Assembly: GCA_001803415.1 (NCBI GenBank)
Contig: MHDC01000011.1
Coordinates: 4,642-68,641 of the forward strand
Source: Microgenomates group bacterium RBG_16_45_19
Lineage (GTDB): Bacteria; Patescibacteriota; Microgenomatia; UBA1400; RBG-16-45-19
Direction of reading: 5' to 3'
DNA: 64,000 nt
Position numbers and translations under genes: made by a program. Below, one piece after another: positions 1 to 64,000 of this stretch; within the stretch, counting starts at the first letter, position 1, and each line of letters opens with the position of its first letter. Below the pieces are notes generated by a model. That model worked only from the letters and a program-made list of their open reading frames with translations, did no database searches and was not told where the DNA came from.

Positions 1-570
1 GATAGACCAACAACCCTGATGAGCCTCGATGAAGTATTAGCAATAGTTGCATTATATAGGCCAGGTGATCTAGAGCTAAAAGTTAAAATTGATGTGAAAT
101 TTATGACGCCAGAGGCGGTAGCGGGATTAGTCAATTCCATAAATAAAAGTAACTTGTCCCCGAGTCAGATATTAGTGACGTGCGGTCCGGCCGAGTATAT
201 GTGGTCAATACGGGCAATTGATGACACGATAGGTTTTGAGTTTAATACGGTTGAACCAGTCAATTTTATGTTGTCCCATGGTTTGTATTCCCGCGAAATG
301 ATAGAGGCATTTTTGGCGTATATAGTTAGGTGGGCACCATATATGAATGCTAAGCAAGTATCTTTGATGCAAGTAGCGATGAATTATTGGGGCAGGGAAG
401 TATTTCAGAATTTGGTTAAGTTTTTACACGATCAGGGTATGGGAGTACAAATATGGACTGCGAGCACTATGGCTGAGTATGACTATGATAGACAAGTGGG
501 AGTAGATTACGTTTTAATGCATGACCCAAGTCTGATCAGTGAAGTAACCCAAAACAAAGATAAAAGTTAA
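1..570 (+). CDS. 3' fragment of a hypothetical protein, weakly glycerophosphodiester-phosphodiesterase-like; 5' end outside the window
   Basis: Reading frame is open from nt 1 (first ATG at 19). C-terminal ...VQIWTASTMAEY...VGVDYVLMHDP loosely resembles the GDPD C-terminal strand motif. Lower GC than neighbours. Confidence 0.3.
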   Translation, partial: DRPTTLMSLDEVLAIVALYRPGDLELKVKIDVKFMTPEAVAGLVNSINKSNLSPSQILVTCGPAEYMWSIRAIDDTIGFEFNTVEPVNFMLSHGLYSREMIEAFLAYIVRWAPYMNAKQVSLMQVAMNYWGREVFQNLVKFLHDQGMGVQIWTASTMAEYDYDRQVGVDYVLMHDPSLISEVTQNKDKS

Positions 571-778
571 TCTTGAAAGATCAGGATTTAAGTTCTAGAT
601 AGGTAAATGTTATGGCAAGAGTGTCCGGGGTGTTAAATCTAATATTGGGTGGTAAAATCAGTTGATAAAATAGGATTTCTTATGATTAGTCCGGATCAAA
701 GATTATTGGATAATCCATAATCGGGCAAAAATCCGGACTGATAAAGGTCAAACGGGACGATTAATGGACTAGGGGTGG

Positions 779-1156
779 ATGGGTGTCCTTGAAGGTCAGA
801 AGGAAGAATTGAAACTCACAAATTTAGAGGCAAATTTTTTTGGTGAAAGTGTACTACTGACGATGAAGTTGGGGGTGGATGGCCAGATGGAAGTGATTGG
901 CTCCGATCCAGAGACTTTGGAGAGAATAAAACAAAAAGATCCAAACAAAAAGGATGTTTATATCAGCGTCAGGGTTCCACCATCAAAATACTCCAATCGC
1001 TCCTTGGCTATTGTGGTGGGGAAGCTGGATGGAACTTGCCCGGTCATGTGGGATGACGATAACGCCAATTTATTCGCTCCAGTATGGGAAACCAAAGCCA
1101 AATTGGAAATTGAATTGCTAAAAAGGCACAACAATACTGCCCGGAGGCAAAGATAG
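779..1156 (+). CDS. hypothetical protein
   Basis: 125-aa ORF with no recognisable motif, in a low-GC block of small same-strand ORFs. Confidence 0.3.
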   Translation: MGVLEGQKEELKLTNLEANFFGESVLLTMKLGVDGQMEVIGSDPETLERIKQKDPNKKDVYISVRVPPSKYSNRSLAIVVGKLDGTCPVMWDDDNANLFAPVWETKAKLEIELLKRHNNTARRQR

Positions 1157-1218
1157 CCTTAATTACCAGTCAAACAGCCGGAAATACCTGGGACGATAAA
1201 AAACCCAGTACGGCGTCA

Positions 1219-1485
1219 GTGAAATTAAATATTAGCCAGTTGGTGGTTTACGATGAGGCTGAATTGATACCCCGGGATAATAAAACCGCGTTTGATTACG
1301 GCTTTGGAGTAGAAGACAAACTCGTTAAAGAGCACGGGCCGGATTATCGTCAGATGGTTGAGACGCTCAATCAGAGTAAGTTTCCACCTCACGGCGTTTT
1401 GGAATACTTATTGAGAGAAGCAAATCGCGACTTGGGTAGACAGCCCTACGGTCGATCTGGCTTATGCACAAGCCAGAATCGCTGA
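1219..1485 (+). CDS. hypothetical protein
   Basis: 88-aa ORF, no motif. Confidence 0.25.
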   Translation: MKLNISQLVVYDEAELIPRDNKTAFDYGFGVEDKLVKEHGPDYRQMVETLNQSKFPPHGVLEYLLREANRDLGRQPYGRSGLCTSQNR

Positions 1486-1519
1486 GGTAGTAAATTTTGA
1501 AAAATACCGGACTCCGTCA

Positions 1520-1819
1520 ATGAATAAAGCACCGGTAGATTTCCTAATGCCCCCAGTGCAACCGTCATTTGGAGAAGTGCTGATGTTGGGAGATAGTGGT
1601 CAATTGTACCGATTAATTATTCCGGTACCGGGATATGCCATGGGCAATATGGAACGGTTGGGGGTAGACCTGAACCGAGATGATAATTTTCCTTGGATAA
1701 TTGAACCGGAAAAATTGTTGCTTTTTACCATGCGGTGCAACAAGATTTGGCTGCAGAATATCCGGTTTTATCGAAAGGATAATGGATTGAGAGGGAATGT
1801 AAGTACGGGTGGGGACTGA
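1520..1819 (+). CDS. hypothetical protein
   Basis: 99-aa ORF, no motif. Confidence 0.25.
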   Translation: MNKAPVDFLMPPVQPSFGEVLMLGDSGQLYRLIIPVPGYAMGNMERLGVDLNRDDNFPWIIEPEKLLLFTMRCNKIWLQNIRFYRKDNGLRGNVSTGGD

Positions 1820-1879
1820 TAGAGGCCATGGTAGAATGAGATTAATAAAAATAATTTCTGGTTAAGGGGGTGAGGGGAG

Positions 1880-2029
1880 ATGGATTGGTTATATACGATC
1901 GTGATTATATTAGTGGTGGTGTGGTTGGCCGGATTTTTACTTAAAATTGGGGGTAAATTTGTCCACTTGATCTTAATGATTGCCTTGATTTTATTTTTAC
2001 TGCGATTATTCGGCATTAATTTGTTTTAA
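1880..2029 (+). CDS. small two-helix membrane protein, lmo0937-like
   Basis: Not in the ORF track (49 aa). ATG at 1880 preceded by AAGGGGGTGAGGGGAG; TAA at 2027. Translates MDWLYTIVIILVVVWLAGFLLKIGGKFVHLILMIALILFLLRLFGINLF, matching the small hydrophobic protein family with WLxGF and GGxxxHxLLVIA motifs. Confidence 0.4.
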   Translation: MDWLYTIVIILVVVWLAGFLLKIGGKFVHLILMIALILFLLRLFGINLF

Positions 2030-2052
2030 CGATAGGACTCAAATACTGGTCT

Positions 2053-2520
2053 ATGGCTGAGCCGGGGGAGTTAGATTTACTGAAGGACGAATATTGGATT
2101 GTGGGGTGGCCGGTGTTTGCATTGCACTCGGACCGGTTCCCTTACTTGGTTTATCGGTTGGCAGGCGGGATCTATTCATTGGTAACGGTGCCGAAAAAGA
2201 TAAAGGATAAGTTAGCCATGTTGGAATGGGTACAGATGCAAAGCTTGAAGTATAAATATCAGGCTTGTTTGGTCTTTTCGGCCAAACAGGCGTACTACTT
2301 TAACGCTCCAGGCAAAATTGAAGAGACCAGGATCCCGGCTATGGGTGGGACGATTGTCAATTGGGATAAATTGAGAAGCGGTGAGATTAAGGAAAAAGTA
2401 ATGGAGGGAAAACTCAAAGTTTATGCCACCGATAATCCGAAGAGCGAGTTGCCCAATGTCACTTCGACGGGAATGAGGATTGCTTTTGAGGGGGTGGAGC
2501 CGCTGGTAGCGGCAAATTAA
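2053..2520 (+). CDS. hypothetical protein
   Basis: 155-aa ORF, no clear motif. Confidence 0.35.
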   Translation: MAEPGELDLLKDEYWIVGWPVFALHSDRFPYLVYRLAGGIYSLVTVPKKIKDKLAMLEWVQMQSLKYKYQACLVFSAKQAYYFNAPGKIEETRIPAMGGTIVNWDKLRSGEIKEKVMEGKLKVYATDNPKSELPNVTSTGMRIAFEGVEPLVAAN

Positions 2521-2539
2521 GGTCGTGGGTTAGCAAAAT

Positions 2540-2917
2540 TTAATTGGCTTTGTCGTCCATGGGGGTCATGAGTTGGAAGTAGTTGCCGTCGGGGTCAGCT
2601 AAAGTGGCGATAGTCATCCCACTTTGGTCCTGATCCATGGAGTAGGGTTCGGCAATAACGGCGGAGGCTAGGGGTTTGAGACGTTTGAATTCACCGTTAA
2701 CATCACTGGTGGTGAAATTAAGTAAGAGGCGGTGAGAGTCACGGCTTTTACCCTTGATTTTATCGTGGGACCCAATCATGAAATAAAGACCCCCGGTTTC
2801 AAAACCGGCATAACCGTCATCCTGCCAATCCGGGTCTTTGCCGAAGACCTGAGAGTAAAAAGCGACCAGTTGTTTGAGGTTGTCGGTGTTAACCATGACC
2901 GAAGAGAAGTGCAGCAT
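2540..2917 (-). CDS. VOC / glyoxalase-bleomycin resistance family protein
   Basis: 125 aa with a glyoxalase-like fold signature (FGKDPDW...GFETGGLYFMIG...ATLADPDGNYFQL). Confidence 0.6.
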   Translation of the reverse strand: MLHFSSVMVNTDNLKQLVAFYSQVFGKDPDWQDDGYAGFETGGLYFMIGSHDKIKGKSRDSHRLLLNFTTSDVNGEFKRLKPLASAVIAEPYSMDQDQSGMTIATLADPDGNYFQLMTPMDDKAN

Positions 2918-2988
2918 AGATCTCCTAGTTATTTAGTAATAGTATTAATATAGCTGATTTTTGTGGAGATGGGGTGAAGAAATGGAGA

Positions 2989-3822
2989 TTATGTCTTTAA
3001 GCGTTTGGATTTAGGGGTATAGTTGGTAGAGGAGATGACCTTAGTACCGCGGCGCTCGATGTCGCGGCGAGCGTTACCGGCGACAGCCCCACCTTCTTGG
3101 GCGTCACGAGTCAATTTGGACATGCCCTGGGCATTTCGGTCACGGGTGAGTTGGGTAGTGGTAGCTTCGCCGAGCAGGGTGAGAATGAGTTCCAGGTCAA
3201 CCATGTGATCCCGAAGGTTTTCCCGTTTAAGACTTTTTAATTTCTTATACTGCGCCACCGTAAGACCGAAAGCCCCGGTCATGATATCGTTGGTCAAGAT
3301 GGCGTAATCTAATTGTGATTTGGCCCCACGCTCACTCCACTCCTCGGTTAAGTCTTCACGAATAGCGATACCACGCATGCGTTTTTCAATCCAGCCTGAC
3401 GGATAGCCTTTAGCTTTATATAGAGCCCGGGTGCGTTTGGTACCGAGCTCTGGATCTTCGATTTCTTGAACGCGCTCATAACCAACCCGAGCCAGCCAGC
3501 GTTTAAAAGGCTCAGCTTTGAGAGAAGGAATGGATTGGATAATGCGAAAAATACCTTCAGTGTTGGCACAATCAGTGGTGTATTTTTTACCATCAGATGC
3601 CTCTAATTTCAGTCCGTGACAAAATGTCACAACCTCACTACCCTCTTCAGTTAAACGCTGCTTAAGTTTCCGCCAGTAGGCACTGGCATCGACGCTTGCT
3701 GTCAGAGCAGCACAGATATCAACAACTGAAAACCACCATTCGTATTGGAAGATAATTCGGCGGATTTGTTTCTGGCGGAAAACGGCAATCTTGGTATCTG
3801 GAATCAAGGATGAAGGGTTCAT
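2989..3822 (-). CDS. DinD-like DNA-damage-inducible protein with a Bro-N domain
   Basis: N-terminal Bro-N-like segment (IAVFRQKQIRRI...WWFSVVDICAAL). C-terminal half aligns by eye with E. coli DinD (LKxxNLRDHMxxLELxxxLLGEATTTQLTRDRN...). Confidence 0.6.
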   Translation of the reverse strand: MNPSSLIPDTKIAVFRQKQIRRIIFQYEWWFSVVDICAALTASVDASAYWRKLKQRLTEEGSEVVTFCHGLKLEASDGKKYTTDCANTEGIFRIIQSIPSLKAEPFKRWLARVGYERVQEIEDPELGTKRTRALYKAKGYPSGWIEKRMRGIAIREDLTEEWSERGAKSQLDYAILTNDIMTGAFGLTVAQYKKLKSLKRENLRDHMVDLELILTLLGEATTTQLTRDRNAQGMSKLTRDAQEGGAVAGNARRDIERRGTKVISSTNYTPKSKRLKT

Positions 3823-3881
3823 GAGTTCAATATATCACCCGAAGGATAGACGAAACAAGATATGAATATTGATTAATAACG

Positions 3882-4211
3882 TTACTCGACAACGCGAATT
3901 AAGTTCGTGCCTAAGATTATTATAAATTCAATAAAGGCAAAGAAATACCAACCAATTATTGCCCCAAAATGATATGGCTCAGACGGCTGTCCGATTACAA
4001 TAAACAACATAGTAATTACGAGGCATGCAATAACAAAGTTAAGTATGGTTAGACTAAGTACTCGAACAAGTTTCTCCCATCGTTTAGTTTTAGACTTTGA
4101 TATGTTTATACTTAATCTGACAGATGGATATAACAGGATTAATGGCAATACCAGCGAGATGATTAGTGTGAAGATGAGATAAATAATGCTTAGAAAATCT
4201 TCTCTGTACAT
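3882..4211 (-). CDS. hypothetical small membrane protein
   Basis: Hydrophobic ORF. Start moved to the ATG at 4211 because the longer form (to 4286) would run through the groESL terminator hairpin. Confidence 0.3.
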   Translation of the reverse strand: MYREDFLSIIYLIFTLIISLVLPLILLYPSVRLSINISKSKTKRWEKLVRVLSLTILNFVIACLVITMLFIVIGQPSEPYHFGAIIGWYFFAFIEFIIILGTNLIRVVE

Positions 4212-4236
4212 GTGAATTGAGTATAGCAAATAGCAA

Positions 4237-4261
4237 CAAAAAGCCGGGGGGGAGCCCCGGC
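4237..4261 (-). terminator. rho-independent terminator downstream of groEL
   Basis: Minus-strand sense reads GCCGGGG-CTCCC-CCCCGGC followed by TTTTTG, about 65 nt after the groEL stop. Confidence 0.65.
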
Positions 4262-4324
4262 TTTGAATTAAAATATGAGAAAACACCTCTGAGGATGCCA
4301 GGCGGCAACCTCCGAGGAGTTTTT

Positions 4325-5980
<1,656 letters not shown>

Positions 5981-5991
5981 TCATTACAAGT

Positions 5992-6318
5992 TTATTTAAC
6001 AATGGCTAAGATATCTTCAAACTTTAAGAATTGATATTCGATATCTAAGATTTTGACGTCGTTGCCGCCCCACTTTTTATAGACAACGGTGGCGCCTTTG
6101 TTGACCGGAGCTTTAATCTTGGCGCCTTGTTCGGTGACCCAGTCACCGCCGACGGCTAAAACGGTGCCGTGCTGGGGTTTTTCATCGTGAGAATCGGGTA
6201 AATAGATACCGGAATCGGTTTGTTTTTGGGTGGCGCTGGGTTTAACTAGGACGTATCCCGGGAGGGGATGAAGTTGGTCAATGTTCAAAGCAGATAACTT
6301 TTTGGCCTTTTTAGCCAT
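5992..6318 (-). CDS. groS: co-chaperonin GroES
   Basis: MAKKAKKLSALNIDQLHPLPGYVLVKP... Start set at the ATG at 6318, preceded by AGGAGG (read as the complement). The ORF track's longer N-terminus was rejected. Confidence 0.95.
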   Translation of the reverse strand: MAKKAKKLSALNIDQLHPLPGYVLVKPSATQKQTDSGIYLPDSHDEKPQHGTVLAVGGDWVTEQGAKIKAPVNKGATVVYKKWGGNDVKILDIEYQFLKFEDILAIVK

Positions 6319-6406
6319 ATAAATCCTCCTAATAAATAACTTAACGGTTGAACCAGCGGCAATTAGCAACTTATGCCTGCGGTTGCTATTCTATGAAGTG
6401 GATAAA

Positions 6407-6434
6407 TAGTTGTCAAGCACCTATTGTGGGGGAG
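6407..6434. promoter_or_regulatory. degenerate CIRCE-like inverted repeat upstream of groES
   Basis: tcAAGCACct-N9-gaGTGCTAA. The right half is a perfect CIRCE half-site (GAGTGCTAA); the left half is degenerate and the spacing is one off. About 100 nt upstream of groES. Confidence 0.3.
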
Positions 6435-6464
6435 TGCTAATGGTTCGACTACGATCAGGACAGG

Positions 6465-7022
6465 TTACTTGGCTTCTTTGACGGCGGAGAGGAGTACACC
6501 TTCACAGATCAGGCCTTCGTCGTTGAATTCCTGGTTAATGGCGGCTTTGAGTTGGGCTTCTAAGGCCGGACGGTTGGCTTTGACCTGGGCTAGGGTGTAA
6601 GCCGAAACAACGTTGGCCACTCGAGAACGGGAAAAGGGGCGAACGACTTTGGAGACAAAATTATCACCGATGTTTTCCCACATTTGGGGAGCTTTATGCT
6701 TATTGATGCGAAAGAGAATCGAACCCTCAATCTCGATATTATGGTTGTCTGAGGAGGTGGCTTTGATGGGAGCGTCGCCTAAGGCTTCGCGATTTTGAAA
6801 GTCAAAGCCTTCATGGATGGTGTATTCCAGAATTTGGGCATTAAACAGTTTAGCCACTTGCCAAAAGGGGATCTTGAGGTGGAGGCCGGGACCCCAGACG
6901 TGAGGCAAAACTCCGCGGCCGCGGTCATAGACGCAGGCGACATGCCCCGGCGGGACGGAAATAAAGAAGCCGCCAACGACTTCATCCACGAAAAAGCCAA
7001 CGACTAAACGGTCTAAGTCCAT
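6465..7022 (-). CDS. SPFH/band-7 (prohibitin/HflC-like) domain protein
   Basis: SPFH-like core (HVACVYDRGRGVL...NIEIEGSILFRINKHKAPQMWENIG...VRPFSRSRVANV). Confidence 0.7.
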   Translation of the reverse strand: MDLDRLVVGFFVDEVVGGFFISVPPGHVACVYDRGRGVLPHVWGPGLHLKIPFWQVAKLFNAQILEYTIHEGFDFQNREALGDAPIKATSSDNHNIEIEGSILFRINKHKAPQMWENIGDNFVSKVVRPFSRSRVANVVSAYTLAQVKANRPALEAQLKAAINQEFNDEGLICEGVLLSAVKEAK

Positions 7023-7151
7023 AAGAAAGTGACTTTAGTTAGTATATATCATCAAAGACGGAGGTATTATACCGGCTTTTAGGCTAAAGTAAATATTATA
7101 GGTTTATTCCTAACCCCAGCCTAATCTAGTAAGATAATATCTGGAGGAAAG

Positions 7152-8393
7152 ATGCCTGAAGCAGAACCAGCCAGAGAGAAACCAGCCGTGGTGACGGCGA
7201 TTCCGACGGCTCACCCGAGCCGCTTAATCCCGATTCCTCGGCTGACGACTATTTTAGCCTGGGGGTTAATCCTGTTCTTCCTGTTTGCCTTGGGCTCCCA
7301 CATGGCCTTGCGTTTTTACGCCAGCGCCTTGTTTTTGTTCTACTCGGTGGTCAGCAGTATGTGGATCGCGGTGATGCTGCTGGGGGTGTTCCAGACGATC
7401 CTGATGGTCCCCCTCAGGGTAATTAACCTGATCAAGACAGATAATATCAAGGAATTTCAGGCGAAGATTGCCGAGATCGAGACGGAAAAAGAGCAGCAGT
7501 TTGTTTTAAAAAAGAGCGTCCACAGCGGCGAACGAGTTATCCTGTTTTACGCCGTCAATTTTGTTATTCAAGCGGTCTCGTACCTGACGATCGGGCGCCT
7601 GTTTTTGATCGACTTTTACAAAAAAGCCTTAAACCCAGACTTGTTATACCGGTTTATACCCTACCCCAATTACCCGATAAAAGGCTTGATCTACCGCTTG
7701 CCCTACCCCTGGTTTACCGAGACTTATGACTTTGGCATGAAAGCGGTCTTTTGGGTGTGGATTATTGTCTCGGTCATCCAGGCGGTGATTTATGCCGTCC
7801 GCTACGTCAGCCGCGAACGGGCTAAAAAGAAAGCACCTCAGAAGACTGAAGCCTCGATTATGACCCAAGTCAAGAAATATTCGACCGGGTACTTGGTCGT
7901 GTTTTTGGTGTTGTCATATATAGTGGTCAGGCATTTCCCGATAAACTGGCAGATTTTTTACTTTACCGGCAATGTGGCCGTACCCAACCCGCGATTTAAC
8001 CTGATCACGGCGATCGTGACCTTTATCACCATTGTGTGGCTGTCGTTGTCGAAGATTAGACTCAAGGGGCGGTTAGCCGAGGCGGCCGGGATTGATCAAG
8101 AAATCATTAACGAGACCCAAAGAGGAATGTTAAAAGACACCTTGCTGGCCGCGACGCTAGTGGGCATTGCCGCCTATCTGATTACCAACCAGATACCGAG
8201 CGCCTTTGAACTGTCGATCTTTACCTTTGAGGTGATTGCCCTGTTGTCACCCTGGACCTTGGATAAATTAATTATCAACCGGAAAAAAGCCAGAGATGAA
8301 TCAGCTAAGGGAACGAAGCAGGAGGCTGGTGGAGACGGTGGGGTTAAAGCGGTGGACCACCCGGCAAGTAATCCCCAGGCGGCGGCAAATTAA
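7152..8393 (+). CDS. polytopic membrane protein, possibly a distant YidC/Oxa1-like protein
   Basis: Several predicted TM helices. The region VFQTILMVPLRVINLIKTDNIKEFQAKIAEI is reminiscent of the YidC TM2 / coiled-coil region. Weak. Confidence 0.4.
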   Translation: MPEAEPAREKPAVVTAIPTAHPSRLIPIPRLTTILAWGLILFFLFALGSHMALRFYASALFLFYSVVSSMWIAVMLLGVFQTILMVPLRVINLIKTDNIKEFQAKIAEIETEKEQQFVLKKSVHSGERVILFYAVNFVIQAVSYLTIGRLFLIDFYKKALNPDLLYRFIPYPNYPIKGLIYRLPYPWFTETYDFGMKAVFWVWIIVSVIQAVIYAVRYVSRERAKKKAPQKTEASIMTQVKKYSTGYLVVFLVLSYIVVRHFPINWQIFYFTGNVAVPNPRFNLITAIVTFITIVWLSLSKIRLKGRLAEAAGIDQEIINETQRGMLKDTLLAATLVGIAAYLITNQIPSAFELSIFTFEVIALLSPWTLDKLIINRKKARDESAKGTKQEAGGDGGVKAVDHPASNPQAAAN

Positions 8394-8768
8394 CCGCTTG
8401 TTGGCCAAGTGAGCCGTGTGGGAGGAGACGGCGTAAAGGTCGGGCTTTAAGGCGGTCATGAAGTTAATCCAGTCTTCCTGGCGGGAAAATTGCTGGGGCA
8501 ACACAAAAGCGAGGTCAACGGCGGCTAAAGCTCGCAGTTGTTCGAGGCGGATTTTGGCCGAGTTGACGGGGCGGTGGGAACCCTTAATGCGGCGGACCCG
8601 GGCGTCAGTTTCGAGGCCGACGATGAGTTTGTCACCGGCGGCTTTGGCTTTGGTTAAGAAGCGCAAGTGTTCGAGATGAAGGAGGTCAAAGACGCCAGTG
8701 GCCAGAACGACCTTGAGGCCTTGAGAATGCCAAATAGCAAGTTGTTGGACAAGCGGTTGGAGAGACAT
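8301..8768 (-). CDS. cytidylyltransferase-like nucleotidyltransferase (RfaE domain II / TagD-like)
   Basis: GVFDLLHLEHLRFL, an (H/T)xGH nucleotidyltransferase motif. The 3' end overlaps the convergent 7152-8393 ORF by about 90 nt. Confidence 0.6.
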   Translation of the reverse strand: MSLQPLVQQLAIWHSQGLKVVLATGVFDLLHLEHLRFLTKAKAAGDKLIVGLETDARVRRIKGSHRPVNSAKIRLEQLRALAAVDLAFVLPQQFSRQEDWINFMTALKPDLYAVSSHTAHLANKRLICRRLGITCRVVHRFNPTVSTSLLLRSLS

Positions 8769-8794
8769 GTATAGTATTTTAACAGGAATGATTT

Positions 8795-8989
8795 ATGTGC
8801 TTGACGGTGCCGAGACGAGTCGAAAAGGTGGAGGGGGAGAAGGCTTTACTTCAGGATGGGCGGTGGGTCAAGAGCTTGGTGGGAAAGTTGAAGCCGGGAG
8901 AGATGGTGCTGGCGCAGGCGAACTTGGTCATAGAGAAAGTGCCAGTTAAGAGAGTAGGTGAGATGAAGGAAACCCTGCTTGAATCTTGA
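8795..8989 (+). CDS. hypC: hydrogenase maturation factor HypC/HupF family
   Basis: Starts MCLTVP (the canonical MC(L/I)x(I/V)P N-terminus). 64 aa, hydrophobic GEMVLAQANLVIEKV core. Confidence 0.7.
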   Translation: MCLTVPRRVEKVEGEKALLQDGRWVKSLVGKLKPGEMVLAQANLVIEKVPVKRVGEMKETLLES

Positions 8990-8992
8990 TAG

Positions 8993-9028
8993 ATGAATAA
9001 TGAATAATGAATGATGCATGATGAGTAA
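8993..9028. repeat. heptamer tandem repeat block
   Basis: AATGAAT AATGAAT AATGAAT GATGCAT GATGAGT upstream of the EamA-like gene. Confidence 0.65.
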
Positions 9029-9950
9029 ATCACTAAACCAGGGAATAATGTTCGCGATCGGGGCGGCGGTGATTTCGGGAGTGGCTAATTATGCCAATGG
9101 TATGGTAGTGCGGGGGATAGACCCATTAGTGCATAACGTGGTCAAGAACGGCTTGGTGGGGGTGGCCATGCTGGTGATTTTATTAGTCACGGCTGAATGG
9201 CGAACACTGGGCAAGTTAAAGCCCAAACAATGGCGAAACTTGGGGCTGGTAGCCCTGATCGGGGGCAGTATTCCCTTTTGGTTGTTTTTTACCGGGGTCA
9301 AGCAAATCGGGGGGGTGGAGGGGTCAATGATCCATAAAAGTCTGATTTTTTGGGTAGCGTTGATGGCCATACCGCTGCTTAAAGAACGAGTGGGCTTAAA
9401 AATGTGGGCGGCGATTGGATTACTGTATCTATCGAATATGGCCGCTGGGTTTACCGGTTTTAAGACTTTAGGGATAGCTCATTTGATGGTGCTTAGCGCC
9501 ACCATGTTCTGGGCGGTGGAAAACATTTTAGTCAAAAAGACTTTGACGGGAGTGCCCGTGAACGTGGTGGTGACAGCCAGGATGCTGGGTGGAGCGGTGA
9601 TACTGGCCGGAATCTTGGTGGCGTCGGGCAAGGCACCATTAGTGAGCCAGTTAACTACCAGCCAGTGGTGGATGCTGATGGGGGTAGCGTTGTTACTTTT
9701 TGGTTATGTTTCAACTTGGTATCGGGCGTTGCAGTTAGCACCGGTAACGGTGGTAGCTGGCATTTTGGTGGGAGCAACGGTGGTGACCACGATGCTGGAA
9801 GCGGTTTTGAGGACCAAGACTGTGAGCCTGGGGGCGGTGGTCCAGGGGACGATGATGATTACCGGGATCTATTTGGTGGTGACGGCCGTCAAGGATTGGA
9901 AAGCTTTGGGGGATAGGGCAACCACGTTTTGGAAGCCGAAGATTTCATGA
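9018..9950 (+). CDS. EamA/DMT-superfamily transporter-like membrane protein
   Basis: About 10 predicted TM helices with duplicated EamA-like halves. Start may be the ATG at about 9048 (preceded by AGGGAATA). Confidence 0.55.
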   Translation: MMSKSLNQGIMFAIGAAVISGVANYANGMVVRGIDPLVHNVVKNGLVGVAMLVILLVTAEWRTLGKLKPKQWRNLGLVALIGGSIPFWLFFTGVKQIGGVEGSMIHKSLIFWVALMAIPLLKERVGLKMWAAIGLLYLSNMAAGFTGFKTLGIAHLMVLSATMFWAVENILVKKTLTGVPVNVVVTARMLGGAVILAGILVASGKAPLVSQLTTSQWWMLMGVALLLFGYVSTWYRALQLAPVTVVAGILVGATVVTTMLEAVLRTKTVSLGAVVQGTMMITGIYLVVTAVKDWKALGDRATTFWKPKIS

Positions 9951-10714
9951 GTTAAAGGGCGATAGTCGGTTAAGGCAAGCCAACCGTGAGGTAAGAGACG
10001 GAAAAAATGGTAGCCGGGTAAAGCGGCCAGGATGTCTTTAAAAAAGGTACGGGTGTAAGCGTGTAAATCGTTGAATTCCAATTGAACCAGAGCAATAGCT
10101 TGGCGCCGAAGCAAATGGGCGGCACCGGTTAAGACTGGTAACTCGTTACCTTCGGTGTCGATTTTGAGCCAGTCGATGGCTTTAACCGTTTGAGATTTGG
10201 CCCAAGAGTCTAGAGTCACGGTGCTAACCGGATAGCGTTTGACTGGCTGGTGGTAAAAATCGGTAATGATTTGGCGGTGAATAGAGGCTAAGGTGGCAGT
10301 GGGTTGAGTCGGTTTGAGGGGAGCCTGGTCGGCAAAATCATAGAGAAAAGTCCGGCTGACATGATCGCTGACCGCCTGCTGATAAAGGGCAATGGTGGAA
10401 ATAGATTTAAGATGATGTTGCAGCAATTTAAAAGTCTCAGGATTGGGTTCAAAACAGTGATAATGGGCTTTAGGGAAGAAAGTCATCAATTCACGGGTGT
10501 AGCCGCCTTCATTGGCACCAACATCACAGACGACCCTGACCTGAAAGTGCTTTTGGACGTGACGCATAAGCCAGCGTTCGCCGGTAGCCAGGCTGCCTTC
10601 AGCGTTTAAGACTCCTAAACCACGGAGACTGAGGTGATGGAGCCGAGTAAAGAGAGGGGCTAAAGCTGGGCGGCAGAAAAGACGTTGGTAAAGGGTAATC
10701 AGGGAGGCTTTCAT
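9869..10714 (-). CDS. FkbM-family methyltransferase
   Basis: VVCDVGANEGGYTRELMTFFPKAHYHCFEPNPETF, a SAM-binding FkbM motif. Confidence 0.65.
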   Translation of the reverse strand: MKASLITLYQRLFCRPALAPLFTRLHHLSLRGLGVLNAEGSLATGERWLMRHVQKHFQVRVVCDVGANEGGYTRELMTFFPKAHYHCFEPNPETFKLLQHHLKSISTIALYQQAVSDHVSRTFLYDFADQAPLKPTQPTATLASIHRQIITDFYHQPVKRYPVSTVTLDSWAKSQTVKAIDWLKIDTEGNELPVLTGAAHLLRRQAIALVQLEFNDLHAYTRTFFKDILAALPGYHFFRLLPHGWLALTDYRPLTHEIFGFQNVVALSPKAFQSLTAVTTK

Positions 10715-10743
10715 CAGGCTTAGTCTAACAGAAACAGTCGGTC

Positions 10744-11499
10744 ATGCTAAACTGCCTTATGGCCGAAAGCGGAGCGTTGAAGTGTGCCCGGTATGCGTTT
10801 GCGCCAAATTTGTATCATTATTGCGGGCCGGATACCGGGGGTGAGTTTGGGGAATATGTAGCGGCGGAAATGGCAGATGGGGGGTTAGTGGAACATTTGA
10901 CCAAATTTGAAACCTTGTTCCCCTATTTGCAAGTGATTGCCCAAGCCAATGGCCGAGTCGATCCCTTTGACAAACAGGTAGTGGAAGCATATTGGGTGGG
11001 CAACCGGTTGTTGGAGCAAGTGGATGAAAAAGCAACGTTTGCGGCTCTGACAACCTATCAGCATTTACCCCAGCGATTAGCCAAAAAAGAGTTAAAGTGG
11101 TTAATGCCAAAAATCGATAAACAAGCACGGCTGCATCACTCATTTCATGTCTTGAATGTATTTACCCGGACGGGACACCGGACGATTAGACACACGGTGG
11201 AGACGATGGATGAGTGTAGGATTTCCTGGGGGGAAATCCTAAGCTCAGATGTCAAAGCTCAAAACTCAAAACTAAAACTTAAAACTCAAAAACTTATCTA
11301 TTCTGGTGGTAAGCTCAAGCTAGTGCCAGGAGAGAAAGAGGTTTTAGTAGCCCAAGAATCACTGGTTAAGAGACTTAATCCGGGAGATTGGGTAAGTGTG
11401 CATTGGGGGATAGTGTGCGATAAACTAAGTCAACCAGTGGTGGAGCGATTAAAATTTTACACTGAGTATCACCTCAAATTGGCGAATGAGACAATTTAG
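10744..11499 (+). CDS. hypothetical protein
   Basis: 251 aa with no confident family. Contains an in-frame 7-bp tandem repeat (AAAACTC-like, about 6 copies) at 11254-11296. Confidence 0.4.
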   Translation: MLNCLMAESGALKCARYAFAPNLYHYCGPDTGGEFGEYVAAEMADGGLVEHLTKFETLFPYLQVIAQANGRVDPFDKQVVEAYWVGNRLLEQVDEKATFAALTTYQHLPQRLAKKELKWLMPKIDKQARLHHSFHVLNVFTRTGHRTIRHTVETMDECRISWGEILSSDVKAQNSKLKLKTQKLIYSGGKLKLVPGEKEVLVAQESLVKRLNPGDWVSVHWGIVCDKLSQPVVERLKFYTEYHLKLANETI

Positions 11500-11876
11500 G
11501 TAAAGAAGGGTTTGGCTTTGGAGACTTTGAGCATTTTCTTATCAAAAGTTGCAAGAGAGGCTGACTGGGATTTTGTTTGGGCAATAACAAGACAATCGGC
11601 CATTTCTAAGGAAGTAGTTCGATAGATCTGAATTGCTTGACCAACATAAGAGTTTAAGCGAATATTCGATCTTTCGATAAGAAACTGAAAGACTTTGTGA
11701 ATTTCTTTGCGAGTACGGTGGTATTTCTTGTCTAAGATATATTCAGTTTCCGATAAGACAACATCAGGAATGCAGAGAAGTTCTTTGGATTCGACCAAAT
11801 ACTTGACTAAAGCCGCTTGGTGTCGGTTTTTCTGGGAAAAAAGGAGAATGAGAGTGTTGGTATCAAGAACGACCAC
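11496..11876 (-). CDS. PIN-domain toxin (VapC-like)
   Basis: VVVLDTNTLILLF...LLCIPDVVLSE... PIN acidic residues. Start estimated at a GTG near 11876, overlapping the upstream antitoxin's stop. Confidence 0.55.
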   Translation of the reverse strand: MVVLDTNTLILLFSQKNRHQAALVKYLVESKELLCIPDVVLSETEYILDKKYHRTRKEIHKVFQFLIERSNIRLNSYVGQAIQIYRTTSLEMADCLVIAQTKSQSASLATFDKKMLKVSKAKPFFT

Positions 11877-12168
11877 TGCGCTTCTCCTTGGTTTCGAATT
11901 TTTCGAGCACAGCTTGATGAATGATCTGCTTTTGCTCTCTTCTAGAAATGGGTGGGGCTTTGAGGAAACCAAACATCTCCTCAACAGTGATGGTTGGTTC
12001 AATAATAACCTGTTTGGCTTTCAGCTTAATTTTAACGGTTTGCCGCGGTTTTACACCTAGAGCATCACGGTAAGCCTTGGGAATTAAGATTTGGCCTTTA
12101 CTGGTCATGGTAGTAGTGATTGTTTCCATAGTAACACTATGGTACATTGGTGTTACTTTATCTGTCAA
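11863..12168 (-). CDS. AbrB/MazE/SpoVT-family antitoxin (VapB-like)
   Basis: SKGQILIPKAYRDALGVKPRQTVKIKLKAKQVIIEP, a swapped-hairpin antitoxin motif. True start is probably an internal M. Confidence 0.55.
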   Translation of the reverse strand: MTDKVTPMYHSVTMETITTTMTSKGQILIPKAYRDALGVKPRQTVKIKLKAKQVIIEPTITVEEMFGFLKAPPISRREQKQIIHQAVLEKFETKEKRSGRS

Positions 12169-12201
12169 GTGTTACATAAAATTAGTAATGAACAGGAAAT
12201 A

Positions 12202-12600
12202 ATGAAAAAACAAATTATCACTGTTTTTGGGAATGAGACGGAAGCGAAGGATAATTTGGCAGTGAGGCTGGTACCGGACCTCCAGAGGAGGTTTCCTAAA
12301 ATTGAGTTTAGAATTAACGATCCGACGGAAAGTTTGGAGCCGCCGAGCGATCTATGGATAATCTTGGATGTGGGTCAAGGGATTAAAGAGGTGACGGTGG
12401 TCACTGAATTGAAACAATTGGATTACGTTAAAGGCTCATCAGTTCATGATTTTGATGTGTATCTGGAGTTGAAACTAAAGGAAAAGTTGGGGAAGTTGAG
12501 GAAAATCTGCTTGATTTTATTGCCACATGATATGGAAGCACAAACAGCCTACAAACAGGTGGTAAAGTTGTTAGCTACCACTACTTCAACTCGAAGGTGA
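12202..12600 (+). CDS. putative hydrogenase maturation endopeptidase (HycI/HybD-like)
   Basis: Start at the ATG at 12202 with AGGAA RBS. ITVFGNE...D (N-terminal GN + acidic), IILDVGQG (DAxD-like) and SSVHDFDV (SxH) match the three metal-ligand regions of hydrogenase maturation proteases. About 130 aa. Confidence 0.45.
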   Translation: MKKQIITVFGNETEAKDNLAVRLVPDLQRRFPKIEFRINDPTESLEPPSDLWIILDVGQGIKEVTVVTELKQLDYVKGSSVHDFDVYLELKLKEKLGKLRKICLILLPHDMEAQTAYKQVVKLLATTTSTRR

Positions 12601-12659
12601 CAGGAAGAAAGTTTTTTGGCATATTGACATATTGTCATACGATTGTATGATGTGAGTAT

Positions 12660-12893
12660 ATGAAGATGGTGAGGACGACTTTGCGAATCGAAGAAGGCTT
12701 GAAAAAACAAGTGGAGTTGAGAGCGGTTAAGGAAAGCACGACTTTCCAGGCGATAGTTAATCAAGCTTTACGAGATAACTTAACTAATGCGGCTCACAAA
12801 AGAGCGAAGTTGTTGGTGCTGCCTAAGTTCAATTTGGGAGTGCCTTTGGATAATCTGACCCGGGATGAGATTTACGGCGAACCAAAGTGGTAG
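12660..12893 (+). CDS. ribbon-helix-helix antitoxin (VapB/CopG-like)
   Basis: MKMVRTTLRIEEGLKKQVELRAVKESTTFQAIVNQALRDNL; RHH fold. Immediately upstream of a PIN gene. Confidence 0.5.
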   Translation: MKMVRTTLRIEEGLKKQVELRAVKESTTFQAIVNQALRDNLTNAAHKRAKLLVLPKFNLGVPLDNLTRDEIYGEPKW

Positions 12894-12897
12894 GGGT

Positions 12898-13323
12898 ATG
12901 CTGATTGATTCAAACGTGTTTATCTACGCCTTAAACTCGGCATCACCAAAGCATCAAGCGGCTAGATTATTCTTAAGAGCACGAGCGGGTGAAGCGGTAG
13001 TGGCACATCAGAATATTTTGGAAGTGACCAGAGTGATGTCTCATCCAGCTTTTCCGGCTAAATTAGCTTTAAAAATAGTGATTAAGGCTGTCGAACAAGT
13101 AGTCAAACCAATGAGAATAATTTATCCAAATGAAGAAACTTATTTTGTTTATCAAGAACTAATAAGAAAATATGCACTGGAGGGGAATCGGGTCTTTGAC
13201 GTGTATTTAGCAGCTACAGCCATAACCAATGGAATCCGAAAAATCGCTACGGATGATGAAAAGCATTTTCGCGTGCTTGAAGAAATCAAGGTAGTGAACC
13301 CATTTACTTCAGCTCGAAGGTGA
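12898..13323 (+). CDS. PIN-domain toxin (VapC)
   Basis: MLIDSNVFIYAL...VFDVYLAATAITNG...IATDDEKHF. Start at the internal ATG at 12898, 5 nt after the antitoxin stop. Confidence 0.6.
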   Translation: MLIDSNVFIYALNSASPKHQAARLFLRARAGEAVVAHQNILEVTRVMSHPAFPAKLALKIVIKAVEQVVKPMRIIYPNEETYFVYQELIRKYALEGNRVFDVYLAATAITNGIRKIATDDEKHFRVLEEIKVVNPFTSARR

Positions 13324-14044
13324 CGGTGAGGGATTTGTAAACCGTGCTGGTGCCGGGTTCGACCGGGGCACCGCCACCACCGCCCATGTCCCGACCGGCG
13401 GCATACATGAGCACCGGGCTTTGGGCACCAGTTTCGGTCACGTTTAAGACCTCACCCACCTTCTTGTCGGAAGCTTGGGCAATCGCCTCGGCCTTTTCTC
13501 GAGCATTTTTAATGGCTTGGTCAACCAAGTCGAGCTCAGTTTGGGCGGTATCATCAACGGTAAAGTTGGGGCCGTAGACGTTGGTGGCGCCGGAAGCGGA
13601 GAGAAGATCGGTTAACTCAGAAGTTTTCTCGATTTGTCTAAGTTTGATGGAAACGTCATTGCTCACCCGCCACTGGCCGGGTTGAGTACGCTCACGGCCA
13701 CCGACGGTGACTGGTTCTTCCTGCTGATAGATAGAGAGGTTTTGAGTTTTGATGTCGGCTTCGGGGATACCAAAGTCTTTGACCGATTGGATAAGACTCT
13801 CCACTTTTTGATTGACATCGTCAACGGCTTTTTGCTTGTCGTCGTTAACGGCGGTGACGCCAGCGGTAAAGGTGGCAATTTGAGATTGTTGTTCGGTCTT
13901 AGCTTCACCGATAACGGTGACGGTGTCAGCCGGAACCAGGGCGAATTTCCCCCAAGTAATTTGATCCCAAGGGATAAAGAAAGCCCCGGCAAAGATGACT
14001 AAAGCAAAGACTATTAAAGCCCCAGTTAAACGATCAGATTTCAT
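13304..14044 (-). CDS. SIMPL-domain (DUF541) periplasmic protein
   Basis: N-terminal TM anchor then SIMPL-like repeats. Start at the ATG at 14044, preceded by AAGGAGG. Confidence 0.6.
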   Translation of the reverse strand: MKSDRLTGALIVFALVIFAGAFFIPWDQITWGKFALVPADTVTVIGEAKTEQQSQIATFTAGVTAVNDDKQKAVDDVNQKVESLIQSVKDFGIPEADIKTQNLSIYQQEEPVTVGGRERTQPGQWRVSNDVSIKLRQIEKTSELTDLLSASGATNVYGPNFTVDDTAQTELDLVDQAIKNAREKAEAIAQASDKKVGEVLNVTETGAQSPVLMYAAGRDMGGGGGAPVEPGTSTVYKSLTVTFELK

Positions 14045-14126
14045 AGCTAACCTCCTTGTCTTCTTAATATACACTATTGAACCGGAGCTGGTAAATTAGT
14101 ACCACTAATAGTACTATGAGGGGTAT

Positions 14127-14405
14127 ATGGCAAAATTAAATGACACGCTTTTGGCAAATGAGGCACGAGCGAATTTCTACCAAATATTAGATGAAGTGAA
14201 CACCCATCTGAGGCAGTTTACCGTAACCCTTCGGGGCAAGGCTAGGGCGGTAATTATGAGCGCGGAGGAATATGAGGGGTGGCTGGAGACCTTGGAATTG
14301 ATGGCGGATCGAAAAGCAAGCATGGGAATTGAACAGGCGGTGCGTGATTTGGATGAAGGTAAGGGAATACCCTGGAAAAAAGCGAAGAAACAGCTGGGGT
14401 GGTAG
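14127..14405 (+). CDS. Phd/YefM-family antitoxin
   Basis: ANEARANFYQILDEV...AVIMSAEEYEGWLETLEL. Confidence 0.65.
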   Translation: MAKLNDTLLANEARANFYQILDEVNTHLRQFTVTLRGKARAVIMSAEEYEGWLETLELMADRKASMGIEQAVRDLDEGKGIPWKKAKKQLGW

Positions 14406-14414
14406 ACTGAATTT

Positions 14415-14663
14415 ATGGATTTAGACTTGTCGCCGAGAGCGTTAAAGCAACTGGCTAAAATCGGCAAGAAAGATCAAGACCGGTTCGAGAGAAAATTTAG
14501 CCAACTGGGTAATAATCCCTATGCCGGAAAACCACTACGAGGCAAGTTTGCCGGACAGATGAGTCTTAAGGCATGGCCATTAAGAATTATTTATCGAATT
14601 AACACGAAAAAAGTGATCGAGATTTTAGATGTGGATTACCGGGGTGGGGTGTATAAGGACTAA
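14415..14663 (+). CDS. RelE/ParE-family toxin
   Basis: 82 aa, ...AWPLRIIYRINTKKVIEILDVDYRGGVY. Directly follows the Phd/YefM gene. Confidence 0.65.
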   Translation: MDLDLSPRALKQLAKIGKKDQDRFERKFSQLGNNPYAGKPLRGKFAGQMSLKAWPLRIIYRINTKKVIEILDVDYRGGVYKD

Positions 14664-15964
14664 TGGCGGTGGAGTTTGAACTTGAGAAAGTGCGACGCAC
14701 AACTCATGCAGGGGTCGTAGGCGCGAATCAACTTCTCGCATTCGTGTGCCAGGGCGAGTTGATCCAGATCAAGGTGATTTTGAATCAGAGTCTTTAGGTC
14801 GTTTTCGATGTTGATTTGGTTTTGGCCGGTGGGAACGATGATTTCATAGCGGTCGATTTTACTGTCGACCACGTGAGCGGCGTGATAGAGGATACCACGG
14901 GGAGCTTCGATCAAACCGATACCGTCGCCGGTGGGGCGGGCGGACTTAACCGGGGCTTCCTGGACAAACTGAGTTTTTGCTAACAAAGTCAGGGTATAAT
15001 CAATGGCGTCAACTATTTCAATGGCTTGAGCCAAATTGTTGTGATAAACATTGACCGAAGGGAAGAATTTAAGCGCAGCGGCACAGTCCTTAAGAGTACG
15101 AGGTTGAAGTAAGTCTTGGTTAAGGTTGAGGCGGGCTAAGGAGCTAACCATAAAGTCGAAACCTTCGAATTGATAACCGGAAGCGTGAGAATGAGGAATG
15201 ACCACGTGCTGTAGATGCTCTCGGTATTGAGTGTCGGGCAAGAGACGATCGTCATGGGTCTTGAGGGTGCGAGACAATAGGTAATCGTAGTGATCGGCGC
15301 CGCGTAAAGCCAAAAAGCGATGATTACGCTCAAAAGTGAAGTTGACTTGAGCAAAGAGATCAACTAATTGAACCGCCAGCGGGCGGGCAGCTTGGAGTTC
15401 TTGAATGAGATTGGGGATAGACGAGGAATTAACCGGCCGGTTAAAGCCCCCGACCACAAGATCGGGAGCGTGAACGGAGCGACCACCGGCAAAAATGGAG
15501 AGGTGGTTGCCGGCGGCTTTCAGTTTAAACAGGTTTTCGAGCAAAGACCGCTGTTGGGGATTGGTTTCGTCAAAATCAAGAATGGAGTCCAGGTTATAGA
15601 CATCGGGGAGGACAAAGACAACCAGATGCAGGGCATGATCGCGAATATACATGCCGGCGTTGACTAGTTCCCGGCGGACTTGAGTGAGAGGAGTGACGGC
15701 GATGCCCAGGGCGGCTTCAACGGCTTTGAGGGAAGCCAGAATATGAGCATTACTGCAAGTACCGCAGATACGAGCGAGTAAGCTGGGGGCGGCAGCGGCC
15801 GGTTTAGCCTCGACGGCTTTAGTGTAGAAGCGTTTGAAATCGGTGATGGTAAAGCGACACTGAGTCACCGTTTTGCCTTGGACGGTCACGTCCAAAGAAG
15901 CATGACCCTCGATTTTGGTAATTTGGTTAAGGCTGAAAGAAAAGTTATCTTGATGCATAAACAA
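14660..15964 (-). CDS. [NiFe]-hydrogenase large subunit (group 3-like)
   Basis: N-terminal RICGTCSNAH (RxCGxCxxxH) and C-terminal DPCMSCASH (DPCxxCxxH) nickel-site motifs, followed by a short cleavable tail (FLKFKLHRH). The track start is a TTG; an ATG lies two codons in. Confidence 0.85.
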   Translation of the reverse strand: MFMHQDNFSFSLNQITKIEGHASLDVTVQGKTVTQCRFTITDFKRFYTKAVEAKPAAAAPSLLARICGTCSNAHILASLKAVEAALGIAVTPLTQVRRELVNAGMYIRDHALHLVVFVLPDVYNLDSILDFDETNPQQRSLLENLFKLKAAGNHLSIFAGGRSVHAPDLVVGGFNRPVNSSSIPNLIQELQAARPLAVQLVDLFAQVNFTFERNHRFLALRGADHYDYLLSRTLKTHDDRLLPDTQYREHLQHVVIPHSHASGYQFEGFDFMVSSLARLNLNQDLLQPRTLKDCAAALKFFPSVNVYHNNLAQAIEIVDAIDYTLTLLAKTQFVQEAPVKSARPTGDGIGLIEAPRGILYHAAHVVDSKIDRYEIIVPTGQNQINIENDLKTLIQNHLDLDQLALAHECEKLIRAYDPCMSCASHFLKFKLHRH

Positions 15965-15967
15965 TGA

Positions 15968-16489
15968 TCAATGGTTGATGGTTGATGATTTAGAAACGAT
16001 GGGAGCGTGGCCGAAGTCGACGAGTAACTGGTTAACGGTGGCTAAAAAGGTATCGAGATTCATGGGGCAGCCGGGGACCTGGGCGTCGACAGGAATGACT
16101 TGAGTGAGCGGTTTGATCTGATCGGGATAATTAAATTTGGTCAAGATGGGTTGAATGGCAGCGATTTGCTCGGGGGTGAAAGTGTTTCTTTGAGCCGAAG
16201 GCAGACCGGTACAGGCACAGGAGCCGATGGCCACGACTTTTTGGGCACGTTGACGTAACTTTAACATGGTGACGACGTCGTGATCGGAGTTGGCGGCACC
16301 CTCGATAAAAGCAATGTCCAGCGGTGATTGAGTGTCTCTTTTTGAGGAAAAGGTGGCGGCGTCAATAAAATTGAAATGTTTTTTGAATTCGAAAAAATAA
16401 TCGTTTAAGAGTTCAGCAAACATGATGGTTGAGTCCTCGCAGCAAGCAAAGGAATACCAAGCAATAGCCAGTTTAGGGAGGTTGGGCAT
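15968..16489 (-). CDS. [NiFe]-hydrogenase small subunit (group 3 delta-like)
   Basis: IAWYSFACCEDS, AIGSCACTG and PGCPM cysteine motifs for the proximal Fe-S cluster. Start at the ATG at 16489. Confidence 0.7.
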   Translation of the reverse strand: MPNLPKLAIAWYSFACCEDSTIMFAELLNDYFFEFKKHFNFIDAATFSSKRDTQSPLDIAFIEGAANSDHDVVTMLKLRQRAQKVVAIGSCACTGLPSAQRNTFTPEQIAAIQPILTKFNYPDQIKPLTQVIPVDAQVPGCPMNLDTFLATVNQLLVDFGHAPIVSKSSTINH

Positions 16490-16545
16490 GGATAAAGGAT
16501 ACCGGGTTGCCGGAGGAGTAGCAAGAGTGGGAGATGACTTAAGTG

Positions 16546-16583
16546 AATGAGTAATGAGTAAGAAACAATGAGTAATGTATAAT
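16546..16583. repeat. heptamer tandem repeat block (AATGAGT family)
   Basis: AATGAGT AATGAGT AAGAAAC AATGAGT AATGTAT between the hydrogenase small-subunit start and the YqeY start. Confidence 0.7.
16576..16583 (+). promoter_or_regulatory. extended -10 promoter element (TGTATAAT) for the YqeY-like gene
   Basis: TGnTATAAT at 16576-16583, 23 nt upstream of the ATG at 16606, with a GGAAAGGAG RBS in between. Confidence 0.35.
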
Positions 16584-16605
16584 CGCAATAATGGAAAGGA
16601 GAGTT

Positions 16606-17040
16606 ATGCTGAGGCAACAAATACACGATGAGATGATCGCGGCGATGAAAGCCCAGGATGTAAAAAAACTGGAAACGGTGCGCTATGTCTGGAGTGAGAT
16701 TAAGCGGGTGGAGATTGATGCCAAGCATGAATTAACGGATGAAGAAGTGATTGAATTGTTGCGCCGCGAAGTGAAAAAACGCCAGGAAGCAGTGGTGCAA
16801 ATGCGGGCGGGCGGCAGACTAGACGGAGTGGAGCACGAAGAAGCCCAGTTAAAAATTATTACCAGTTATTTACCCCAATTGATGAGCCGAGAGGAGATCG
16901 AAGGAGTGGTGGATGAAGTGATCAAGGCCGGACAACTTGACTTTGGCGCCGTGATGCGGGAGGTGATGGCTAAAGTTAAAGGCAAAGCGGACGGGAAAAT
17001 GGTGAGTGAAATCGTGAGGGAAAAACTTAGTTTGACTTAG
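16606..17040 (+). CDS. GatB/YqeY-domain protein
   Basis: MLRQQIHDEMIAAMKAQDVKKLETVRYVWSEIK... is a typical YqeY protein. Start at the second ATG, which has a strong RBS. Confidence 0.7.
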   Translation: MLRQQIHDEMIAAMKAQDVKKLETVRYVWSEIKRVEIDAKHELTDEEVIELLRREVKKRQEAVVQMRAGGRLDGVEHEEAQLKIITSYLPQLMSREEIEGVVDEVIKAGQLDFGAVMREVMAKVKGKADGKMVSEIVREKLSLT

Positions 17041-17241
17041 GTTGGTAAGAAGCTTTATTCTGATTATAGACATGCAGGACTCATCTAATTTCCTGGTATC
17101 AGCCAGTCTTTGGAAGAAGTTGATCATCGCCCTGCCCATCATTATCGTTTTAGCTTGGTTAAACTTGATGGGAGTGTGAAGAGGGAAGACTATTTAGGCC
17201 AGACCCTTCGGCAAGCTCAGGATTAGGGCTATCAGTGGGAT

Positions 17242-17856
17242 TTATTTAGGCCAGACTTTTTCGCCGGTTTCGGTGTCGATAACTTCAATAGCTAAGGTGG
17301 GACAACTCTGAGCCGCAAGCAAGAGATTCTCGTCGGTTTCTTCTTTGACGGTGGCTAAAACTTCAGCAATCTGTTGGTCATTCAAGCGAAAGGCTTTGGG
17401 AGCGACAGCGACGCAAGAAGCGGCGCCGATACACTTACTGGCAATGACCCGGACCTGATATTTGCCGGCACCGCGGCCTTCGGTGTCACCGGCAGCGGCG
17501 TTAGGAACAGCAGGCGGAGTAGCATCAGCCTTAATCACCGGCGTAGGGATTTGGACCGGTGGTGGGATGACGGGGGTGGGTTCAGAGATCGAGGGTGGCG
17601 GAGAGGGGGGGGTTAGTGGAGTTGGCGGTACGATTGGTGGCGGCTCGGGCGGCTCGACCTCAGGTTCGGGGGCGGGAACCGGTGGGGTATTCAGCGGCGG
17701 GAGCGGGGCAGGGGGTGAGGGCGGGGTGATTGGCGGAGTGAGAGGCTCGGGGGGCGCGGGTGGAGTGATATTGCCCAAGGGAGGTGGGGGGAAGGAAGAT
17801 GTCAGTGGAGTTGGCGGCTCTGAGACACCAGTTAAGGGATTTTTTTGATCGTCCAT
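17242..17856 (-). CDS. single-cluster ferredoxin with a long proline-rich N-terminal extension
   Basis: The C-terminal 70 aa align with Pyrococcus-type ferredoxin (KCIGAASCVAVAP...SCPTLAIEV; CxxAxxC...CP). The N-terminal 130 aa is PxxP-rich low complexity. Confidence 0.6.
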   Translation of the reverse strand: MDDQKNPLTGVSEPPTPLTSSFPPPPLGNITPPAPPEPLTPPITPPSPPAPLPPLNTPPVPAPEPEVEPPEPPPIVPPTPLTPPSPPPSISEPTPVIPPPVQIPTPVIKADATPPAVPNAAAGDTEGRGAGKYQVRVIASKCIGAASCVAVAPKAFRLNDQQIAEVLATVKEETDENLLLAAQSCPTLAIEVIDTETGEKVWPK

Positions 17857-17940
17857 AAAAGCTCCTTTAGATGATTGCTGACGAAACTGTAATCAGGATA
17901 GCGAAAATGAAGGATAGAAGCAAGGATAAATACGACCGGG

Positions 17941-18651
17941 CTAGTAGAACTGCTCGTGATGGATGTGAGTCTCGGACACACCTTGAGAGAGAAGGTATTG
18001 ACTGACATCTTCTATCATCGGTTTGTTGCCACAGAGATAAAAGCCGGTGTTGGCCAATGACTGATAGTGTTTTTTTAAACAATCGGTGACCCGGCCGGAA
18101 CAAAGAGGCCAGTTTTCCGGTGGACGAGACAAGACCAGATCAAAAGTAAAATTAGAAAAACTCTCATGGAGAAGGAAAAAATCCTGCTCCCAAAAAATAT
18201 CTTGGGGATAACGCAAACCCCAGTGAAGCGACAGGGGGCGGAGGTCATGTTGAGTATGCAATAAATTTAAGATTATCGAACGGACCGCCGAAATGCCGGA
18301 ACCGGTGGCCACAAAGACTAATTTTGGCTCGGTGGGGTCAGGAGCTAAGACAAACCGACCGATAGGAGCCATGAAAGAGATGGTCTCACCGGGATTTAAT
18401 GACTGCAGGTAAAGCGAGCCATCACCCTGAGGAGAAACATCAACTAAAATTTCAACTTTGTAATTTTCGGCGGGGTTGGAAGCGATGGAATAGCTTTTTT
18501 TGGCGGCCATACCGGGGACATTCATCATCAGGTACTGACCGGCTTGAAAGTTTAAAGTTTGGGGTTCAATTAACTCGAAAGTGACATACTGGAATTTGTC
18601 CTTGATCAGAGTGTGGTCGGAAACTTTGGCGGTAAAGGTTTGGACAGGCAT
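17941..18651 (-). CDS. FNR-family FAD/NAD(P)-binding oxidoreductase
   Basis: KKSYSIAS (RxYS FAD motif), VATGSGISAV (NAD(P)-binding GxGxxP-like) and a C-terminal aromatic ...EQFY. Start at the internal ATG at 18651. Confidence 0.65.
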   Translation of the reverse strand: MPVQTFTAKVSDHTLIKDKFQYVTFELIEPQTLNFQAGQYLMMNVPGMAAKKSYSIASNPAENYKVEILVDVSPQGDGSLYLQSLNPGETISFMAPIGRFVLAPDPTEPKLVFVATGSGISAVRSIILNLLHTQHDLRPLSLHWGLRYPQDIFWEQDFFLLHESFSNFTFDLVLSRPPENWPLCSGRVTDCLKKHYQSLANTGFYLCGNKPMIEDVSQYLLSQGVSETHIHHEQFY

Positions 18652-18729
18652 AAGAATTACTACCTTACACGAGGAGGGCAGCAAAGACAAGTGTACTAGA
18701 AGCAGAAGTGGGAGGGTAGGGGTCTTGAT

Positions 18730-19317
18730 TCATAATTTAATCGCTTTTAGAAAATGTTTCATGAGGACTCGGGCGATAAGGCGGTGGCCGAGAGTGTTGG
18801 GGTGGAGGTAATCAGGCTCCGGTTGACTGGTAAATTCTAAAGTGTAAGTGAAGATTCTAGATAAATCCTGATGCTTAAAAACGTGCCAAAGATCCACCAG
18901 GTGGCAATTTTTTTCGAGGGTAACAGTTTTGATGGCGGTTAAATAGGGGAGATACTGCTTGGCAATGGAGTAATGGTCAATTTGGTTAGGAGTTAACAGC
19001 CAAAGATGACTAAGGTGGCGTTGGGTTAGAGAATGGATAATTTTACGGAGGTAATCAGTGAAAACATCAACCGAAGTTAGGTAATGAGCATCATTGTGGC
19101 CAAACATGACAGTTACTAGATCGGGTTGATGAGAGAGGACGTCTCGATCCAGACGATAATAGCCACCCTGGGCCGTGTCGCCGTTGACGCCGGTGGAGAT
19201 AACTTTGACCTTACCGGAGCCGTATTTTTGATTTAAAAGTATCTGCCAATAGGTGGGATATTTGGGTTCGTCCCGCTCATAGGTGATAGAGTCGCCGAGA
19301 CAGACAAGGGTAAACAT
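18730..19317 (-). CDS. SGNH/GDSL hydrolase family protein
   Basis: LGDSITYE (GDS(L) block I) and GHNDA block. Confidence 0.65.
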   Translation of the reverse strand: MFTLVCLGDSITYERDEPKYPTYWQILLNQKYGSGKVKVISTGVNGDTAQGGYYRLDRDVLSHQPDLVTVMFGHNDAHYLTSVDVFTDYLRKIIHSLTQRHLSHLWLLTPNQIDHYSIAKQYLPYLTAIKTVTLEKNCHLVDLWHVFKHQDLSRIFTYTLEFTSQPEPDYLHPNTLGHRLIARVLMKHFLKAIKL

Positions 19318-19337
19318 GATGGTTAATGGTTAATGAT

Positions 19338-20003
19338 TTAAATTTTGTCAAAATTGAAACCTTTTTGGCAGGCCAAGGTTTGGATTTGGGGATTAGCGGC
19401 AAGGTTTTGGAGACGTTGGTCAAAGAGTGCTAGCGAGTAGTCAAAGTGGAATTTGGGGCGGAGGATTTGAAGCCACTTGAAGCCGGTATCAAGATAGGCA
19501 TCAAGCGTACTTTGAGACATTTGGCCTGATACAACGGCATTTTGAGAGGTGAGCCAGCGATCGAGATTAAGCACTTCGAGCTTGTCGGCGTCCCAAAGGA
19601 TTTGGCCTTCAAGATTAACCGGGGTATCTTCAAATTGGTGGTATCGAACAGCTTTGATTGAAGTAGTGATAAAGGCAGAGTCAAAGTGAAATTCTTGCAG
19701 ACGAGCTTCAAGAAAAGAGGCAGTATCGGCAACATTATGACCGGCGCTATGAAGTTCATCTCGAGGTTTAACCACGACGTCGTGCCAGAAACAGGCGAGC
19801 TTGAGAGCATTAAGATCAACGATAGCAGATCCCGAATCTGTCTGACGCTTAGATCCGGGATCTAAAACTATGTGCTTGGATATATCCTGGGCGGTGGCCC
19901 AAACGGCTTCAGCGTGGGCTAGGTCGTGGCCGGCATCAAAAGGATTATCGGTTAAGAATTGACGGGCTTGGGTGAGAAGGGAGTCCATTTGTGAGAGTGA
20001 CAT
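19338..20003 (-). CDS. HD-domain phosphohydrolase-like protein
   Basis: GHDLAHAE ... FWHDVV ... LWDADKLE, an H..HD..D pattern. Confidence 0.55.
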   Translation of the reverse strand: MSLSQMDSLLTQARQFLTDNPFDAGHDLAHAEAVWATAQDISKHIVLDPGSKRQTDSGSAIVDLNALKLACFWHDVVVKPRDELHSAGHNVADTASFLEARLQEFHFDSAFITTSIKAVRYHQFEDTPVNLEGQILWDADKLEVLNLDRWLTSQNAVVSGQMSQSTLDAYLDTGFKWLQILRPKFHFDYSLALFDQRLQNLAANPQIQTLACQKGFNFDKI

Positions 20004-20045
20004 AAACCAATTTTACCTTATAGGGAGTGGTAAAATTGGGGATAT

Positions 20046-20630
20046 ATGGCAGTGAGAGAGACGGTGCAAGTTGGGGATTTAAAGTTGAAGGCGAAAAATG
20101 CGCCGGTAACGGATTTTGATAGTAGAAAAGTCAAAAAGGTAATCGCGGATTTAATCGAGACGATGAGGTCGGAACAATTAATTGGGATGGCGGCACCGCA
20201 AATCGGAGAGAATTTCCAGATTTTTGCAACGGAACCAAGAAAGACGATTTTTCGATCCGGGGTGTTTGATCCGTTGAGGATATTTATCAATCCCAAAATA
20301 GTTGATTCATCAAAAGAATTAGTAGTGGCTTATGAAGGTTGTGGCAGCGTGGTACGAGCTCAGTTGTTTGGACCGGTTAGACGATCCCGAGTGATAACGG
20401 TTAAGGCACTTGACGAAAAAGGGCAAGGTTTTAAGTTGACTGGGGACGGAATTTTAGCTCGAGTAATCCAGCATGAGTATGACCACCTACAGGGGATCGA
20501 GTTTACCGAAAAAATCGATGACTATCGGAAATTGGTAAGTACTGAGATTTACCGGGAAAAAATTAGAAATTCACCAAAGCAACTTAAAGCGGCGGAAATC
20601 ACGGTATGTAAGGTGGAGCGACTTAGTTAG
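20046..20630 (+). CDS. def: peptide deformylase
   Basis: GMAAPQIG, EGCGS and QHEYDHLQG (HExxH) motifs. Confidence 0.85.
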   Translation: MAVRETVQVGDLKLKAKNAPVTDFDSRKVKKVIADLIETMRSEQLIGMAAPQIGENFQIFATEPRKTIFRSGVFDPLRIFINPKIVDSSKELVVAYEGCGSVVRAQLFGPVRRSRVITVKALDEKGQGFKLTGDGILARVIQHEYDHLQGIEFTEKIDDYRKLVSTEIYREKIRNSPKQLKAAEITVCKVERLS

Positions 20631-21477
20631 GGTAATCTTTAAGAATTTGCTGGCTGATGGTGAGATAACCAGTGATGGCTTTGGGGGAGTGGTGGCGGAT
20701 GGACCAGTCTAATTGGCGCAGGATCATATGGGCGTAATAGAGGCGGAGAGTGTCCTTGGAAATGTGTTTCAAGACTTCGGCTTCGACCGGCTGGCGGAGG
20801 GAGGAGTCTAGATAGTAATAATAGACGAGGGTGGTGAGATCAAAGAACCGGTCGCCAAGACAAGCACCGGCCCAATCGATGACGCCCGAAAGCTGGCCAT
20901 TAACCGCAAAAATATTACCGCCATGGAAATCAAAGTGAACCAGGTCGTTTTGAGCACAAGTAAGGTGGGTTGAGGCTGGAGCGATAGCTTTAAGCTGGCT
21001 GAGGATTTGGCGGGTAGTTGCCGAGTAATTAGTTAAACTGGAATGGAGACAATAACTGTGACCACCAGAGAAAAGCGTGTCAATAAGAACCTTAGGCCAG
21101 TCGCTGGGAGTGGCAATAAGCTTGGCTTGAAGCTGGTTTAGGGCCAAGATTTGAGGAAGAAAGTTAGGAGTAAGCGGTTCCAAAGGCTCACCGGGGACAA
21201 ATTCTTGAAGGACAACGGTGAAGTGATCTTGGCTTTTCAAGGTAATGATTTGGGGGGCGGGATAACCTCGAGACTTGAGGTGAGTGAGATAATCGCGCAC
21301 GAGAGGCAGGTCGACGGCCGCTTCAGGGTAGTCATAGATTTTAAGGCTGTAGCAGATCTGATGGTCATCGATAACTTGGTAGGCGCCAGTTTCACCTCCG
21401 GTAAATTTGCCTTGAAGAGTGAGGGGAGAAGGAAATTGAGCTTGAACAAGGGCGAGAGCTGATTCAGGAGTGATCAT
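20623..21477 (-). CDS. phosphotransferase-family protein (APH / choline-kinase-like)
   Basis: HFDFHGGNIF...VIDWAGACLGDRFFDL, the kinase Brenner motif plus DxxxxD. Confidence 0.65.
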   Translation of the reverse strand: MITPESALALVQAQFPSPLTLQGKFTGGETGAYQVIDDHQICYSLKIYDYPEAAVDLPLVRDYLTHLKSRGYPAPQIITLKSQDHFTVVLQEFVPGEPLEPLTPNFLPQILALNQLQAKLIATPSDWPKVLIDTLFSGGHSYCLHSSLTNYSATTRQILSQLKAIAPASTHLTCAQNDLVHFDFHGGNIFAVNGQLSGVIDWAGACLGDRFFDLTTLVYYYYLDSSLRQPVEAEVLKHISKDTLRLYYAHMILRQLDWSIRHHSPKAITGYLTISQQILKDYPN

Positions 21478-21914
21478 TTGAAGTAATTATACTGATACGG
21501 TCTAATGGTTGGGGGGGGAAGGCGCTAGGGGAAAAGCAGGTGATAGGGAATATTTGATTGATTTAGCCGTCTATTTAATTTGGAATAGTGGGGTAGGGAG
21601 TTTAAAAGTTGATCAAACCGATTTGACGATAAAATTTGATTTAAGCCGATCTAGCGGCTTATCTTGATTTAAAAGCGATAGTGAAGCGAGGTGACCGAAG
21701 TCGGGAGAGCAGGCTGGAGGCTGACTTGATGGTCGTCTCCCCTTGCGTCGTACAATATTAGTGGTAATTTGGAATTCGAAGCTGATAAAAATAGATATTA
21801 CTCTGGTGAGTTCGGCTTTTTTAGGCCTCCCCCGAAATGTCGCCGTATTGTTGGTCTCCCCTGCTCTACCCTATCTCCAGAGGTAGAAAAAGGGGGGATT
21901 GTTATAATACGTAT

Positions 21915-22994
21915 ATGAAAATTATACCGTTTAAAAGCCCGACCAGCAGGGAAATTGACGAGGCCGCGGACACCCTAAAAAACGGCGGGTTGGTGGGGTT
22001 ACCGACTGAAACTTGCTACGGCATGGGGGTAGACGCCACGAATGCCGCGGCAGTGGCAAGACTCCTGAAGTTTAAAGGCGGACGGGAGAATAAAGCCATT
22101 AGTATCGCGGTGGCCGATAAAACGATGGCGGAACGATACGTAGACTTAACGGAAACGGCGGAAAATTTGTATCAAACGTTGCTCCCGGGGCCGGTGACGG
22201 TAATTAGCCAGAGCCAAGGCCATGTTGTCAAGGCATTGGAGTCAGAAGATGGGACATTGGGGATTAGAATACCTAATTATCCGGCGGTGTTAGAGTTGAT
22301 AAAGAAGTTGGGTAAACCGATCACGGCGACTTCGGCCAATACCAGCGGGAAGAAGCCGCCGTACAGCTTGGCTGAATGGCAACGGTACACCTCAATTAAG
22401 AAACAACAATTGGTAGCTTTGTGGTTGGATGCCGGCCGGCTAGCGCATCAGCTCCCGTCTACGTTAGTAGACACACGGCTAAACGATTTAACGGTGTTGC
22501 GGCAAGGTGAAGTTGAAATTCCCAAAGCCTCTTACCAATTCGGGTCTTTTACGGAAGCTGAGACCCAAAGGCTAGGTGAACAAATAATGAGTTCATATAG
22601 GCATGAATTGGCTTTTAGACCAGTGATTATAGCTTTACAAGGTGAATTGGGAACTGGAAAGACCCAGATGGCCAAAGGAGTAGCCCGGGCTTTGGGGATC
22701 AAAACCACTATCCCCTCGCCCACCTATACAATTGTCAGGGAATACCCGCACAAAAAGAGGCAATTGCAGGGACGAATGTACCATATTGATACTTGGCGCT
22801 TACCGGACACCGAGGAGCTATGGACATTAGGTTTAGAGTCGATGATGCAACCGGGCAACGTGATCGTAATTGAGTGGGTCCAAAAAATGAGCCAGTTAGT
22901 TAAGAAATTGAAGCATCGAGCGAGAGTAATTTGGGTCGATATTCAAACCAAGACTCCACAAACACGAACCATCCGTTGGTGGACAAATAATTAA
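21915..22994 (+). CDS. tsaC/tsaE: fused L-threonylcarbamoyladenylate synthase (TsaC/YrdC domain) and tRNA t6A ATPase TsaE
   Basis: N-terminus is a YrdC fold (LVGLPTETCYGMGVDA...TATSANTSG). The C-terminal 150 aa is TsaE (LQGELGTGKTQMAKGVARALGI, SPTYTIVREYP, YHIDTWRL). Start at the ATG at 21915, directly downstream of a TATAAT. Confidence 0.8.
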   Translation: MKIIPFKSPTSREIDEAADTLKNGGLVGLPTETCYGMGVDATNAAAVARLLKFKGGRENKAISIAVADKTMAERYVDLTETAENLYQTLLPGPVTVISQSQGHVVKALESEDGTLGIRIPNYPAVLELIKKLGKPITATSANTSGKKPPYSLAEWQRYTSIKKQQLVALWLDAGRLAHQLPSTLVDTRLNDLTVLRQGEVEIPKASYQFGSFTEAETQRLGEQIMSSYRHELAFRPVIIALQGELGTGKTQMAKGVARALGIKTTIPSPTYTIVREYPHKKRQLQGRMYHIDTWRLPDTEELWTLGLESMMQPGNVIVIEWVQKMSQLVKKLKHRARVIWVDIQTKTPQTRTIRWWTNN

Positions 22995-23341
22995 GGTAGC
23001 TGGAGCTTTTGGTGAAGGTCCTCAAGAGAAAGTGAGATGGCGGTAGTTTGCGGTAAAAGATGTAAGTGAGCGTGGGAGACGATCTCCCCTTTAACGCCAG
23101 CATAGATTAAATCGGTGGTAAGGACCGTTTGATAGTGGCGGACAATGATTTGAGCAAAATTGATCAAAGCACCAGGATCAGGTAAATCCCAAAAATGACG
23201 ATAGTGAATTTTAGGAATGACCAAAGTGTGACCGGCAACCTGCGGGTGAATGTCTAAAAAAGCGAGAAAGTGGTCATCGGCGTGGATTTGGTAACACGGT
23301 TGCTCCCCGCTGACAATTTGGCAAAAAATGCAGTTGAGCAT
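22991..23341 (-). CDS. HIT-family (histidine triad) protein
   Basis: CIFCQI...HTLVIPK...HAHLHLLP, HxHxHxx. Confidence 0.75.
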   Translation of the reverse strand: MLNCIFCQIVSGEQPCYQIHADDHFLAFLDIHPQVAGHTLVIPKIHYRHFWDLPDPGALINFAQIIVRHYQTVLTTDLIYAGVKGEIVSHAHLHLLPQTTAISLSLEDLHQKLQLP

Positions 23342-23367
23342 GGGGTTAGTATATACTATGGCGCTGT

Positions 23368-24462
23368 ATGACTAGATTGAAAGCCAATTACACCATTTTG
23401 GCAATCGAAACGAGTTTGGACGATACCTGTGCGGCGGTAACGGTCGATGACCGAGTGGTGAGTAACGTGGTGGCGTCACAAGTGAAATTCCACGAAGAAT
23501 ATGGGGGAACGGTGCCGCATATAGCCAAGCGGAAGCACCGAGAGTGGATCGATAGAACCATTGATGAAGCCCTTCGACTTCGCTCAGGGCGACATCAGAA
23601 AATAACTGATGTCGACGCGGTGGCGGTGACGTATGGGCCGGGGCTGGCGCCGTGTTTGGAAGTGGGAATTGCCAAAGCCAAAGAATTGGCGCGGGAATGG
23701 CAGAAGCCGTTAATCGCCGTGAACCATATGGAAGGGCATTTACTGTCGAGTTTGGCTAAAAACCGACAAGGCAAGAATAAGATCCAGGATCTCCCGGAGA
23801 TCCGGGATCAAATGCCAGTTCTTGGTTTTTTAATATCCGGAGGGCATACGGAGCTGGTGTTAATGAGGGGGTTGGGCAAATATGAATTGCTGGGGGAAAC
23901 TTTAGATGATGCGGCCGGTGAAGCCTACGACAAAGTGGCTCGGATGCTGAATTTGGGTTACCCGGGCGGGCCGATACTATCAGAATTGGCAAAAGAGGGA
24001 GACCCCAGTCGTTATCCCCTACCCGAGCCAATGAAACACCGACAAGACTTGAATTTTAGTTTTTCGGGGATTAAAACGGCGGCGTTGTATAAGTTGAGAG
24101 ATTTATATCAGATCCGGGATCTAAATAATCGTCAATTCGTGGCTGATTTTGCGGCGTCATTTCAACAAGCGGTATTGAAAATGCTAAGGCGGAAGTTTAA
24201 ACGAGCCTTGGAAATGTACCAGCCGAAAATGGTACTTCTAGGCGGAGGGGTGGTGAGTAACGTGGCCATCCGAACCGAGGCGCGGAAAGTGGCTAATAAG
24301 TTTGGGGTGCCGGTAGTTATCCCCTACTCGCCCAAACTTTTTACCGACAACGCAGCCATGATCGGGGTCTGTGCGTGGTACCAAGCGCAGAGGGGTGAAT
24401 TTGTCGAAGACCTGGGGCAGTTAGACCGCCAGCCGAATTTGAGTTTTAGGACTAAGTCTTAG
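23368..24462 (+). CDS. tsaD: tRNA t6A synthase TsaD (Kae1/Gcp)
   Basis: LAIETSLDDTCAAV..., HMEGHLL, GGGVVSNVAIR. Confidence 0.9.
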   Translation: MTRLKANYTILAIETSLDDTCAAVTVDDRVVSNVVASQVKFHEEYGGTVPHIAKRKHREWIDRTIDEALRLRSGRHQKITDVDAVAVTYGPGLAPCLEVGIAKAKELAREWQKPLIAVNHMEGHLLSSLAKNRQGKNKIQDLPEIRDQMPVLGFLISGGHTELVLMRGLGKYELLGETLDDAAGEAYDKVARMLNLGYPGGPILSELAKEGDPSRYPLPEPMKHRQDLNFSFSGIKTAALYKLRDLYQIRDLNNRQFVADFAASFQQAVLKMLRRKFKRALEMYQPKMVLLGGGVVSNVAIRTEARKVANKFGVPVVIPYSPKLFTDNAAMIGVCAWYQAQRGEFVEDLGQLDRQPNLSFRTKS

Positions 24463-24493
24463 CCAAGATACTACGTGTAAGTTGAATTATTGA

Positions 24494-24751
24494 TCAACGG
24501 TAGAGGTGGTGGGTGCCGATGTCTAAGAAAGTGACACTACCGTCCGGTTCGAATTTGATAAGGATACGATAGTGATAGTCTATAGAAAAAGCAGCTAAGC
24601 CTGTAAGTTTTCCCTTGAGATAGTGTGTTTTTAGACTAAGATCTTCGGGGTTACGCTTAAAGATAGCTTCTTGCTGGGCAGTTTCGATTTGTAAACGATG
24701 CGGTATACGCTCAAAATGTTTGACAAATTGAGTGGCGTAATAGATTTTCAT
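24494..24751 (-). CDS. RelE/ParE-family toxin
   Basis: 85 aa, YRILIKFEPDGSVTFLDIGTHH. Overlaps the upstream antitoxin by 4 nt. Confidence 0.6.
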   Translation of the reverse strand: MKIYYATQFVKHFERIPHRLQIETAQQEAIFKRNPEDLSLKTHYLKGKLTGLAAFSIDYHYRILIKFEPDGSVTFLDIGTHHLYR

Positions 24752-25032
24752 TTTTTAGGCTTAATCAGATCTAAAACTGATTCCGCTTCTATCAGTCTAC
24801 CCTCTTTTTTATCCTTTTTGTATTCTTGAACGATTCTGAGAACATCATGTAATTCCAGTTCTTCAAGTTGTGATTTCATGGCATCCAGCTCTTGGGCGTC
24901 AATAATAGCCACATCAGGTTTGTTGTTGGTAAGAACCACCACTGGCTGTTTGGTTTTTTTGGCCAAGTCAAAAACCCGGCGGTAGTTGCGTTGGATATCT
25001 TTGGCGGAGACGGTTTGGGGCATTAAACTCAT
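24748..25032 (-). CDS. Phd/YefM-family antitoxin
   Basis: AKDIQRNYRRVFDLAKKTKQPVVVLTNNKPDVAIID. Confidence 0.6.
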   Translation of the reverse strand: MSLMPQTVSAKDIQRNYRRVFDLAKKTKQPVVVLTNNKPDVAIIDAQELDAMKSQLEELELHDVLRIVQEYKKDKKEGRLIEAESVLDLIKPKK

Positions 25033-25065
25033 ATTCTTATATATTATTGTATGTATAATTAGATG

Positions 25066-25437
25066 TCAATGGGGCTGGATTTGACTTAAGGCCTTAACCG
25101 GAAGCATGAGACAGTTGAGGCGGAGGGGGGTGATGGTGGCGCCGATAAGCTGCTGCATGAATTCGGGGGTAAGATTAGCAAGGGCGGTGACTGGTTTACC
25201 TTTAAGGTGAGAGGTTAAGAGTGAACAAGCGGCGGTGGAGACGGCGCAACCGGTACCGGTAAACTTCAAATCCTTAATGGTTAATGATTGATGATTAATT
25301 AGCACGTAGAAGATAAAGCTGTCGCCGCAGGAGGCGTTGGTTTCCTTGATGACCCGGTCGGCGGATTTGAGACGGCCATAGTTGTCAGGGTGGCGATAGT
25401 GATCGAGAATTTCTTGGTGATAAAGGTCGTCGGACAT
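25066..25437 (-). CDS. sufU: SUF-system Fe-S assembly scaffold, NifU/SufU family
   Basis: LYHQEILDHYRHPDNYG, NASCGD and GTGCAVSTAA cysteine ligand motifs. Confidence 0.7.
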   Translation of the reverse strand: MSDDLYHQEILDHYRHPDNYGRLKSADRVIKETNASCGDSFIFYVLINHQSLTIKDLKFTGTGCAVSTAACSLLTSHLKGKPVTALANLTPEFMQQLIGATITPLRLNCLMLPVKALSQIQPH

Positions 25438-25459
25438 AGAAATGAGTAATGATTAGAAT

Positions 25460-26428
25460 TTATGCCCTAATAAGTTTTTCTAGCCAAGGTATAGGCTGAT
25501 TTTTTCTTTGCCACCAGAGGTCTTCCCAGAGATAATGAATTACCAACTGCTTGTATGGACCAAAGCGATTGAAATAGCTAAATAGTTTTCTAACTGTAAC
25601 TGGATGATTCGGATCTTGGTCAAAAATTAGCTTGGAGTAGATTTTTTGTTCCCAGGGAGAAATGTGATCGAGGTAATCCCAGTGATGAAAAACATCAAAG
25701 AGTAAATAACCAACCGTGGCGGGTCCGATGCCATAAAGATTTAGAAGTTTAGTCTTTTGAGTATCCAAGTCTTGTTGTCTGAGTTCATTCTCATTTACAA
25801 CACCTTTGGCAAATGAGTCATCTGTTTTCTTGATTGATTTAGCGCGGTATCCCAGTTTTAAGGATCTCAATTCAGCTTCGGGAACAGTTTTTAAGTCTCC
25901 CAGATCCCAAAAACACCAAAATTGCTTACCGGCAAATTCTAGGAGAGTACCATAGTGTTCAAATAAAATCTGCATCATTTGGATTGAGCGACGGACAGTG
26001 CAATTTTGTAAAACGATACCAATGATTAAATACTCATAGAGGGAATCTTGATGTCCAGGGCGTAAGCCCCTCATTTTCTTAATAACTGGTCCCACCTTTG
26101 TATCGCTGGCGAAATGTTGGTAGAAATGATTGAGGTCAAAATTTAGGTTATAGCGGTATTGAATCTCTTGGATAAATTCGGCAACTAAATCGTTGGCTAA
26201 TGGTCTGGATGAATAAATCTCCACCTCAATCTTTGGTATTTCGACGGAGCCGGTATTTCTAAAAATCACACCAAGATATTTACCAAGAAAGCGAAAAGTT
26301 TGCCATCTGATGCCGGACTCCCAGTAGTTATCCCCGGAGGTGAAATGGGCCGGTTTATGAAAGGTGGTATCAAAATGGAAAGGAGCTGATGGTTTAATCT
26401 CAACAATAGTAACCGATTCCAGGATCAT
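25460..26428 (-). CDS. HhH-GPD superfamily DNA glycosylase-like protein
   Basis: LYGIGPATVGYLL helix-hairpin-helix / Gly-Pro-Asp region. Low-GC gene. Confidence 0.5.
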   Translation of the reverse strand: MILESVTIVEIKPSAPFHFDTTFHKPAHFTSGDNYWESGIRWQTFRFLGKYLGVIFRNTGSVEIPKIEVEIYSSRPLANDLVAEFIQEIQYRYNLNFDLNHFYQHFASDTKVGPVIKKMRGLRPGHQDSLYEYLIIGIVLQNCTVRRSIQMMQILFEHYGTLLEFAGKQFWCFWDLGDLKTVPEAELRSLKLGYRAKSIKKTDDSFAKGVVNENELRQQDLDTQKTKLLNLYGIGPATVGYLLFDVFHHWDYLDHISPWEQKIYSKLIFDQDPNHPVTVRKLFSYFNRFGPYKQLVIHYLWEDLWWQRKNQPIPWLEKLIRA

Positions 26429-26958
26429 AAAATTTTACCTAAGATTTCTTCGCAAATTTTGAAGCCATTCAGGTTGTTACGATATTTGACACCATCGAAA
26501 AGCGTTTGTTTGCGAGTTAGGATTTTAAGGCGAGTCGAGGGATCGGCTTGGAGTTTGGACTGGATGATAGGAATGGCTTGAATGGCTTTAATTGACGACT
26601 CGGCAGTATACCAGACGTCAAATTTCCAGATAATATTCGGTTTAATTACTTTTAACTCCCAGTAACAACCGCGCCAGTTACTGGGAAAGGGAAAGTCTAA
26701 ATGATTAGCAAAGCCGATGGTTTGAAAGAGTTTGGTATCTAGCAACTCTTTGGTTTTAATTATCGCTTTGTCCAGATCACAAGATTTTAAGGTAATGAAG
26801 ATATCAATATCGGGGCGAAACATTAAATCAAGGGCGTAACTGCTAACAACATGCACTTGGCCAAGATCAGAGAAGTGTTTTTCAAGATTTACTTTTAGTA
26901 GTAATTCATCTGCTTCAGATTTAAGCTGGTCTGCTTGCTTAAGTAGATTTTCGGACAT
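26425..26958 (-). CDS. hypothetical protein, possible minimal nucleotidyltransferase fold
   Basis: SSYALDLMFRPDIDIFI resembles the GS...DxD nucleotidyltransferase motif. Weak. Confidence 0.3.
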   Translation of the reverse strand: MSENLLKQADQLKSEADELLLKVNLEKHFSDLGQVHVVSSYALDLMFRPDIDIFITLKSCDLDKAIIKTKELLDTKLFQTIGFANHLDFPFPSNWRGCYWELKVIKPNIIWKFDVWYTAESSIKAIQAIPIIQSKLQADPSTRLKILTRKQTLFDGVKYRNNLNGFKICEEILGKIL

Positions 26959-26971
26959 AAGTGAATGACAG

Positions 26972-27298
26972 TTAACTCATTTCCCCCACAAGCCAGTCAT
27001 AATATTTTTTCGCAACGTGTTTAACGGGAATGGCAAAAATACAAGGAGTGTCGTAAGTGTGAACTTTAGCCACTTCGACTTCAAGGTGTGGGTATTTTGA
27101 CTCGACTGTCTTGGCAATTAAGACAACTTCTCTACTTTCATCAATAATCCCTGTTTTGGGTGGCCAAAAAAACATGGGGTGCATCTCGGGGAAAATATTG
27201 ACACAGGCGCAGAGCTTCTTGGTCATTAGGTGCTTGCTGATTTTCTTCGCTTGGTCAACGCTATCGCAGGTAATATAGACAAGCAACATATCAGCCAT
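26972..27298 (-). CDS. cutA: divalent-cation tolerance protein CutA
   Basis: Start at the ATG at 27298 (AGGAG RBS). LLVYITCDS...KLCACVNIFP...HPYDTP-like CutA signature. The longer track ORF overlapping ridA was rejected. Confidence 0.7.
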   Translation of the reverse strand: MADMLLVYITCDSVDQAKKISKHLMTKKLCACVNIFPEMHPMFFWPPKTGIIDESREVVLIAKTVESKYPHLEVEVAKVHTYDTPCIFAIPVKHVAKKYYDWLVGEMS

Positions 27299-27314
27299 GT
27301 TTTTTCTCCTGTCA

Positions 27315-27734
27315 TTATTTACATTGGTCGCAGCAGTCGCCGCCGCAGCAGGTGTCGCTGGGGTCGACAGCAACCAAGCTGATTTCGACGGTGGCTCCCA
27401 GGGGTAACGCTTTAACACAAATAACTTCGCGGGCGGGAAAAGGATCCTTGAAGTAAGAACCATAGACTTCATTGATATCGCCATAGACGGACATATCGGT
27501 CACATAAATGGTGGTTTTGACCACATCGGCAAAAGTGACATCGGCGGCTTTTAAGACAGCTTGGAGATTCTTCATGATTTGATGGATTTGGTCTTTAAGC
27601 GTCCCGGCTAACAATTTCCCCTCTTTGGTGAGACCGATTTGACCGGAAGTAAAGATTAGGCCGTTGGCTCTGACGGCATGGGAAAAAGGACCGGAAGCGG
27701 CGGGCGCATTTTTGGCAGTGACTTTGGTTTTCAT
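27315..27734 (-). CDS. ridA: RidA/YjgF-family reactive-intermediate deaminase with a C-terminal Cys-rich tail
   Basis: GPFSHAVRANGLIFTSGQIG...IYVTDM is a RidA core. It carries an unusual 11-aa tail, CCGGDCCDQCK. Confidence 0.8.
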   Translation of the reverse strand: MKTKVTAKNAPAASGPFSHAVRANGLIFTSGQIGLTKEGKLLAGTLKDQIHQIMKNLQAVLKAADVTFADVVKTTIYVTDMSVYGDINEVYGSYFKDPFPAREVICVKALPLGATVEISLVAVDPSDTCCGGDCCDQCK

Positions 27735-27747
27735 ACAGCTCCTCTTT

Positions 27748-28995
27748 TTAGGTTAATTTAAAGACTTTTCTGACTAGGTGGAGGCCGTTGATCAGGGCAT
27801 CGATTTCGTCACGGGTATTGTAGAGGTAAAAGCTGGCGCGGACGGTAGCGGGAACATCCAACTTTTCCATCAAGGGTTGGTTGCAATGGTGACCGGAACG
27901 GACGGCGATGCCGCACTCACGGTCCAAGATTTGAGCGACATCATGAGCATGGACGCCAGTGAGATTGAAGGTAAAGATGGCGGCGCGCTTGTTCGGGTCA
28001 CGCAGGCCATAGAGAGTGACGAGCCCCTGCTTTTCCATCTCGACAAAGCGTTGGAGGGCATAAGTAGTTAAGTCTTGTTCGTGGTCACGGATATTTTGAA
28101 GGCCGTGCTGTTGGAGATAATCGCTAGCCACGGACAGGCCAATAGCCCCAGCGACGTTGGGGGTGCCGGCTTCAAAGCGGTCGGGTAAATCAGCCCACTC
28201 GGCAGAATCTGGTTTGACCTGGCTAATCATACCGCCACCGACTAAGAAGGGTTCCATGGTTTCTAAAATGGCCTTTTTAGCCCACAAGACACCAATACCC
28301 ATGGGACCGAGCATTTTATGACCGGAAAAACAGAAGAAGTCGACATGCAAATCTTTAACATGGATGGGTAGATGCGGGGTGGATTGGGCGCCGTCGGCTA
28401 AAAGACAAACATGGGGAGCAGAATGTTTAAGATCGCGGGCTAAATGTTGTATGTCGATAATGGTACCGAGGACATTGGAAACGTGACTGAAAGCGACTAA
28501 CTTAACTCGTTGGCCGACTAAGCTCTTGAGGTAAGAGAAAGCTAGGTCGCCATTGTTGTCGAGTGGTAAGTGCAGGAGCTTAGCGCCGGTTTGACGACAG
28601 AGACGCTGCCAGGGCAAGAGGTTGGAGTGATGCTCGAGTTCGGTAACAATGATTTCATCATCTGGTTTAAGATGAGCCAGACCCCAGGAAAAAGCGACCA
28701 GATTAATAGCCTCGGTGGTATTTCTGACAAAGACAATCTCATTAGGATCGGAGGCACCGATGAAGCGAGCCAAGTTAGCCCGGGCGGCTTGATAGAGTTG
28801 GGTGGCTTCGTCACCTAAAGTGTGGATGCCGCGATGAACATTGGCGTTATGGTTTTGGTAAAAATCCACCAGAGCGTTGATAACCACCTGAGGTTTCTGG
28901 CTGGTAGCGGCGTTGTCCAAGTAGATTAGGGGGTGGCCGTTGATTTGACGCTTGAAGATGGGAAAGTCGGCGCGGATTTTGTCAGTAGCTAACAT
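27748..28995 (-). CDS. sufS: cysteine desulfurase SufS
   Basis: ADFPIF...IYLDNAATSQKP... class V aminotransferase, with the SGHK PLP-lysine region and a C-terminal RSGHHCNQPL catalytic-Cys loop. Confidence 0.9.
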   Translation of the reverse strand: MLATDKIRADFPIFKRQINGHPLIYLDNAATSQKPQVVINALVDFYQNHNANVHRGIHTLGDEATQLYQAARANLARFIGASDPNEIVFVRNTTEAINLVAFSWGLAHLKPDDEIIVTELEHHSNLLPWQRLCRQTGAKLLHLPLDNNGDLAFSYLKSLVGQRVKLVAFSHVSNVLGTIIDIQHLARDLKHSAPHVCLLADGAQSTPHLPIHVKDLHVDFFCFSGHKMLGPMGIGVLWAKKAILETMEPFLVGGGMISQVKPDSAEWADLPDRFEAGTPNVAGAIGLSVASDYLQQHGLQNIRDHEQDLTTYALQRFVEMEKQGLVTLYGLRDPNKRAAIFTFNLTGVHAHDVAQILDRECGIAVRSGHHCNQPLMEKLDVPATVRASFYLYNTRDEIDALINGLHLVRKVFKLT

Positions 28996-29056
28996 CTCCC
29001 CTATTGTACCCCATCATAATTGACACTGATAATGTAACATGTTACTATGATGAGGT

Positions 29057-29308
29057 ATGTTGACTCACCGAACGAACGTGTTATTTGAGCACGACGACTA
29101 TATCCAATTAGTAAACCTGTCGAAGAACCGAGGAGTGACGATGGGTAATTTAATCAGAACGGCGGTAAGGGAAAAATATGGTTTTAAAGATAGCAAAGAT
29201 TACAGAAAACAGTTGGTAAAGAGGATACAAGAAGGCAGAAAGTATTTAAAAAATCCTGAAATACCAATAGATTATAAAGAGTGGATCAATGCCGGGCGAC
29301 GCTTTTAA
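29057..29308 (+). CDS. putative RHH/CopG-like antitoxin
   Basis: 83 aa. Overlaps the downstream PIN gene by 20 nt. Confidence 0.45.
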   Translation: MLTHRTNVLFEHDDYIQLVNLSKNRGVTMGNLIRTAVREKYGFKDSKDYRKQLVKRIQEGRKYLKNPEIPIDYKEWINAGRRF

Positions 29309-29708
29309 GTCATTCATCATTGATGCTTCGTGGGTGTTGTCTTATTTGGTGACTGATGAAATTACGTCAAAATTGGTAGTGTCGAAAACTAATCGAATCC
29401 TCAATAATCCTAATCTGACGATGACCGCGCCAGCGATACTGCCATTTGAAGTGGGAAATGGCCTGCGAATGGGATGGGCGAGGCAAAGATTGTCAATTGA
29501 AGATGTGGGGCGATATTCTCAAGAATATGGGGAACTACCAATTAAGTTAAGTGAAATTGATTTTGGAGAAAGTATGACGCTAGCAATGGAAAATAAGCTG
29601 ACTTTTTATGACGCGGCGTATGTGTGGCTGGCTGTGGAGAAAAAGGCAGAGTTATTAACCTTAGACGAGAAGATGAAACGGGTGTGGCAAAAGTTGAGAG
29701 AAAGTTAG
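29289..29708 (+). CDS. PIN-domain toxin (VapC-like)
   Basis: FIIDASWVLSYL...YDAAYVWLA...LLTLDEKM. Confidence 0.55.
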   Translation: MPGDAFKSFIIDASWVLSYLVTDEITSKLVVSKTNRILNNPNLTMTAPAILPFEVGNGLRMGWARQRLSIEDVGRYSQEYGELPIKLSEIDFGESMTLAMENKLTFYDAAYVWLAVEKKAELLTLDEKMKRVWQKLRES

Positions 29709-30160
29709 GTATCCAAAAATCCTTGAGCGAGGAGGTGGGTGGCGCGAGGGCGGGACAGACCGCGGGACATGAGATAGAAGAGCTGATCGGCATCGATTTG
29801 GCCGATTGCGGCGGCATGAGAGCATTTAACGTCAGCGCTCATAATTTCCAGATTAGGAATGGCATTAGCTCGGGCTTTTTCTGAAAGCAAGAGCACCCGT
29901 TCTTCTAAGAAAGAGTTAGTTTGGGAAGCGCCGGGCTTAACGATAATGGTGCCATTAAAATTAACCACTCCTCGACCGGCGACGACGGCTTTAAGAGAAG
30001 TAGTGGCCGAGGTCCGGGGGGCAGCGTGAATGATGGTTAAGTGGAGATCAAGCTGGTCTTGGCCTTTGAGCCAAAAGCGGCCGATGACGGCGAGTTCACT
30101 CCCCGCCTGGGAGAGAGTGTAAGTGTAGCTGCCGGAGTGGGTTAAGGTTATGGTTTTCAT
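29705..30160 (-). CDS. sufD: short SufD-family protein (C-terminal beta-helix domain only)
   Basis: 151 aa resembling the SufB/SufD C-terminal region (...IDADQLFYLMSRGLSRPRATHLL). Overlaps the sufB stop by 4 nt. Confidence 0.55.
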   Translation of the reverse strand: MKTITLTHSGSYTYTLSQAGSELAVIGRFWLKGQDQLDLHLTIIHAAPRTSATTSLKAVVAGRGVVNFNGTIIVKPGASQTNSFLEERVLLLSEKARANAIPNLEIMSADVKCSHAAAIGQIDADQLFYLMSRGLSRPRATHLLAQGFLDT

Positions 30161-31581
30161 CCGATGGAACCCTCCATTTCCAGATCGATGAGCCGATTCA
30201 TCTCGACGGCATACTCCAGCGGGAGTTTTTTCACCAGAGGGGCGACAAAGCCAGATACGATTAACTTACTGGCAGCTTCTTCAGTTAAACCCCGGGACAT
30301 GAGGTAGAAGAGCTGTTCGGCACCGATTTTACTGACGGTAGCTTCGTGTTCCAGAGAAACCTGGTGATTAAAGATACGGTTGGTGGGATAAGTATCCGAG
30401 CGGGACAACTCATCTAGAAGCAGGGCGTCGCAGACGACCTTGCTCTTGGAATGGTGAGCCTGAGGCCCAATATTAACCAAGCCGCGGTAACTGGTGCGGC
30501 CACCACCTTTAGAGATGGATTTACTAATAATAGTGGAGGTGGTGTAGGGGGCTAAGTGAACCGCCTTGGAACCAGTGTCCTGGTGCTGATCCGGACCGGC
30601 GAGAGCCAGGGATAAGGTTTCACCACGGGCACCTTTTCCGGCAAGGATGTAGCCGGGGTACTTCATGCTCAGTTTGCTGCCCATATTAAAGTCGGTCCAA
30701 ATCATTTCGCCCTCGGTTTCAACCCGAGCCCGTTTGGTAACCAGGTTATAGACGGTTTTATACCAATTTTGGATGGTCGTATATTGAACCCGGGCCCCCG
30801 GCCCGACAAAAATCTCGACTACGGCGGAATGGAGCGAAGCCGACGAAAAAGCCGGAGCCGTACAACCCTCGACGTAATGAACCTGACTCCCCGCTTCGGC
30901 GATGATAAGAGTCCGTTCAAACTGACCGGCTTGGGGGGCGTTGATTCGAAAATAGGCTTGGAGGGGTAGGGTGACGGTCACGCCGGCAGGAACGTAAACA
31001 AACGAACCCCCACTCCAGACAGCGGTATTTAAGGCGGCAAACTTGTTGTCACCGGCGGGAATTAAAGTCCCAAAATACTGCTTAAACAGGTCTGGATACT
31101 TTTTGACGGCTTCATCCGTAGAAATAAAGATAACTCCCTGGTCCGAAAGCATTTTTTTAATAGAACCGTAAATGACTTCGGAGTCATATTGGGCCTTAAC
31201 ACCGGCCAAAACCGCTCGTTCGGCTTGGGGAATACCGAGGCGGTCAAAGGTAATTTTAATCTCGGGGGGGACCTCAGCCCAAGACTTGGTTTCGGCAGCG
31301 GTTGGCTTTAAATAGTAATGAATGGCATCATAGTCAATCTGACTTAAATCACCCCCCCAAGTGGGAATAGGTTTGGCGGTAAAAAGTTTATAGGCAGCCA
31401 GACGCGAGTGGCGCAGCCACGGGGGTTCGGTTTTATAGGCGGAAATGGCTTCAACCACTTTAGAGGAAAGACCGGGTTGAGAAATAAAAGCATAGTTGGT
31501 GGTGGGGCTGGAATAACCATGCTCGTAAGTCTGAGGCTGGAGATCCTGCCGGGTGGTGTGTTTGGGGGCAAAACGGGACAT
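30157..31581 (-). CDS. sufB: Fe-S cluster assembly protein SufB
   Basis: Conserved SufB core (GSQVHYVEGCTAP..., LFYLMSRG, C-terminal EGSIG). Start moved to the ATG at 31581. Confidence 0.9.
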   Translation of the reverse strand: MSRFAPKHTTRQDLQPQTYEHGYSSPTTNYAFISQPGLSSKVVEAISAYKTEPPWLRHSRLAAYKLFTAKPIPTWGGDLSQIDYDAIHYYLKPTAAETKSWAEVPPEIKITFDRLGIPQAERAVLAGVKAQYDSEVIYGSIKKMLSDQGVIFISTDEAVKKYPDLFKQYFGTLIPAGDNKFAALNTAVWSGGSFVYVPAGVTVTLPLQAYFRINAPQAGQFERTLIIAEAGSQVHYVEGCTAPAFSSASLHSAVVEIFVGPGARVQYTTIQNWYKTVYNLVTKRARVETEGEMIWTDFNMGSKLSMKYPGYILAGKGARGETLSLALAGPDQHQDTGSKAVHLAPYTTSTIISKSISKGGGRTSYRGLVNIGPQAHHSKSKVVCDALLLDELSRSDTYPTNRIFNHQVSLEHEATVSKIGAEQLFYLMSRGLTEEAASKLIVSGFVAPLVKKLPLEYAVEMNRLIDLEMEGSIG

Positions 31582-31582
31582 A

Positions 31583-31620
31583 AATAATGAGCAATGAGCA
31601 AGAAACAATGAGTAATAAGC
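31583..31620. repeat. heptamer tandem repeat block (AATGAGC family)
   Basis: AATGAGC AATGAGC AAGAAAC AATGAGT AATAAGC in the sufC-sufB spacer. Confidence 0.7.
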
Positions 31621-32373
31621 TTATAAAAACTGGCGGTAGCCGGATTGGTCGAGGCGAGAGATTAATTTGGGGCCATCGGTAGCGACAATTTGACCTTTAA
31701 CCATGACTGAAACCTGAGTCGGCCGTAGGTGTTGGAGGAGACGGGGGTAATGAGTAATCACCAGTAAACCAACTTGATCTTGCCGGGCAGCCAGCTTGGC
31801 GGCGTGAGCCACCAACTTAAGGGCGTCAATATCCAAACCAGAGTCGGTTTCGTCGAGAATGGCAATTTTGGGTTTAAGCGTGAGAAGAGTCAGCATCTCC
31901 AGGCGCTTTTTTTCGCCGCCGGAAAAACCATCATGAAGAGCGCGGGTCATAAAAGAGGGGTGGATGGCTAAAATTTGGGCGTGGTGCTGGAGTTGCTGCC
32001 GGAATTCGGTGACCGAAAGTTTGGGGCAGTGATCATGAAGGTGACAGCCGGTACAATGAATGGCTTCGTAAGCAGTTTTCAAGGCGTTTTGAACCGAGAC
32101 GCCAGGAATGGCCACCGGGTGCTGAAAAGCTAAAAACAAGCCTAAATGAGCCCGTTCATCGGGAGATTTATCCAAGAGCGAGTCCCCGTTGAGAGTGGTG
32201 GTGCCAGCGGTAACGTGATAGTCGGGGTGGCCCATCAAAGCATAGGCCAGTGAAGATTTACCGGAACCATTAGGCCCCATTAAGGCGTGAATAGCCCCCG
32301 CTTTAAGATTCAGGTCAAGCGGGCCAACCACCGACCGGTCAGCCACGGTGACAGCCAAACGGCGAACTTGAAG
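31621..32373 (-). CDS. sufC: Fe-S cluster assembly ATPase SufC
   Basis: GPNGSGKSSL Walker A and LSGGEKKR signature, ending HYPRLL. The ORF is open far upstream over the Rrf2 gene. The true start is probably a non-ATG codon just after the Rrf2 stop; the coordinate is approximate. Confidence 0.8.
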   Translation of the reverse strand, partial: LQVRRLAVTVADRSVVGPLDLNLKAGAIHALMGPNGSGKSSLAYALMGHPDYHVTAGTTTLNGDSLLDKSPDERAHLGLFLAFQHPVAIPGVSVQNALKTAYEAIHCTGCHLHDHCPKLSVTEFRQQLQHHAQILAIHPSFMTRALHDGFSGGEKKRLEMLTLLTLKPKIAILDETDSGLDIDALKLVAHAAKLAARQDQVGLLVITHYPRLLQHLRPTQVSVMVKGQIVATDGPKLISRLDQSGYRQFL

Positions 32374-32389
32374 GAGAGCCGAAGCAGAG

Positions 32390-32788
32390 CTAGTGGGTGA
32401 GGTCTTTGAGGGTATAGGAGTGTAAAGTGTGATTAATAGACTGGGATAACTTAAGGATGACGCGGGAATGAAGACAAACATCCTGAAAGGGACAACTTTT
32501 GCCGTGAAAGCAAGAGGTGGGGCTGGGCAAAGCGTTAAAGACTTTAAGAATATCGGCAATAGTAATGCGTTGGGCGGGGTACGCCAGCTGATAACCACCA
32601 CCCATTCCCTCTTTACTGTTAACCAAGCGGGCGTGTTTGAGTTCGATGGCAATTTGGCTTAAAAATTTATAGGGCAGACGATATTCCCGGGCAATACGAC
32701 TTAAGGGGGTATAAGCTTTATTGGGAGTAGTGGCTAAATAAGTCATGAATAACAGACCATAATCATCTTTTTTGGTGATGGAAAGCAT
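32390..32788 (-). CDS. Rrf2-family transcriptional regulator (IscR/SufR-like)
   Basis: N-terminal wHTH (DYGLLFMTYLA...) and a Cys pair (C..C...C) in the C-terminal half. Heads the suf operon. Confidence 0.75.
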   Translation of the reverse strand: MLSITKKDDYGLLFMTYLATTPNKAYTPLSRIAREYRLPYKFLSQIAIELKHARLVNSKEGMGGGYQLAYPAQRITIADILKVFNALPSPTSCFHGKSCPFQDVCLHSRVILKLSQSINHTLHSYTLKDLTH

Positions 32789-32845
32789 ATGACTCCTATA
32801 GCTGTAAGGGTAGTTTAGCGTTTCGACGGGCTCAACGCAAGATCC

Positions 32846-33439
32846 CTAAACCAAACTCAGCTGGGTGCCATTCGACCGGGGGCTGAAATTAAAATTAACC
32901 GGGAGTTCAACCGGATTATTCCAGTGATTGAGAAATTTGACATACCCATGGCGACGACCGAAATCATAAAGATCACGAGTAATTTCGACGTCTTTGAGGC
33001 AATAGGCGGCCAAACTGGCCAAGTCACTCTGCTGGTAATACTTGATGGCATCCAGGCCAACGCCGCTTTTATGAACCCCTAAAGTTTGAGAAGCCACAGC
33101 GTCTAAACTAACTCGACGACCGGCTTGATTTTTAATCTCGAGAAATAAATCGAGGATGGGGAGCGTGTCCAGATCAAGCTGACCATAGACACTTAAGGCG
33201 GGGAGGTCAAAGCCCAGCAGATTGTAGCCGACAATCAGATCAGCTTGATTGAGTAGCGGGAAAAAATGTGACAGGTCCGATTCAAAAAATTGATGGCGGG
33301 TTTCGGTGACGGGGCCGGCTTCCGGCAAACCAAGACGTTCAATAGCGCCGAGAAAACTGACCCCTAATTTTTCAGGATAGTATCCGCCGACATCGGTAAA
33401 TATTTGCTTGGTTTCGAGGTCAAAAATGATTTGACGCAT
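32846..33439 (-). CDS. DEDD-family 3'-5' exonuclease-like protein
   Basis: IIFDLETKQ (Exo I D-x-E) and LIVGYNLLGFDLP (Exo II). Confidence 0.5.
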   Translation of the reverse strand: MRQIIFDLETKQIFTDVGGYYPEKLGVSFLGAIERLGLPEAGPVTETRHQFFESDLSHFFPLLNQADLIVGYNLLGFDLPALSVYGQLDLDTLPILDLFLEIKNQAGRRVSLDAVASQTLGVHKSGVGLDAIKYYQQSDLASLAAYCLKDVEITRDLYDFGRRHGYVKFLNHWNNPVELPVNFNFSPRSNGTQLSLV

Positions 33440-33453
33440 GGCTAAACGACAGA

Positions 33454-34368
33454 TTAAGGATGAAAAGCGGTGACCGGTTTGGCATGAGCCACAACCAGAG
33501 CGGCTAGAGCTTTAAGCCGAGTCCGACCGGTGGTCTGTAAAAAGGTTTTGATCGCGGCTAAAGACTCCTGGTCGGAAGGAGACCGGGTGGCCAAGTCGCC
33601 GATTTCCTGCCAAACTGCCCGGCCGACGGCAATACCGGAAGCACCATGAGTACAAGCTACCTGAGTTAAGAGTTTGAAATGAGAATAAGCCATACCCCGG
33701 GATAACAACACCCAGGGAACGGTGGCATGGCGAGAGATTGCCTGGCTGGCTTTAACCCATTCAGGTTGAGACGACTGCGGTAGATTTAGGGGAAATTCCA
33801 GTTTTAAGATATCCACTAAGGGGCAGAATTGGTCAATCATCTTAAGGGTGAGGGAGAGTTTATCTTTTTGACTAAATTGACCGAGGCCATGAAGGATCGG
33901 TTCCAAGAGAAAAATCACTTTAAGGCGACGGCATTGCCGGGAAATCTGCTTAACCAGATCAAATTGGACTGGGGCAGCGGGAGCATGGGGATGATAATAC
34001 AAGAGCAATTTGGCCGCGGCGTGACGAGCTTTGATGTCGGCCACGCCCCAATGCGGCAACAGCTGGGTCGGCTGGTTCTGATCGGTATCGGTATAACTCG
34101 AAGCTTCCAAGGCAAACAGCAAGCCGGTACCGGCAGGCACTTCTTTGTCCAGATCGAGACCATAATCTAAACCATAAATGGGGTCGATGAGCATGGCGGA
34201 AACTAGGCCACTAAATGATTCGATAAAGAGACGTTTGACGGCAACCAGGCAAGCCGCCGGGACCGCTTGAGGATCTTGGGGATTTAAAAAAGCCGCCAAG
34301 GAACTGCGGTGGTCAAAAGCGGCAATGACCAAATGACCTGATGGCGTAGTTAAGGCATGAAGATTCAT
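33454..34368 (-). CDS. LacD-family class I aldolase (tagatose-1,6-bisphosphate-aldolase-like)
   Basis: Blocks conserved with LacD: AAFDHRSSL, LIDPIYGL, KLLLYYHP, LKLEFPLNL and VGRAVW. Confidence 0.6.
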   Translation of the reverse strand: MNLHALTTPSGHLVIAAFDHRSSLAAFLNPQDPQAVPAACLVAVKRLFIESFSGLVSAMLIDPIYGLDYGLDLDKEVPAGTGLLFALEASSYTDTDQNQPTQLLPHWGVADIKARHAAAKLLLYYHPHAPAAPVQFDLVKQISRQCRRLKVIFLLEPILHGLGQFSQKDKLSLTLKMIDQFCPLVDILKLEFPLNLPQSSQPEWVKASQAISRHATVPWVLLSRGMAYSHFKLLTQVACTHGASGIAVGRAVWQEIGDLATRSPSDQESLAAIKTFLQTTGRTRLKALAALVVAHAKPVTAFHP

Positions 34369-35696
34369 CGGCGTTTAATTTTGGCCGGATTAAGTAAAGC
34401 CTGAATCCCCTCTTCGGTGTCGACTAAGACTTCACTGGCCGGTTCACCGGTGAGGACCTCGTTGACGGCGGTTTGATAGAGAGAGATGACTTGTTGGTTA
34501 AGGTCAGATTCGGCGGTAGAGGAATTTAAATACCAGGTTTGGGCGGTGGGTGCCTGCTGGATAAAAGCACCGACATACTGGTCCTCAATGAGTTGGTCGG
34601 CCATATCCAGGCGGGGAAAGGGCATGCCGACAAGTTGGCTGGCACTAGCAGCCGTATAAAGCATTCTTAAGGTGTCGGCTTGACTTAAATATTGGAGCCA
34701 TAACCAGGCAGCTTGACGTCTATCTTTAGAAATCGAGGCGGAGACCCCCTCGACCCAGTAATTGGCCCAGGTTTGATCGCGTTGAGGTAATTGAGGTAAG
34801 GGAGCGACGGCAAAAGGAAGGTCAGGATTGAGTTGTTTAACTTGAGGAACACGCCAAGAAGGAGCCACCATCATGGCGGCTTTACCGGTGGCAAAGGCAT
34901 AAGTCGAGGGTGGTAAGGTATCGTTCCAAACCTGGTCTTCGGTGGCAAAAAGAGTGTAATAAGTTAAGGCCCCCTGACCTTCAGGCGTATTGGGCTGAGC
35001 CAAATCGGCCCCATTCTGAAGAAAGCTGAAGGCTAAAAAGTCAGACCAATGCTCGACATTTTTGGTAGTACCCAGGGCAATGCCGGCGCGTTGAATCTGA
35101 TTATCAACGGTGAGAGTGAGTAATTTGGCGGTGGATCGGAGTTCGTTGGGAGTTTGAGGCGGTTGAATACCGGCGGCGGCCAGAATGGCAGTGTTGTAAT
35201 AAAGACCCAAGCCGTCCACCTCCAAGGGTAGCCCAAGATATCCTCTTTTAGTCTTCAGCCAAGCTTGGTTAGCCGGATAGAAAATGGCTTCATACTCAGC
35301 CGTCGAGTAAACTGAAGCCGGCATGGGAGCCAGCTGTTTTAATAACTGAGGCGCCCAAGTCAGATGATAACGAAACAGATCGGGGCCGCGGTCAGAGGCC
35401 AGGGCAGTTTGCAACCGGGACCAATAATCGGCTTCGGATTGAACAAGGTAATTGATTTTAATATGGGCATTTAGAGCTTCAAAGTCGGCAATTGCCTGAG
35501 TGAAGGTAGAGGTGGGTTGGCGTAAACCCCAATGGACTAAAGTAATGGTTGGAGCGGATTCAGGCGAGAGGCGCTGTCTGATTCGGGGAAGGATAAAGGC
35601 CAAAAATATCAATAACCCAAGCCCAAGACCGAGGCTAAAGAGAACCGGTTTGGTCGGCTTAAAACCGGCGGGTAAACGTAGGGAAAGCTGTTTCAT
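34365..35696 (-). CDS. extracellular solute-binding protein (ABC-type SBP family 1-like), membrane anchored
   Basis: N-terminal TM helix then an SBP-like fold. No adjacent permease or ATPase genes. Confidence 0.55.
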   Translation of the reverse strand: MKQLSLRLPAGFKPTKPVLFSLGLGLGLLIFLAFILPRIRQRLSPESAPTITLVHWGLRQPTSTFTQAIADFEALNAHIKINYLVQSEADYWSRLQTALASDRGPDLFRYHLTWAPQLLKQLAPMPASVYSTAEYEAIFYPANQAWLKTKRGYLGLPLEVDGLGLYYNTAILAAAGIQPPQTPNELRSTAKLLTLTVDNQIQRAGIALGTTKNVEHWSDFLAFSFLQNGADLAQPNTPEGQGALTYYTLFATEDQVWNDTLPPSTYAFATGKAAMMVAPSWRVPQVKQLNPDLPFAVAPLPQLPQRDQTWANYWVEGVSASISKDRRQAAWLWLQYLSQADTLRMLYTAASASQLVGMPFPRLDMADQLIEDQYVGAFIQQAPTAQTWYLNSSTAESDLNQQVISLYQTAVNEVLTGEPASEVLVDTEEGIQALLNPAKIKRR

Positions 35697-35754
35697 AACA
35701 CCCGTTCATCCTACCACTGATCGAGAGAGCAGAGAATGGGGTAGAATGTAAGGC

Positions 35755-37569
35755 ATGGTTAAAGGATTTAAGCTGAAAAAATTGAAACCAAAACAGAAAC
35801 AGCGAATTAAGCTCTTGAGTCTTGGAGCCTTGCTGGTCTTAATAATGGTGCCGCTGGTCGGCTACCTAACTTATCGGGGGTTATACTACCGGAAATTTTT
35901 TCCGGTGCAGGTCGGACCGGTCAAATTAACCCAATTAACCCAGGCTCAAGCGCAAGCCAGGTTGAACCAAGAAGCAGAGAAGTTTTTAGGGCAAAAGCAA
36001 TTGGAATTGCAGTACGAGGATCAGCTCTGGACACTGAGTTTTGAAGCACTGAACTTAAAATATGACTTGGGCGCGACCACGGCTCAAGCTTACGCCATTG
36101 GCCGGAGGGAACCAATAAGGGAACACTTAACCACCCATTGGCGGTTAATGCAGGTACCAGCCAGGATACCGCTGGTATACCGACTGGATGAATCAGCCTG
36201 GAAGGTACTAATAGCAACCATGGCGGCAGTGATCGATCAGCCGGTGATCAAACCAGCGGTCAAGCTGACCAGGACAACTAGAACCAGCCCGGCTGAAATA
36301 GTCATTGAGCCTGGACAAAACGGTAGACAGCTGCAGACGGCAGCCTTAACCGAGATGATAAGCCAACAACTAGGTTGGTTAGAAACCGGACCGATCACAG
36401 TGCCAACGCAGCCGGTGGTAGTGGTGGCGGATGAAGTCAGTTTTATTCAAGCCAAAGCCAAAGCCGAGAAATTATTAGGTAAAAGTTTGATTTTAACCTT
36501 AAAAGCGGATGATCTGGATCAAAGCTGGACGTTAACGGATGAGGAAATGATTAAGTTGATGGAGGTCGGGCGCACTTTTGACGACGAGCTGTTGTCACTT
36601 TATTTAACTCAAAAAGCCCAAGAAATAAACCGACCGGCGCAAGACGCGGTCTTCAGGTTTAATGAGGTCAGTGGCCGCGTCGAAGAGTTTACTCCGGCTA
36701 AGGAAGGCTTGGCCGTTGACCTCACAACGACCAAAACCCAATTAGACCAGGCATTAAAGCAATTGATTAACAACGACAGCGTGGAAGCGGTAGAGCTGGC
36801 AGTGATGAAAACGGCGCCAGCGGTAACTTTGGCCAAAGTCAATACTTTAGGCATCAGCGAGTTAATTGGCCGGGGTACAAGTACCTACCAAGGTTCAATC
36901 CCATCAAGAGTCCATAATGTGGCTTTGGCTGCCGAGCACATTAGCGGAGCGTTGATTAAACCAGGTGAGGTATTTGATTTTAATCAAGTGATTGGTGATG
37001 TCTCGGCCAAAACCGGTTATCAACAAGCCTACATTATTATCAACGGTCGGACCGAATTAGGCGATGGTGGGGGGGTGTGCCAAGTGAGCACTACCACCTT
37101 TAGAGCCGCTTTAGATGCCGGTTTACCAATCGTGGAACGACAAGCGCACGCTTACCGGGTAGGTTACTATGAACAAGATACCAAAGCGGGTATCGATGCC
37201 ACGGTTTATGCCCCGTCACCTAACCTAAAATTCTTAAATGATACCCCGGCGCATATTTTAGTTCAGGCGACGGCCGAGACACCCAAGCGGGCGTTAACAG
37301 TTGATATTTACGGGACCAGCGACGGCCGAGTGACCACGATTACTAATCATGCAGTCTGGGACATCACTCCCCCACCGCCGGATCTGATAGTTGATGATCC
37401 AACTTTGCCGGCCGGGACGATGAAGCAGGTAGACTGGAAAGCTAGTGGGGCTAAAGCCAAATTTGATTACACGGTGGAACGAGGTGGCTCAGTAATCCTA
37501 GAAAAAACCTTTTACTCGGCATATAAACCGTGGGCATCAGTATTTATGAAGGGAACCGGACCGATTTAG
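35755..37569 (+). CDS. VanW-family protein
   Basis: N-terminal TM helix and a C-terminal VanW domain (GGGVCQVSTTTFRAALDAGLPI). Confidence 0.7.
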   Translation: MVKGFKLKKLKPKQKQRIKLLSLGALLVLIMVPLVGYLTYRGLYYRKFFPVQVGPVKLTQLTQAQAQARLNQEAEKFLGQKQLELQYEDQLWTLSFEALNLKYDLGATTAQAYAIGRREPIREHLTTHWRLMQVPARIPLVYRLDESAWKVLIATMAAVIDQPVIKPAVKLTRTTRTSPAEIVIEPGQNGRQLQTAALTEMISQQLGWLETGPITVPTQPVVVVADEVSFIQAKAKAEKLLGKSLILTLKADDLDQSWTLTDEEMIKLMEVGRTFDDELLSLYLTQKAQEINRPAQDAVFRFNEVSGRVEEFTPAKEGLAVDLTTTKTQLDQALKQLINNDSVEAVELAVMKTAPAVTLAKVNTLGISELIGRGTSTYQGSIPSRVHNVALAAEHISGALIKPGEVFDFNQVIGDVSAKTGYQQAYIIINGRTELGDGGGVCQVSTTTFRAALDAGLPIVERQAHAYRVGYYEQDTKAGIDATVYAPSPNLKFLNDTPAHILVQATAETPKRALTVDIYGTSDGRVTTITNHAVWDITPPPPDLIVDDPTLPAGTMKQVDWKASGAKAKFDYTVERGGSVILEKTFYSAYKPWASVFMKGTGPI

Positions 37570-37586
37570 AGTGACCAGACCAAGCC

Positions 37587-39863
37587 ATGGTAAAATCCAA
37601 AGGTATGGAGAAACGGTACGAACACCAGCGGTATGAAGAGAAAATTTACCGCAATTGGAAAAAGAGCGGTCGGTTCACTCCCCCACCCTACCATCCCGGT
37701 GAAAAAACTTTCACCATCATCATGCCGCCGCCAAATGCCAATAACCCCTTGCATGTGGGGCATGCTTGTTTTGTGACCATTGAAGACATCCTGATCCGTT
37801 ACCACCGGATGCTTCAAGAAGCAACCTTGTGGTTACCAGGCACAGACCACGCCGGCATCGAGACCCAATACGTGTTTGAGCAGAAATTAAAGGCCAAGGG
37901 AAAAAGCCGATTCGATTTTGACCGACAAGCTTTATATCAGATGATATGGGACTATGTTAAAGAAAATTCCCAAACGGCCATCATGCAGATGAAACGATTG
38001 GGGGCGAGTGCCGACTGGTCGCGGTTAAGATTCACTTTAGAGCCGGATATTGTCAAAGACGTGGTTGAGACTTTTATTAAAATGCAGACCGACGGTTTAA
38101 TTTATCGAGATTTAAGATTGGTCAATTATTGCCCCAGGTGCGGAACCAGTTATTCAGAGTTAGAGGTAGTCCATCAGGAGCAAAACGATCCTCTTTATTT
38201 TATAAAATACGGCCCGTTTGAGTTGGCGACAGTCCGTCCGGAGACAAAATTCGGAGATACGGCGGTAGCCGTGCACCCCAAGGATCAGCGCTATAGTCAG
38301 TGGGTGGGCAAAGAGATTGAAGTAGTTGGATTGCTGGGAAAATTCAACTTGACCGTTATAGCCGACGAGTTGGTCGATCCAGAGTTTGGTACCGGGGTGG
38401 TTAAAGTGACGCCAGCACACGATCCCAACGACTTTGAGATAGGTCAACGCCATGGCCTGGAGTTAAAACAGATTATCGGTTTTGACGGCAAGTTAACGGA
38501 TCTGACCGGACCGTATCAGGGTTTAACGGTTAAAGCAGCCCGAGAGAAGGTGGTAGATGATTTAAAAGCACGGGGCTTGATGACCCAAGTGGACGAAAAC
38601 TACCGACACACCGTCGCCAAGTGCTACCGCTGTGGCACGATACTGGAACCCCTCCCCCGTCCCCAATTTTTTATCAAAGTCAAAAGCCTAACCCAGCTGG
38701 CTCTTAAAGCATTAGCTAAGGGCGAAACGCAAATCTATGGTGCCGGGCACGATAAAATCTTAATTCATTGGCTAAAAAACCTAAAAGACTGGAATATTAG
38801 CCGGCAGATTGTCTGGGGTATCAGAATTCCTGTCTGGTACCGGATAGATACAAGCCACAAGACACAAGCGACAAGTATAAATAACCAAATAATAGTAGGG
38901 TTTTTAGATAAAGAGAAGAAATTAGTGAAAGGTGAAATCGGAAAACTATTGGAGAGTTATAGCTTTGAAGAAATTGAAACCGGTTTGCAAATGTTAATGG
39001 CTCCACCAGAGGCAGAATATAAAGTTGCTAGGGCTAAACCCGGAGCTAATTATCTTCAGGAAACGGATACCTTTGACACTTGGTTTTCCTCGAGCCAGTG
39101 GCCGGTAGTCACGCTACAAGCGCCAGGCAACAAGCAACAAGATAAATCAAAGGTGACAGATTTCGAGAGGTTTTACCCAACCAGCGTGATGGAAACAGCT
39201 TACGATATTCTCCCCTTCTGGGTGATGCGAATGATGATGATGGGCTGTTATTTAACCGGTAAAACTCCCTTTACCAAGGTTTACTTTCACGGCTTGGTCA
39301 GAGATGAGCAAGGACATAAGATGAGTAAGAGCCGAGGCAATGTGGTTAATCCCCTCCTCTTGGTTGAGACCTACGGAGCCGACGCTTTACGGATGGCTTT
39401 GGTGATGAGTACGACCGCCGGGCATGATAGCAATGTGGGTGAAACTAAAGTTAAGGGGATGAGGAATTTTTCAAATAAGATATGGAATGGCGCCCGTTTT
39501 ATTAAAATAAATCGAGAGGAAACAGGAAACAAGAAACAAGAAACAAGTTTAAAAACAAAAAAATACATAAAACATTTAAATCAGGTGGTTAAGCTAGTGA
39601 CAAAGCAACTCAATGAATTAAAAATTGGGTTGGCGGCGGAAACGGTCCATAACCAGTTCTGGCATTGGTGGTGCGATGAAGTCTTAGAGGCAAATAAGCG
39701 ACTCGAGGTTAGCGACGCGTGGTTAGAGGAGGGGATGAAGACCTGGCTGAAATTACTACAGCCATTTGTGCCGTTTGTGACTGAAGCCGTTTGGCAAGAG
39801 CTGTATCCCCAAGAAGAACTACTGATGGGGCAAGTCTGGCCAGCAATGGAGAAGAAAGTGTAA
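37587..39863 (+). CDS. valS: valine--tRNA ligase (short form)
   Basis: PPPNANNPLHVGHA (HIGH), WLPGTDHAGIETQ and KMSKSRGN (KMSKS). At 758 aa it lacks the C-terminal coiled coil. Confidence 0.88.
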   Translation: MVKSKGMEKRYEHQRYEEKIYRNWKKSGRFTPPPYHPGEKTFTIIMPPPNANNPLHVGHACFVTIEDILIRYHRMLQEATLWLPGTDHAGIETQYVFEQKLKAKGKSRFDFDRQALYQMIWDYVKENSQTAIMQMKRLGASADWSRLRFTLEPDIVKDVVETFIKMQTDGLIYRDLRLVNYCPRCGTSYSELEVVHQEQNDPLYFIKYGPFELATVRPETKFGDTAVAVHPKDQRYSQWVGKEIEVVGLLGKFNLTVIADELVDPEFGTGVVKVTPAHDPNDFEIGQRHGLELKQIIGFDGKLTDLTGPYQGLTVKAAREKVVDDLKARGLMTQVDENYRHTVAKCYRCGTILEPLPRPQFFIKVKSLTQLALKALAKGETQIYGAGHDKILIHWLKNLKDWNISRQIVWGIRIPVWYRIDTSHKTQATSINNQIIVGFLDKEKKLVKGEIGKLLESYSFEEIETGLQMLMAPPEAEYKVARAKPGANYLQETDTFDTWFSSSQWPVVTLQAPGNKQQDKSKVTDFERFYPTSVMETAYDILPFWVMRMMMMGCYLTGKTPFTKVYFHGLVRDEQGHKMSKSRGNVVNPLLLVETYGADALRMALVMSTTAGHDSNVGETKVKGMRNFSNKIWNGARFIKINREETGNKKQETSLKTKKYIKHLNQVVKLVTKQLNELKIGLAAETVHNQFWHWWCDEVLEANKRLEVSDAWLEEGMKTWLKLLQPFVPFVTEAVWQELYPQEELLMGQVWPAMEKKV

Positions 39864-39872
39864 GGATAGAAG

Positions 39873-40565
39873 TTATTCAGCGGCTTTTTTGGCTTCAGGT
39901 TTAGATTCAGGAGTTTCAGTTTTGGCTTCAGCTTCCGGTTTAGATTCAGGAGTTTCAGCTTCAGCTTTGGGCTCCACTGGAGCCTCTTCAACTTTTTCTT
40001 CTTCCTGAGGTTTAATGGTGACTAACATTTCCTCGGGTGTCAAAGCTAGAGTCACCAGTTTCCGATCAAACTTCAGATCCTTGACGAATAAAGAAGCTCC
40101 AATCTCAGCTAAAGAGGAAATGTCGAGAACAAATTTGTCCGGCAAGTAGGCGGGTAAGGCTTCAACTTCAAGTTCGTTATGGATTATAACCAAAACCCCA
40201 TTAAGATCTTTGACGGCCGGACTGTCACCAGTGGTTTCAAAGGCAATGTTGGCGGTAACTTTTTCGGTGAGAGACACCTCGCGAAAATCAACATGCAAGG
40301 GAAGACTAGTAACCGGATGGGTTTGAACGTTAGTGATTAAAACCGGATGAGTTTTTTGGCTACCGGTTACCGCCAAATTAATCAAACCGGTGGCACCGCT
40401 TTGGGAGTAGACCAAAGAAAAGTCAGCGTGTTTGACTTGGACGGCAAAGGATTTAGTTTTGGTTCCGTAAACATTAGCGGGAATAAAACCCTGTCGACGT
40501 AAATCTCTGACCTCACGGCCGATAATTGTACGGGGTGCAGCGTTTAATCTAATTTGGGTTGCCAT
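39873..40565 (-). CDS. rplY: 50S ribosomal protein L25 / general stress protein Ctc
   Basis: Start at the ATG at 40565 (MATQIRLNAAPRTIIGREVRDLRRQGFIPANVYG). The C-terminal acidic tail has a tandem TPESKPEA repeat. Confidence 0.85.
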   Translation of the reverse strand: MATQIRLNAAPRTIIGREVRDLRRQGFIPANVYGTKTKSFAVQVKHADFSLVYSQSGATGLINLAVTGSQKTHPVLITNVQTHPVTSLPLHVDFREVSLTEKVTANIAFETTGDSPAVKDLNGVLVIIHNELEVEALPAYLPDKFVLDISSLAEIGASLFVKDLKFDRKLVTLALTPEEMLVTIKPQEEEKVEEAPVEPKAEAETPESKPEAEAKTETPESKPEAKKAAE

Positions 40566-40743
40566 AAAGTGTAACTGGTTATTATCAACAGCGTATAGTA
40601 ACAAATCAATTGAGGAAAGGCAAACCCAGATAAATAGTCCAGACCGCCTTTTCTGCATCCACTTTTGTCTGGTATAAAGGTAGATTAATGCAGTCCCACG
40701 TCTTGACGTGGTTCACGTGCTGGTACATAAAAAAAGAAGACGA

Positions 40744-42555
40744 TTAGCCTTGCGCTTGTCTGATTTTCTCTTGGGGATTGGTGGTGACTAAAACGTGTTC
40801 TTCTTTGGAAGCAACCACTCTTAAGGCGACATGGTTTTGACCGGCAAAGAAAATACCTTCGCCAATCTCCGAAGACATTAATAGCCGCTTCTCACCCTCG
40901 GACAAATAGAAAGTCTTGGCCACTTGGTCAATGGCCGCGGGCGACTGCTTCATTAAAAATTGAATCGATGAATTGGTGACTATGGCTTTACCTTGGTCAG
41001 TGGTAAGGAAATCAGACACATCCTGAGTAATGGTAGTCACTCCCAAGAAATATTTACGGGCCCGTTTGGCCATACTAAAGAGGAAGCTGGCCGATTCGGG
41101 ATATTTCATTAAATACCAGGCTTCGTCGACGACTAAGATTCTTTTCTTTAGATTTTTTTTAATCCGAGTCCAAATAAAGTCCAGAATGAGGAACATGGCG
41201 ATGGGCCGGAGGGCGTCTTCCATTTCCTTAATCCCAAAAACAGTAAACTTGTTGTGAATATCCAGGTTGGATTGCTGGTCAAAAATACCCCGGAAAGAGC
41301 CTTTGATAAATTTCTCTAAGCGGTTGGCTAAAGTTAAAGAATCAGCCGACTCCATGCCGATTAATTGTTTGTAGAGATCTTCCATTAAGGGTGGCTGTAG
41401 TTTCTGAGTTTCGGGTTCAGGGGTAATGCCTTTGGCTTGATAGGCAGCCACCAAGGCTCGATCGAGGACGGCTTCCTCATTGGCCGACATTTGGCCAAGC
41501 ATGATCTTCATTAAGGTATGGAGGGAGATGATTTTCAAGCCTAATTCATTTTCTTCGGGGTCATAGAGGGCGGATAAATCAAAGGGATTAATTTTAAAGG
41601 CCGCGTTGAAGGTGAAGTCGAGATATTCGCCATTAACGGCGGCGGTCATATCTTTGTATTCACCTTCCGGGTCGATAATGATGATTTCGGTATCAAACAT
41701 TAAAGAGCGGAGACATTCAAGTTTGACGGAATAGGATTTACCAGAGCCGGATTTGGCAAAAATAACCATGTTGGCATTCTCCATGGAGAAGCGGTCAAAA
41801 ATAACCAAAGAGTCGTTGTGCTCGTTAATACCATACATGATGCCGATATCTTGAGTTAATTCCGAGGAAGTAAAGGGGAAGGTGGTCGCTAAGGAGGTCG
41901 TATCCATGTTGCGTAAAACGTTGAGTTTATCGGTGCCTTGGGGAAGAGTGGTTTTGAAGCCCGGCTCCATTTGCAGGGAAGCCTTCTTGGAAACGATCAA
42001 CAAAGCGCCGAGCATACTTTGAATCTGCTTACTGACGGTGGTTAATTCTTCCAGAGACGGGGAGCTAATAGTGAGGTAGAGACCGAATTGAAAAAAGCGC
42101 TCTTCGCCTTTGGCCAATTGTTCTTGAAGGATACGAGCATCTTCGAGTTTGACCTGTGTGTCAATATTCGGTAGACGGCCGCGCTTGAGATCACTCTGGA
42201 TTTCGGCTTCCATTTCGGTGATCTTACGGCGCAATTCGTCCATGATGGTCTTGCCATCAACGGGAAAGATATGCATGGAAATATCCAGGGAATAATTAAA
42301 ATTAATCAGAGGTGACAGCCAGTTGGCGGAGACAAAGCGGGGATAGCCGGCGACAAAGAAGGTTTGGATATAGTAATTGCCGATCTTGAGGTGGTTGAAT
42401 TCAACGTCGATAGCTTCGGGGGCAATGACGTCTTGGATGGTAACCAGGCCTTGAACGAACAGCTCTTTAGCATCGGGTTTAGCGGCTGTAGCCGCCGGCG
42501 GGGACGGGATAACCTTTTTTTTCTTAAACGGTAGGGCGAGCAGCTTCATAGACAA
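40744..42555 (-). CDS. VirB4/TrbE-family T4SS ATPase, Gram-positive PrgJ/TcpF-like
   Basis: Walker A SGSGKSYS, IIDPEGEY, Walker B ILVVDEAWYL and RKYFLGVTTITQ. The N-terminal domain has the APEAIDV...YIQTFFVAGYP pattern. Confidence 0.7.
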   Translation of the reverse strand: MSMKLLALPFKKKKVIPSPPAATAAKPDAKELFVQGLVTIQDVIAPEAIDVEFNHLKIGNYYIQTFFVAGYPRFVSANWLSPLINFNYSLDISMHIFPVDGKTIMDELRRKITEMEAEIQSDLKRGRLPNIDTQVKLEDARILQEQLAKGEERFFQFGLYLTISSPSLEELTTVSKQIQSMLGALLIVSKKASLQMEPGFKTTLPQGTDKLNVLRNMDTTSLATTFPFTSSELTQDIGIMYGINEHNDSLVIFDRFSMENANMVIFAKSGSGKSYSVKLECLRSLMFDTEIIIIDPEGEYKDMTAAVNGEYLDFTFNAAFKINPFDLSALYDPEENELGLKIISLHTLMKIMLGQMSANEEAVLDRALVAAYQAKGITPEPETQKLQPPLMEDLYKQLIGMESADSLTLANRLEKFIKGSFRGIFDQQSNLDIHNKFTVFGIKEMEDALRPIAMFLILDFIWTRIKKNLKKRILVVDEAWYLMKYPESASFLFSMAKRARKYFLGVTTITQDVSDFLTTDQGKAIVTNSSIQFLMKQSPAAIDQVAKTFYLSEGEKRLLMSSEIGEGIFFAGQNHVALRVVASKEEHVLVTTNPQEKIRQAQG

Positions 42556-42588
42556 AGTGAGACTGGATTAATTATACCAAGAAATTGC

Positions 42589-43023
42589 CTAAAGGGAGGG
42601 TTGATCAAGGATGCGATTAACCAAAGCGTCAGCCGCCGCATTTTGAGTTCGGGGGATAGCCGTAAAAGTGGGGGTGAGGTGAAGAAACTGTATCTTCTGG
42701 TGGACAATTAAGACCAAGTCCTTGAGGTGAGGTTGTTTGATTTTAAATCGACCGGCTAATTGGTTAACGATAAGCTGGGAATCGGAATAAAAGTTAACCG
42801 TAAAAACTGTCTGGGGAGATTCGGGAACAAACGGAGTGAGGGCGTCTAAGGCTAGAATAACGCCTTGGTATTCGGCTTCGTTGTTGGTCTGATGACCGAG
42901 AAAGCGACCACCCTGCTCGAGTATAACCCGAGTAGCGTCATAGATGAGAAAGGCGGCGGCGGCAGGACCGGGATTACTGCGAGCGGCACCGTCGGTATAA
43001 ACCGATAAAGGATAGTTAATCAT
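42589..43023 (-). CDS. rnhA: ribonuclease HI
   Basis: VYTDGAARSNPGPAAAAF...TNNEAEYQGVILAL. Confidence 0.85.
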   Translation of the reverse strand: MINYPLSVYTDGAARSNPGPAAAAFLIYDATRVILEQGGRFLGHQTNNEAEYQGVILALDALTPFVPESPQTVFTVNFYSDSQLIVNQLAGRFKIKQPHLKDLVLIVHQKIQFLHLTPTFTAIPRTQNAAADALVNRILDQPSL

Positions 43024-43481
43024 GAAGCGGTTTTAATTCCCTTGGGACTGACAATTAGGCGACGTTCCCTGGCTTCACCTTCAGAATAAGTGCTAACCCG
43101 AGGATCAGTTTGAAGTTTGAGGTGAACTTGGCGGCGTTCAAAGGCAGATAAGGGTGGAAGGATGATTTCCCGGCCAGATTCAACGGACTGATCGGCTGCC
43201 CGAGTGGCCAGCGCTTCGACTTGAGTTAAACGGAGTTGGCGATAAGCGTTGATATCCACCAGCACCGGTTTAAAGGTGGCTTGGCCCTGATTAGCCATCA
43301 AGTTAACCATTAATTGGAGGGCATCGATAGTCTCACCGTGGTAACCAATCAGAATACCAGAGTCGGCTTCGGCGACGGTGAGTCGAACTTCTTGACGATC
43401 AGCGACAGTTTTAGCCGTCAGCTTGACCGGTTCGATGGCAAAAAATTTCAAGAGTGACTTTAAAGCTTTAGTCGCGGTCAT
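43020..43481 (-). CDS. jag: Jag/KhpB (KH + R3H RNA-binding protein)
   Basis: KH-like LIGYHGETIDALQ and R3H ...LSAFERRQVHLKL. Immediately downstream of yidC. Confidence 0.8.
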   Translation of the reverse strand: MTATKALKSLLKFFAIEPVKLTAKTVADRQEVRLTVAEADSGILIGYHGETIDALQLMVNLMANQGQATFKPVLVDINAYRQLRLTQVEALATRAADQSVESGREIILPPLSAFERRQVHLKLQTDPRVSTYSEGEARERRLIVSPKGIKTAS

Positions 43482-43484
43482 AAA

Positions 43485-44237
43485 TTAAACATGGCTAGGC
43501 TGGAATCGTTTCAAGTAAATTTTAACTCGATTTAGGCCGCCCCAACCAGAGACCAAATACTGCTGAATAATACTAACGACGGTGGATACAATCCAGTAGA
43601 GGGCTAAACCGGAGGGAAAGCGGAGGGTAAAGAGGACGGTCATTAAGGGCATCATGAGGACCATCTGGTTTTGCATGGTGGTGGCCATGTCAGCCATTTG
43701 ATCGGCCTTTTGATCATCAGTTTTGGTGGGGGTAGCCAAAGCCTGGACTCTAGCGGCACTGGGGTCGGCTGCCGGTAAAACCATAAGGCTTAAAAGCAGT
43801 TGAGATAGACCAGCAATGATGGGCAAAATATAGTAGTTGTCAGGTTTAGTCAGGTCAAACCAGAGGAAGGTAGGGTCAATGCCGGTGGTACCGCCGTTAA
43901 GGTAAGTGATAAAGACCCGATAAAGAGCAATGAGGATAATAAATTGAAGCAAATAGGGGAGACAGCCGGCGGCCGGATTGATTTGATGAGTTTTGAAGAG
44001 GGCCATTTGGGCTTGCTGTAGGCCTTTGGGATCACCCTTATACTTGGCTTTTAAAGCGTCGATCTCGGGTTTTAAATCGCGCATTTTGATGGCCGAACGC
44101 ATGGCCGGCAGAGTTAAGGGAATGAGGACCGCTTTGATGCCGACAGTCAGGAGAATAATAGCCCAGCCTAAACTGCCGGTAAGGGTAGTCAGCCAAGTGA
44201 GTAGTTGGGCCAGGGGGGCGGTCAGAAAATCAAACAT
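43485..44237 (-). CDS. yidC: membrane protein insertase YidC/Oxa1 (short form)
   Basis: KMRDLKPEIDALKAKYKGDPKGLQQAQMALFK...NPAAGCLPYLLQFIILIALY. Confidence 0.9.
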   Translation of the reverse strand: MFDFLTAPLAQLLTWLTTLTGSLGWAIILLTVGIKAVLIPLTLPAMRSAIKMRDLKPEIDALKAKYKGDPKGLQQAQMALFKTHQINPAAGCLPYLLQFIILIALYRVFITYLNGGTTGIDPTFLWFDLTKPDNYYILPIIAGLSQLLLSLMVLPAADPSAARVQALATPTKTDDQKADQMADMATTMQNQMVLMMPLMTVLFTLRFPSGLALYWIVSTVVSIIQQYLVSGWGGLNRVKIYLKRFQPSHV

Positions 44238-44254
44238 ACCTAAAATAGGATCGA

Positions 44255-44283
44255 GTATTTAGTATTTAGGATTTAGGATTCAG
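44255..44283. repeat. heptamer tandem repeat block
   Basis: AGTATTT AGTATTT AGGATTT AGGATTC immediately upstream of yidC, followed by a 7-bp-stem inverted repeat (TCAGGGT-caaaaca-ACCCTGA). Confidence 0.65.
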
Positions 44284-44361
44284 GGTCAAAACAACCCTGA
44301 TTGAATCAGGCCAGACTGCAGTATAACATGGAGGACTCAAGGGGTTAATCGGGTAATCGCG

Positions 44362-45303
44362 TTAAGGTAAGGGGTCGGGCCAACCCAACTCGCTTCTGAT
44401 AACTGCCAAGGCGTGAGGATATTGGTCTGGGGTAAGTTGGTTATTTAAGACACAAGACTGTTTATTTTTTAGGCCAACACAGCCAAAACAGTCAGTACAA
44501 TTAGATAGACCGGAACTGTAATAGCAGTTGGTACATAAGCTACAGTACTCTAAAAAGGCAGAGTGATAATTACTACTGCCACCACAGATTTCGTAACATA
44601 ACTCCTGCCAGGTACCGCTGAGCATAGCTTGCAAATTTGATCCCGAAGCCGATCCACCACCAAATGAGGTGTCCCAGGAATCACGAGCCATGCCACTATC
44701 GTAGATATAACCGGAATTCTCAACATAATAAGAGTTAAAACCCCAATACATATCTTTACAGTTAGTAATATAGTCACCATACGGACAGTTTTCCGTTTGA
44801 CGCTGCATGCTCTGGGGGACCGGGGTAGACTGCTTGAGCAAAGTAAATTGAGACAAGATTTGATCAAGCGATTGTTGCTTGACGAGCTCAAGTTGTTGAT
44901 GATAGTCAGCCTGACTGAGTTGCCGATTAAAGAGACAGTATTTTTTATTAGACAGGGCGACACAGCCAAAACACGAGTCACAATTAAAACATTGATAACA
45001 ATAATGGCAATCACGACATTTGGTGCAATCTTGAGAATAGGTTAGGCGATAGCAATCGAGACATTCGATGGACTCATAACAAAGTTCAGACATGCCGCAG
45101 TAAAGGCAATCAACAAGGTGCTTTCCGTTACAAAGAAAGCAATAGCTACAAGCTTGGCTACTGAGACATAAAATACAATAATGACAATTTTGGCTATAAT
45201 GGGTGTAATCACAATATTCACATGCTTCAGGATTAGTGAGGCGTAGGGCTGGAACGGGGATTGATTGACGCAGTTGATGGTAACTGTCTAAAAATTTGGC
45301 CAT
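44362..45303 (-). CDS. extremely cysteine-rich protein with an internal duplication (unknown family)
   Basis: 313 aa with about 50 Cys in repeated CxxC(xx)C units. Two homologous halves each end C(F/T)(N/D)C(D/T)xCFGCVxLxNKxxCxxNxQL. Start codon abuts the upstream zinc-ribbon gene stop. Confidence 0.5.
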   Translation of the reverse strand: MAKFLDSYHQLRQSIPVPALRLTNPEACEYCDYTHYSQNCHYCILCLSSQACSYCFLCNGKHLVDCLYCGMSELCYESIECLDCYRLTYSQDCTKCRDCHYCYQCFNCDSCFGCVALSNKKYCLFNRQLSQADYHQQLELVKQQSLDQILSQFTLLKQSTPVPQSMQRQTENCPYGDYITNCKDMYWGFNSYYVENSGYIYDSGMARDSWDTSFGGGSASGSNLQAMLSGTWQELCYEICGGSSNYHSAFLEYCSLCTNCYYSSGLSNCTDCFGCVGLKNKQSCVLNNQLTPDQYPHALAVIRSELGWPDPLP

Positions 45304-45585
45304 TTAGACAACTTTGGTTAGATCAACCTGACTACGGAACTCTTCATAACATTTGAGACAATAGACAATCATGCCTTTGTCGGGATTAACTGTAGTCACC
45401 ATGCTCTGACCACATTTAGCGCATAGATATTTATAGAATTGGCGCTCATTTCTCAAACTAAGACGACGCTGATGACGACAGTCAGGACAATTAGTCGGCA
45501 GAGGTAAACCCATTCTCTTATAGAAAGCTAATTCCTGAGTAATGAGCTTAAACGCTTTAGAACAAGTTTGACATTTTTGCGGCAT
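45304..45585 (-). CDS. zinc-ribbon protein (two CxxC pairs x2)
   Basis: CQTC...CPDC and CAKC...CLKC. Confidence 0.5.
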   Translation of the reverse strand: MPQKCQTCSKAFKLITQELAFYKRMGLPLPTNCPDCRHQRRLSLRNERQFYKYLCAKCGQSMVTTVNPDKGMIVYCLKCYEEFRSQVDLTKVV

Positions 45586-45600
45586 ACTTAATGAGTATGA

Positions 45601-47901
45601 TTATACTATGGGTTCTTCAAAAGTGGGTTTTGAGGGTGGTTTAGGCAATCGCTGGCTGGAAATCAAATCAACCACCGGACCGGCTTGTTGAAGATATTGG
45701 GCAATTTCGGCCGGTGATTTGCCATAGCGTTGACGTGATAAGGTTTTGATCTGGGCGGCCAAATTTTTAGCGCTTGGTTTAACGGTTAAGGTGGTCGCTG
45801 AGAATGGTTCAGTGGTTTTACCGACGACAGAAAGCTTGGCGTAAACTTCACGGATATTAAGGTTGATTAAATCCGCCTGATTGACGCCGGGAGTGAATTC
45901 TTTGGCTAAAAAGGCCGCATCTTCGGGGCCGGTCCGAAAGGTGATAAAGGAGCCGACGTTACCGAAAACAGTTTTGCGAATGGCGGGAGTAAGCTGGTCG
46001 AGGTATTGATGAGCGATGGTAATGGCGAGATTAAATTTACGGGCTTCGGATAAGAGCTGGTTAAAGGAGTCGGTAGCAAAATGCTGAAATTCATCGACAT
46101 ATAAATAAAATTCCGGTCTTTGGTCTTCCGGTTGGTTAACCCGGGCCATAGTGGCTTCTTGAATCTTGGTAAGAATCATGGAGCCTAATAGAGCGGTGTT
46201 TTCTTCACCGAGTTTCCCTTTAGCAATGTTGATAACAATAATTTTGGCTTCATTCATGGCAGTGGAAAAGTCAAACGCCGACTGAGGTTGACTGACAACA
46301 TGACGGATATAATCGTTGGAGATAAATTGACCTACTTGATTAATCAGGGGAATAATGGCTTCGTTGTCGAATTTCTCGTTCCAGGCAGTAAATTCGTGGG
46401 TCCAAAAATTTTTAACCACCGGGTCTTCGAGTTGAGCAATGAGTTGATGACGATAGTCAGTTTCGGTTAATAAACGGACAATATCGATGACGGTGGTGTT
46501 TCCGACTTCAACTAGAGCCAGAACGATAAAGCGGAGGACGTGTTCGAGACGACTATTCCATTGAGCCCCAAACAATTTTTTAAAAATAGCAATAAAACCG
46601 GTCACCACTTGATATTTAGCCTCAGGGGTTTCGCAGGTGAGCGGATTAAATCCCAAGGGGTGGGTAGTATCGGAGGGATTGAAATAGATAACATCATTAA
46701 CGCGTTTTGGGGGAATATGGGAGAGAATATTTTCGGCCAAGTCACCATGAGGATCGATAACACAAAAGCCCTTATCAAAAAAGATATCGGAAAGGATGAG
46801 AAGTTCGATAAGTTTACTCTTACCCATGCCGGTTTTACCGACGATATAGGCGTGGCGGTTACGATCCCGGCGGTCCAAGCCGAATTCGAGGCTGGTTTCC
46901 CGATATAAAGTTTTACCAAAAATAGAGTGGTGGGGTTGGTCTAAAAATTGACCTTTTGGCAGATTCTGAGGCGGCGGGAGATAATTGGCGGCGACGTGTT
47001 CCAGGTTAGTAATATGTAATGAGGAATCGGGAAAATGGAAAATGGCGGCCAGTTCACGGGAATTTAAGATAAAGGGATTAGGAGAGAGGCTGCGGGCCAT
47101 AAAGCGCTGTTTGATGGCTTCAGGTTGGGATGGAGACACCACTAGGGCATTAATGTCACTCAGACTGAGTTTATCCAGGGCTTTACTGACTAAGCCAAGA
47201 TTTTCGTTGACTTCGGTAGTTGAGGGAGCAGATATGGCGACGCGAAGGTTGGCATAAAATAGTTTTGAGTCAAACTTCTGTTTGACAACTTGATAATAGT
47301 TAATCGCTTCTTTTTCAAGAAAGGGATGATGAAGAAAGCGATTCAGGTTATTTAAGGCGCCAATAATAAATGAGAATTTTTCTCGGAGAAATTGGCGCGA
47401 CCAGGATTCAGAAGTAGGTTTAAGGAGTATTTGCAGACATACCCCCTCTTCATAATGTTCGAGTTTGTTAAGGACAGCAGCCAGCATCAGATAGGGGTCT
47501 GACTGAGAGGTAAAACTAGTTTTGAGGGGGAAAAATGACGATCTTTCTAAGGTGAATTCGGTAAAGACTTGTTTTTGACCATGGACTTTAATCTCCACCG
47601 CCGCTTGAGTAATTTCGACGCGATTAAATTTAGTGTAAATTAAAGGAGTAATGACCGCGGCCAATGGCTGGGGGGCAACAATTTGAAAGCTAAAATAGTT
47701 TTCCTGTAACCAGACTTCGCAACTGATAGTGTCGGTCGGCTGATGCGGATTAAGTCGAGTCTTAGCCAACTTATGTAAATCTTCAAAAAAAGCGGTGAAG
47801 ATGGCGACGGAATTTTCAAGATCGAGGGGTGCTTTAAGGCGGAGCACCTGTTTCGGTTGGATCATGACGGTTTGGCCACCCCAGGTGGCATACGTAGCCA
47901 T
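45601..47901 (-). CDS. TraD/VirD4-like (T4CP / DUF87 HerA-FtsK-like) ATPase, no N-terminal TM
   Basis: Walker A GKTGMGKS, IDPHGDL, Walker B FYLYVDEFQHF and RKFNLAITIAHQYLDQL. Confidence 0.65.
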   Translation of the reverse strand: MATYATWGGQTVMIQPKQVLRLKAPLDLENSVAIFTAFFEDLHKLAKTRLNPHQPTDTISCEVWLQENYFSFQIVAPQPLAAVITPLIYTKFNRVEITQAAVEIKVHGQKQVFTEFTLERSSFFPLKTSFTSQSDPYLMLAAVLNKLEHYEEGVCLQILLKPTSESWSRQFLREKFSFIIGALNNLNRFLHHPFLEKEAINYYQVVKQKFDSKLFYANLRVAISAPSTTEVNENLGLVSKALDKLSLSDINALVVSPSQPEAIKQRFMARSLSPNPFILNSRELAAIFHFPDSSLHITNLEHVAANYLPPPQNLPKGQFLDQPHHSIFGKTLYRETSLEFGLDRRDRNRHAYIVGKTGMGKSKLIELLILSDIFFDKGFCVIDPHGDLAENILSHIPPKRVNDVIYFNPSDTTHPLGFNPLTCETPEAKYQVVTGFIAIFKKLFGAQWNSRLEHVLRFIVLALVEVGNTTVIDIVRLLTETDYRHQLIAQLEDPVVKNFWTHEFTAWNEKFDNEAIIPLINQVGQFISNDYIRHVVSQPQSAFDFSTAMNEAKIIVINIAKGKLGEENTALLGSMILTKIQEATMARVNQPEDQRPEFYLYVDEFQHFATDSFNQLLSEARKFNLAITIAHQYLDQLTPAIRKTVFGNVGSFITFRTGPEDAAFLAKEFTPGVNQADLINLNIREVYAKLSVVGKTTEPFSATTLTVKPSAKNLAAQIKTLSRQRYGKSPAEIAQYLQQAGPVVDLISSQRLPKPPSKPTFEEPIV

Positions 47902-47925
47902 ATTGTAACAGATCAGGGGAAAAAC

Positions 47926-48141
47926 TTAGGGCAAGAGGTCGGGGCCGGGGGCAACGCCGGGGCGGCAGCGGCTGACACGTTTAAGGCAGAGCCAACCACC
48001 CTTAATCAAACCGTAGCGTCTAAAGGCTTGGTCACAGTAATGGCTGCAACTGGGGGTAAAGCGACAACTATTGGGCGGCAGACCAAAACTTAAAAGCAGG
48101 GCCAGAAAAATGGATTTGAAAGCACGATAGAGATGAAACAT
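47926..48141 (-). CDS. yidD: membrane protein insertion efficiency factor YidD
   Basis: [19 protein letters not shown]...RCRPG. Confidence 0.85.
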
Positions 48142-48144
48142 AGG

Positions 48145-48456
48145 CTAGGGAGAAGAGGAGAGGGATTTTAAATAGTCGGTAAAGGCAGCCGGGTCGATAA
48201 CGTCAGAGGCAACCACTAACAACATGTCTTGAGCCGGCAAACCGGAGGCAAAGCGAATAAAACAACCGTGAAGTTGGCGTTTGAGGCGGTTGCGGGCTAC
48301 GGCCGATTTGAGGACCCGGTTGGGAATGATCACGGCCAAGCGCGGCCGAGCCAAGGGATTGGGACGAGTAATCAAGGTAAAGCCAGGAAAACGCTGGGTA
48401 GCGCCGGTAAAACGAGCCGCTGGTTTGAGAGGTAAACGATTGGCCCGGGGAAGCAT
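48145..48456 (-). CDS. rnpA: RNase P protein component
   Basis: VARNRLKRQL (RNR motif). Confidence 0.85.
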   Translation of the reverse strand: MLPRANRLPLKPAARFTGATQRFPGFTLITRPNPLARPRLAVIIPNRVLKSAVARNRLKRQLHGCFIRFASGLPAQDMLLVVASDVIDPAAFTDYLKSLSSSP

Positions 48457-48470
48457 GAGGCCATTATAGC

Positions 48471-48605
48471 TTAAGCCGCCAGGCGCCGACGACTCTTAAG
48501 GCGACGGTGGTGTAAGACGGACCGACCGGGTTTGGTCTTTTGGCGAGCTCTAAAGCCATGAGTTTTTTGGTAATGGCGTTTTTTGGGTTGATAAGTACGC
48601 TTCAT
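48471..48605 (-). CDS. rpmH: 50S ribosomal protein L34
   Basis: Absent from the ORF track (44 aa). Translated by hand: [44 protein letters not shown]. Confidence 0.9.
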
Positions 48606-48610
48606 AAATA

Positions 48611-48650
48611 TAATGAGCAAGGAACAAGGAACAATGAGTAATAAGTAGTA
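48611..48650. repeat. heptamer tandem repeat block
   Basis: AATGAGC AAGGAAC AAGGAAC AATGAGT AATAAGT in the rpmH-dnaA divergent spacer. Confidence 0.7.
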
Positions 48651-48713
48651 TATAGGGAGAAGCAGAGGAGAACAAGAAGGCTATATGGTTCGGGTTTTTT
48701 GGGGATTGAATAA

Positions 48714-48722
48714 TGTGGATAA
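48714..48722. promoter_or_regulatory. perfect DnaA box (TGTGGATAA = TTATCCACA) upstream of dnaA
   Basis: Exact 9-mer in the rpmH-dnaA divergent spacer. Confidence 0.5.
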
Positions 48723-48798
48723 CTTTATTAGGCTGTGTTTCACTTGCCTTTGGTTCATCCCTGGTATTGTGGTTATAACTGCCTTAAAGGATAGGGTT

Positions 48799-50184
48799 AT
48801 GGAAGTGAAGCAGATGTGGAAAATTGTATTTGAGGATTTACAAGTGTCGATGTCGAGCGCCACTTTTTCCAGTTGGATCAAACCGTTAAGTTTACAGGCG
48901 ATGGCGGCAGTCGGGGAATCGCGACTGATTGCGGACATCGTTTGCCCATCCCCGTTTCACATTAATATTGTGGAGCAACGCTATTACGCTCAGATCAAAG
49001 ATGCTTTTGATCGGGCGACAGACAAACAAACGGAACTACGCTTTAGCGTGGGCGCTACCCCAGTCAAGACAACCATCAAAACCCCCTTAGGACCACTGTT
49101 TAAAACAGCAGGTCCGAATAACGGGCTACCGACTATGGCCATGCGTCGAGTGGGGTTGCGTAAAGATTTCAATTTTGATTCCTTTGCGGTGTCCACCACC
49201 AACGAAATGGCGCATGCGGCCGCCAAGGCTGTCAAAGATCATTTTGGGGCGGCGTATAACCCCCTGTTTATTTACGGTGGGGTGGGCGTGGGTAAAACCC
49301 ACTTGATGCAAGCGATTGCCCAAGCCAGACTATATGACAAGCCACAGACAACCATGATTTATTGTATGGGGGAAGAATTTACCAATGAAATCATTGACGC
49401 CATCCAGCAAAAGACAACTCGGGACTTTAAAAAGCGTTATCGGCTAGTCAAGGGCTTGTTTATTGATGATATCCAATTTATTGCCGGGAAAACGACGGTC
49501 CAGGAAGAATTTTTTCATACCTTTAATGCCATTTTGAAGGGGGGCGGCCAAGTGGTGTTAACCAGTGACAAACCACCGCAAGAAATCCCGCAGTTGGAAG
49601 CCAGACTAAAATCCCGATTTGAAGCTGGGCTGATTGTGGATATCGGCGAACCAGACTTTGAATTGAGGACGGCGATCACTTTGATCAAAGCCAAACAGCG
49701 GCAAATCCCGATCGGGATGGCAGAGGCACAACTAATCGCCGGCAACATTGAAAGCGCCCGAAAAATCGAGGGTTTTTTAGTCAAGTTGGCAACCGAAGCC
49801 CAGATTAGAAAACACGCCGTCGACAACGCCATGATTCAAGGTATGCTGGGGAAAGAGTCCCGGCCGACCGAGGGGTCAATTCCCCCGCTAAGGCCAAATG
49901 AAATTATCCGGGGGGTAGCTAAGTATTTCGATCTACCGGCCAAAGAAATTACCGGCAGTGGGCGGGCGGCGCGGTTGGTCTTGTCCAGGCACACAGCCAT
50001 GTACCTAATGCGGATTGATTACAACTTACCGTTAACGGAAATCGGTTATTTGTTTTCTAATCGCGATCACACGACGGTAATGCACGCGGTGAATAAAATT
50101 ACCCTGGAGTTAAAAAATTCCAGTCTGATGCGAACGACTATTGGCGACTTACGGCAGCAGCTGTATGCCAGCTATAAAGCATAA
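48799..50184 (+). CDS. dnaA: chromosomal replication initiator DnaA
   Basis: AAA+ region (YNPLFIYGGVGVGKTHLMQAIA) and a C-terminal DnaA box-binding domain. Start at the ATG at 48799 (AAAGGA RBS). Confidence 0.92.
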   Translation: MEVKQMWKIVFEDLQVSMSSATFSSWIKPLSLQAMAAVGESRLIADIVCPSPFHINIVEQRYYAQIKDAFDRATDKQTELRFSVGATPVKTTIKTPLGPLFKTAGPNNGLPTMAMRRVGLRKDFNFDSFAVSTTNEMAHAAAKAVKDHFGAAYNPLFIYGGVGVGKTHLMQAIAQARLYDKPQTTMIYCMGEEFTNEIIDAIQQKTTRDFKKRYRLVKGLFIDDIQFIAGKTTVQEEFFHTFNAILKGGGQVVLTSDKPPQEIPQLEARLKSRFEAGLIVDIGEPDFELRTAITLIKAKQRQIPIGMAEAQLIAGNIESARKIEGFLVKLATEAQIRKHAVDNAMIQGMLGKESRPTEGSIPPLRPNEIIRGVAKYFDLPAKEITGSGRAARLVLSRHTAMYLMRIDYNLPLTEIGYLFSNRDHTTVMHAVNKITLELKNSSLMRTTIGDLRQQLYASYKA

Positions 50185-50402
50185 ACCGTGGAGAAACCGG
50201 GGGAAAGTAGTTGAGAGAGAGTTTAACAAGTGAATAAATTGGAGGCGGCGGCGGATAAGTGAAGAACTGTCCACCATCGTCAACCCGAGTTTTCCAGGGG
50301 CTTCAACACACCAAAACAACCCGATATAGTTGAGAGCGAAAGCGGCGATTGTCCACCTATCCACAAGACTACTACTATAGACTACTAAAATAATATAAAG
50401 AA
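50185..50402. promoter_or_regulatory. putative oriC (dnaA-dnaN intergenic)
   Basis: DnaA-box-like 9-mers cTATCCACA (50357-50365), TTGTCCACC and TGTCCACCA, followed by an AT-rich stretch (ACTACTACTATAGACTACTAAAATAATATAAAG) just before dnaN. Confidence 0.45.
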
Positions 50403-51533
50403 ATGGAGAAAAGTATGGAAATACAAGTTTTGAAAGAAAACCTGCTAAGAGCCTTAACGATTGCGGTTAAGTTTAGCGCTCAGAAAGCCCAGTTGCCGGT
50501 GTTAGCTCACGTCTTATTGGAAGCGACCAAAACCGGCATTTACCTCGCGGCGACCGACTTGGATACCGGGATTCGGTTGAGATTTGCCGGGAAAGTGGTC
50601 ATGCCAGGGTCGGTGGCCGCGCCAGCTAGGTTATTGAATGAGTACATCGGCGTGTTGCCGCTGGGGGTGGTTGAGATCAGCAGTCAAAAAGAGAAGCTGA
50701 CCGTCAAAGCCAAGGGGTCGCGGGCAACAATGCAAATTCTGGCAGACAGCGAGTTCCCTACATTTAGCCAGGCGACACCAGCAGCAAAATTGGGGGAAAT
50801 TAAGATGGTGGATTGGCTAGGGAGCTGGCAAAAGCTGGAAACAGCGGTGTCAAAAGACTTAACCAGGCCAGTCTTAACCGGAGTCTTGTGGGAGATGGGG
50901 GAGGGGCGACTGGTGGCAACCGACGGTTACCGCTTAAGCCTGGTGGAGAGGGAGGCGTTTAATTTTGAGGGGGCGAAAGAAAAGATCGTGGTTAACGGCA
51001 GTTTCTGGGGCATGTCGGCGAAAACCATGGCCGATTTACAGGTAGATACAGCCGAAATCTATTGGTTGAAACAAGAGAAGCAACTGCTGTTAAAAACCGA
51101 CGACGTGATGATGGTGGGGAGACTGGTTGAGGGAGAATTCCCTCAGTATCAAGCCATTTTACCAAAAGGTAAAAACGTGGTGGTGACCGTGGAGCGGGAA
51201 AGTTTTTTGCAGGCGGTGCGTGGGGCAATGATTTTTGCCCGTGACAGCGCTCAAATTGTGAAATTAACCATCACCAAGCAAGCGTTAATGGTGGCAGCAG
51301 CAGCCCAGAGCGGTGGGGCGGAAACGGTGCTGGCGGCTGAGCAGGAGGGGGGCGAGTTGACGACGGCCTTTAACGGCAAGTTTTTGAGTGATTTTTTAAG
51401 CCGAGGACAAAGTGAGCAGGTGACGATGGCTTTGGATGAAGCGTTAAAACCGGGAATGTTTACCGAAGTGGGGGAGAAGCAGTATCGGCACGTGATTATG
51501 CCGATTAGGCTGCGGGAGCCGGCGGCGGGCTAA
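50403..51533 (+). CDS. dnaN: DNA polymerase III beta sliding clamp
   Basis: Three-domain beta-clamp pattern. Follows dnaA. Confidence 0.9.
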   Translation: MEKSMEIQVLKENLLRALTIAVKFSAQKAQLPVLAHVLLEATKTGIYLAATDLDTGIRLRFAGKVVMPGSVAAPARLLNEYIGVLPLGVVEISSQKEKLTVKAKGSRATMQILADSEFPTFSQATPAAKLGEIKMVDWLGSWQKLETAVSKDLTRPVLTGVLWEMGEGRLVATDGYRLSLVEREAFNFEGAKEKIVVNGSFWGMSAKTMADLQVDTAEIYWLKQEKQLLLKTDDVMMVGRLVEGEFPQYQAILPKGKNVVVTVERESFLQAVRGAMIFARDSAQIVKLTITKQALMVAAAAQSGGAETVLAAEQEGGELTTAFNGKFLSDFLSRGQSEQVTMALDEALKPGMFTEVGEKQYRHVIMPIRLREPAAG

Positions 51534-52257
51534 AAGGTGGGGGGGTCGGGGGGGGGGGGGGGGGGGCTTTGAGCGAGGCCACGGCTTGAGTCAGGGGGGA
51601 GGCATAATCGTTGGCCGAGGAGAGGCTGGCGGATTCACCGGCGTCAGGATTGTAGGCGACATAGAAGAGATGAATCAGTTCCTGGGTGGTGAGTTGGCGG
51701 GCGGAAAGATTCAGGTGAGTCAGTTGACGCAGGAGGTGGTCGCGCTTGGGCTCGAGAGAGCTTAAAGCTTTTTGGATGATATAGGTTTTATCATAGGGCA
51801 GTTTTTTGGGTTTGGAACTGGTGGGTAAGGGTAAGGCAGACTTGGAGGTTAAGCCGAGTTCGATGGCTGAGAAAGGAATGACAATATAGAATTTTTTGTC
51901 GAGGACGTTGCGTTCCTTGACGATGATCTCGACGAATTGGCGGTATTGTTCGATGCGAGCCCGAAGAACAGGGCTTAACTGGCGGACCTCCTGAGCCTTG
52001 AGTAGTTTCAAGTAATTGGTAATGTCTTTGCGCTGAGAGCGGATGAGGATTTGAATGGGGAAGGAGAGAGAATTTAAGAGGCCGGCGTAGACGTAGATCA
52101 AGCCGTCTTGTTCTTCTTCGGAGAGAAGATTAAAGTTGATGGCGCTAACTTTGAGGACCATGCAGGCCGAACCGTCGCGGAGAAGAACCAGATTAGAAAC
52201 AACATCTTCAATATCCAGATTTTCTTGAGTGGTGGAGCGAATGGGGGTGACGGGCAT
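51505..52257 (-). CDS. hypothetical protein with a polyproline C-terminus; weak resemblance to a VirB4/TraC N-terminal domain
   Basis: The N-terminal region (IEDVVSNLVLLRDGSACMVLKVSAINFNLLSEEEQDGL) resembles the first domain of VirB4/TrbE proteins. The C-terminus (APPPPPPTPPPFSPPP) is encoded by the C19 run and overlaps the dnaN 3' end by 29 nt. Confidence 0.35.
   Translation of the reverse strand: MPVTPIRSTTQENLDIEDVVSNLVLLRDGSACMVLKVSAINFNLLSEEEQDGLIYVYAGLLNSLSFPIQILIRSQRKDITNYLKLLKAQEVRQLSPVLRARIEQYRQFVEIIVKERNVLDKKFYIVIPFSAIELGLTSKSALPLPTSSKPKKLPYDKTYIIQKALSSLEPKRDHLLRQLTHLNLSARQLTTQELIHLFYVAYNPDAGESASLSSANDYASPLTQAVASLKAPPPPPPTPPPFSPPPAPAA
51539..51566. repeat. G7-TC-G19 homopolymer tract
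   Basis: Read directly: 7 G, then TC, then 19 consecutive G, immediately after the dnaN stop and inside the 3' end of the minus-strand ORF (poly-Pro codons). Confidence 0.9.
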
Positions 52258-52364
52258 GGTTAGCAACGAGCGACTAGGGCTTCGCAACTAGAAATCGATT
52301 TAATGATACTAATATACTGATTGGATTAGTGGTTTGCGAGTCGCTAGTTGCAAGTCGCGAATCA

Positions 52365-53381
52365 CTAGCTTTGGGCTTGGATCTTAAGCGGTTGGATGAC
52401 TTGTCCCCTGAGATCCAACTTGATTATAGCAAAGGTGTGGCCAGGAGCGTCGATTTCCAATTCATAAGTGCCGTTTTTTAAGGGAGTGTTGGAGGCAAAT
52501 TGCCCCAGGCGGTTGGTTTTGGTGGCGCGGACCGGGAGGCCGTCGCTGGAGCGGATTTCAATGATGGCGTTTTCAACCAAGCGGCCGACCGGATCAAGCA
52601 CCATGCCGATAATGGTGTTAGGGATGGTTGGCAGAGAGGGGAAAGGCAAATCGCGGCTTTCGGTGGGGGCGACGCCGGTGCTAGCGGCTGTTTGTTTGAC
52701 CAAAGTGTGGAGGGGTTTTGGGGGAGCGGGGTAGAGGGTTTGGGGCCGCGGTGCCGGAGCGGGAGCAGGGTGAGTGGTTTTGGTGACGGCGGTAGGAGCG
52801 GCGGCGGGGACGACGACCATTTTGGGGACGCCGTTGGCAGGGGGAGCCACGGGGACCTCGAGGGGCTTAAGAGTCAGTGGGGGGGTGGGGGCAGTTGAGA
52901 AAAGTTTTATGGAACGAGTAATTTGATCGGCTTCAGCTTGGTCAAGAGGAGAAACCGCGCTGTCGCTTAAGGTTTGCAGATAACTGGAGAGACCGAGACG
53001 TTTTTTGGTAATGGCCATTTCGGAGAGAGTTTTCATTTCGTCGACGGTGAGGACCGAGGCGTGAGGCACAAAGGAAAAATATTGGGGTAATTCATGACCT
53101 TTACCCCAAAGATATTGGGTGGGAGCATAGATGGCTTTAAGGAAGGCATTGAGCCATTGCTCCAGCGGGCGTTCTTGAATGGGGAGGAAGGCGGCGGCAA
53201 AGCCGGAGAAGACGGCCAGAAAAATGAGAGGCCACTTTAGGAGGAAGAAGAGGTTGGTTTTGAAGAGAGCGATAGCGATACCCAAGCCGACGACAATTTG
53301 GAGGAATTGCTTTAAGGTCATATCGCCAATGAGGCGGAATTGGTAGGTAGAGATGTTTTGAGGAATAGGGTGTTGGTTCAT
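52365..53381 (-). CDS. PrgI/VirB3-like membrane protein with a C-terminal carboxypeptidase-regulatory-like beta-sandwich domain
   Basis: N-terminus YQFRLIGDMTLKQFLQIVVGLGIAIALF plus a second TM helix (PrgI-like). A Pro-rich linker follows, then IIGMVLDPVGRLVENAIIEIRSSDG...GTYELEI. Confidence 0.4.
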   Translation of the reverse strand: MNQHPIPQNISTYQFRLIGDMTLKQFLQIVVGLGIAIALFKTNLFFLLKWPLIFLAVFSGFAAAFLPIQERPLEQWLNAFLKAIYAPTQYLWGKGHELPQYFSFVPHASVLTVDEMKTLSEMAITKKRLGLSSYLQTLSDSAVSPLDQAEADQITRSIKLFSTAPTPPLTLKPLEVPVAPPANGVPKMVVVPAAAPTAVTKTTHPAPAPAPRPQTLYPAPPKPLHTLVKQTAASTGVAPTESRDLPFPSLPTIPNTIIGMVLDPVGRLVENAIIEIRSSDGLPVRATKTNRLGQFASNTPLKNGTYELEIDAPGHTFAIIKLDLRGQVIQPLKIQAQS

Positions 53382-53387
53382 AGGGGG

Positions 53388-54314
53388 TTAGATGGCAGGG
53401 ACGATTAATTCAACCGCTACCTGAGTATCATCTGTTAATATACCGTTACCATAAAAATGGTAATAGGGGATGATTTTAGTGCCAGCTTTATCTTGGCGGT
53501 ATTCCCACCCACCTTGAGATAGATCAAGAGATTGGAATTGAGATAAGGTAGCCTGGGGAGCGGCCGTATCGCGAACGAATAAGGCTTCGGGATGAAGATA
53601 GACATTTGGTAGAGCTAAAGTAGGGGACTTTGTGGGGACGTTGCCTAAATTAGAAGTCTGGGAGGGTGGAGGAGAAAAACTTATCTTAAGGGGTTGATTT
53701 TGGCTGTTAAGAATGATATTCATATCACCTTGAAGTTGGTGATGGTAATATACGGGGATGTCGTTGAGTTGAAAGTGGAAGGGGATAATAATTCTTTGGG
53801 CAGATTGGGGTGGTAAATTGTCCTGAGGACTAAGATTAATATAATCGGGAACATTGGAAGTTAAGAGGATGTTTTCTTGATCAAGAGTAACATTATTCAG
53901 ACCGAGATCGACAGCCAGTTGTTGGGCGGCAGTAATAGCGGCAGAGACGTCGATGCCGGGTTGACTGATTAGGGGTCGAAAGTAGGAAATGGCTAAGGTG
54001 TGGTTGGCGGGGATGAGGTTTAAACTAACCTCGTTTTTAGTCCAAAGGGAGCTTGATTGGGGGTGGGGATCTAAATTGAGAGTGGTAGCCAGTTGTTGGC
54101 CAAAGAGAGAGAGGTCGGTAGGAATGATCTGGTAGGTGGGTAAGTAGGGGGGGATAGGGATGGTTGGACCAGAATAGGTAATGGTGGGTGTTTGAGTACT
54201 GGGGGTAGGAGTAGCAGGTGGGAGAGCTGGTTCCTTGGGGGTGAGGAGATAAAAAATTAAACCAATAAGGATTACTATTCCGGTGATAAAAAGAGGAAAG
54301 TATTTTTTTAGCAT
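53388..54314 (-). CDS. N-terminally anchored extracytoplasmic hypothetical protein
   Basis: Single N-terminal TM helix followed by a Pro/Thr-rich segment. Operonic with the M23 protein and the PrgI-like gene. Confidence 0.4.
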   Translation of the reverse strand: MLKKYFPLFITGIVILIGLIFYLLTPKEPALPPATPTPSTQTPTITYSGPTIPIPPYLPTYQIIPTDLSLFGQQLATTLNLDPHPQSSSLWTKNEVSLNLIPANHTLAISYFRPLISQPGIDVSAAITAAQQLAVDLGLNNVTLDQENILLTSNVPDYINLSPQDNLPPQSAQRIIIPFHFQLNDIPVYYHHQLQGDMNIILNSQNQPLKISFSPPPSQTSNLGNVPTKSPTLALPNVYLHPEALFVRDTAAPQATLSQFQSLDLSQGGWEYRQDKAGTKIIPYYHFYGNGILTDDTQVAVELIVPAI

Positions 54315-54317
54315 AAG

Positions 54318-57041
54318 TTAGGGAATAATGGGTACACTGGTAGCACCAGTAGCGGCATCATAACATTCAAGATCGATACATTGGCCGTATTGGACATTGG
54401 TCATATTTCCGGGGAAGAGACTACGAATGTCCGGGCGGCCACCGTCACAACGGACTTCGTAGTGTAAGTGGGGGCCAGAGCTATTGCCAGTGTTACCAGA
54501 TAAGCCTAATTGGGTACCGGCAGCCAGGCTAGCCCCAGCCGCTGTACCTTCAGGAATAGTGATTTGCGACATATGAGCAAAGTATAAACGGCAATTGGAT
54601 AAATTGCCGGAATTGGGGGGAGTGCCGATGTTGACGATGGCGAGGTTGCCGTAACCTTGGTTGTTCCAGCCGGCTGAGACGAGAGTCCCGGCGAAAGGTA
54701 AGATGACGGGGGCGCCTTCAGGCAGATCGATATCAATGGCCGAACCACCATTGGCATCGGTGGAAGGGTGACTTTCGGGCATATAACCATTGAAACAGAC
54801 CCGACCAATGACCGGCCAGCAAACCATCCCTTGGACATTAAAAGAGACGAGTGGACCGGTATAGGCTGGACCGGGGCCACCGTGACCCGGACCGGAAACA
54901 GCATCGGGAATGCCGTCGCCATTAGTGTCAATATATTCGGCATCAATGCCATAGCTACTCAAAGAGATGGTTTGGGCGGAGGTGAGTTTGAAGGTATGAA
55001 AATGGCGCCAGACGGACAAACCAATGATAGCACCAGTGGCGGAGACGGCTATCCAGATAGCAGCGGTACCAATGGCAGCGGCGGCAATCAGACCGACTTC
55101 AGGCAAACTGAGACCGATAGCGGCTAAGCCGGAACCGGCTTTAGCGGCCAGACCTTTAAGAGCACCACCGATAGAAGTGAGTAGGGGACGGAGAGCCGTC
55201 CCGATCTGAGTAAATGCAGCTCGAACTGTCGGTAACATTTTTTCAAAGCCAACCTTGATGACGGAAAAACCGTTTTGAATAGCCGAACCTAAAGCCCTGA
55301 ACTTGGCCGGTAATTGAGCCGCAGCGGTTTTATAGCCACCGGAGAAAAAAGTGCGAGTGGATTGGAAGGTTTGGGAAAGAAAACCACGAGTATTGGCCAA
55401 GAAACCGCCTGAGGGCTTGAGTGTAGGGAGGCCAAGCTGAGTTCGAACGTAGCGGAAAACGCCGGAGGGAGAAGCTTCGGGGATGTTTTCAAAGACTTTG
55501 GGAAAAAGGCGGCGAGCCCAGCTGTTTTTGGCCAGGATTTGCTGAGCGAGTTGAGGGAAATGCTGTTGGCGTTGATGGACGTCTGCTTGATAATAATGGA
55601 TGGCCTCGGGACTGGTTAGGGTGTGGATTAGGTCTCGGTGGTTGATTTTACCCTCGGCAAGAGCTTGAGTAATGACCGTTTGTGCTTCGGGTCTGAGGCC
55701 ATGACTGACAATATAATAAGTAGCGGTAGTAATGGAGGTGTCATCCATGGCGGCCAGATTTAGTCCATAGGGTTCGAGAAGTTGATGATGGGGAGTAAGA
55801 TTTTTAGTAACCGGTCGATGATGCTGTGGTTCCCCGCTGGTGATTAGAGACAAGCTAACGGCATGGGCGACAATGGGTTCAGCCACGGCCGCATGACGGA
55901 GGGGTGGAGGGGAATGGGTGGGGAGACTGGACTGAATGACCTGAGTAACCTCATAAGCACTCAAGGATTTAAAGGCGGATTGGGTATTAATTTCGGTTTC
56001 GATGCGGGCGGCGGTAACCGAATCGAGACCTTTTTGAATGAGGGCGTCGTAAAAAGAAGAATGATGGCTATCGAGAGTGTCAATGGCTTGAATGATAGTT
56101 TTTTGAGGGTGGCCAGAACGGAGCTGATCCTGGAGATATTTAATGGTGGTTAAGGTGTCTGAAGAGGCAGTAGGCACCAAGTGCTCCAATTGGTCGGCAG
56201 CGCCGTTAGGGTCGCCTTGGGCAATTTCGGCTCTAACTTGGTTAAGAACGGCTCTTTGGGGATAGACAGCGGTTTCAAGCTCTTGCATCAGGGTACTCTG
56301 GTGAGTCAGGTTTTCACGAGCTTTTTTAACCGCTTGATTTTCGATAAGGTCTTGAGTGATGGCGGTTAGGCTTTTTTCTAACAACTGGGGATTGTTTTTT
56401 TGAGCAAAGCGAAGAGCAGTGTTTAAACGAGTGGGGCTAGCTTCAAGAATCTTGACGGTAAACTGAGTGAGAGTTTCGGGAGTCAAAGGGAGACCATGAA
56501 GAGTGAGAGCTTGACTAATAACAGAGGCAATTTCATCTTTATTAATGTAAAGATCGGGACGAGCCAGACCAGCATTAGCAGCATTGGCAATGAGAAGGGC
56601 TTGAGCTTTTTCAGCTGCGGCAATGGCAGCGGCATTGAGTTTAGCTAGAGATTCAGCGGCGTGACGTTGAGCCTCGAGGTATTTTTGGACTTGGATGGCG
56701 GCTGGACCCTTAGTTTTAGCAGCGGCTTTGGCTAAATGAGGGACAACGGCAGTAGCTTCGCCTTTTTTGGGGGCAATTTTAAGGGTTAATTGCTGGATAG
56801 AATTGAGGAGAACTGAAGCTTCGGTAGGATTAGTCAGCGAAGCTAAGTTGACTTGGAGATGTTGAGTTAGGGGATTGGAGCGAAGATTGGCGACGAAGGC
56901 TTTAGCCAGTTCTTGCCGTAGAGTGAAGGGGATGTCGATGTCGGGATCGGCTAAGAAAGCAGCTTGCTTGAGGAGGTTGGAGTAGGTATTATCGAGCTTG
57001 ATTAGTTGATTAAGTTGAGTGTCTAAGTCAACGTCGGGCAT
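54318..57041 (-). CDS. large membrane protein with a C-terminal M23 (LytM) peptidase domain
   Basis: 907 aa: alpha-helical N-terminal 600 aa, two TM helices (GLAAKAGSGLAAIGLSLPEVGLIAAAAIGTAAIWIAVSATGAIIGL), then an M23 domain (HPSTD..., GYGNLAIV, GPHLHYEV). Confidence 0.7.
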   Translation of the reverse strand: MPDVDLDTQLNQLIKLDNTYSNLLKQAAFLADPDIDIPFTLRQELAKAFVANLRSNPLTQHLQVNLASLTNPTEASVLLNSIQQLTLKIAPKKGEATAVVPHLAKAAAKTKGPAAIQVQKYLEAQRHAAESLAKLNAAAIAAAEKAQALLIANAANAGLARPDLYINKDEIASVISQALTLHGLPLTPETLTQFTVKILEASPTRLNTALRFAQKNNPQLLEKSLTAITQDLIENQAVKKARENLTHQSTLMQELETAVYPQRAVLNQVRAEIAQGDPNGAADQLEHLVPTASSDTLTTIKYLQDQLRSGHPQKTIIQAIDTLDSHHSSFYDALIQKGLDSVTAARIETEINTQSAFKSLSAYEVTQVIQSSLPTHSPPPLRHAAVAEPIVAHAVSLSLITSGEPQHHRPVTKNLTPHHQLLEPYGLNLAAMDDTSITTATYYIVSHGLRPEAQTVITQALAEGKINHRDLIHTLTSPEAIHYYQADVHQRQQHFPQLAQQILAKNSWARRLFPKVFENIPEASPSGVFRYVRTQLGLPTLKPSGGFLANTRGFLSQTFQSTRTFFSGGYKTAAAQLPAKFRALGSAIQNGFSVIKVGFEKMLPTVRAAFTQIGTALRPLLTSIGGALKGLAAKAGSGLAAIGLSLPEVGLIAAAAIGTAAIWIAVSATGAIIGLSVWRHFHTFKLTSAQTISLSSYGIDAEYIDTNGDGIPDAVSGPGHGGPGPAYTGPLVSFNVQGMVCWPVIGRVCFNGYMPESHPSTDANGGSAIDIDLPEGAPVILPFAGTLVSAGWNNQGYGNLAIVNIGTPPNSGNLSNCRLYFAHMSQITIPEGTAAGASLAAGTQLGLSGNTGNSSGPHLHYEVRCDGGRPDIRSLFPGNMTNVQYGQCIDLECYDAATGATSVPIIP

Positions 57042-57246
57042 AAGTCAATCATACCAGAGGTTGATGGCATGAGGGGCTCAAGTTTTGGTATGATGAAAAG
57101 AGGTTGTGAGTTGGGGACAGAGAAGATATAATATAGTTATAGGTTATTATGACTAGAATGGTCAAGGAACAAGTTGAATGGGATGATATGGTGCGAGACG
57201 CGACAATCCAACGGTTTGAATATACCTTGTTCAAAACTTAACGCAT

Positions 57247-57711
57247 ATGAATGACGCCATAAGCCATAAGCCATTAGCTATAAGCCAAAAGTCTGATCCT
57301 TTCTTAGCGGATGAGTTGGATGAGAGGAGGATTGGAGTGATGGTAAAGTTTTGGGTCGAGGGGGCAGAGGAGGCGTGGGAGATTGCACAAGCATTGGATA
57401 AAAACAAAAAGTACAGTTATGCCTTGTTTTTCTGTCATTTGGCTTTGGAAAAGCAGATTAAAGCGGTGGTGGTGCGAGTGGTCAGAAAACCGCCGATTCC
57501 GTCCCACGATCTGGTGCGACTGCTCAAGATGTTGGGAATTGAATTGAACGATAGCCAAAAGGCAGAACTTAAAGAAGTTAATTCATTTAACCTTGAGGCA
57601 AGGTATGATGATTATAAGAGGCAGTTTTACTTAAAAGCAACGAAAGAGTACACAGAGAAATGGATGAAGAAGTGCGAGGAGTATTTAATATGGCTAAAAG
57701 AAAAGATATAG
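57247..57711 (+). CDS. HEPN-domain protein (HepT-like toxin)
   Basis: ALFFCHLALEKQIKA... is a HEPN helix pattern. The true start may be the ATG at 57340, which has a perfect AGGAGG RBS 9 nt upstream. In that case the upstream 93 nt, including CCATAAG-like heptamer repeats, is leader. Confidence 0.55.
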   Translation: MNDAISHKPLAISQKSDPFLADELDERRIGVMVKFWVEGAEEAWEIAQALDKNKKYSYALFFCHLALEKQIKAVVVRVVRKPPIPSHDLVRLLKMLGIELNDSQKAELKEVNSFNLEARYDDYKRQFYLKATKEYTEKWMKKCEEYLIWLKEKI

Positions 57712-58016
57712 ACCAGGAACTGCTGGTAATGATGAAGCGCTATAAAAAAGTATTGGTGACGGCGAACATTAGGCCGGAGTTTATGGCGGTGTTTGGGTCG
57801 CAAGTTAAGGGGACCGCCAAACCATATTCAGATATTGATGTTTGTATTGTGTCGAAGGATTTGTCAGCCGACCCGGTGGATGATTACGTTAGATTGTCGA
57901 TGTTGGCCGATAAGGTTGATGACCGGATCGAGCCTCACGGATTTCTACCGGAGGATTTTGACCCAACAATGGATTCACTGGCTTATGAGGTAAAGCGAAC
58001 TGGGGTAGTGATATAG
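57690..58016 (+). CDS. minimal nucleotidyltransferase (MntA-like antitoxin)
   Basis: VFGSQVKGTAKPYSDIDVCIV (GS-x9-13-DxD). Overlaps the HEPN gene by 22 nt. Confidence 0.6.
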   Translation: MAKRKDIDQELLVMMKRYKKVLVTANIRPEFMAVFGSQVKGTAKPYSDIDVCIVSKDLSADPVDDYVRLSMLADKVDDRIEPHGFLPEDFDPTMDSLAYEVKRTGVVI

Positions 58017-58028
58017 AGCCAAATATTT

Positions 58029-58472
58029 ATGAATGACCAGAAAAACCATCAACCATCAAATACTAACCAACCTCAACCCCATGACCCCTTTTTAGCCGAT
58101 GAGCTGGATGTGCTGGAGGCAGTGGCGAAGTTGGAGCAGAAGTACGGGAAAAAGATTTTAACCGAGGAGCAGAGGGGAAAACTTTTACAAGCCAGGAGGG
58201 GTGAAGGTGGGCAAACTGCTGAAGTCAGTGTAACAAAGATTAATCAATTAAAATCAATAGGTGGTATTGGACAGAAAGAAGCAGAGTGGTTGGTGGCAGC
58301 TTTAAGGGCTAAATTGAAGAATGACATTAGTAATAATTTAGGGAAATATAGCTGGGATAGTTTTAGTGAGAAACAAAAGCAATATGTGATTTCGTGTTAT
58401 TTCCAATTAGTTTACGGGACATCGGAGTACCATTTGGCGGAATTGTTGGCTGGAGGAGGCAAGAATGCCTGA
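58029..58472 (+). CDS. small protein with a helix-hairpin-helix motif
   Basis: INQLKSIGGIGQKEAEWLVAAL is HhH-like. The N-terminus shares MND...DPFLADELD with the HEPN ORF. Confidence 0.4.
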   Translation: MNDQKNHQPSNTNQPQPHDPFLADELDVLEAVAKLEQKYGKKILTEEQRGKLLQARRGEGGQTAEVSVTKINQLKSIGGIGQKEAEWLVAALRAKLKNDISNNLGKYSWDSFSEKQKQYVISCYFQLVYGTSEYHLAELLAGGGKNA

Positions 58473-61400
58473 AAGATCTGAGTTGGAAGTTTTAGTACCT
58501 CAAATGAGGCGGGTGTTGCCGCCAGAATATATGGTGGGGCCGATTGGGGAGGCGATCTTGAAACCTGATTATCGAGACTTAGATCTATTTACTCCGGAGG
58601 AATCAGCAAAAATTGTGGCAGGGATGGAAAAGTATGCCGGTGGAGATATCCGTGATTTTGATTTTTTAACAGAGAAGGTGGATGTATTGGGTGATTCGAA
58701 GGTATTAACGCCGCGTATGCCCCATTTGTTATCTGATTTAGGAGTAAGCGAATTATTAACTGGATTAGCAGACCGTAAAATTAATATTGAGCAAGTAGAT
58801 GTTGAGGATAAGCGTTTTAAGAGATTGTCTGGATTGTTAGTCGAGTTAGATAATTTTTTACGAAGCTCTGGAGGGCGTGGCGATTTACGTGATGAATTAA
58901 GTGGATTAAGCCTGGAAGATTTAAAGGAAATTGCGAGAATTGAATTAGTCGGAGCTGATGAACAGGCGGGGCGATTAAATTTTCAGGATCCAGAACGTGG
59001 AGCTCAAGATGTGCGGGAAGCGATTGAAAAATGGAGAGCAAGGAAAAACTTACATCGGGTGGTGACGATTCCGGCAGATTACTATCAGGCTGAAAGTGGT
59101 TTACCCGGGGGGCAGTTAATAGTGCCTGATGACATGTTTGTTCCAGGAACGCGGGTGATTAAACCCAATTTATTAGATCGACCAGTGATTGTGCGTCAGG
59201 TAAACGGAGGAGGGTTTGCAGTGGTGCCAATGGCGGAGAGACCACTGGTTAACATAAAAGATGATAAGCTTGGATACCGACGGGTAGTGGAACGGTTTCA
59301 AGTAATAGAGTTTGTCAAAAGATTAGCGCACGGCGAGGGCGATGAGCAACAGTTCTTAAGAGTATTGCAATTAGCTTTCAAGGCTGAGGGGTTAGATCAA
59401 GGGACGTTAATTAAAGCGTATCTACCAGGGATGAAAAAAGCGATTGAGTTTTATGATTACGCAACGAAGGCAACGGAAAAAGATGACATACGTGGGGCGA
59501 AGCAGTTTGTGATGAGTCCAATCGAACAGGCATCCTTGTTAGCAGTACCAGAATCAACGTTGTTATTTGATTTTGGTAAAGATAAGGCAGGGAATGAAAG
59601 GTTAGCCCCCTTTTATATTGGGGTGAATAGGGTGGTGGATTCGTTGTGGGGGGATTATGGCCGGTGGAAGAAACAGGAAGGGGAATGGTTGTTTATTCAC
59701 CCATATAGTCCTAATGAACCGAAGGTACTCTCAGCCTTTCGACCTGAGTTGAGGGGGATGTTACGTCCGGTATATGTACCGGAAGAAGACCCGATGAGAA
59801 TAGGTCGCACAATTGCGGCCCAAGAAATGTATACGATGCAGCCAATGATGCGGGAAGAATTGGGGGGGATTAGTTGGTATGAGCAAACCACAAATGAAAT
59901 GAAAGCTTTTGTTGCCGAGAGGAATTGGAGTTTTGATGAGTTGGTGGGGATTCGGGGGGTTTTATTTGACAATGGGAGACCTTTAGTGATTTCCTCTAAG
60001 AAAATACAGGAGAAAATAGCGGAGGCGGGCGGAAACGTTAGTGCTGGAATTGAAATGATGTTGCAAACACCAATGTTTGCAACACACGTTGAAGAATTAG
60101 TAGCTGGTTGGGGATTGTCAGCTCTCTTTCAGAGAGAACGGAGGGGAGATTTGTTACTGGCGTCTGATTTTGTCAGTGAATTAGCAATAAATATGGGGAT
60201 GAGGGATGCCCATACAAAGAAATATTTACTTTTACCACCTGAAACAATCCGGATGGTGCGGAATTGGCATAAAGAATTTGAATTTTGGAAAAAGGAATAT
60301 GTTGATTGGATGATAATAGCCTTGAAAAGCAAGAAGGGATTTAGGGCAACTTTTAGAAATGTATTAAATCCGGATAACTCGCCAGAAATTGCCCCGATTT
60401 GTTTTAGGAATGAAACAAATGCAGACGGTAGCCTGAAAAGTATTGCACAGAAAATTGGCGAATTAGAGAGTAAAAATAAGATTGGGGAGTTAAGCGATGA
60501 AGAACTGATTTTGTGGAATAATTTAAAGAATGGAACGACATTGGTGGAGGCATTGTTGTATGGGCGAAATGAGTGGGGGTTTTCGACTGTTTTTCGTAAT
60601 ATGGCAAATGGACTGGTGGATTTAAGTAATAAGGCTAAAGAAGCGCGGAAGGATGGTAAAACTGGTAAAGCCGAAGGGCTAGAAAAGTTAGCTAGGGACT
60701 TAAAGGTTAAGGCATTTAAGACCTATGTGCTGGGATATAGTGATTTAGCGCCTAATGCTTTTAGACGCGGACAACAGCAGATAGGCCCGCTTTTACAGAC
60801 GGTGCAGGAAGATCAGGAAATGATGGAATGGCTTGCGGATTTTAATTTTGGGCCTTTATTAGATTCAGTGGGAGACCAATCTGGGGTGAAGGATCCGATC
60901 GGGCGAACGTCTTTAACAGGATTTTCACTATGTATGAAGATGCGAGGTTCGCGCAATATTATGGTGGGTGAAGTAGATAAGCCAGGGAAATATATTACCA
61001 AATATCCTTATGTAGCGGCGGAGTTGGGATCAAGTATGTTAGCGGCGGTACCGACGTTAAATAATGCCATAAACTCAATGATTATGAATTTAGCTTTTGG
61101 GAAACCGGACCGTTTAGAGGCAATGAGTGCGGACCAATTTGGAGAGGCTTTGGCCAAGATGGTGGTGGACTGGTTATTTGTAGGAATGCGGTCACAATCA
61201 GAGACTTCACAACTATTAAAGGAAGGGATTGAGGCGTTTGTAGATAAAGCTTTGATAAATACTGCTCACCTGTCGGCTTTGGAGGGGGAAGAACTAGTAG
61301 CTAATACTTTTAGGGAAATTCATCGAGTATCTCAAGGGATGATTGACACGGCACTGATTTACCAAAAATCGTTTAGGCGTGAAAGCGTGGAAGAAAGTAA

Positions 61401-61926
61401 GGTTGACTTGGCTACTAAGAGAGCTGGGGTTCAATATCTATCATTTGATGGGAACGACCCGTTGGCGGTTGAAGTAATAAGAGGTGCGGGATTTGATACA
61501 AATTATCCGTCTGAGATCGCTGGCAAGAAACCGTATGTGTCGTTGGGTGATGAAGCGTTGGATTTAGCGAGCGTAGAGGTGATTGCAGGTTTTGTGGAGG
61601 GGGGTGTGAATGTGAAAGAAGTATTAAGAAAAGTATCTAGTTTTAGCGCGTATGGACACCGGGGGGCGGAAGCGTTGACAGTGATAATTATGTCAATGTT
61701 TGCACGAGATAAGCTGTTGTATTCTAAAGAGCGAGAGGATCTTTTATTATCAACTCTAAAGATTGATAGAAGTTTTTTTGAAAGAATTAAGTATATCGCA
61801 GCGGTGAAATTACTAGAAATTGAAGAAGCTGAAGGAGGTGAAGTTGTACAAGTATCTAAAGATAATGAAGAGAGTGAGGCTCCATCAGCGACTAAAGAGA
61901 ATGAAGGTGGCGAGATTCCAGATTAG
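58465..61926 (+). CDS. 1153-aa orphan protein with no recognisable domain
   Basis: Long uninterrupted ORF overlapping the upstream gene by 8 nt. About 43% GC with TTA/AAA/AAT-rich codon use, unlike the rest of the window. No TM segments or catalytic motifs recognised. Acidic C-terminus. Confidence 0.6.
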   Translation: MPERSELEVLVPQMRRVLPPEYMVGPIGEAILKPDYRDLDLFTPEESAKIVAGMEKYAGGDIRDFDFLTEKVDVLGDSKVLTPRMPHLLSDLGVSELLTGLADRKINIEQVDVEDKRFKRLSGLLVELDNFLRSSGGRGDLRDELSGLSLEDLKEIARIELVGADEQAGRLNFQDPERGAQDVREAIEKWRARKNLHRVVTIPADYYQAESGLPGGQLIVPDDMFVPGTRVIKPNLLDRPVIVRQVNGGGFAVVPMAERPLVNIKDDKLGYRRVVERFQVIEFVKRLAHGEGDEQQFLRVLQLAFKAEGLDQGTLIKAYLPGMKKAIEFYDYATKATEKDDIRGAKQFVMSPIEQASLLAVPESTLLFDFGKDKAGNERLAPFYIGVNRVVDSLWGDYGRWKKQEGEWLFIHPYSPNEPKVLSAFRPELRGMLRPVYVPEEDPMRIGRTIAAQEMYTMQPMMREELGGISWYEQTTNEMKAFVAERNWSFDELVGIRGVLFDNGRPLVISSKKIQEKIAEAGGNVSAGIEMMLQTPMFATHVEELVAGWGLSALFQRERRGDLLLASDFVSELAINMGMRDAHTKKYLLLPPETIRMVRNWHKEFEFWKKEYVDWMIIALKSKKGFRATFRNVLNPDNSPEIAPICFRNETNADGSLKSIAQKIGELESKNKIGELSDEELILWNNLKNGTTLVEALLYGRNEWGFSTVFRNMANGLVDLSNKAKEARKDGKTGKAEGLEKLARDLKVKAFKTYVLGYSDLAPNAFRRGQQQIGPLLQTVQEDQEMMEWLADFNFGPLLDSVGDQSGVKDPIGRTSLTGFSLCMKMRGSRNIMVGEVDKPGKYITKYPYVAAELGSSMLAAVPTLNNAINSMIMNLAFGKPDRLEAMSADQFGEALAKMVVDWLFVGMRSQSETSQLLKEGIEAFVDKALINTAHLSALEGEELVANTFREIHRVSQGMIDTALIYQKSFRRESVEESKVDLATKRAGVQYLSFDGNDPLAVEVIRGAGFDTNYPSEIAGKKPYVSLGDEALDLASVEVIAGFVEGGVNVKEVLRKVSSFSAYGHRGAEALTVIIMSMFARDKLLYSKEREDLLLSTLKIDRSFFERIKYIAAVKLLEIEEAEGGEVVQVSKDNEESEAPSATKENEGGEIPD

Positions 61927-61942
61927 GGAGTAGGTGAATTGG

Positions 61943-63604
61943 TTAAGATACTTCAGACGAAGGCTTCTGTTCCTTACCAGTGGTTCCAATGTTGACGGGT
62001 GTAGATCTACCAAGATTGCGGAGTCTATTGTACTGGGTATGAGTCATACGTTCCCCGGTGGTACTAACGTCACTACTGGCGGCGGCATCTTTACTAACTG
62101 CTCTGCCAGCTTTGTATTTTTGCCACCAACCACCGATATTCTGGGCGGTATACGATAAGCCAACTTGAGTGGCCGCGCCACCAACCATAGCAAATGGAGC
62201 TCTGATGACCCCATAACCGCGTTTGGCGTTTTCGAAGGCCTGAGCGCCGTATTTGTCTTCTTCCACTTTTAGGAATCCCTTGACTATTTTAACCACTTCG
62301 GGTAGTAACATTATAAACCCGAGGCCAATGATGGCCTGGATGGTGCGGGGGCCAAACTCTTCAGTTTCACCTTGGTTGACCCAGGTTATACCCCTGGAGG
62401 TGATGAGGGGAGGGACGAAGCCAGTGTAGTCGGTGCCTCCACCTTCACCAAAGCCAAAACCAGCCCGTTGTTCCCCAGAAGGGGTGATGCCCATACTGGC
62501 AACTGAGTCACCTCCAGCCAGGAAAGCGCCAATGACTACCATGATGATGACGGCCGGGAAAACAGCAGCGTTGGAAATGAGATTTTTTATCCAGGAGCTA
62601 AAAGTACTGGAACCGGGGAAGGCGTTGGTGAGGAGTTGAATGGGAGCGAAGATAACACCGACAATGATACCAATGTAGGCGGAGAGGAGGCCGAAAAAGG
62701 TGCGAAACATGGCGATAAAGATGGCAATGGCGATAGCCAGGTAGAAGACGGAGTCGAGAATCCAATCAAATATACCACCGGGAAGACCAACGAGTCCTTG
62801 AACCATAGCGGAAACAGCATTAGCCGTATCGCCGGCCACTTCCATAGGGGAAATAAAATACTTAATGCCGATGCGGAAGATGCTTAAGCCAAAGAGAGCA
62901 TTAGCAGCAGTGGTGAGGTCGCTGATGATGCCGGCGGCTTCCAGGATGCTTAAAGCCCCCATGCCAACGAGATAGATAAGATCAACGACAAAGCCGGCGA
63001 TGGCATAGGAAAAGGTGATCAGGATAAGGGTGATGATTAGCTTGGGTAAGGCTGCCTGAATGGTGACCACGGTCTGTTGGTCGATTTGAGCCCGAAACAT
63101 AATCATGAAACCGACGACTATAAAGACAATGATAAAGAGGAAATAAGAGACATTGCGAAAAGCTTTCCAGACTTGAAGGATGGGGGAAAGGGAGGAGAAA
63201 CCAAGACCTTGGGCGTAAGCCTGGGGAACTAAATGAGTGTTTTTAAGGACATCAGCCAGATATTCGCCAGTAGTAGCAGGAGGAACAACGGCGATGTAAC
63301 TAATACCTTGGGCTAAGACGGCCACCGCCCCTCCGTAGTGATAATTAAAAGTACCGTCGGTGTTTTCGGTGGCCTCAATGGAATAGAAAGATTGACCGAC
63401 ATTGGTGGTGTCGGCTCCCCAACCTTCTTTGGAGAATTTAGCCATATTGAGAGGCTGGTCATCTTCGGCGGCCTTGATGAAATCTTTCATGTTTCGAGCT
63501 TGGATTTGAGAGAGATGAGGGAAGAAGTTGGGAATGATGAGGAGAGAAATCCCGATGAGGTAGAGAATTAAATGAGAATGAGGCAGAAGTTTAGAGAGGG
63601 ACAT
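61943..63604 (-). CDS. VirB6/TrbL-like polytopic membrane protein
   Basis: 553 aa with at least six strongly hydrophobic helices, a Gly-rich extracytoplasmic loop and a hydrophilic C-terminal tail. This is the architecture of VirB6 / PrgH-TcpH-like proteins. Confidence 0.45.
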   Translation of the reverse strand: MSLSKLLPHSHLILYLIGISLLIIPNFFPHLSQIQARNMKDFIKAAEDDQPLNMAKFSKEGWGADTTNVGQSFYSIEATENTDGTFNYHYGGAVAVLAQGISYIAVVPPATTGEYLADVLKNTHLVPQAYAQGLGFSSLSPILQVWKAFRNVSYFLFIIVFIVVGFMIMFRAQIDQQTVVTIQAALPKLIITLILITFSYAIAGFVVDLIYLVGMGALSILEAAGIISDLTTAANALFGLSIFRIGIKYFISPMEVAGDTANAVSAMVQGLVGLPGGIFDWILDSVFYLAIAIAIFIAMFRTFFGLLSAYIGIIVGVIFAPIQLLTNAFPGSSTFSSWIKNLISNAAVFPAVIIMVVIGAFLAGGDSVASMGITPSGEQRAGFGFGEGGGTDYTGFVPPLITSRGITWVNQGETEEFGPRTIQAIIGLGFIMLLPEVVKIVKGFLKVEEDKYGAQAFENAKRGYGVIRAPFAMVGGAATQVGLSYTAQNIGGWWQKYKAGRAVSKDAAASSDVSTTGERMTHTQYNRLRNLGRSTPVNIGTTGKEQKPSSEVS

Positions 63605-63660
63605 AGGGTTAAGATTTATTGTACTTTGGATTAGTCGAGCGGTGCAAGCTTAAGGATGGT

Positions 63661-63984
63661 TTAGGGTTGGCAATTGGCGGGGAGGGTGGGGGTAAAGATG
63701 TCAAGCCAGAGGCGGATGCCGTCGGGGAAGTTGGAGGGGAAAGGTGGGCAAGTGCCATAGCCGACTTTCCAGCGGCAGAGGAGCTGCTCCAGGTCGCCGC
63801 CGACGGTATTTAGAGTGTTGGCCAGCTGTTGGATTTGGCTGGCCATGGAGCCACCACCGCGAGCGCCCAAATAGTCGCGGGATATAGCGCCAAAAGCTGA
63901 CTCGTGAGCGGCCAAGGCCATGACTAAGGCGGGATTGAGACCTGCCTGTACGGCTAGATTCTGCAGTTGTTGCCAGTCGCTCAT
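63661..63984 (-). CDS. small hypothetical protein, weakly lytic-transglycosylase-like
   Basis: ALVMALAAHESAFGAISRDYLGARG weakly resembles the SLT catalytic ES..G...S..GA.G motif. 107 aa. Confidence 0.25.
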   Translation of the reverse strand: MSDWQQLQNLAVQAGLNPALVMALAAHESAFGAISRDYLGARGGGSMASQIQQLANTLNTVGGDLEQLLCRWKVGYGTCPPFPSNFPDGIRLWLDIFTPTLPANCQP

Positions 63985-64000
63985 AAAGTTGTCAAAAGCT

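What the first reader, a model, noticed from the sequence alone, without database searches (positions are those of the whole stretch)
44362..45303. 313-aa protein with about 50 cysteines in tandem CxxC/CxxCxxC units and an internal duplication
Residues about 20-125 are almost entirely CxxC(xx)C units (CEYC, CHYCILC, CSYCFLC, CLYC, CLDC, CTKCRDC, CYQCFNCDSCFGC). The C-terminal 60 aa repeat the same module (CSLCTNC...CTDCFGCVGLKNKQSCVLNNQLTPDQY versus CYQCFNCDSCFGCVALSNKKYCLFNRQLSQADY). The two halves are separated by a Gly/Ser-rich linker. I cannot place it in a known family; it is not DnaJ-CR-like (no Gly), not ferredoxin-like (no CP) and not metallothionein-like. It could be a multi-zinc or Fe-S scaffold, a redox module or a disulfide-rich exported protein.
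Basis: seen in the sequence. Interest (0 to 1): 0.68.

Follow-up and report, generated by a model that had tools for sequence, protein, structure and literature searches.

The report
Cysteine-ladder solenoid partnering VirD4-like ATPase
This cysteine-rich gene belongs to a very large, unnamed protein family of the tiny "candidate phyla radiation" bacteria, in which cysteines mostly pack the core of a repetitive rod-like fold rather than bind metals, and the family turns out to be the habitual gene neighbour of an enigmatic VirD4-like motor ATPase whose role in these bacteria is unknown.

Summary
The ORF (44362-45303, minus strand, 313 aa) is real and intact, but it has 33 cysteines, not about 50. 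The cysteines sit on a strict 3-residue lattice, far beyond chance. The whole protein is a tandem duplication of a ~150-aa module. No Pfam, NCBIfam, PADLOC or PDB family matches it. AlphaFold gives a beta-solenoid-like fold.

Across 419 relatives most Cys columns are only 20-75% Cys and swap with Ser, Leu or Val. That is the behaviour of core packing residues, not metal ligands. Only the C-x2-C-x2-C-x8-C cap ending each module looks like a possible structural Zn site.

The family is very large and appears specific to Patescibacteria. Its usual form is a ~560-aa fusion: a double treble-clef zinc finger, two solenoid modules, a conserved linker and a second zinc finger. In this window the N-terminal finger is a separate 93-aa gene directly upstream (TAA|ATG, same frame).

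Genes of the family lie in tandem arrays directly next to a soluble DUF8128/VirD4-like ATPase. That holds in 24 of 35 independently fetched ATPase loci with full flanks, and in this window. A TrmB-family regulator is often adjacent too.

Best reading: a non-enzymatic scaffold acting as client or adaptor of that ATPase. The function is inferred, not shown.

The parts
44362..45303 (-). Gene for the 313-aa Cys/Ser-ladder double-solenoid protein (33 Cys). It is a standalone form of the core of the zf-solenoid-zf family.
   Evidence: ORF. 284 full-length relatives. Profile search found 3640 cluster representatives. AF2 model: pLDDT 77.9, pTM 0.82, short strands every 3 residues.
44872..45303 (-). 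Module 1 (residues 1-144): N-terminal helix, N-cap 'E.C.Y.DY', solenoid body, cap, helix.
   Evidence: Aligns with residues 146-306 at 28% identity, E 1e-16. Secondary structure.
44386..44868 (-). Module 2 (residues 146-306): the same layout as module 1. It is the better-predicted half (pLDDT above 90 for residues about 231-310).
44902..44991 (-). Cap motif 1 (residues 105-134, CFNCDSCFGCVALSNKKYCLFNRQLSQADY). It contains the candidate structural metal site C108/C111/C114/C123.
   Evidence: Cys frequencies are 0.91/0.95/0.91/0.65, with His 0.14 at the fourth position. Patterns in 419 members: CCCC 232, CCCH 49.
44419..44508 (-). Cap motif 2 (residues 266-295, ..CTDCFGCVGLKNKQSCVLNNQLTPDQY). 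It contains the candidate metal site C269/C272/C275/C284.
   Evidence: Cys frequencies are 0.60/0.71/0.97/0.88. Patterns: CCCC 206, and 'SLCC' 58, a paired loss of the first two ligands. The same cap occurs in phage single-module relatives.
44608..44667 (-). Gly/Ser-rich variable loop inside module 2 (about residues 213-232). It is not the inter-module linker.
   Evidence: Variable-length, gap-rich columns in the family alignment. Position relative to the module alignment.
45304..45585 (-). Gene for a 93-aa basic protein (net charge +9, pI 9.3) with two treble-clef zinc fingers (zf_Tbcl and zf_Tbcl_2, the latter of CxxC-x17-CxxC type). It is the detached N-terminal domain of the family. Its TAA stop abuts the ATG of the solenoid gene in the same frame.
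   Evidence: Pfam and NCBIfam hits, borderline scores. The fused relative P0150 aligns straight through 45585..44335. Fusions shown. Charge.
45601..47901 (-). Gene for a 766-aa soluble VirD4/TraD/HerA-type P-loop ATPase. Its N-terminal ~330 aa aligns with ATPases on record as DUF8128. It ends 15 nt upstream of the zinc-finger gene on the same strand.
   Evidence: Pfam TrwB_AAD_bind, DUF87 and T4SS-DNA_transf. NCBIfam. No TM segment. Alignment A4. DUF8128 on record for the L094 homologue. Conserved adjacency.
44296..44310 (-). Terminator-like hairpin 52 nt after the solenoid gene's stop codon. It probably ends the ATPase-zf-solenoid transcription unit before yidC.
   Evidence: Consensus scan only. 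Weak evidence.

Best explanation
The gene encodes the core of a split member of a very large family that, in the data seen here, is specific to Patescibacteria.

Shown:
- The usual family member is one ~560-aa protein: double treble-clef zinc finger, two tandem Cys/Ser-ladder beta-solenoid-like modules, a conserved linker (GEWGEFFP..SPF.YNET.A..YFPL), and a second double zinc finger.
- In this window the N-terminal finger is a separate 93-aa gene abutting the solenoid gene. The linker and C-terminal finger are absent.
- The cysteines sit on a 3-residue lattice, C-x-[D/N/G].
- Genes of the family are the habitual immediate neighbours of a soluble DUF8128/VirD4-like ATPase. They often form tandem arrays and often have a divergent TrmB-type regulator.

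Inferred:
- The lattice cysteines are mainly buried packing residues of the solenoid, interchangeable with Ser, Leu or Val.
- Each module probably ends in one structural Zn site (C-x2-C-x2-C-x8-C/H).
- The basic finger protein docks on the acidic solenoid, reconstituting the fused architecture.
- The assembly is a non-enzymatic recognition scaffold that works as client (cargo) or adaptor of the ATPase. Its conserved finger and linker ends engage the conserved partner. Its more variable solenoid surface has been diversified by gene amplification.
For: Family size and architecture:
- 284 hits at ~300 aa, none with a Pfam domain.
- 3640 representatives at 50% clustering, many of 400-600 aa with the solenoid at about residues 100-400.
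- At least 5670 clusters for the fused form.
- Fingers at both ends of the fusions.
- Median ORF of 553 aa in 81 genome loci; tandem arrays of up to about 5 genes per 9 kb.

Cysteines as core residues:
- Column statistics in 419 members.
- Cys count ranges from 12 to 38, and the query is at the 95th percentile.
- Lattice statistics.
- The most frequent separation among the 40 strongest Cys co-occurrence pairs is 12 residues, 7 of 40.

Fold:
- AF2 models with pTM 0.82 and 0.87.
- The only, non-significant, Foldseek neighbours in both runs are left-handed beta-helix proteins.

ATPase link:
- 12-13 of 81 solenoid loci carry the ATPase, often 4-90 bp away on the same strand.
- The Beckwithbacteria locus L096 has ATPase-zf-solenoid x3, the same order as the window.
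- L094 has solenoid-zf-ATPase plus TrmB.
- Reciprocal test: of 80 loci fetched with the ATPase alone, 46 carry the solenoid. Among the 35 with at least 2.5 kb on both flanks, 24 do. The median gap is 131 bp.
- One ATPase (L043) carries its own CxxC-x17-CxxC finger.

Other points:
- The finger and linker regions are more conserved than the solenoid bodies.
- CxxC-x17-CxxC small proteins of Methanosarcina mazei bind zinc (PMC12704099).
- Patescibacteria carry about two T4CP homologues per genome, mostly far from virB4 and possibly exapted (PMC12102498).
Against: - No experiment or homology assigns any activity. 'Client or adaptor of the ATPase' rests on synteny and fusions only.
- The closest relatives, in an 894-kb Microgenomates contig, have at least 25 standalone solenoid genes, and the four loci inspected have no finger or ATPase neighbour. 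The solenoid can therefore apparently act without them.
- The first solenoid module is poorly predicted (pLDDT 53-70). Model coordinates could not be inspected, so the burial of the Cys lattice and the docking of the fingers are inferred from sequence patterns, not seen.
- The window protein is at the Cys-rich extreme of the family, with four lattice Cys in each of the stretches 93-102 and 105-114. Extra metal binding in this particular member cannot be excluded.
- About a third of ATPase loci with full flanks lack the family.
Confidence: 0.5

Rival explanations
1. Multi-metal (Zn or Fe-S) scaffold or redox module. On this reading the stacked CxxC units each ligate metal, giving a chain of metal sites along the rod.
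For: - The window protein has 33 Cys and runs of eight Cys spaced by 3 (residues 93-114).
- The cap motifs are well conserved, show Cys-to-His exchange, and show paired loss of two ligands.
- The neighbouring fingers are of a type shown to bind Zn (PMC12704099).
Against: - Most Cys columns are 20-75% Cys and are replaced by Ser, Leu, Val or Ile.
- Members with only 12-18 Cys exist.
- Body coils show no all-or-none four-Cys patterns: CCSL 76, CCCC 54, CCCS 47.
- Cys co-occurrence correlations are weak, at most 0.54.
- There is no ferredoxin, radical-SAM, DnaJ-CR or metallothionein profile hit.
Confidence: 0.12
2. [quoted passage not shown] On this reading the zinc-finger/solenoid proteins are effectors that the VirD4-like coupling protein hands to the VirB4 machine for delivery into the host bacterium. 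The tandem arrays would be an effector repertoire.
For: - There is tight operon linkage to a VirD4/TraD-family ATPase.
- In the window a VirB4-like ATPase lies 1.8 kb beyond the gene's 3' end (3 kb from the ATPase).
- Paralogue arrays next to a secretion ATPase are typical of substrates (general knowledge, for example type VII systems).
- T4SS genes are important for epibiotic growth in Southlakia (as cited in PMC12102498).
- The extreme C-terminus of the fused forms is nearly invariant (..VY).
Against: - The ATPase has no transmembrane segment, unlike canonical coupling proteins.
- None of 161 family or ATPase loci has virB4 within 4-5 kb.
- Only 148 of 5713 Patescibacteria T4CP homologues lie near virB4. 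The Southlakia T4CP homologue was not essential, and exaptation was suggested (PMC12102498).
- All paralogues share one non-enzymatic architecture, unlike typical effector sets.
Confidence: 0.15
3. Nucleic-acid-directed module. On this reading the fingers bind DNA or RNA, and the acidic, regularly spaced D/N surface of the rod either spaces the two finger pairs or mimics DNA for the hexameric DNA-translocase-like ATPase. The role would be in DNA uptake, DNA processing or anti-restriction.
For: - The window finger protein is basic (+9). A conserved Arg-rich helix follows the second knuckle, and R513 and R517 stay invariant even where the Zn ligands are lost.
- The ATPase matches the T4CP DNA-binding domain, and weakly the DNA translocase CedD.
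- Phage single-module relatives (CSDCSx repeats, very acidic) sit in replication or early gene modules, next to a DnaB-like helicase and a YqaJ-like exonuclease. Those identifications were made by eye from the translations.
Against: - The solenoid is only mildly acidic (median net charge -6 over about 300 aa, pI 5.7), far from known DNA mimics.
- Fold search of the full-length fusion model, fingers included, gave no significant match to any solved structure, nucleic-acid-binding or other.
- Tandem arrays of paralogues are unusual for DNA-handling factors.
Confidence: 0.13
4. Conflict or defence system. On this reading the HerA/VirD4-like ATPase works with an array of diversified sensor proteins that recognise phage or host factors.
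For: - The ATPase hits PADLOC 'mad8' (E 3.9e-13) and HerA models.
- The family forms tandem diversified paralogues with variable surfaces.
- Homologous modules occur in viral contigs, as expected in an arms race.
Against: - The PADLOC hits cover only the generic P-loop core.
- No effector domain (nuclease, Sir2, TIR and so on) recurs in the neighbourhood. Only the TrmB regulator and the ATPase recur.
- The family is near-universal and core-like in Patescibacteria. In the window it sits between yidD and yidC at the origin, not in an island.
Confidence: 0.08

Closest known systems
Tenebrio molitor antifreeze protein (TmAFP) type 12-residue Cys-ladder beta-helix
   Same: Inward-pointing small residues (Cys, Ser, Ala) fall at every third position of a narrow beta-helix (from memory of the TmAFP structure). 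Here there is a strict 3-residue Cys/Ser/Leu lattice, and stacked Cys co-occur most often 12 residues apart.
   Different: There is no sequence similarity and no Foldseek hit. TmAFP is secreted and disulfide-bonded, whereas this protein is cytoplasmic with no signal peptide. This protein has the motif C-x-[DN], not TCTxSxxCxxAx. The AF2 model also has longer strands, so the 12-residue coil is not established.
Left-handed beta-helix (hexapeptide-repeat) proteins: LpxA/LpxD, GlmU, gamma-carbonic anhydrase
   Same: These are the only structures that Foldseek returns for both AF2 models. Both have a repetitive beta-solenoid with small or aliphatic residues stacked in the core.
   Different: The matches are not significant (E at least 0.009, TM about 0.1). 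There is no Hexapep Pfam hit. The inward positions here are i and i+3, not i and i+4. There is no trimer-forming acyltransferase site.
Pentapeptide-repeat proteins (Qnr, MfpA), which are beta-helical DNA mimics
   Same: A repetitive, acidic, rod-like solenoid without an enzymatic domain. This is a possible functional analogy, given a DNA-translocase-like partner.
   Different: There is no Pentapeptide Pfam hit. The period is 3 or 6, not 5. The charge is much lower. The analogy is untested.
zf_Tbcl / zf_Tbcl_2 (TIGR04272, CxxC-x17-CxxC) treble-clef zinc-finger proteins
   Same: The 93-aa upstream protein and both ends of the fused family members match these models. Methanosarcina mazei small proteins of this type bind zinc (PMC12704099).
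   Different: Those are free-standing small proteins of unknown function. Here the fingers are terminal domains of, or operon partners to, a solenoid. The window scores are borderline (26.4 bits against a cutoff of 27; 24.5 against 24).
Type IV coupling protein (VirD4/TraD/TrwB) with its substrates or adaptors
   Same: The neighbouring ATPase matches TrwB_AAD_bind, T4SS-DNA_transf and VirD4-like NCBIfam models. It has dedicated partner genes next to it.
   Different: The ATPase is soluble and carries a DUF8128 N-domain. The module is not near virB4 in 161 loci. The partner is neither a relaxase nor a known effector type.
phrog_15341 (phage proteins of unknown function with CxxCxx repeats)
   Same: Single-module relatives in viral contigs share the repeat lattice and the cap DCFGC..K..Y.ICNVQLTKEEY. 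The window protein hits this PHROG weakly (E 0.003).
   Different: The phage proteins are 90-260 aa, have one module of near-perfect CSDCSx repeats and no zinc fingers. Their function is unknown.

Membership tests
zf-solenoid-zf family of Patescibacteria (unnamed; defined here) | Two tandem ~150-aa modules, each ending in the cap C.[DN]CFGC..L..K.YC..N.Q...EEY followed by a helix | tested here: met
   Both caps are present, at residues 105-134 and 266-295. Full-length alignments to 284 and 3640 relatives.
zf-solenoid-zf family of Patescibacteria (unnamed; defined here) | N-terminal and C-terminal double treble-clef zinc fingers in the same polypeptide | tested here: not met
   The window protein has neither. 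The N-finger is a separate upstream gene (45304-45585). No C-terminal linker or finger is found anywhere in the window. About 43% of the 419 sampled members are likewise bare solenoids. This is therefore a split or reduced variant.
zf-solenoid-zf family of Patescibacteria (unnamed; defined here) | Immediate neighbourhood of a DUF8128/VirD4-like ATPase | tested here: met
   The ATPase ends 15 nt upstream of the finger gene on the same strand. The same order is seen in L096-L099.
4Fe-4S ferredoxin-like / Fe-S cluster proteins | Conserved CxxCxxCxxxCP-type ligand sets; profile match | tested here: not met
   No Pfam or NCBIfam hit at E up to 1. The Cys columns are not conserved as sets.
DnaJ cysteine-rich domain, metallothionein, and other described Cys-rich domains | Profile match (CxxCxGxG repeats, or Cys-x-Cys clusters) | tested here: not met
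   Zero Pfam families for the 313-aa protein at E up to 1. The best PDB sequence hit is a TNF-receptor Cys-rich domain at E 0.057, which is not significant.
Left-handed beta-helix (Hexapep, PF00132) proteins | [LIV]-G-x4 hexapeptide profile match; a significant structural match | tested here: not met
Secreted disulfide-rich proteins | Signal peptide or TM anchor | tested here: not met
   The maximum 19-residue Kyte-Doolittle hydropathy is 1.25, and there is no N-terminal hydrophobic segment.
Any metal-binding protein | Bound metal | not testable with these tools
   Needs ICP-MS or spectroscopy of the purified protein.
zf_Tbcl / zf_Tbcl_2 (for the 93-aa partner) | Pfam gathering score; two CxxC pairs per finger | tested here: inconclusive
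   PF13451 scores 24.5 bits against a cutoff of 24 (passes). PF23477 scores 26.4 against 27 (just below). TIGR04272 scores 24.6 against 36. All eight Cys are present in the sequence. The precomputed record for the identical protein lists PF23477.

The most novel reading that the evidence does not exclude
The zinc-finger/Cys-ladder solenoid proteins and the soluble DUF8128/VirD4-like ATPase form a previously unrecognised ATPase-driven system. It would be specific to Patescibacteria and independent of the VirB4 type IV machinery. The hexameric motor would act on a diversified repertoire of rod-shaped scaffold proteins, for example by threading, exporting or remodelling them, or by using them as DNA-like or substrate-selecting adaptors. 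This would explain what the roughly two 'orphan' coupling-protein homologues per Patescibacteria genome are for.
Probability: 0.3. Interest if true: 0.85.

Novelty: new variant of a known kind. Interest (0 to 1): 0.64.

Why it matters
Patescibacteria have tiny genomes, yet they keep thousands of variants of this protein. One 894-kb contig has at least 25 copies, about 2.5% of its DNA. No database names the solenoid domain, and the literature searches I ran found no description of it.

A recent survey (PMC12102498) found 5713 VirD4-type coupling-protein homologues in 2918 Patescibacteria genomes. Most lie far from virB4, and the survey left their role open. The present analysis shows that a large share of one such ATPase subfamily sits directly next to this family. 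That gives the open question a concrete and testable partner.

The fold would also be an unusual case of a cytoplasmic solenoid whose core is built largely from a cysteine/serine ladder.

Tried and rejected
- Pfam, NCBIfam and PADLOC scans of the solenoid found nothing; PHROGs gave only a weak phrog_15341 hit (E 0.003).
- PDB sequence searches with the single sequence and with a 113-sequence profile found nothing significant.
- Foldseek against PDB (two models) and BFVD gave no significant hit.
- Mean-field DCA on 419 sequences, meant to obtain the coil length, was dominated by gap and near-diagonal artefacts and was discarded.
- A homologue search with the 93-aa finger protein returned only 3 hits, so it gave no view of the other contexts of this finger.
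- Literature searches for PF13451, DUF8128, 'treble clef' with Patescibacteria, and 'cysteine-rich' with Patescibacteria or CPR found nothing on this family.
- I considered and rejected a pseudogene or frameshift. The ORF is intact, and the split finger/solenoid arrangement is conserved in the nearest relatives (L096-L099).
- I considered and rejected an origin- or T4SS-specific role. No dnaA, yidC or virB4 lies near the family in 161 other loci.
Full report
**Observation**

The ORF at 44362-45303 on the minus strand is intact and encodes 313 aa. It has 33 cysteines (10.5%), not about 50.

The cysteines are strikingly ordered. Cys-Cys pairs occur only at spacings of 3, 6, 9, 12 and 15 residues, and essentially never at other spacings. 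There are 18 pairs at i,i+3, against 3.4 +/- 1.6 expected and a maximum of 11 in 20,000 shuffles.

The lattice position is C/S/G/L/V/I. The residue before it is typically D, N, Y or G, which gives a tripeptide unit C-x-[D/N/G].

Residues 1-144 align end to end with residues 146-306 (28% identity, E 1e-16). The protein is therefore two copies of one module, laid out as follows:
- an N-terminal helix;
- an 'E.C.Y.DY' start;
- the repeat body;
- a cap, C.[DN]CFGC..L.NK..C..N.QL....Y;
- a closing helix.

The Gly/Ser-rich stretch (about residues 213-232) is a variable-length loop inside module 2, not the inter-module linker.

The public annotation of this gene (243 aa) starts at an internal Met. 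Relatives align from the first residues of the 313-aa form.

**No described family matches**

- Pfam, NCBIfam and PADLOC return nothing meaningful for the 313-aa protein.
- PHROGs gives only a weak hit to phrog_15341, whose function is unknown.
- PDB sequence searches with the single sequence and with a 113-sequence profile are empty.

The AlphaFold2 model (pLDDT 77.9, pTM 0.82) consists of short strands and isolated bridges every three residues, plus helices at 2-14, 131-159 and 294-306. Module 2 is confident (above 90) and module 1 is not (59-70).

**What the cysteines do**

I aligned 419 family members to the profile and tabulated every Cys column.
- Most columns are 20-75% Cys. The replacements are Ser first, then Leu, Val or Ile.
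- The number of Cys per solenoid ranges from 12 to 38. The window protein (33) is at the 95th percentile.
- In the body coils there is no all-or-none pattern. At positions 93/96/99/102, for example, the commonest patterns are CCSL 76, CCCC 54 and CCCS 47.
- Cys presence at different positions correlates only weakly (at most 0.54). The most frequent separation among the 40 strongest pairs is 12 residues.

This is how buried packing positions of a solenoid behave, not how obligate metal ligands behave.

The exception is the cap of each module.
- C108/C111/C114 are 91-95% Cys, and the fourth position (123) is Cys 65% and His 14%.
- In cap 2, C275 and C284 are 97% and 88% Cys. C269 and C272 are lost together, as 'SLCC' in 58 members.

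One structural Zn per cap is a reasonable inference for the window protein, in which both caps are CCCC. It is not shown. The protein has no signal peptide or hydrophobic segment, so it is not an exported disulfide protein.

**The family and its real architecture**

The window comes from Microgenomates bacterium RBG_16_45_19.
- The family has 3640 representatives at 50% clustering with E up to 1e-3, and 1240 with E up to 1e-30.
- A genome scan found at least 574 loci. Nearly all of the best 80 are labelled as Patescibacteria lineages: Microgenomates, Peregrinibacteria, Gracilibacteria, Saccharibacteria, Nomurabacteria, Berkelbacteria, Kerfeldbacteria and others.
- Many representatives are 400-600 aa long, with the solenoid at about residues 100-400.
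- Their ends carry zf_Tbcl or zf_Tbcl_2 treble-clef zinc fingers.
- In 81 genome loci the median family ORF is 553 aa.
- A search with one fusion found at least 5670 clusters. All were named 'hypothetical' or 'zinc-ribbon domain containing protein'.
- Between the solenoid and the C-terminal fingers lies a conserved linker, GEWGEFFP..SPF.YNET.A..YFPL.
- The finger and linker regions are more conserved than the solenoid bodies and the inter-module helices.
- An AF2 model of a fusion is confident overall (pLDDT 86.7, pTM 0.87) except for module 1.

In the window, the 93-aa ORF directly upstream (45304-45585) has two such fingers, is basic (+9), and ends with TAA abutting the solenoid's ATG in the same frame. 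A fused relative aligns straight across the junction. The window therefore carries a split form, N-finger gene plus solenoid gene, and lacks the linker and C-finger, which are found nowhere in the window.

The same split is seen in the nearest relatives (L096-L099), so it is not a pseudogene. CxxC-x17-CxxC small proteins of Methanosarcina mazei have been shown to bind zinc (PMC12704099).

**Arrays**

Family genes commonly form head-to-tail arrays of up to about five genes in 9 kb. In the closest Microgenomates relatives the bare solenoid has multiplied. At least 25 distinct paralogues lie on one 894-kb contig, and the copies located lie at four separate sites, as singles or pairs.

**Conserved neighbours**

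Clustering all ORFs of the 81 loci gave only two recurrent neighbours:
- a VirD4/TraD/HerA-type ATPase in 12-13 loci, almost always on the same strand and often 4-90 bp away;
- a divergent TrmB-family regulator in 12 loci.

In the window the 766-aa ATPase (45601-47901) ends 15 nt before the finger gene. It matches TrwB_AAD_bind, DUF87 and T4SS-DNA_transf, and VirD4-like NCBIfam models. It has no transmembrane segment. Its N-terminal ~330 aa aligns with ATPases on record as DUF8128.

Annotated contigs show the same partnership.
- In a Beckwithbacteria contig the order is ATPase, finger gene, then three solenoid genes.
- In L094/L095 the order is solenoid, finger gene, DUF8128-ATPase, with TrmB and two further solenoid genes nearby.

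One ATPase (L043) carries a CxxC-x17-CxxC finger at its own C-terminus.

As a reciprocal test, I fetched 80 metagenome loci using only the ATPase.
- 46 carry a solenoid gene and 47 a finger.
- Of the 35 loci with at least 2.5 kb on both sides, 24 (69%) have the solenoid.
- The median distance from the ATPase to the nearest family hit is 131 bp, and 38 of 46 are within 300 bp.

The link to this ATPase subfamily is therefore robust and spans deep lineages.

**Relation to type IV secretion and the origin**

In the window the ATPase-finger-solenoid unit sits between yidD and yidC, next to rnpA, dnaA and dnaN. A VirB4-like ATPase (CD1110 family) lies 1.8 kb beyond the solenoid gene's 3' end. This fits the report that Patescibacteria T4SS genes often lie near dnaA (PMC12102498).

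However, none of the other 161 loci has virB4, yidC or dnaA within 4-5 kb. The same paper notes that only 148 of 5713 T4CP homologues lie near virB4. It also notes that the Southlakia homologue was not essential, and that exaptation is possible. The module is therefore best seen as independent of the VirB4 machine, with the window being the exception.

**Viral relatives**

Twelve IMG/VR contigs encode single-module relatives of 90-260 aa. They have near-perfect CSDCSx repeats and the same cap (DCFGC..K..Y.ICNVQLTKEEY). They belong to phrog_15341, whose function is unknown. In the loci inspected, the neighbouring ORFs look like replication or early genes: a DnaB-like helicase and YqaJ-like and Cas4-like nucleases, as I read the translations by eye.

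**Interpretation**

Shown:
- the lattice and the whole-protein duplication;
- the family, its fused architecture and the split in the window;
- the arrays;
- the ATPase and TrmB synteny.

Inferred:
- The lattice cysteines are core residues.
- Each cap holds one Zn.
- The basic finger protein docks on the acidic solenoid (net charge -11).
- The assembly is a non-enzymatic scaffold serving the ATPase as client or adaptor, with conserved ends for the conserved partner and a variable surface diversified by amplification.

I give this 0.5 overall. The structural and genomic parts are well supported. The functional part is weakly supported.

The rivals each keep some probability and are separated by the experiments listed under next steps:
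- a multi-metal scaffold;
- T4SS cargo;
- a nucleic-acid-directed or DNA-mimic module;
- a defence sensor array.

**Novelty**

The zinc fingers and the ATPase belong to known superfamilies, and beta-solenoids are a known kind of fold. The Cys/Ser-ladder solenoid domain has no named family. Its fusion with treble-clef fingers is not described in the sources I could search, and neither is its systematic pairing with the DUF8128/VirD4-like ATPase. I rate it a new variant of a known kind, with a realistic chance that the ATPase-plus-solenoid pair is a new system.

Noticed in passing
window 45601-47901 (-): A 766-aa soluble VirD4/TraD/HerA-type ATPase with an N-terminal ~330-aa domain (DUF8128 in relatives) and no transmembrane helix, unlike canonical type IV coupling proteins. 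It is the conserved partner of the solenoid family.
   Followed up: yes
window 40744-42555 (-): A VirB4-like conjugal-transfer ATPase (NCBIfam CD1110 family, 383 bits against a cutoff of 325). It lies 1.8 kb beyond the 3' end of the finding, in the origin region. This matches the reported placement of Patescibacteria T4SS genes near dnaA.
   Followed up: partly
window 42589-51533: A classical origin-region gene order, with the ATPase-finger-solenoid unit inserted between yidD and yidC. The order is dnaN, dnaA | rnpA, yidD, [ATPase, zf, solenoid], yidC, khpB/jag, RNase H.
   Followed up: yes
window 45301-45306: The finger gene's TAA stop is immediately followed by the solenoid gene's ATG in the same reading frame. 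In most other lineages the two are one polypeptide. Termination-reinitiation coupling or occasional readthrough is conceivable.
   Followed up: partly
window 44362-45303 (-): The public annotation of this gene (A2W24_00325, 243 aa) starts at internal Met71 and so omits the first 70 residues, including three CxxC-bearing coils.
   Followed up: yes
L043 5431-7593: A homologue of the ATPase carries its own C-terminal CxxC-x17-CxxC finger (CWNCGKKTTVPFKPDGKRPVYCLTC), followed by a long low-complexity tail.
   Followed up: no
L082-L093 (IMG/VR contigs), e.g. L089 4962-5717: Viral contigs encode single-module relatives made of near-perfect CSDCSx repeats plus the family's cap motif (phrog_15341). 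In the loci inspected the neighbouring ORFs look like replication or early genes. Some (L091, L092) have a different C-terminal domain (phrog_31265).
   Followed up: partly
L001-L004 (contig CAWGXL010000011.1, 894,453 bp): At least 25 distinct bare-solenoid paralogues lie on one Microgenomates-like contig. The four loci inspected (six copies) lie far apart and have no finger or ATPase neighbour. One pair has a divergent TrmB regulator (L002).
   Followed up: partly
L089 6983-7438 (-): An ORF made of tandem 'CPQFVAL' heptapeptide repeats, reflecting a 21-bp tandem DNA repeat in the viral contig. It is probably not a gene.
   Followed up: no

Follow-up and report, generated by a model that had tools for sequence, protein, structure and literature searches.

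Four co-directional plus-strand genes lie between minus-strand T4SS-like genes in a Microgenomates (CPR/Patescibacteria) genome, and the question they raise is whether they form one unit and whether they belong to the locus in which they are found. The initial annotation of the window (the whole 64,000-nucleotide stretch of DNA analysed) had taken them for a foreign low-GC island, carrying either a HEPN/MNT-guarded defence system or a large T4SS substrate. The relevant features are:

54318..57041, minus strand: M23 peptidase protein, 907 aa, one TM region (Pfam PF01551, 2.9e-15)
57104..57132, plus strand: promoter-like site, TTGTGA-17-TATAAT, a 10/12 match to consensus; putative function
57155-57128, minus strand: promoter-like site facing the M23 operon (consensus match)
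57247..57324, plus strand: N-terminal leader of the HEPN gene, approximately 25-26 codons (MNDAISHKPLAISQKSDPFLADELD-E), derived from the 5′ end of the small gene
57247..57711, plus strand: HEPN-domain protein, 154 aa, putative toxin (Pfam PF05168, E=1.4e-16, residues 33-152)
57690 (or, from an alternative ATG, 57660)..58016, plus strand: minimal nucleotidyltransferase (MNT), 108 aa, putative antitoxin (NTP_transf_2 PF01909, E=5.7e-9; PF18765, 1.6e-7)
58029..58472, plus strand: small partner protein, 147 aa, with homologs directly upstream of every complete homolog of the large protein
58465..61926, plus strand: soluble large protein, 1153 aa, its start overlapping the small gene by 8 nt
61943..63604, minus strand: VirB6-like polytopic membrane protein, 553 aa, with approximately 6-7 hydrophobic segments

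The gene layout is as first described, with overlaps of 22 nt between the HEPN and MNT genes (if the 57690 start is used) and 8 nt between the small and large genes, and the two minus-strand flanks are likewise confirmed. The plus-strand promoter-like site is situated in the divergent intergenic region 5′ of the four-gene string. It is the one such site upstream of HEPN, and none was found between MNT and the small gene, which makes the earlier call of an operon reasonable. The 4.7-kb stretch is best explained as a composite of a HEPN/MNT pair and a small/large pair, probably transcribed as one string.

The T4SS-like locus and its conserved pair

The M23 peptidase gene is the first of a divergent T4SS-like operon, which runs on to 51505 with genes for a bitopic 308-aa protein and for PrgI/VirB3-like and TraC/TrsD-like proteins (Pfam: PrgI 2.5e-7; TraC_F_IV weak). 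The same gene order is present in four related loci (L003, L006, L011 and L013). On the other side, the VirB6-like gene is convergent with the large gene, the stop codons being 16 nt apart. Pfam finds nothing in the VirB6-like protein; its homologs, 33-52% identical, adjoin T4SS pilin arrays, PrgI and TraC-like genes in related loci.

In the window dnaA/dnaN is surrounded by VirB4-like, VirD4-like, PrgI, TraC-like and M23 genes, a layout that matches the one outlined for the Patescibacteria T4SS (PMC12102498). These systems are described as related to MPF-FATA (Quinonero-Coronel et al. 2025, PMC12102498; Wang et al. 2023, PMC10633639), and in the sections of the two papers that list the machine components the transported substrate is stated as unknown. 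The window shares with them VirB4-like, T4CP-like, PrgI/VirB3, TraC/TrsD-like, peptidoglycan hydrolase and VirB6-like genes beside dnaA/dnaN, as well as the lack of a relaxase, and VirB2-like pilin arrays are found in related loci. It differs in having a large soluble protein convergent with the VirB6-like gene, together with a small partner, neither of which figures in those component lists; nor does the S. epibionticum cluster SEML1_0006-0019, as presented there, contain an obvious equivalent of the pair.

The small and large genes occupied the same T4SS-like slot in all eight independent contexts recovered: the M23 peptidase gene on one side is transcribed away from them, and the VirB6-like gene on the other towards them. 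Identities across loci were 33-40% for the large protein, 34-44% for the VirB6-like protein and 40-41% for PrgI, and position, orientation and partner were kept across lineages as distant as 26-40% identity. The coupling of the two genes is tight in every locus, with overlaps or gaps of no more than 3 nt outside the window. This conservation is best explained if the pair belongs to the Patescibacteria T4SS-like locus as a resident and is passed on vertically. HEPN/MNT, in contrast, is missing from three of the five loci whose upstream region is known (L003, L006-8 and L002), and the idea of a single four-gene foreign island is not borne out.

The large protein is 100% identical to hypothetical protein A2W24_00400 of Microgenomates bacterium RBG_16_45_19. 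As had been noted, it has no recognisable domain: searches of Pfam, NCBIfam, PADLOC and PHROGs were all empty. No TM-like segment was predicted, and a fold search with an AF2 model that is itself only moderately confident (pLDDT 59.9, pTM 0.41) gave no confident match. The protein is not the orphan it had been called. It belongs to a rare but real family with 10 representatives at E<1e-3 among the 1.84 billion searched, the complete ones being approximately 1100-1230 aa long. The conserved part is the C-terminal half (residues ~500-1100), where invariant columns extend from G504 to D1082 and include charged and aromatic residues. A co-occurrence check proposed earlier placed the homologs always in T4SS loci, accompanied by T4SS genes, and not in defence islands.

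The small protein (pI 7.8, near-neutral) has a conserved N-terminal module at residues ~19-58 (DPFLADELDVLEAV...LTEEQRGKLLQARRG) and a C-terminal W..QK.Y...YF..YG motif that is specific to this large-protein family. Its former label of HhH protein had as sole support a RuvA match at E=1.2e-3, whose 18.6 bits fall short of the cut-off of 85; homologs do not conserve the G-I-G hairpin.

A HEPN/MNT pair fused to the small-gene 5′ end

The HEPN and MNT domains are real, as the Pfam matches listed above confirm. Residues invariant in the HEPN family include H64, E68, K69, H87, R119 and Y120, and the MNT motif G36-S37-x10-D48-x-D50 can be read off the translation. The nearest HEPN homologs are single-domain proteins, 34-53% identical; one homolog (P0016) is annotated as Gottesmanbacteria, another Microgenomates-group genome.

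Type VII HepT/MntA-like HEPN/MNT TA pairs are known from Shewanella oneidensis (SO_3166/SO_3165) and Aphanizomenon flos-aquae. The pair described here resembles them in consisting of two small overlapping genes, for a PF05168 HEPN protein and a minimal nucleotidyltransferase with GSx10DxD. It differs in gene order, HEPN preceding MNT, and in the HEPN branch, which is PF05168 and not DUF86/HepT; the invariant R119 is followed by YDDY-K and the textbook Rx4-6H motif is absent after it. The MNT protein scored 35.6 bits against NCBIfam MntA, under the 60-bit equivalog cut-off. We infer that the pair is an accessory TA insert of an ordinary type VII-like kind, probably a selfish or stabilising element.

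The HEPN protein is also unique in its leader of approximately 25-26 aa, copied from the neighbouring T4SS-slot gene. The N-termini of the HEPN and small proteins match in BLASTP with E=6e-7, and the leader motif occurs only twice in a six-frame translation of the window. Between the two copies, the codons for DPFLADELD show five synonymous differences and no non-synonymous ones. The 29 other HEPN homologs are all 113-138 aa long, the 12 that were aligned begin at or near residue 27, and the leader was found in none of them, by length or by alignment respectively. The leader corresponds to the first ~25 codons of the small gene, which the HEPN/MNT insert has captured, and is probably an insertion scar. 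HEPN/MNT would have landed between the slot promoter and the small gene, fusing those codons to the HEPN gene; the small gene would now be headed by a second copy of its 5′ end.

HEPN/MNT-type pairs are found directly 5′ of the large gene in three independent lineages (the window, L004 and L058), and the three differ in family and gene order; in L004 a different module in reverse order, MNT then HepT, replaces the pair seen here. In the wider loci described below, slot ORFs (n=46) gave matches to 23S_rRNA_IVP (5), AbiEii (2), HicA (2), HicB (2), HepT, MNT and PIN, and 112 control small ORFs of the same loci gave one such match (23S_rRNA_IVP) among the 25 families listed. Use of the same slot by HicAB, AbiE, PIN and IVP fits a permissive insertion site.

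The variable slot and its base composition

A wider set of 43 loci was collected with a VirB6-like profile. In 41 of these, a convergent ORF of 640-1400 aa immediately follows the VirB6-like gene. BLAST sorts these ORFs into at least 24 clusters. A TM-like segment is missing from most of the ORFs, and a Pfam domain was found in 0 of 38. Only two clusters were linked by hhalign, all other probabilities being below 1%. Identities to the window in L011, L013 and L003 were 52, 43 and 40% for the VirB6-like protein, 41, 40 and 40% for PrgI, and 53, 60 and 57% for the TraC-like protein. The machine genes of L011 and L013 are thus as near to the window as those of L003, yet their large proteins are unrelated to that of the window by sequence and profile methods, which cannot separate replacements from one ultra-divergent family; the slot proteins could be either. 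The N-terminal module of the small protein is nevertheless present 5′ of the unrelated large protein in both loci, and the small proteins of L003 and L013 are 69% identical, over residues 1-48/51 only. Sequence comparison thus indicates that comparably related loci have swapped the large gene together with the part of the small gene that encodes its C-terminal half, the N-terminal ~50 residues being retained.

GC content is 0.42, 0.46, 0.42 and 0.43 for the HEPN, MNT, small and large genes, so that the island is indeed low, near the 43-45% first estimated; its flanking genes are at 0.50 and 0.49, not at 52-55%. Equally low patches occur elsewhere in the window, at 1-2 kb, 11-13 kb and 25-27 kb. 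Three low-GC genes of the window (11496-12002, 12865-13323 and 29289-29708) encode PIN toxins. The codon contrast between island and neighbours is mostly a strand effect: third-position G/C bias is strand-specific and very strong window-wide, with G3 well above C3 in all plus-strand genes and C3 well above G3 in minus-strand ORFs, with one exception. A preference for TTA, AAA and AAT had been proposed, against CTG/TTG/GCG in the rest of the window. Compared with other plus-strand genes TTA and AAT are moderately raised (0.45 vs 0.29 and 0.78 vs 0.60), AAA is lower (0.50 vs 0.63), and the minus-strand genes favour CTC/CTT/GCC/GCT. Every lineage examined has a low-GC small/large pair, and an unrelated occupant of the slot (c2) is low as well; low GC is therefore no sign of recent import here. 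With this and the strand effect, the foreign-island reading of the composition finds no support.

Candidate roles of the small and large proteins

The pair is fixed within the T4SS cluster and yet highly changeable, and is therefore a candidate for what the machine handles. We give a probability of about one half to the whole reading, with the large protein as T4SS-associated cargo that varies between lineages, the small one as its adaptor and HEPN/MNT as a TA insert. The slot lies between the M23-peptidase operon and a VirB6-like/transglycosylase/pilin operon; the large protein would be a translocated substrate or host-interaction factor, and the small protein its translationally coupled adaptor or chaperone, with the conserved N-terminal module contacting a conserved machine part and the variable C-terminal half holding the cargo. 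Of the options raised initially, a large T4SS substrate best fits the context evidence, as a lead. Secretion and the adaptor role are argued from genomic context, and TA activity and co-transcription are likewise inferred. In many of the wider loci the large protein has no recognisable small partner, and the adaptor idea is therefore not general. If the cargo reading is true, the pair is what the essential T4SS machine of ultra-small (CPR) bacteria handles.

A possible but clearly less probable alternative is that the pair stays in the cytoplasm, unsecreted, and serves the machine as a component or regulator (for example as a platform for substrate recruitment, as an assembly factor, or as a stand-in for missing relaxosome/coupling functions), the slot proteins being one ancient, over-diverged family. 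Their strict position beside the VirB6-like gene, similar size range and general lack of a TM-like segment would agree with this, and the invariant charged and aromatic residues resemble a conserved active site or interface. When compared with members of its own family, the large protein has diverged at no greater rate than the machine genes, and a structural component could show the same. In published accounts, moreover, the relaxase, VirB8 and, in Microgenomatia, VirB6 are given as missing or too diverged for detection. However, the large proteins show no detectable similarity where VirB6-like, PrgI and TraC-like proteins remain 40-69% identical, hhalign fails to join the clusters, and the breakpoint within the small gene suggests that a cassette was exchanged, not a usual event for a core subunit.

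We consider it improbable that the pair came in recently as a foreign or selfish element, functionally unlinked to the T4SS in whose permissive gap it sits. Its GC below that of the neighbours, the great rarity of the family, the gathering of TA genes in the same gap and the evident exchange of the large gene between lineages could suggest as much, but position, orientation and partner are constant, low GC is common to all lineages, a convergent large ORF is almost universal beside the VirB6-like gene, and integrase, transposase, repeats and tRNA are absent from the borders. Least probable, and by a long way, is that the four genes make up a single system for defence or abortive infection, with the 1153-aa protein as an effector that HEPN/MNT guards or to which it is coupled. 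Probable co-transcription, the recurrence of HEPN/MNT-type pairs 5′ of the large gene and the small-protein leader carried by the HEPN protein speak for it. Against it, the pair occurs without any HEPN/MNT in several loci, the three instances differ, other TA families fill the slot and the large-protein homologs keep to T4SS loci; PADLOC is silent on the HEPN, small and large proteins and recognises generic MNT-like candidate families alone.

The cargo-and-adaptor reading has parallels, by analogy only, in two kinds of system. Chaperone or adaptor genes paired with secretion substrates include Agrobacterium VirE1-VirE2, H. pylori CagF-CagA and T6SS adaptor-effector pairs. As there, a small gene lies immediately 5′ of, and is translationally coupled to, the gene for a large soluble protein in a secretion locus; unlike there, sequence and fold similarity to those pairs is absent, and VirE1 is strongly acidic whereas the small protein is near-neutral. 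Polymorphic toxin and effector loci combine a conserved N-terminal delivery module with exchangeable C-terminal cargo. The present locus differs from them in that the conserved module is on the small partner and not on the large protein, the large proteins have no detectable toxin domain, and no immunity gene to go with the large protein is evident. It resembles them in that an N-terminal module of ~50 aa is kept where the large gene in full and the remainder of the small gene have been swapped, and in that the start of the small gene is also fused to a toxin domain, HEPN.

Arrangement and sequence families of the small and large genes

The four plus-strand reading frames, and the overlaps of 22 nt (HEPN/MNT) and 8 nt (small/large), were found in the sequence as the initial annotation had described them. 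They and their neighbours are arranged as follows.

40744-42555, VirB4-like protein (P-loop_TraG, 3.2e-27)
43485-44237, YidC
45601-47901, VirD4-like protein, a T4CP-like ATPase (TrwB_AAD_bind, 4.4e-9)
48685-51533, dnaA and dnaN
51505-57041, TraC/TrsD-like protein, PrgI/VirB3-like protein, bitopic 308-aa protein and M23 hydrolase (PrgI 2.5e-7, M23 2.9e-15)
54318-57041, minus strand, M23 peptidase protein within that operon (M23 E=2.9e-15)
57104-57132, promoter-like site TTGTGA-17-TATAAT, upstream of HEPN
57247-57711, plus strand, HEPN gene (PF05168)
57690-58016, plus strand, MNT gene (PF01909), with an alternative upstream ATG at 57660
58029-58472, plus strand, small gene (147 aa), 12 nt after MNT
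58465-61926, plus strand, large gene (1153 aa), overlapping the small gene by 8 nt
61943-63604, minus strand, VirB6-like polytopic protein, right of the pair and followed by the end of an SLT-like gene

No promoter-like site was found before the 147-aa gene. As the single such site lies upstream of HEPN, the four genes probably form one transcript. Only 16 nt (61926-61943) separate the stop codon of the 1153-aa gene from that of the convergent VirB6-like gene, and no terminator-like hairpin was found between them; the two transcripts would collide or overlap. A DNA repeat search around the four genes found no flanking direct or inverted repeats pointing to a mobile element, and the window contains no tRNA or Rfam family.

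Housekeeping genes lie among the T4SS-like genes between 40744 and 57041, the order being VirB4-like, small ORFs, YidC, VirD4-like, dnaA, dnaN and the TraC/TrsD-like-PrgI-bitopic-M23 operon. A VirB4-family ATPase, PrgI/VirB3, a T4CP-like ATPase and a cell-wall hydrolase are thus all present near dnaA/dnaN. This layout matches that of the Patescibacteria T4SS as set out in PMC12102498: related to MPF-FATA, near dnaA/dnaN and lacking a relaxase. The protein encoded at 61943-63604 is polytopic, adjoins the slot (the place of the small and large genes between the M23 and VirB6-like operons), and is followed in related loci by SLT-like and pilin genes. It has no Pfam or NCBIfam match; VirB6 is described in the literature as hard to detect in Microgenomatia.

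Every recovered context had the order M23 (minus), small (plus), large (plus), VirB6-like (minus), large SLT-like gene and PF18895 pilin arrays, and in 8/8 contexts the small and large genes lay in a T4SS-like locus. Relative to the window proteins, identities were 33-40% for the large protein, 34-44% for the VirB6-like protein and 40-41% for PrgI. The large protein is about as diverged as the machine genes, and the pair has therefore been inherited along with the T4SS-like machine. One of these contigs, L002 (CAZVUJ010000050.1), is labelled 'uncultured Pseudomonadales' yet has the Patescibacteria-type small/large/VirB6-like order, and is probably mis-binned.

The 1153-aa protein matches hypothetical protein A2W24_00400 of "Microgenomates group bacterium RBG_16_45_19" at 100% identity, which places the window in a CPR/Patescibacteria genome. 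When 1.84 billion representatives were searched exhaustively with HMMER, only 10 relatives were found, the complete ones all about 1100-1230 aa long. The protein had been called domain-less, and searches of Pfam, NCBIfam, PADLOC and PHROGs bore this out, with no match for it or for any of the 10 family members. A word-indexed profile search gave no further homologs, tblastn against plasmids gave no match, a scan of JGI metagenome contigs found none and a genome-contig scan found one locus. A sequence profile search of the PDB returned only noise (E=0.13-0.57); a gapped alignment to DNA polymerase beta was judged to be chance. The AF2 model built with 2 sequences had a pLDDT of 31.8, too low for use, and that with 10 sequences reached 59.9. 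The C-terminus is acidic and predicted to be disordered, which is not diagnostic; no translocation signal is defined for this T4SS.

The 147-aa protein had been taken for an HhH protein, an assignment that the searches do not support: it has no Pfam match, its RuvA score in NCBIfam is 18.6 bits where the cut-off is 85, and the GhG hairpin is not conserved, GGIGQKEA becoming EGISLEQA, QQLSREQA or NGLSLENA in homologs. Searches of NCBIfam, PADLOC and PHROGs added nothing.

Base composition and codon usage

The four genes have GC contents of 0.42-0.46, below the flanking 0.50 and 0.49; the low GC first noted by eye is therefore real, but the contrast is smaller than estimated, and other patches of the window are equally low. 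Some of these patches contain genes for PIN-domain (VapC-like) toxins, at 11496-12002 (minus), 12865-13323 (plus) and 29289-29708 (plus). With three such low-GC toxin genes, toxin-antitoxin (TA) modules are common in this genome and, as a rule, GC-poor.

The codon shift was mostly a strand effect. At third codon positions G3 far exceeded C3 in each plus-strand gene of the window, and C3 far exceeded G3 in all minus-strand ORFs but one, and the choice of Leu, Ala and Gly codons was radically unlike between the two strands. Compared with other plus-strand genes, TTA and AAT remained moderately enriched in the four genes, but AAA, also listed as preferred, was depleted. Plus-strand GC skew was positive in nearly every 1-kb bin of the window, reaching +0.39, and cumulative skew was monotonic across 1-64000, with no inflection at dnaA/dnaN (48685-51533). 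The C-rich strand carries most of the genes in the window. The strand-linked pattern was repeated in the related loci L003, L006 and L010.

Strand alone did not account for the low GC of slot genes. In L003, L006, L010, L002 and L011 the slot genes were 3-15 GC points (mostly 4-11) below their neighbours, including the occupant of L011, which is unrelated in sequence (slot genes at, for example, L006 7249-11122, L011 3214-6330 and L002 909-5106). Since the pair is low in GC in every related lineage examined, low GC is an old property of the pair and not the mark of recent import, which speaks against reading the four genes as a foreign island.

The HEPN/MNT pair and its leader

The window HEPN matched PF05168 in Pfam (E=1.4e-16, 61.2 bits, cut-off 22) and the MNT protein matched PF01909 (E=5.7e-9). 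The translated MNT protein contains G36-S37-x10-D48-I-D50, a motif of the GSx10DxD type. The two genes are adjacent and co-directional and overlap by 22 nt, or 52 nt if the upstream ATG is used. A HEPN domain, a minimal nucleotidyltransferase with GSx10DxD and overlapping genes are all features of type VII HEPN/MNT TA systems, in which AMPylation neutralises the RNase toxin. The order of the window pair is HEPN-MNT, the reverse of the usual mntA-hepT. The MNT protein scored 35.6 bits against the NCBIfam MntA equivalog, under the 60-bit cut-off. A clear catalytic Rx4-6H motif is not apparent in the HEPN domain: the family-invariant R119 is followed by YDDY-K124 with no histidine there; the invariant H64 and H87 lie away from R119, and an R80-x6-H87 in the window protein includes an R80 that is not kept among homologs. 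Apart from a leader of about 25-26 residues at the HEPN N-terminus, the pair is of a known, type VII-like kind.

In L003, L006-8 and L002 the small gene had no HEPN/MNT upstream. The closest relative, L001, has only 31 nt upstream, too short to show such genes. In L004 the upstream gap contains MNT then HepT (PF01934), of another family and in the opposite order to the window pair. These comparisons indicate that HEPN/MNT is an insert in the slot.

The leader resembles the start of the small protein: the HEPN N-terminus reads MNDAISHKPLAISQKSDPFLADELD and that of the small protein MNDQKNHQPSNTNQPQPHDPFLADELD (E=6e-7). All 29 other HEPN homologs were 113-138 aa long, and of 12 that were aligned, 9 start exactly at window residue 27 and 3 near it. 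Since the other homologs start at or near this residue, the leader is a lineage-specific capture of the 5′ end of the small gene. Over the nine DPFLADELD codons the two copies show 5 synonymous and 0 non-synonymous differences (P about 3e-4 for random placement). The two copies may go back to different alleles of the small gene, in which case these differences could be older than the fusion, and they do not prove that the HEPN leader has been under selection. A search of the 90 loci and the window with an HMM of the small-protein N-terminal module turned up no further carrier; the module is too short for the HMM to pick up the HEPN leader.

TA-type genes of several families were found in the gap 5′ of the large gene in wider loci (46 ORFs): 23S_rRNA_IVP (5), AbiEii (2), HicA (2), HicB (2), HepT, MNT, PIN and NYN. 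The same loci supplied a control of 112 small ORFs, of which 63 are pilins; its 25 listed families, which included ECF sigma factors, contained only one TA-type match, 23S_rRNA_IVP. Because the control ORFs come mostly from tight operons, the excess shows a permissive hot spot and not a specific link to HEPN. The HEPN/MNT case shows that TA modules settle at this hot spot on the 5′ side of the slot and are able to recombine with the gene already there.

Variability and possible function of the slot

Searching with a profile of the VirB6-like protein brought up 80 metagenome loci. Of the 43 loci with sufficient flank, 41 have a convergent ORF, 640-1400 aa in length, as the gene next to VirB6-like. 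These ORFs fell into at least 24 BLAST clusters, most without a TM-like segment, and none of 38 had a Pfam domain. All-against-all hhalign, iterative HMM and motif-block HMM searches linked only clusters c0 and c9. Profile comparison, iterative search and a motif HMM did not link the window's large-protein family to any other cluster. An apparent conserved block across all slot proteins in a MAFFT alignment was not borne out.

In L011, L012, L015 and L013 the small-protein profile also matched ORFs, which there precede an unrelated protein of 904-996 aa. Identities to the window in L011, L013 and L003 respectively were 52, 43 and 40% for VirB6-like, 41, 40 and 40% for PrgI, and 53, 60 and 57% for TraC-like; in these machine genes L011 and L013 thus stand as near to the window as L003 does. 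L003 and L013 are 57% identical in VirB6-like and 69% in TraC-like, and their large proteins are unrelated. Comparison of their small genes (L003 7964-8383, L013 14550-14888) placed a recombination breakpoint inside the gene, with 69% identity over residues 1-48/51 and unrelated sequence thereafter; the machine genes around it are 43-69% identical. As the small proteins are alike only N-terminally and the large proteins are unrelated, the large gene was exchanged together with the 3′ half of the small gene, and the N-terminal module was kept.

From this context, we tentatively favour the large protein being a T4SS-associated variable cargo with the small protein as its cognate adaptor (probability about 0.4-0.5). 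Its fixed position, hypervariable sequence and mostly predicted solubility across loci make it a concrete candidate for a transported or host-contacting factor, and the small protein that accompanies it in the window's clade retains its N-terminal module through cassette exchange. Ranked second, and distinctly less probable, is a pair that is not secreted and serves as an accessory of the machine. A defence module guarded by HEPN/MNT, as initially suggested, is very improbable. The large-protein homologs did co-occur with T4SS genes, in 8/8 contexts, but HEPN/MNT was missing beside the pair in L003, L006-8 and L002, and PADLOC gave no match for the HEPN, small or large protein, its matches for MNT being confined to PDC-S09 and PDC-M05A, which are generic candidate families.

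An extension of the cargo reading, which we consider a long shot, is that the Patescibacteria T4SS recognises a portable recruitment signal in the first ~25-50 residues of the small protein (...DPFLADELDVLEAV...), which recombination has joined to different cargoes. If so, the cargoes would be the window HEPN RNase and, through their small partners, two unrelated proteins of ~1000 aa; the leader-bearing HEPN would be a T4SS-delivered toxin against host or competitors, for which MNT would provide immunity; and this essential T4SS would have its first identified substrates in the slot proteins.

That T4SS is already known, and we regard the slot as an accessory module of it. According to PMC10633639, PMC12102498 and PMC12857230, the T4SS is essential for epibiotic growth in the one tractable species and the substrates moved are not known; the available text of the genomic survey and the Tn-seq study (PMC12102498, PMC10633639) does not describe the slot. 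The HEPN/MNT part is ordinary. With the slot proteins, the question of what this T4SS handles becomes a testable list of candidates, and thousands of CPR genomes are open to a survey of the slot pattern.

Next to the VirB6-like/SLT-like genes, L004 (13776-17668) and many of L011-L090 carry arrays in which as many as seven divergent T4SS pilin genes (PF18895) occur, along with a gene for an ECF sigma factor; the window stops short of this region. The M23 protein (54318-57041) consists of an N-terminal region of ~640 aa, a single TM region and a C-terminal peptidase domain; its N-terminal part is poorly conserved between loci, and alignment is limited to the M23 end.
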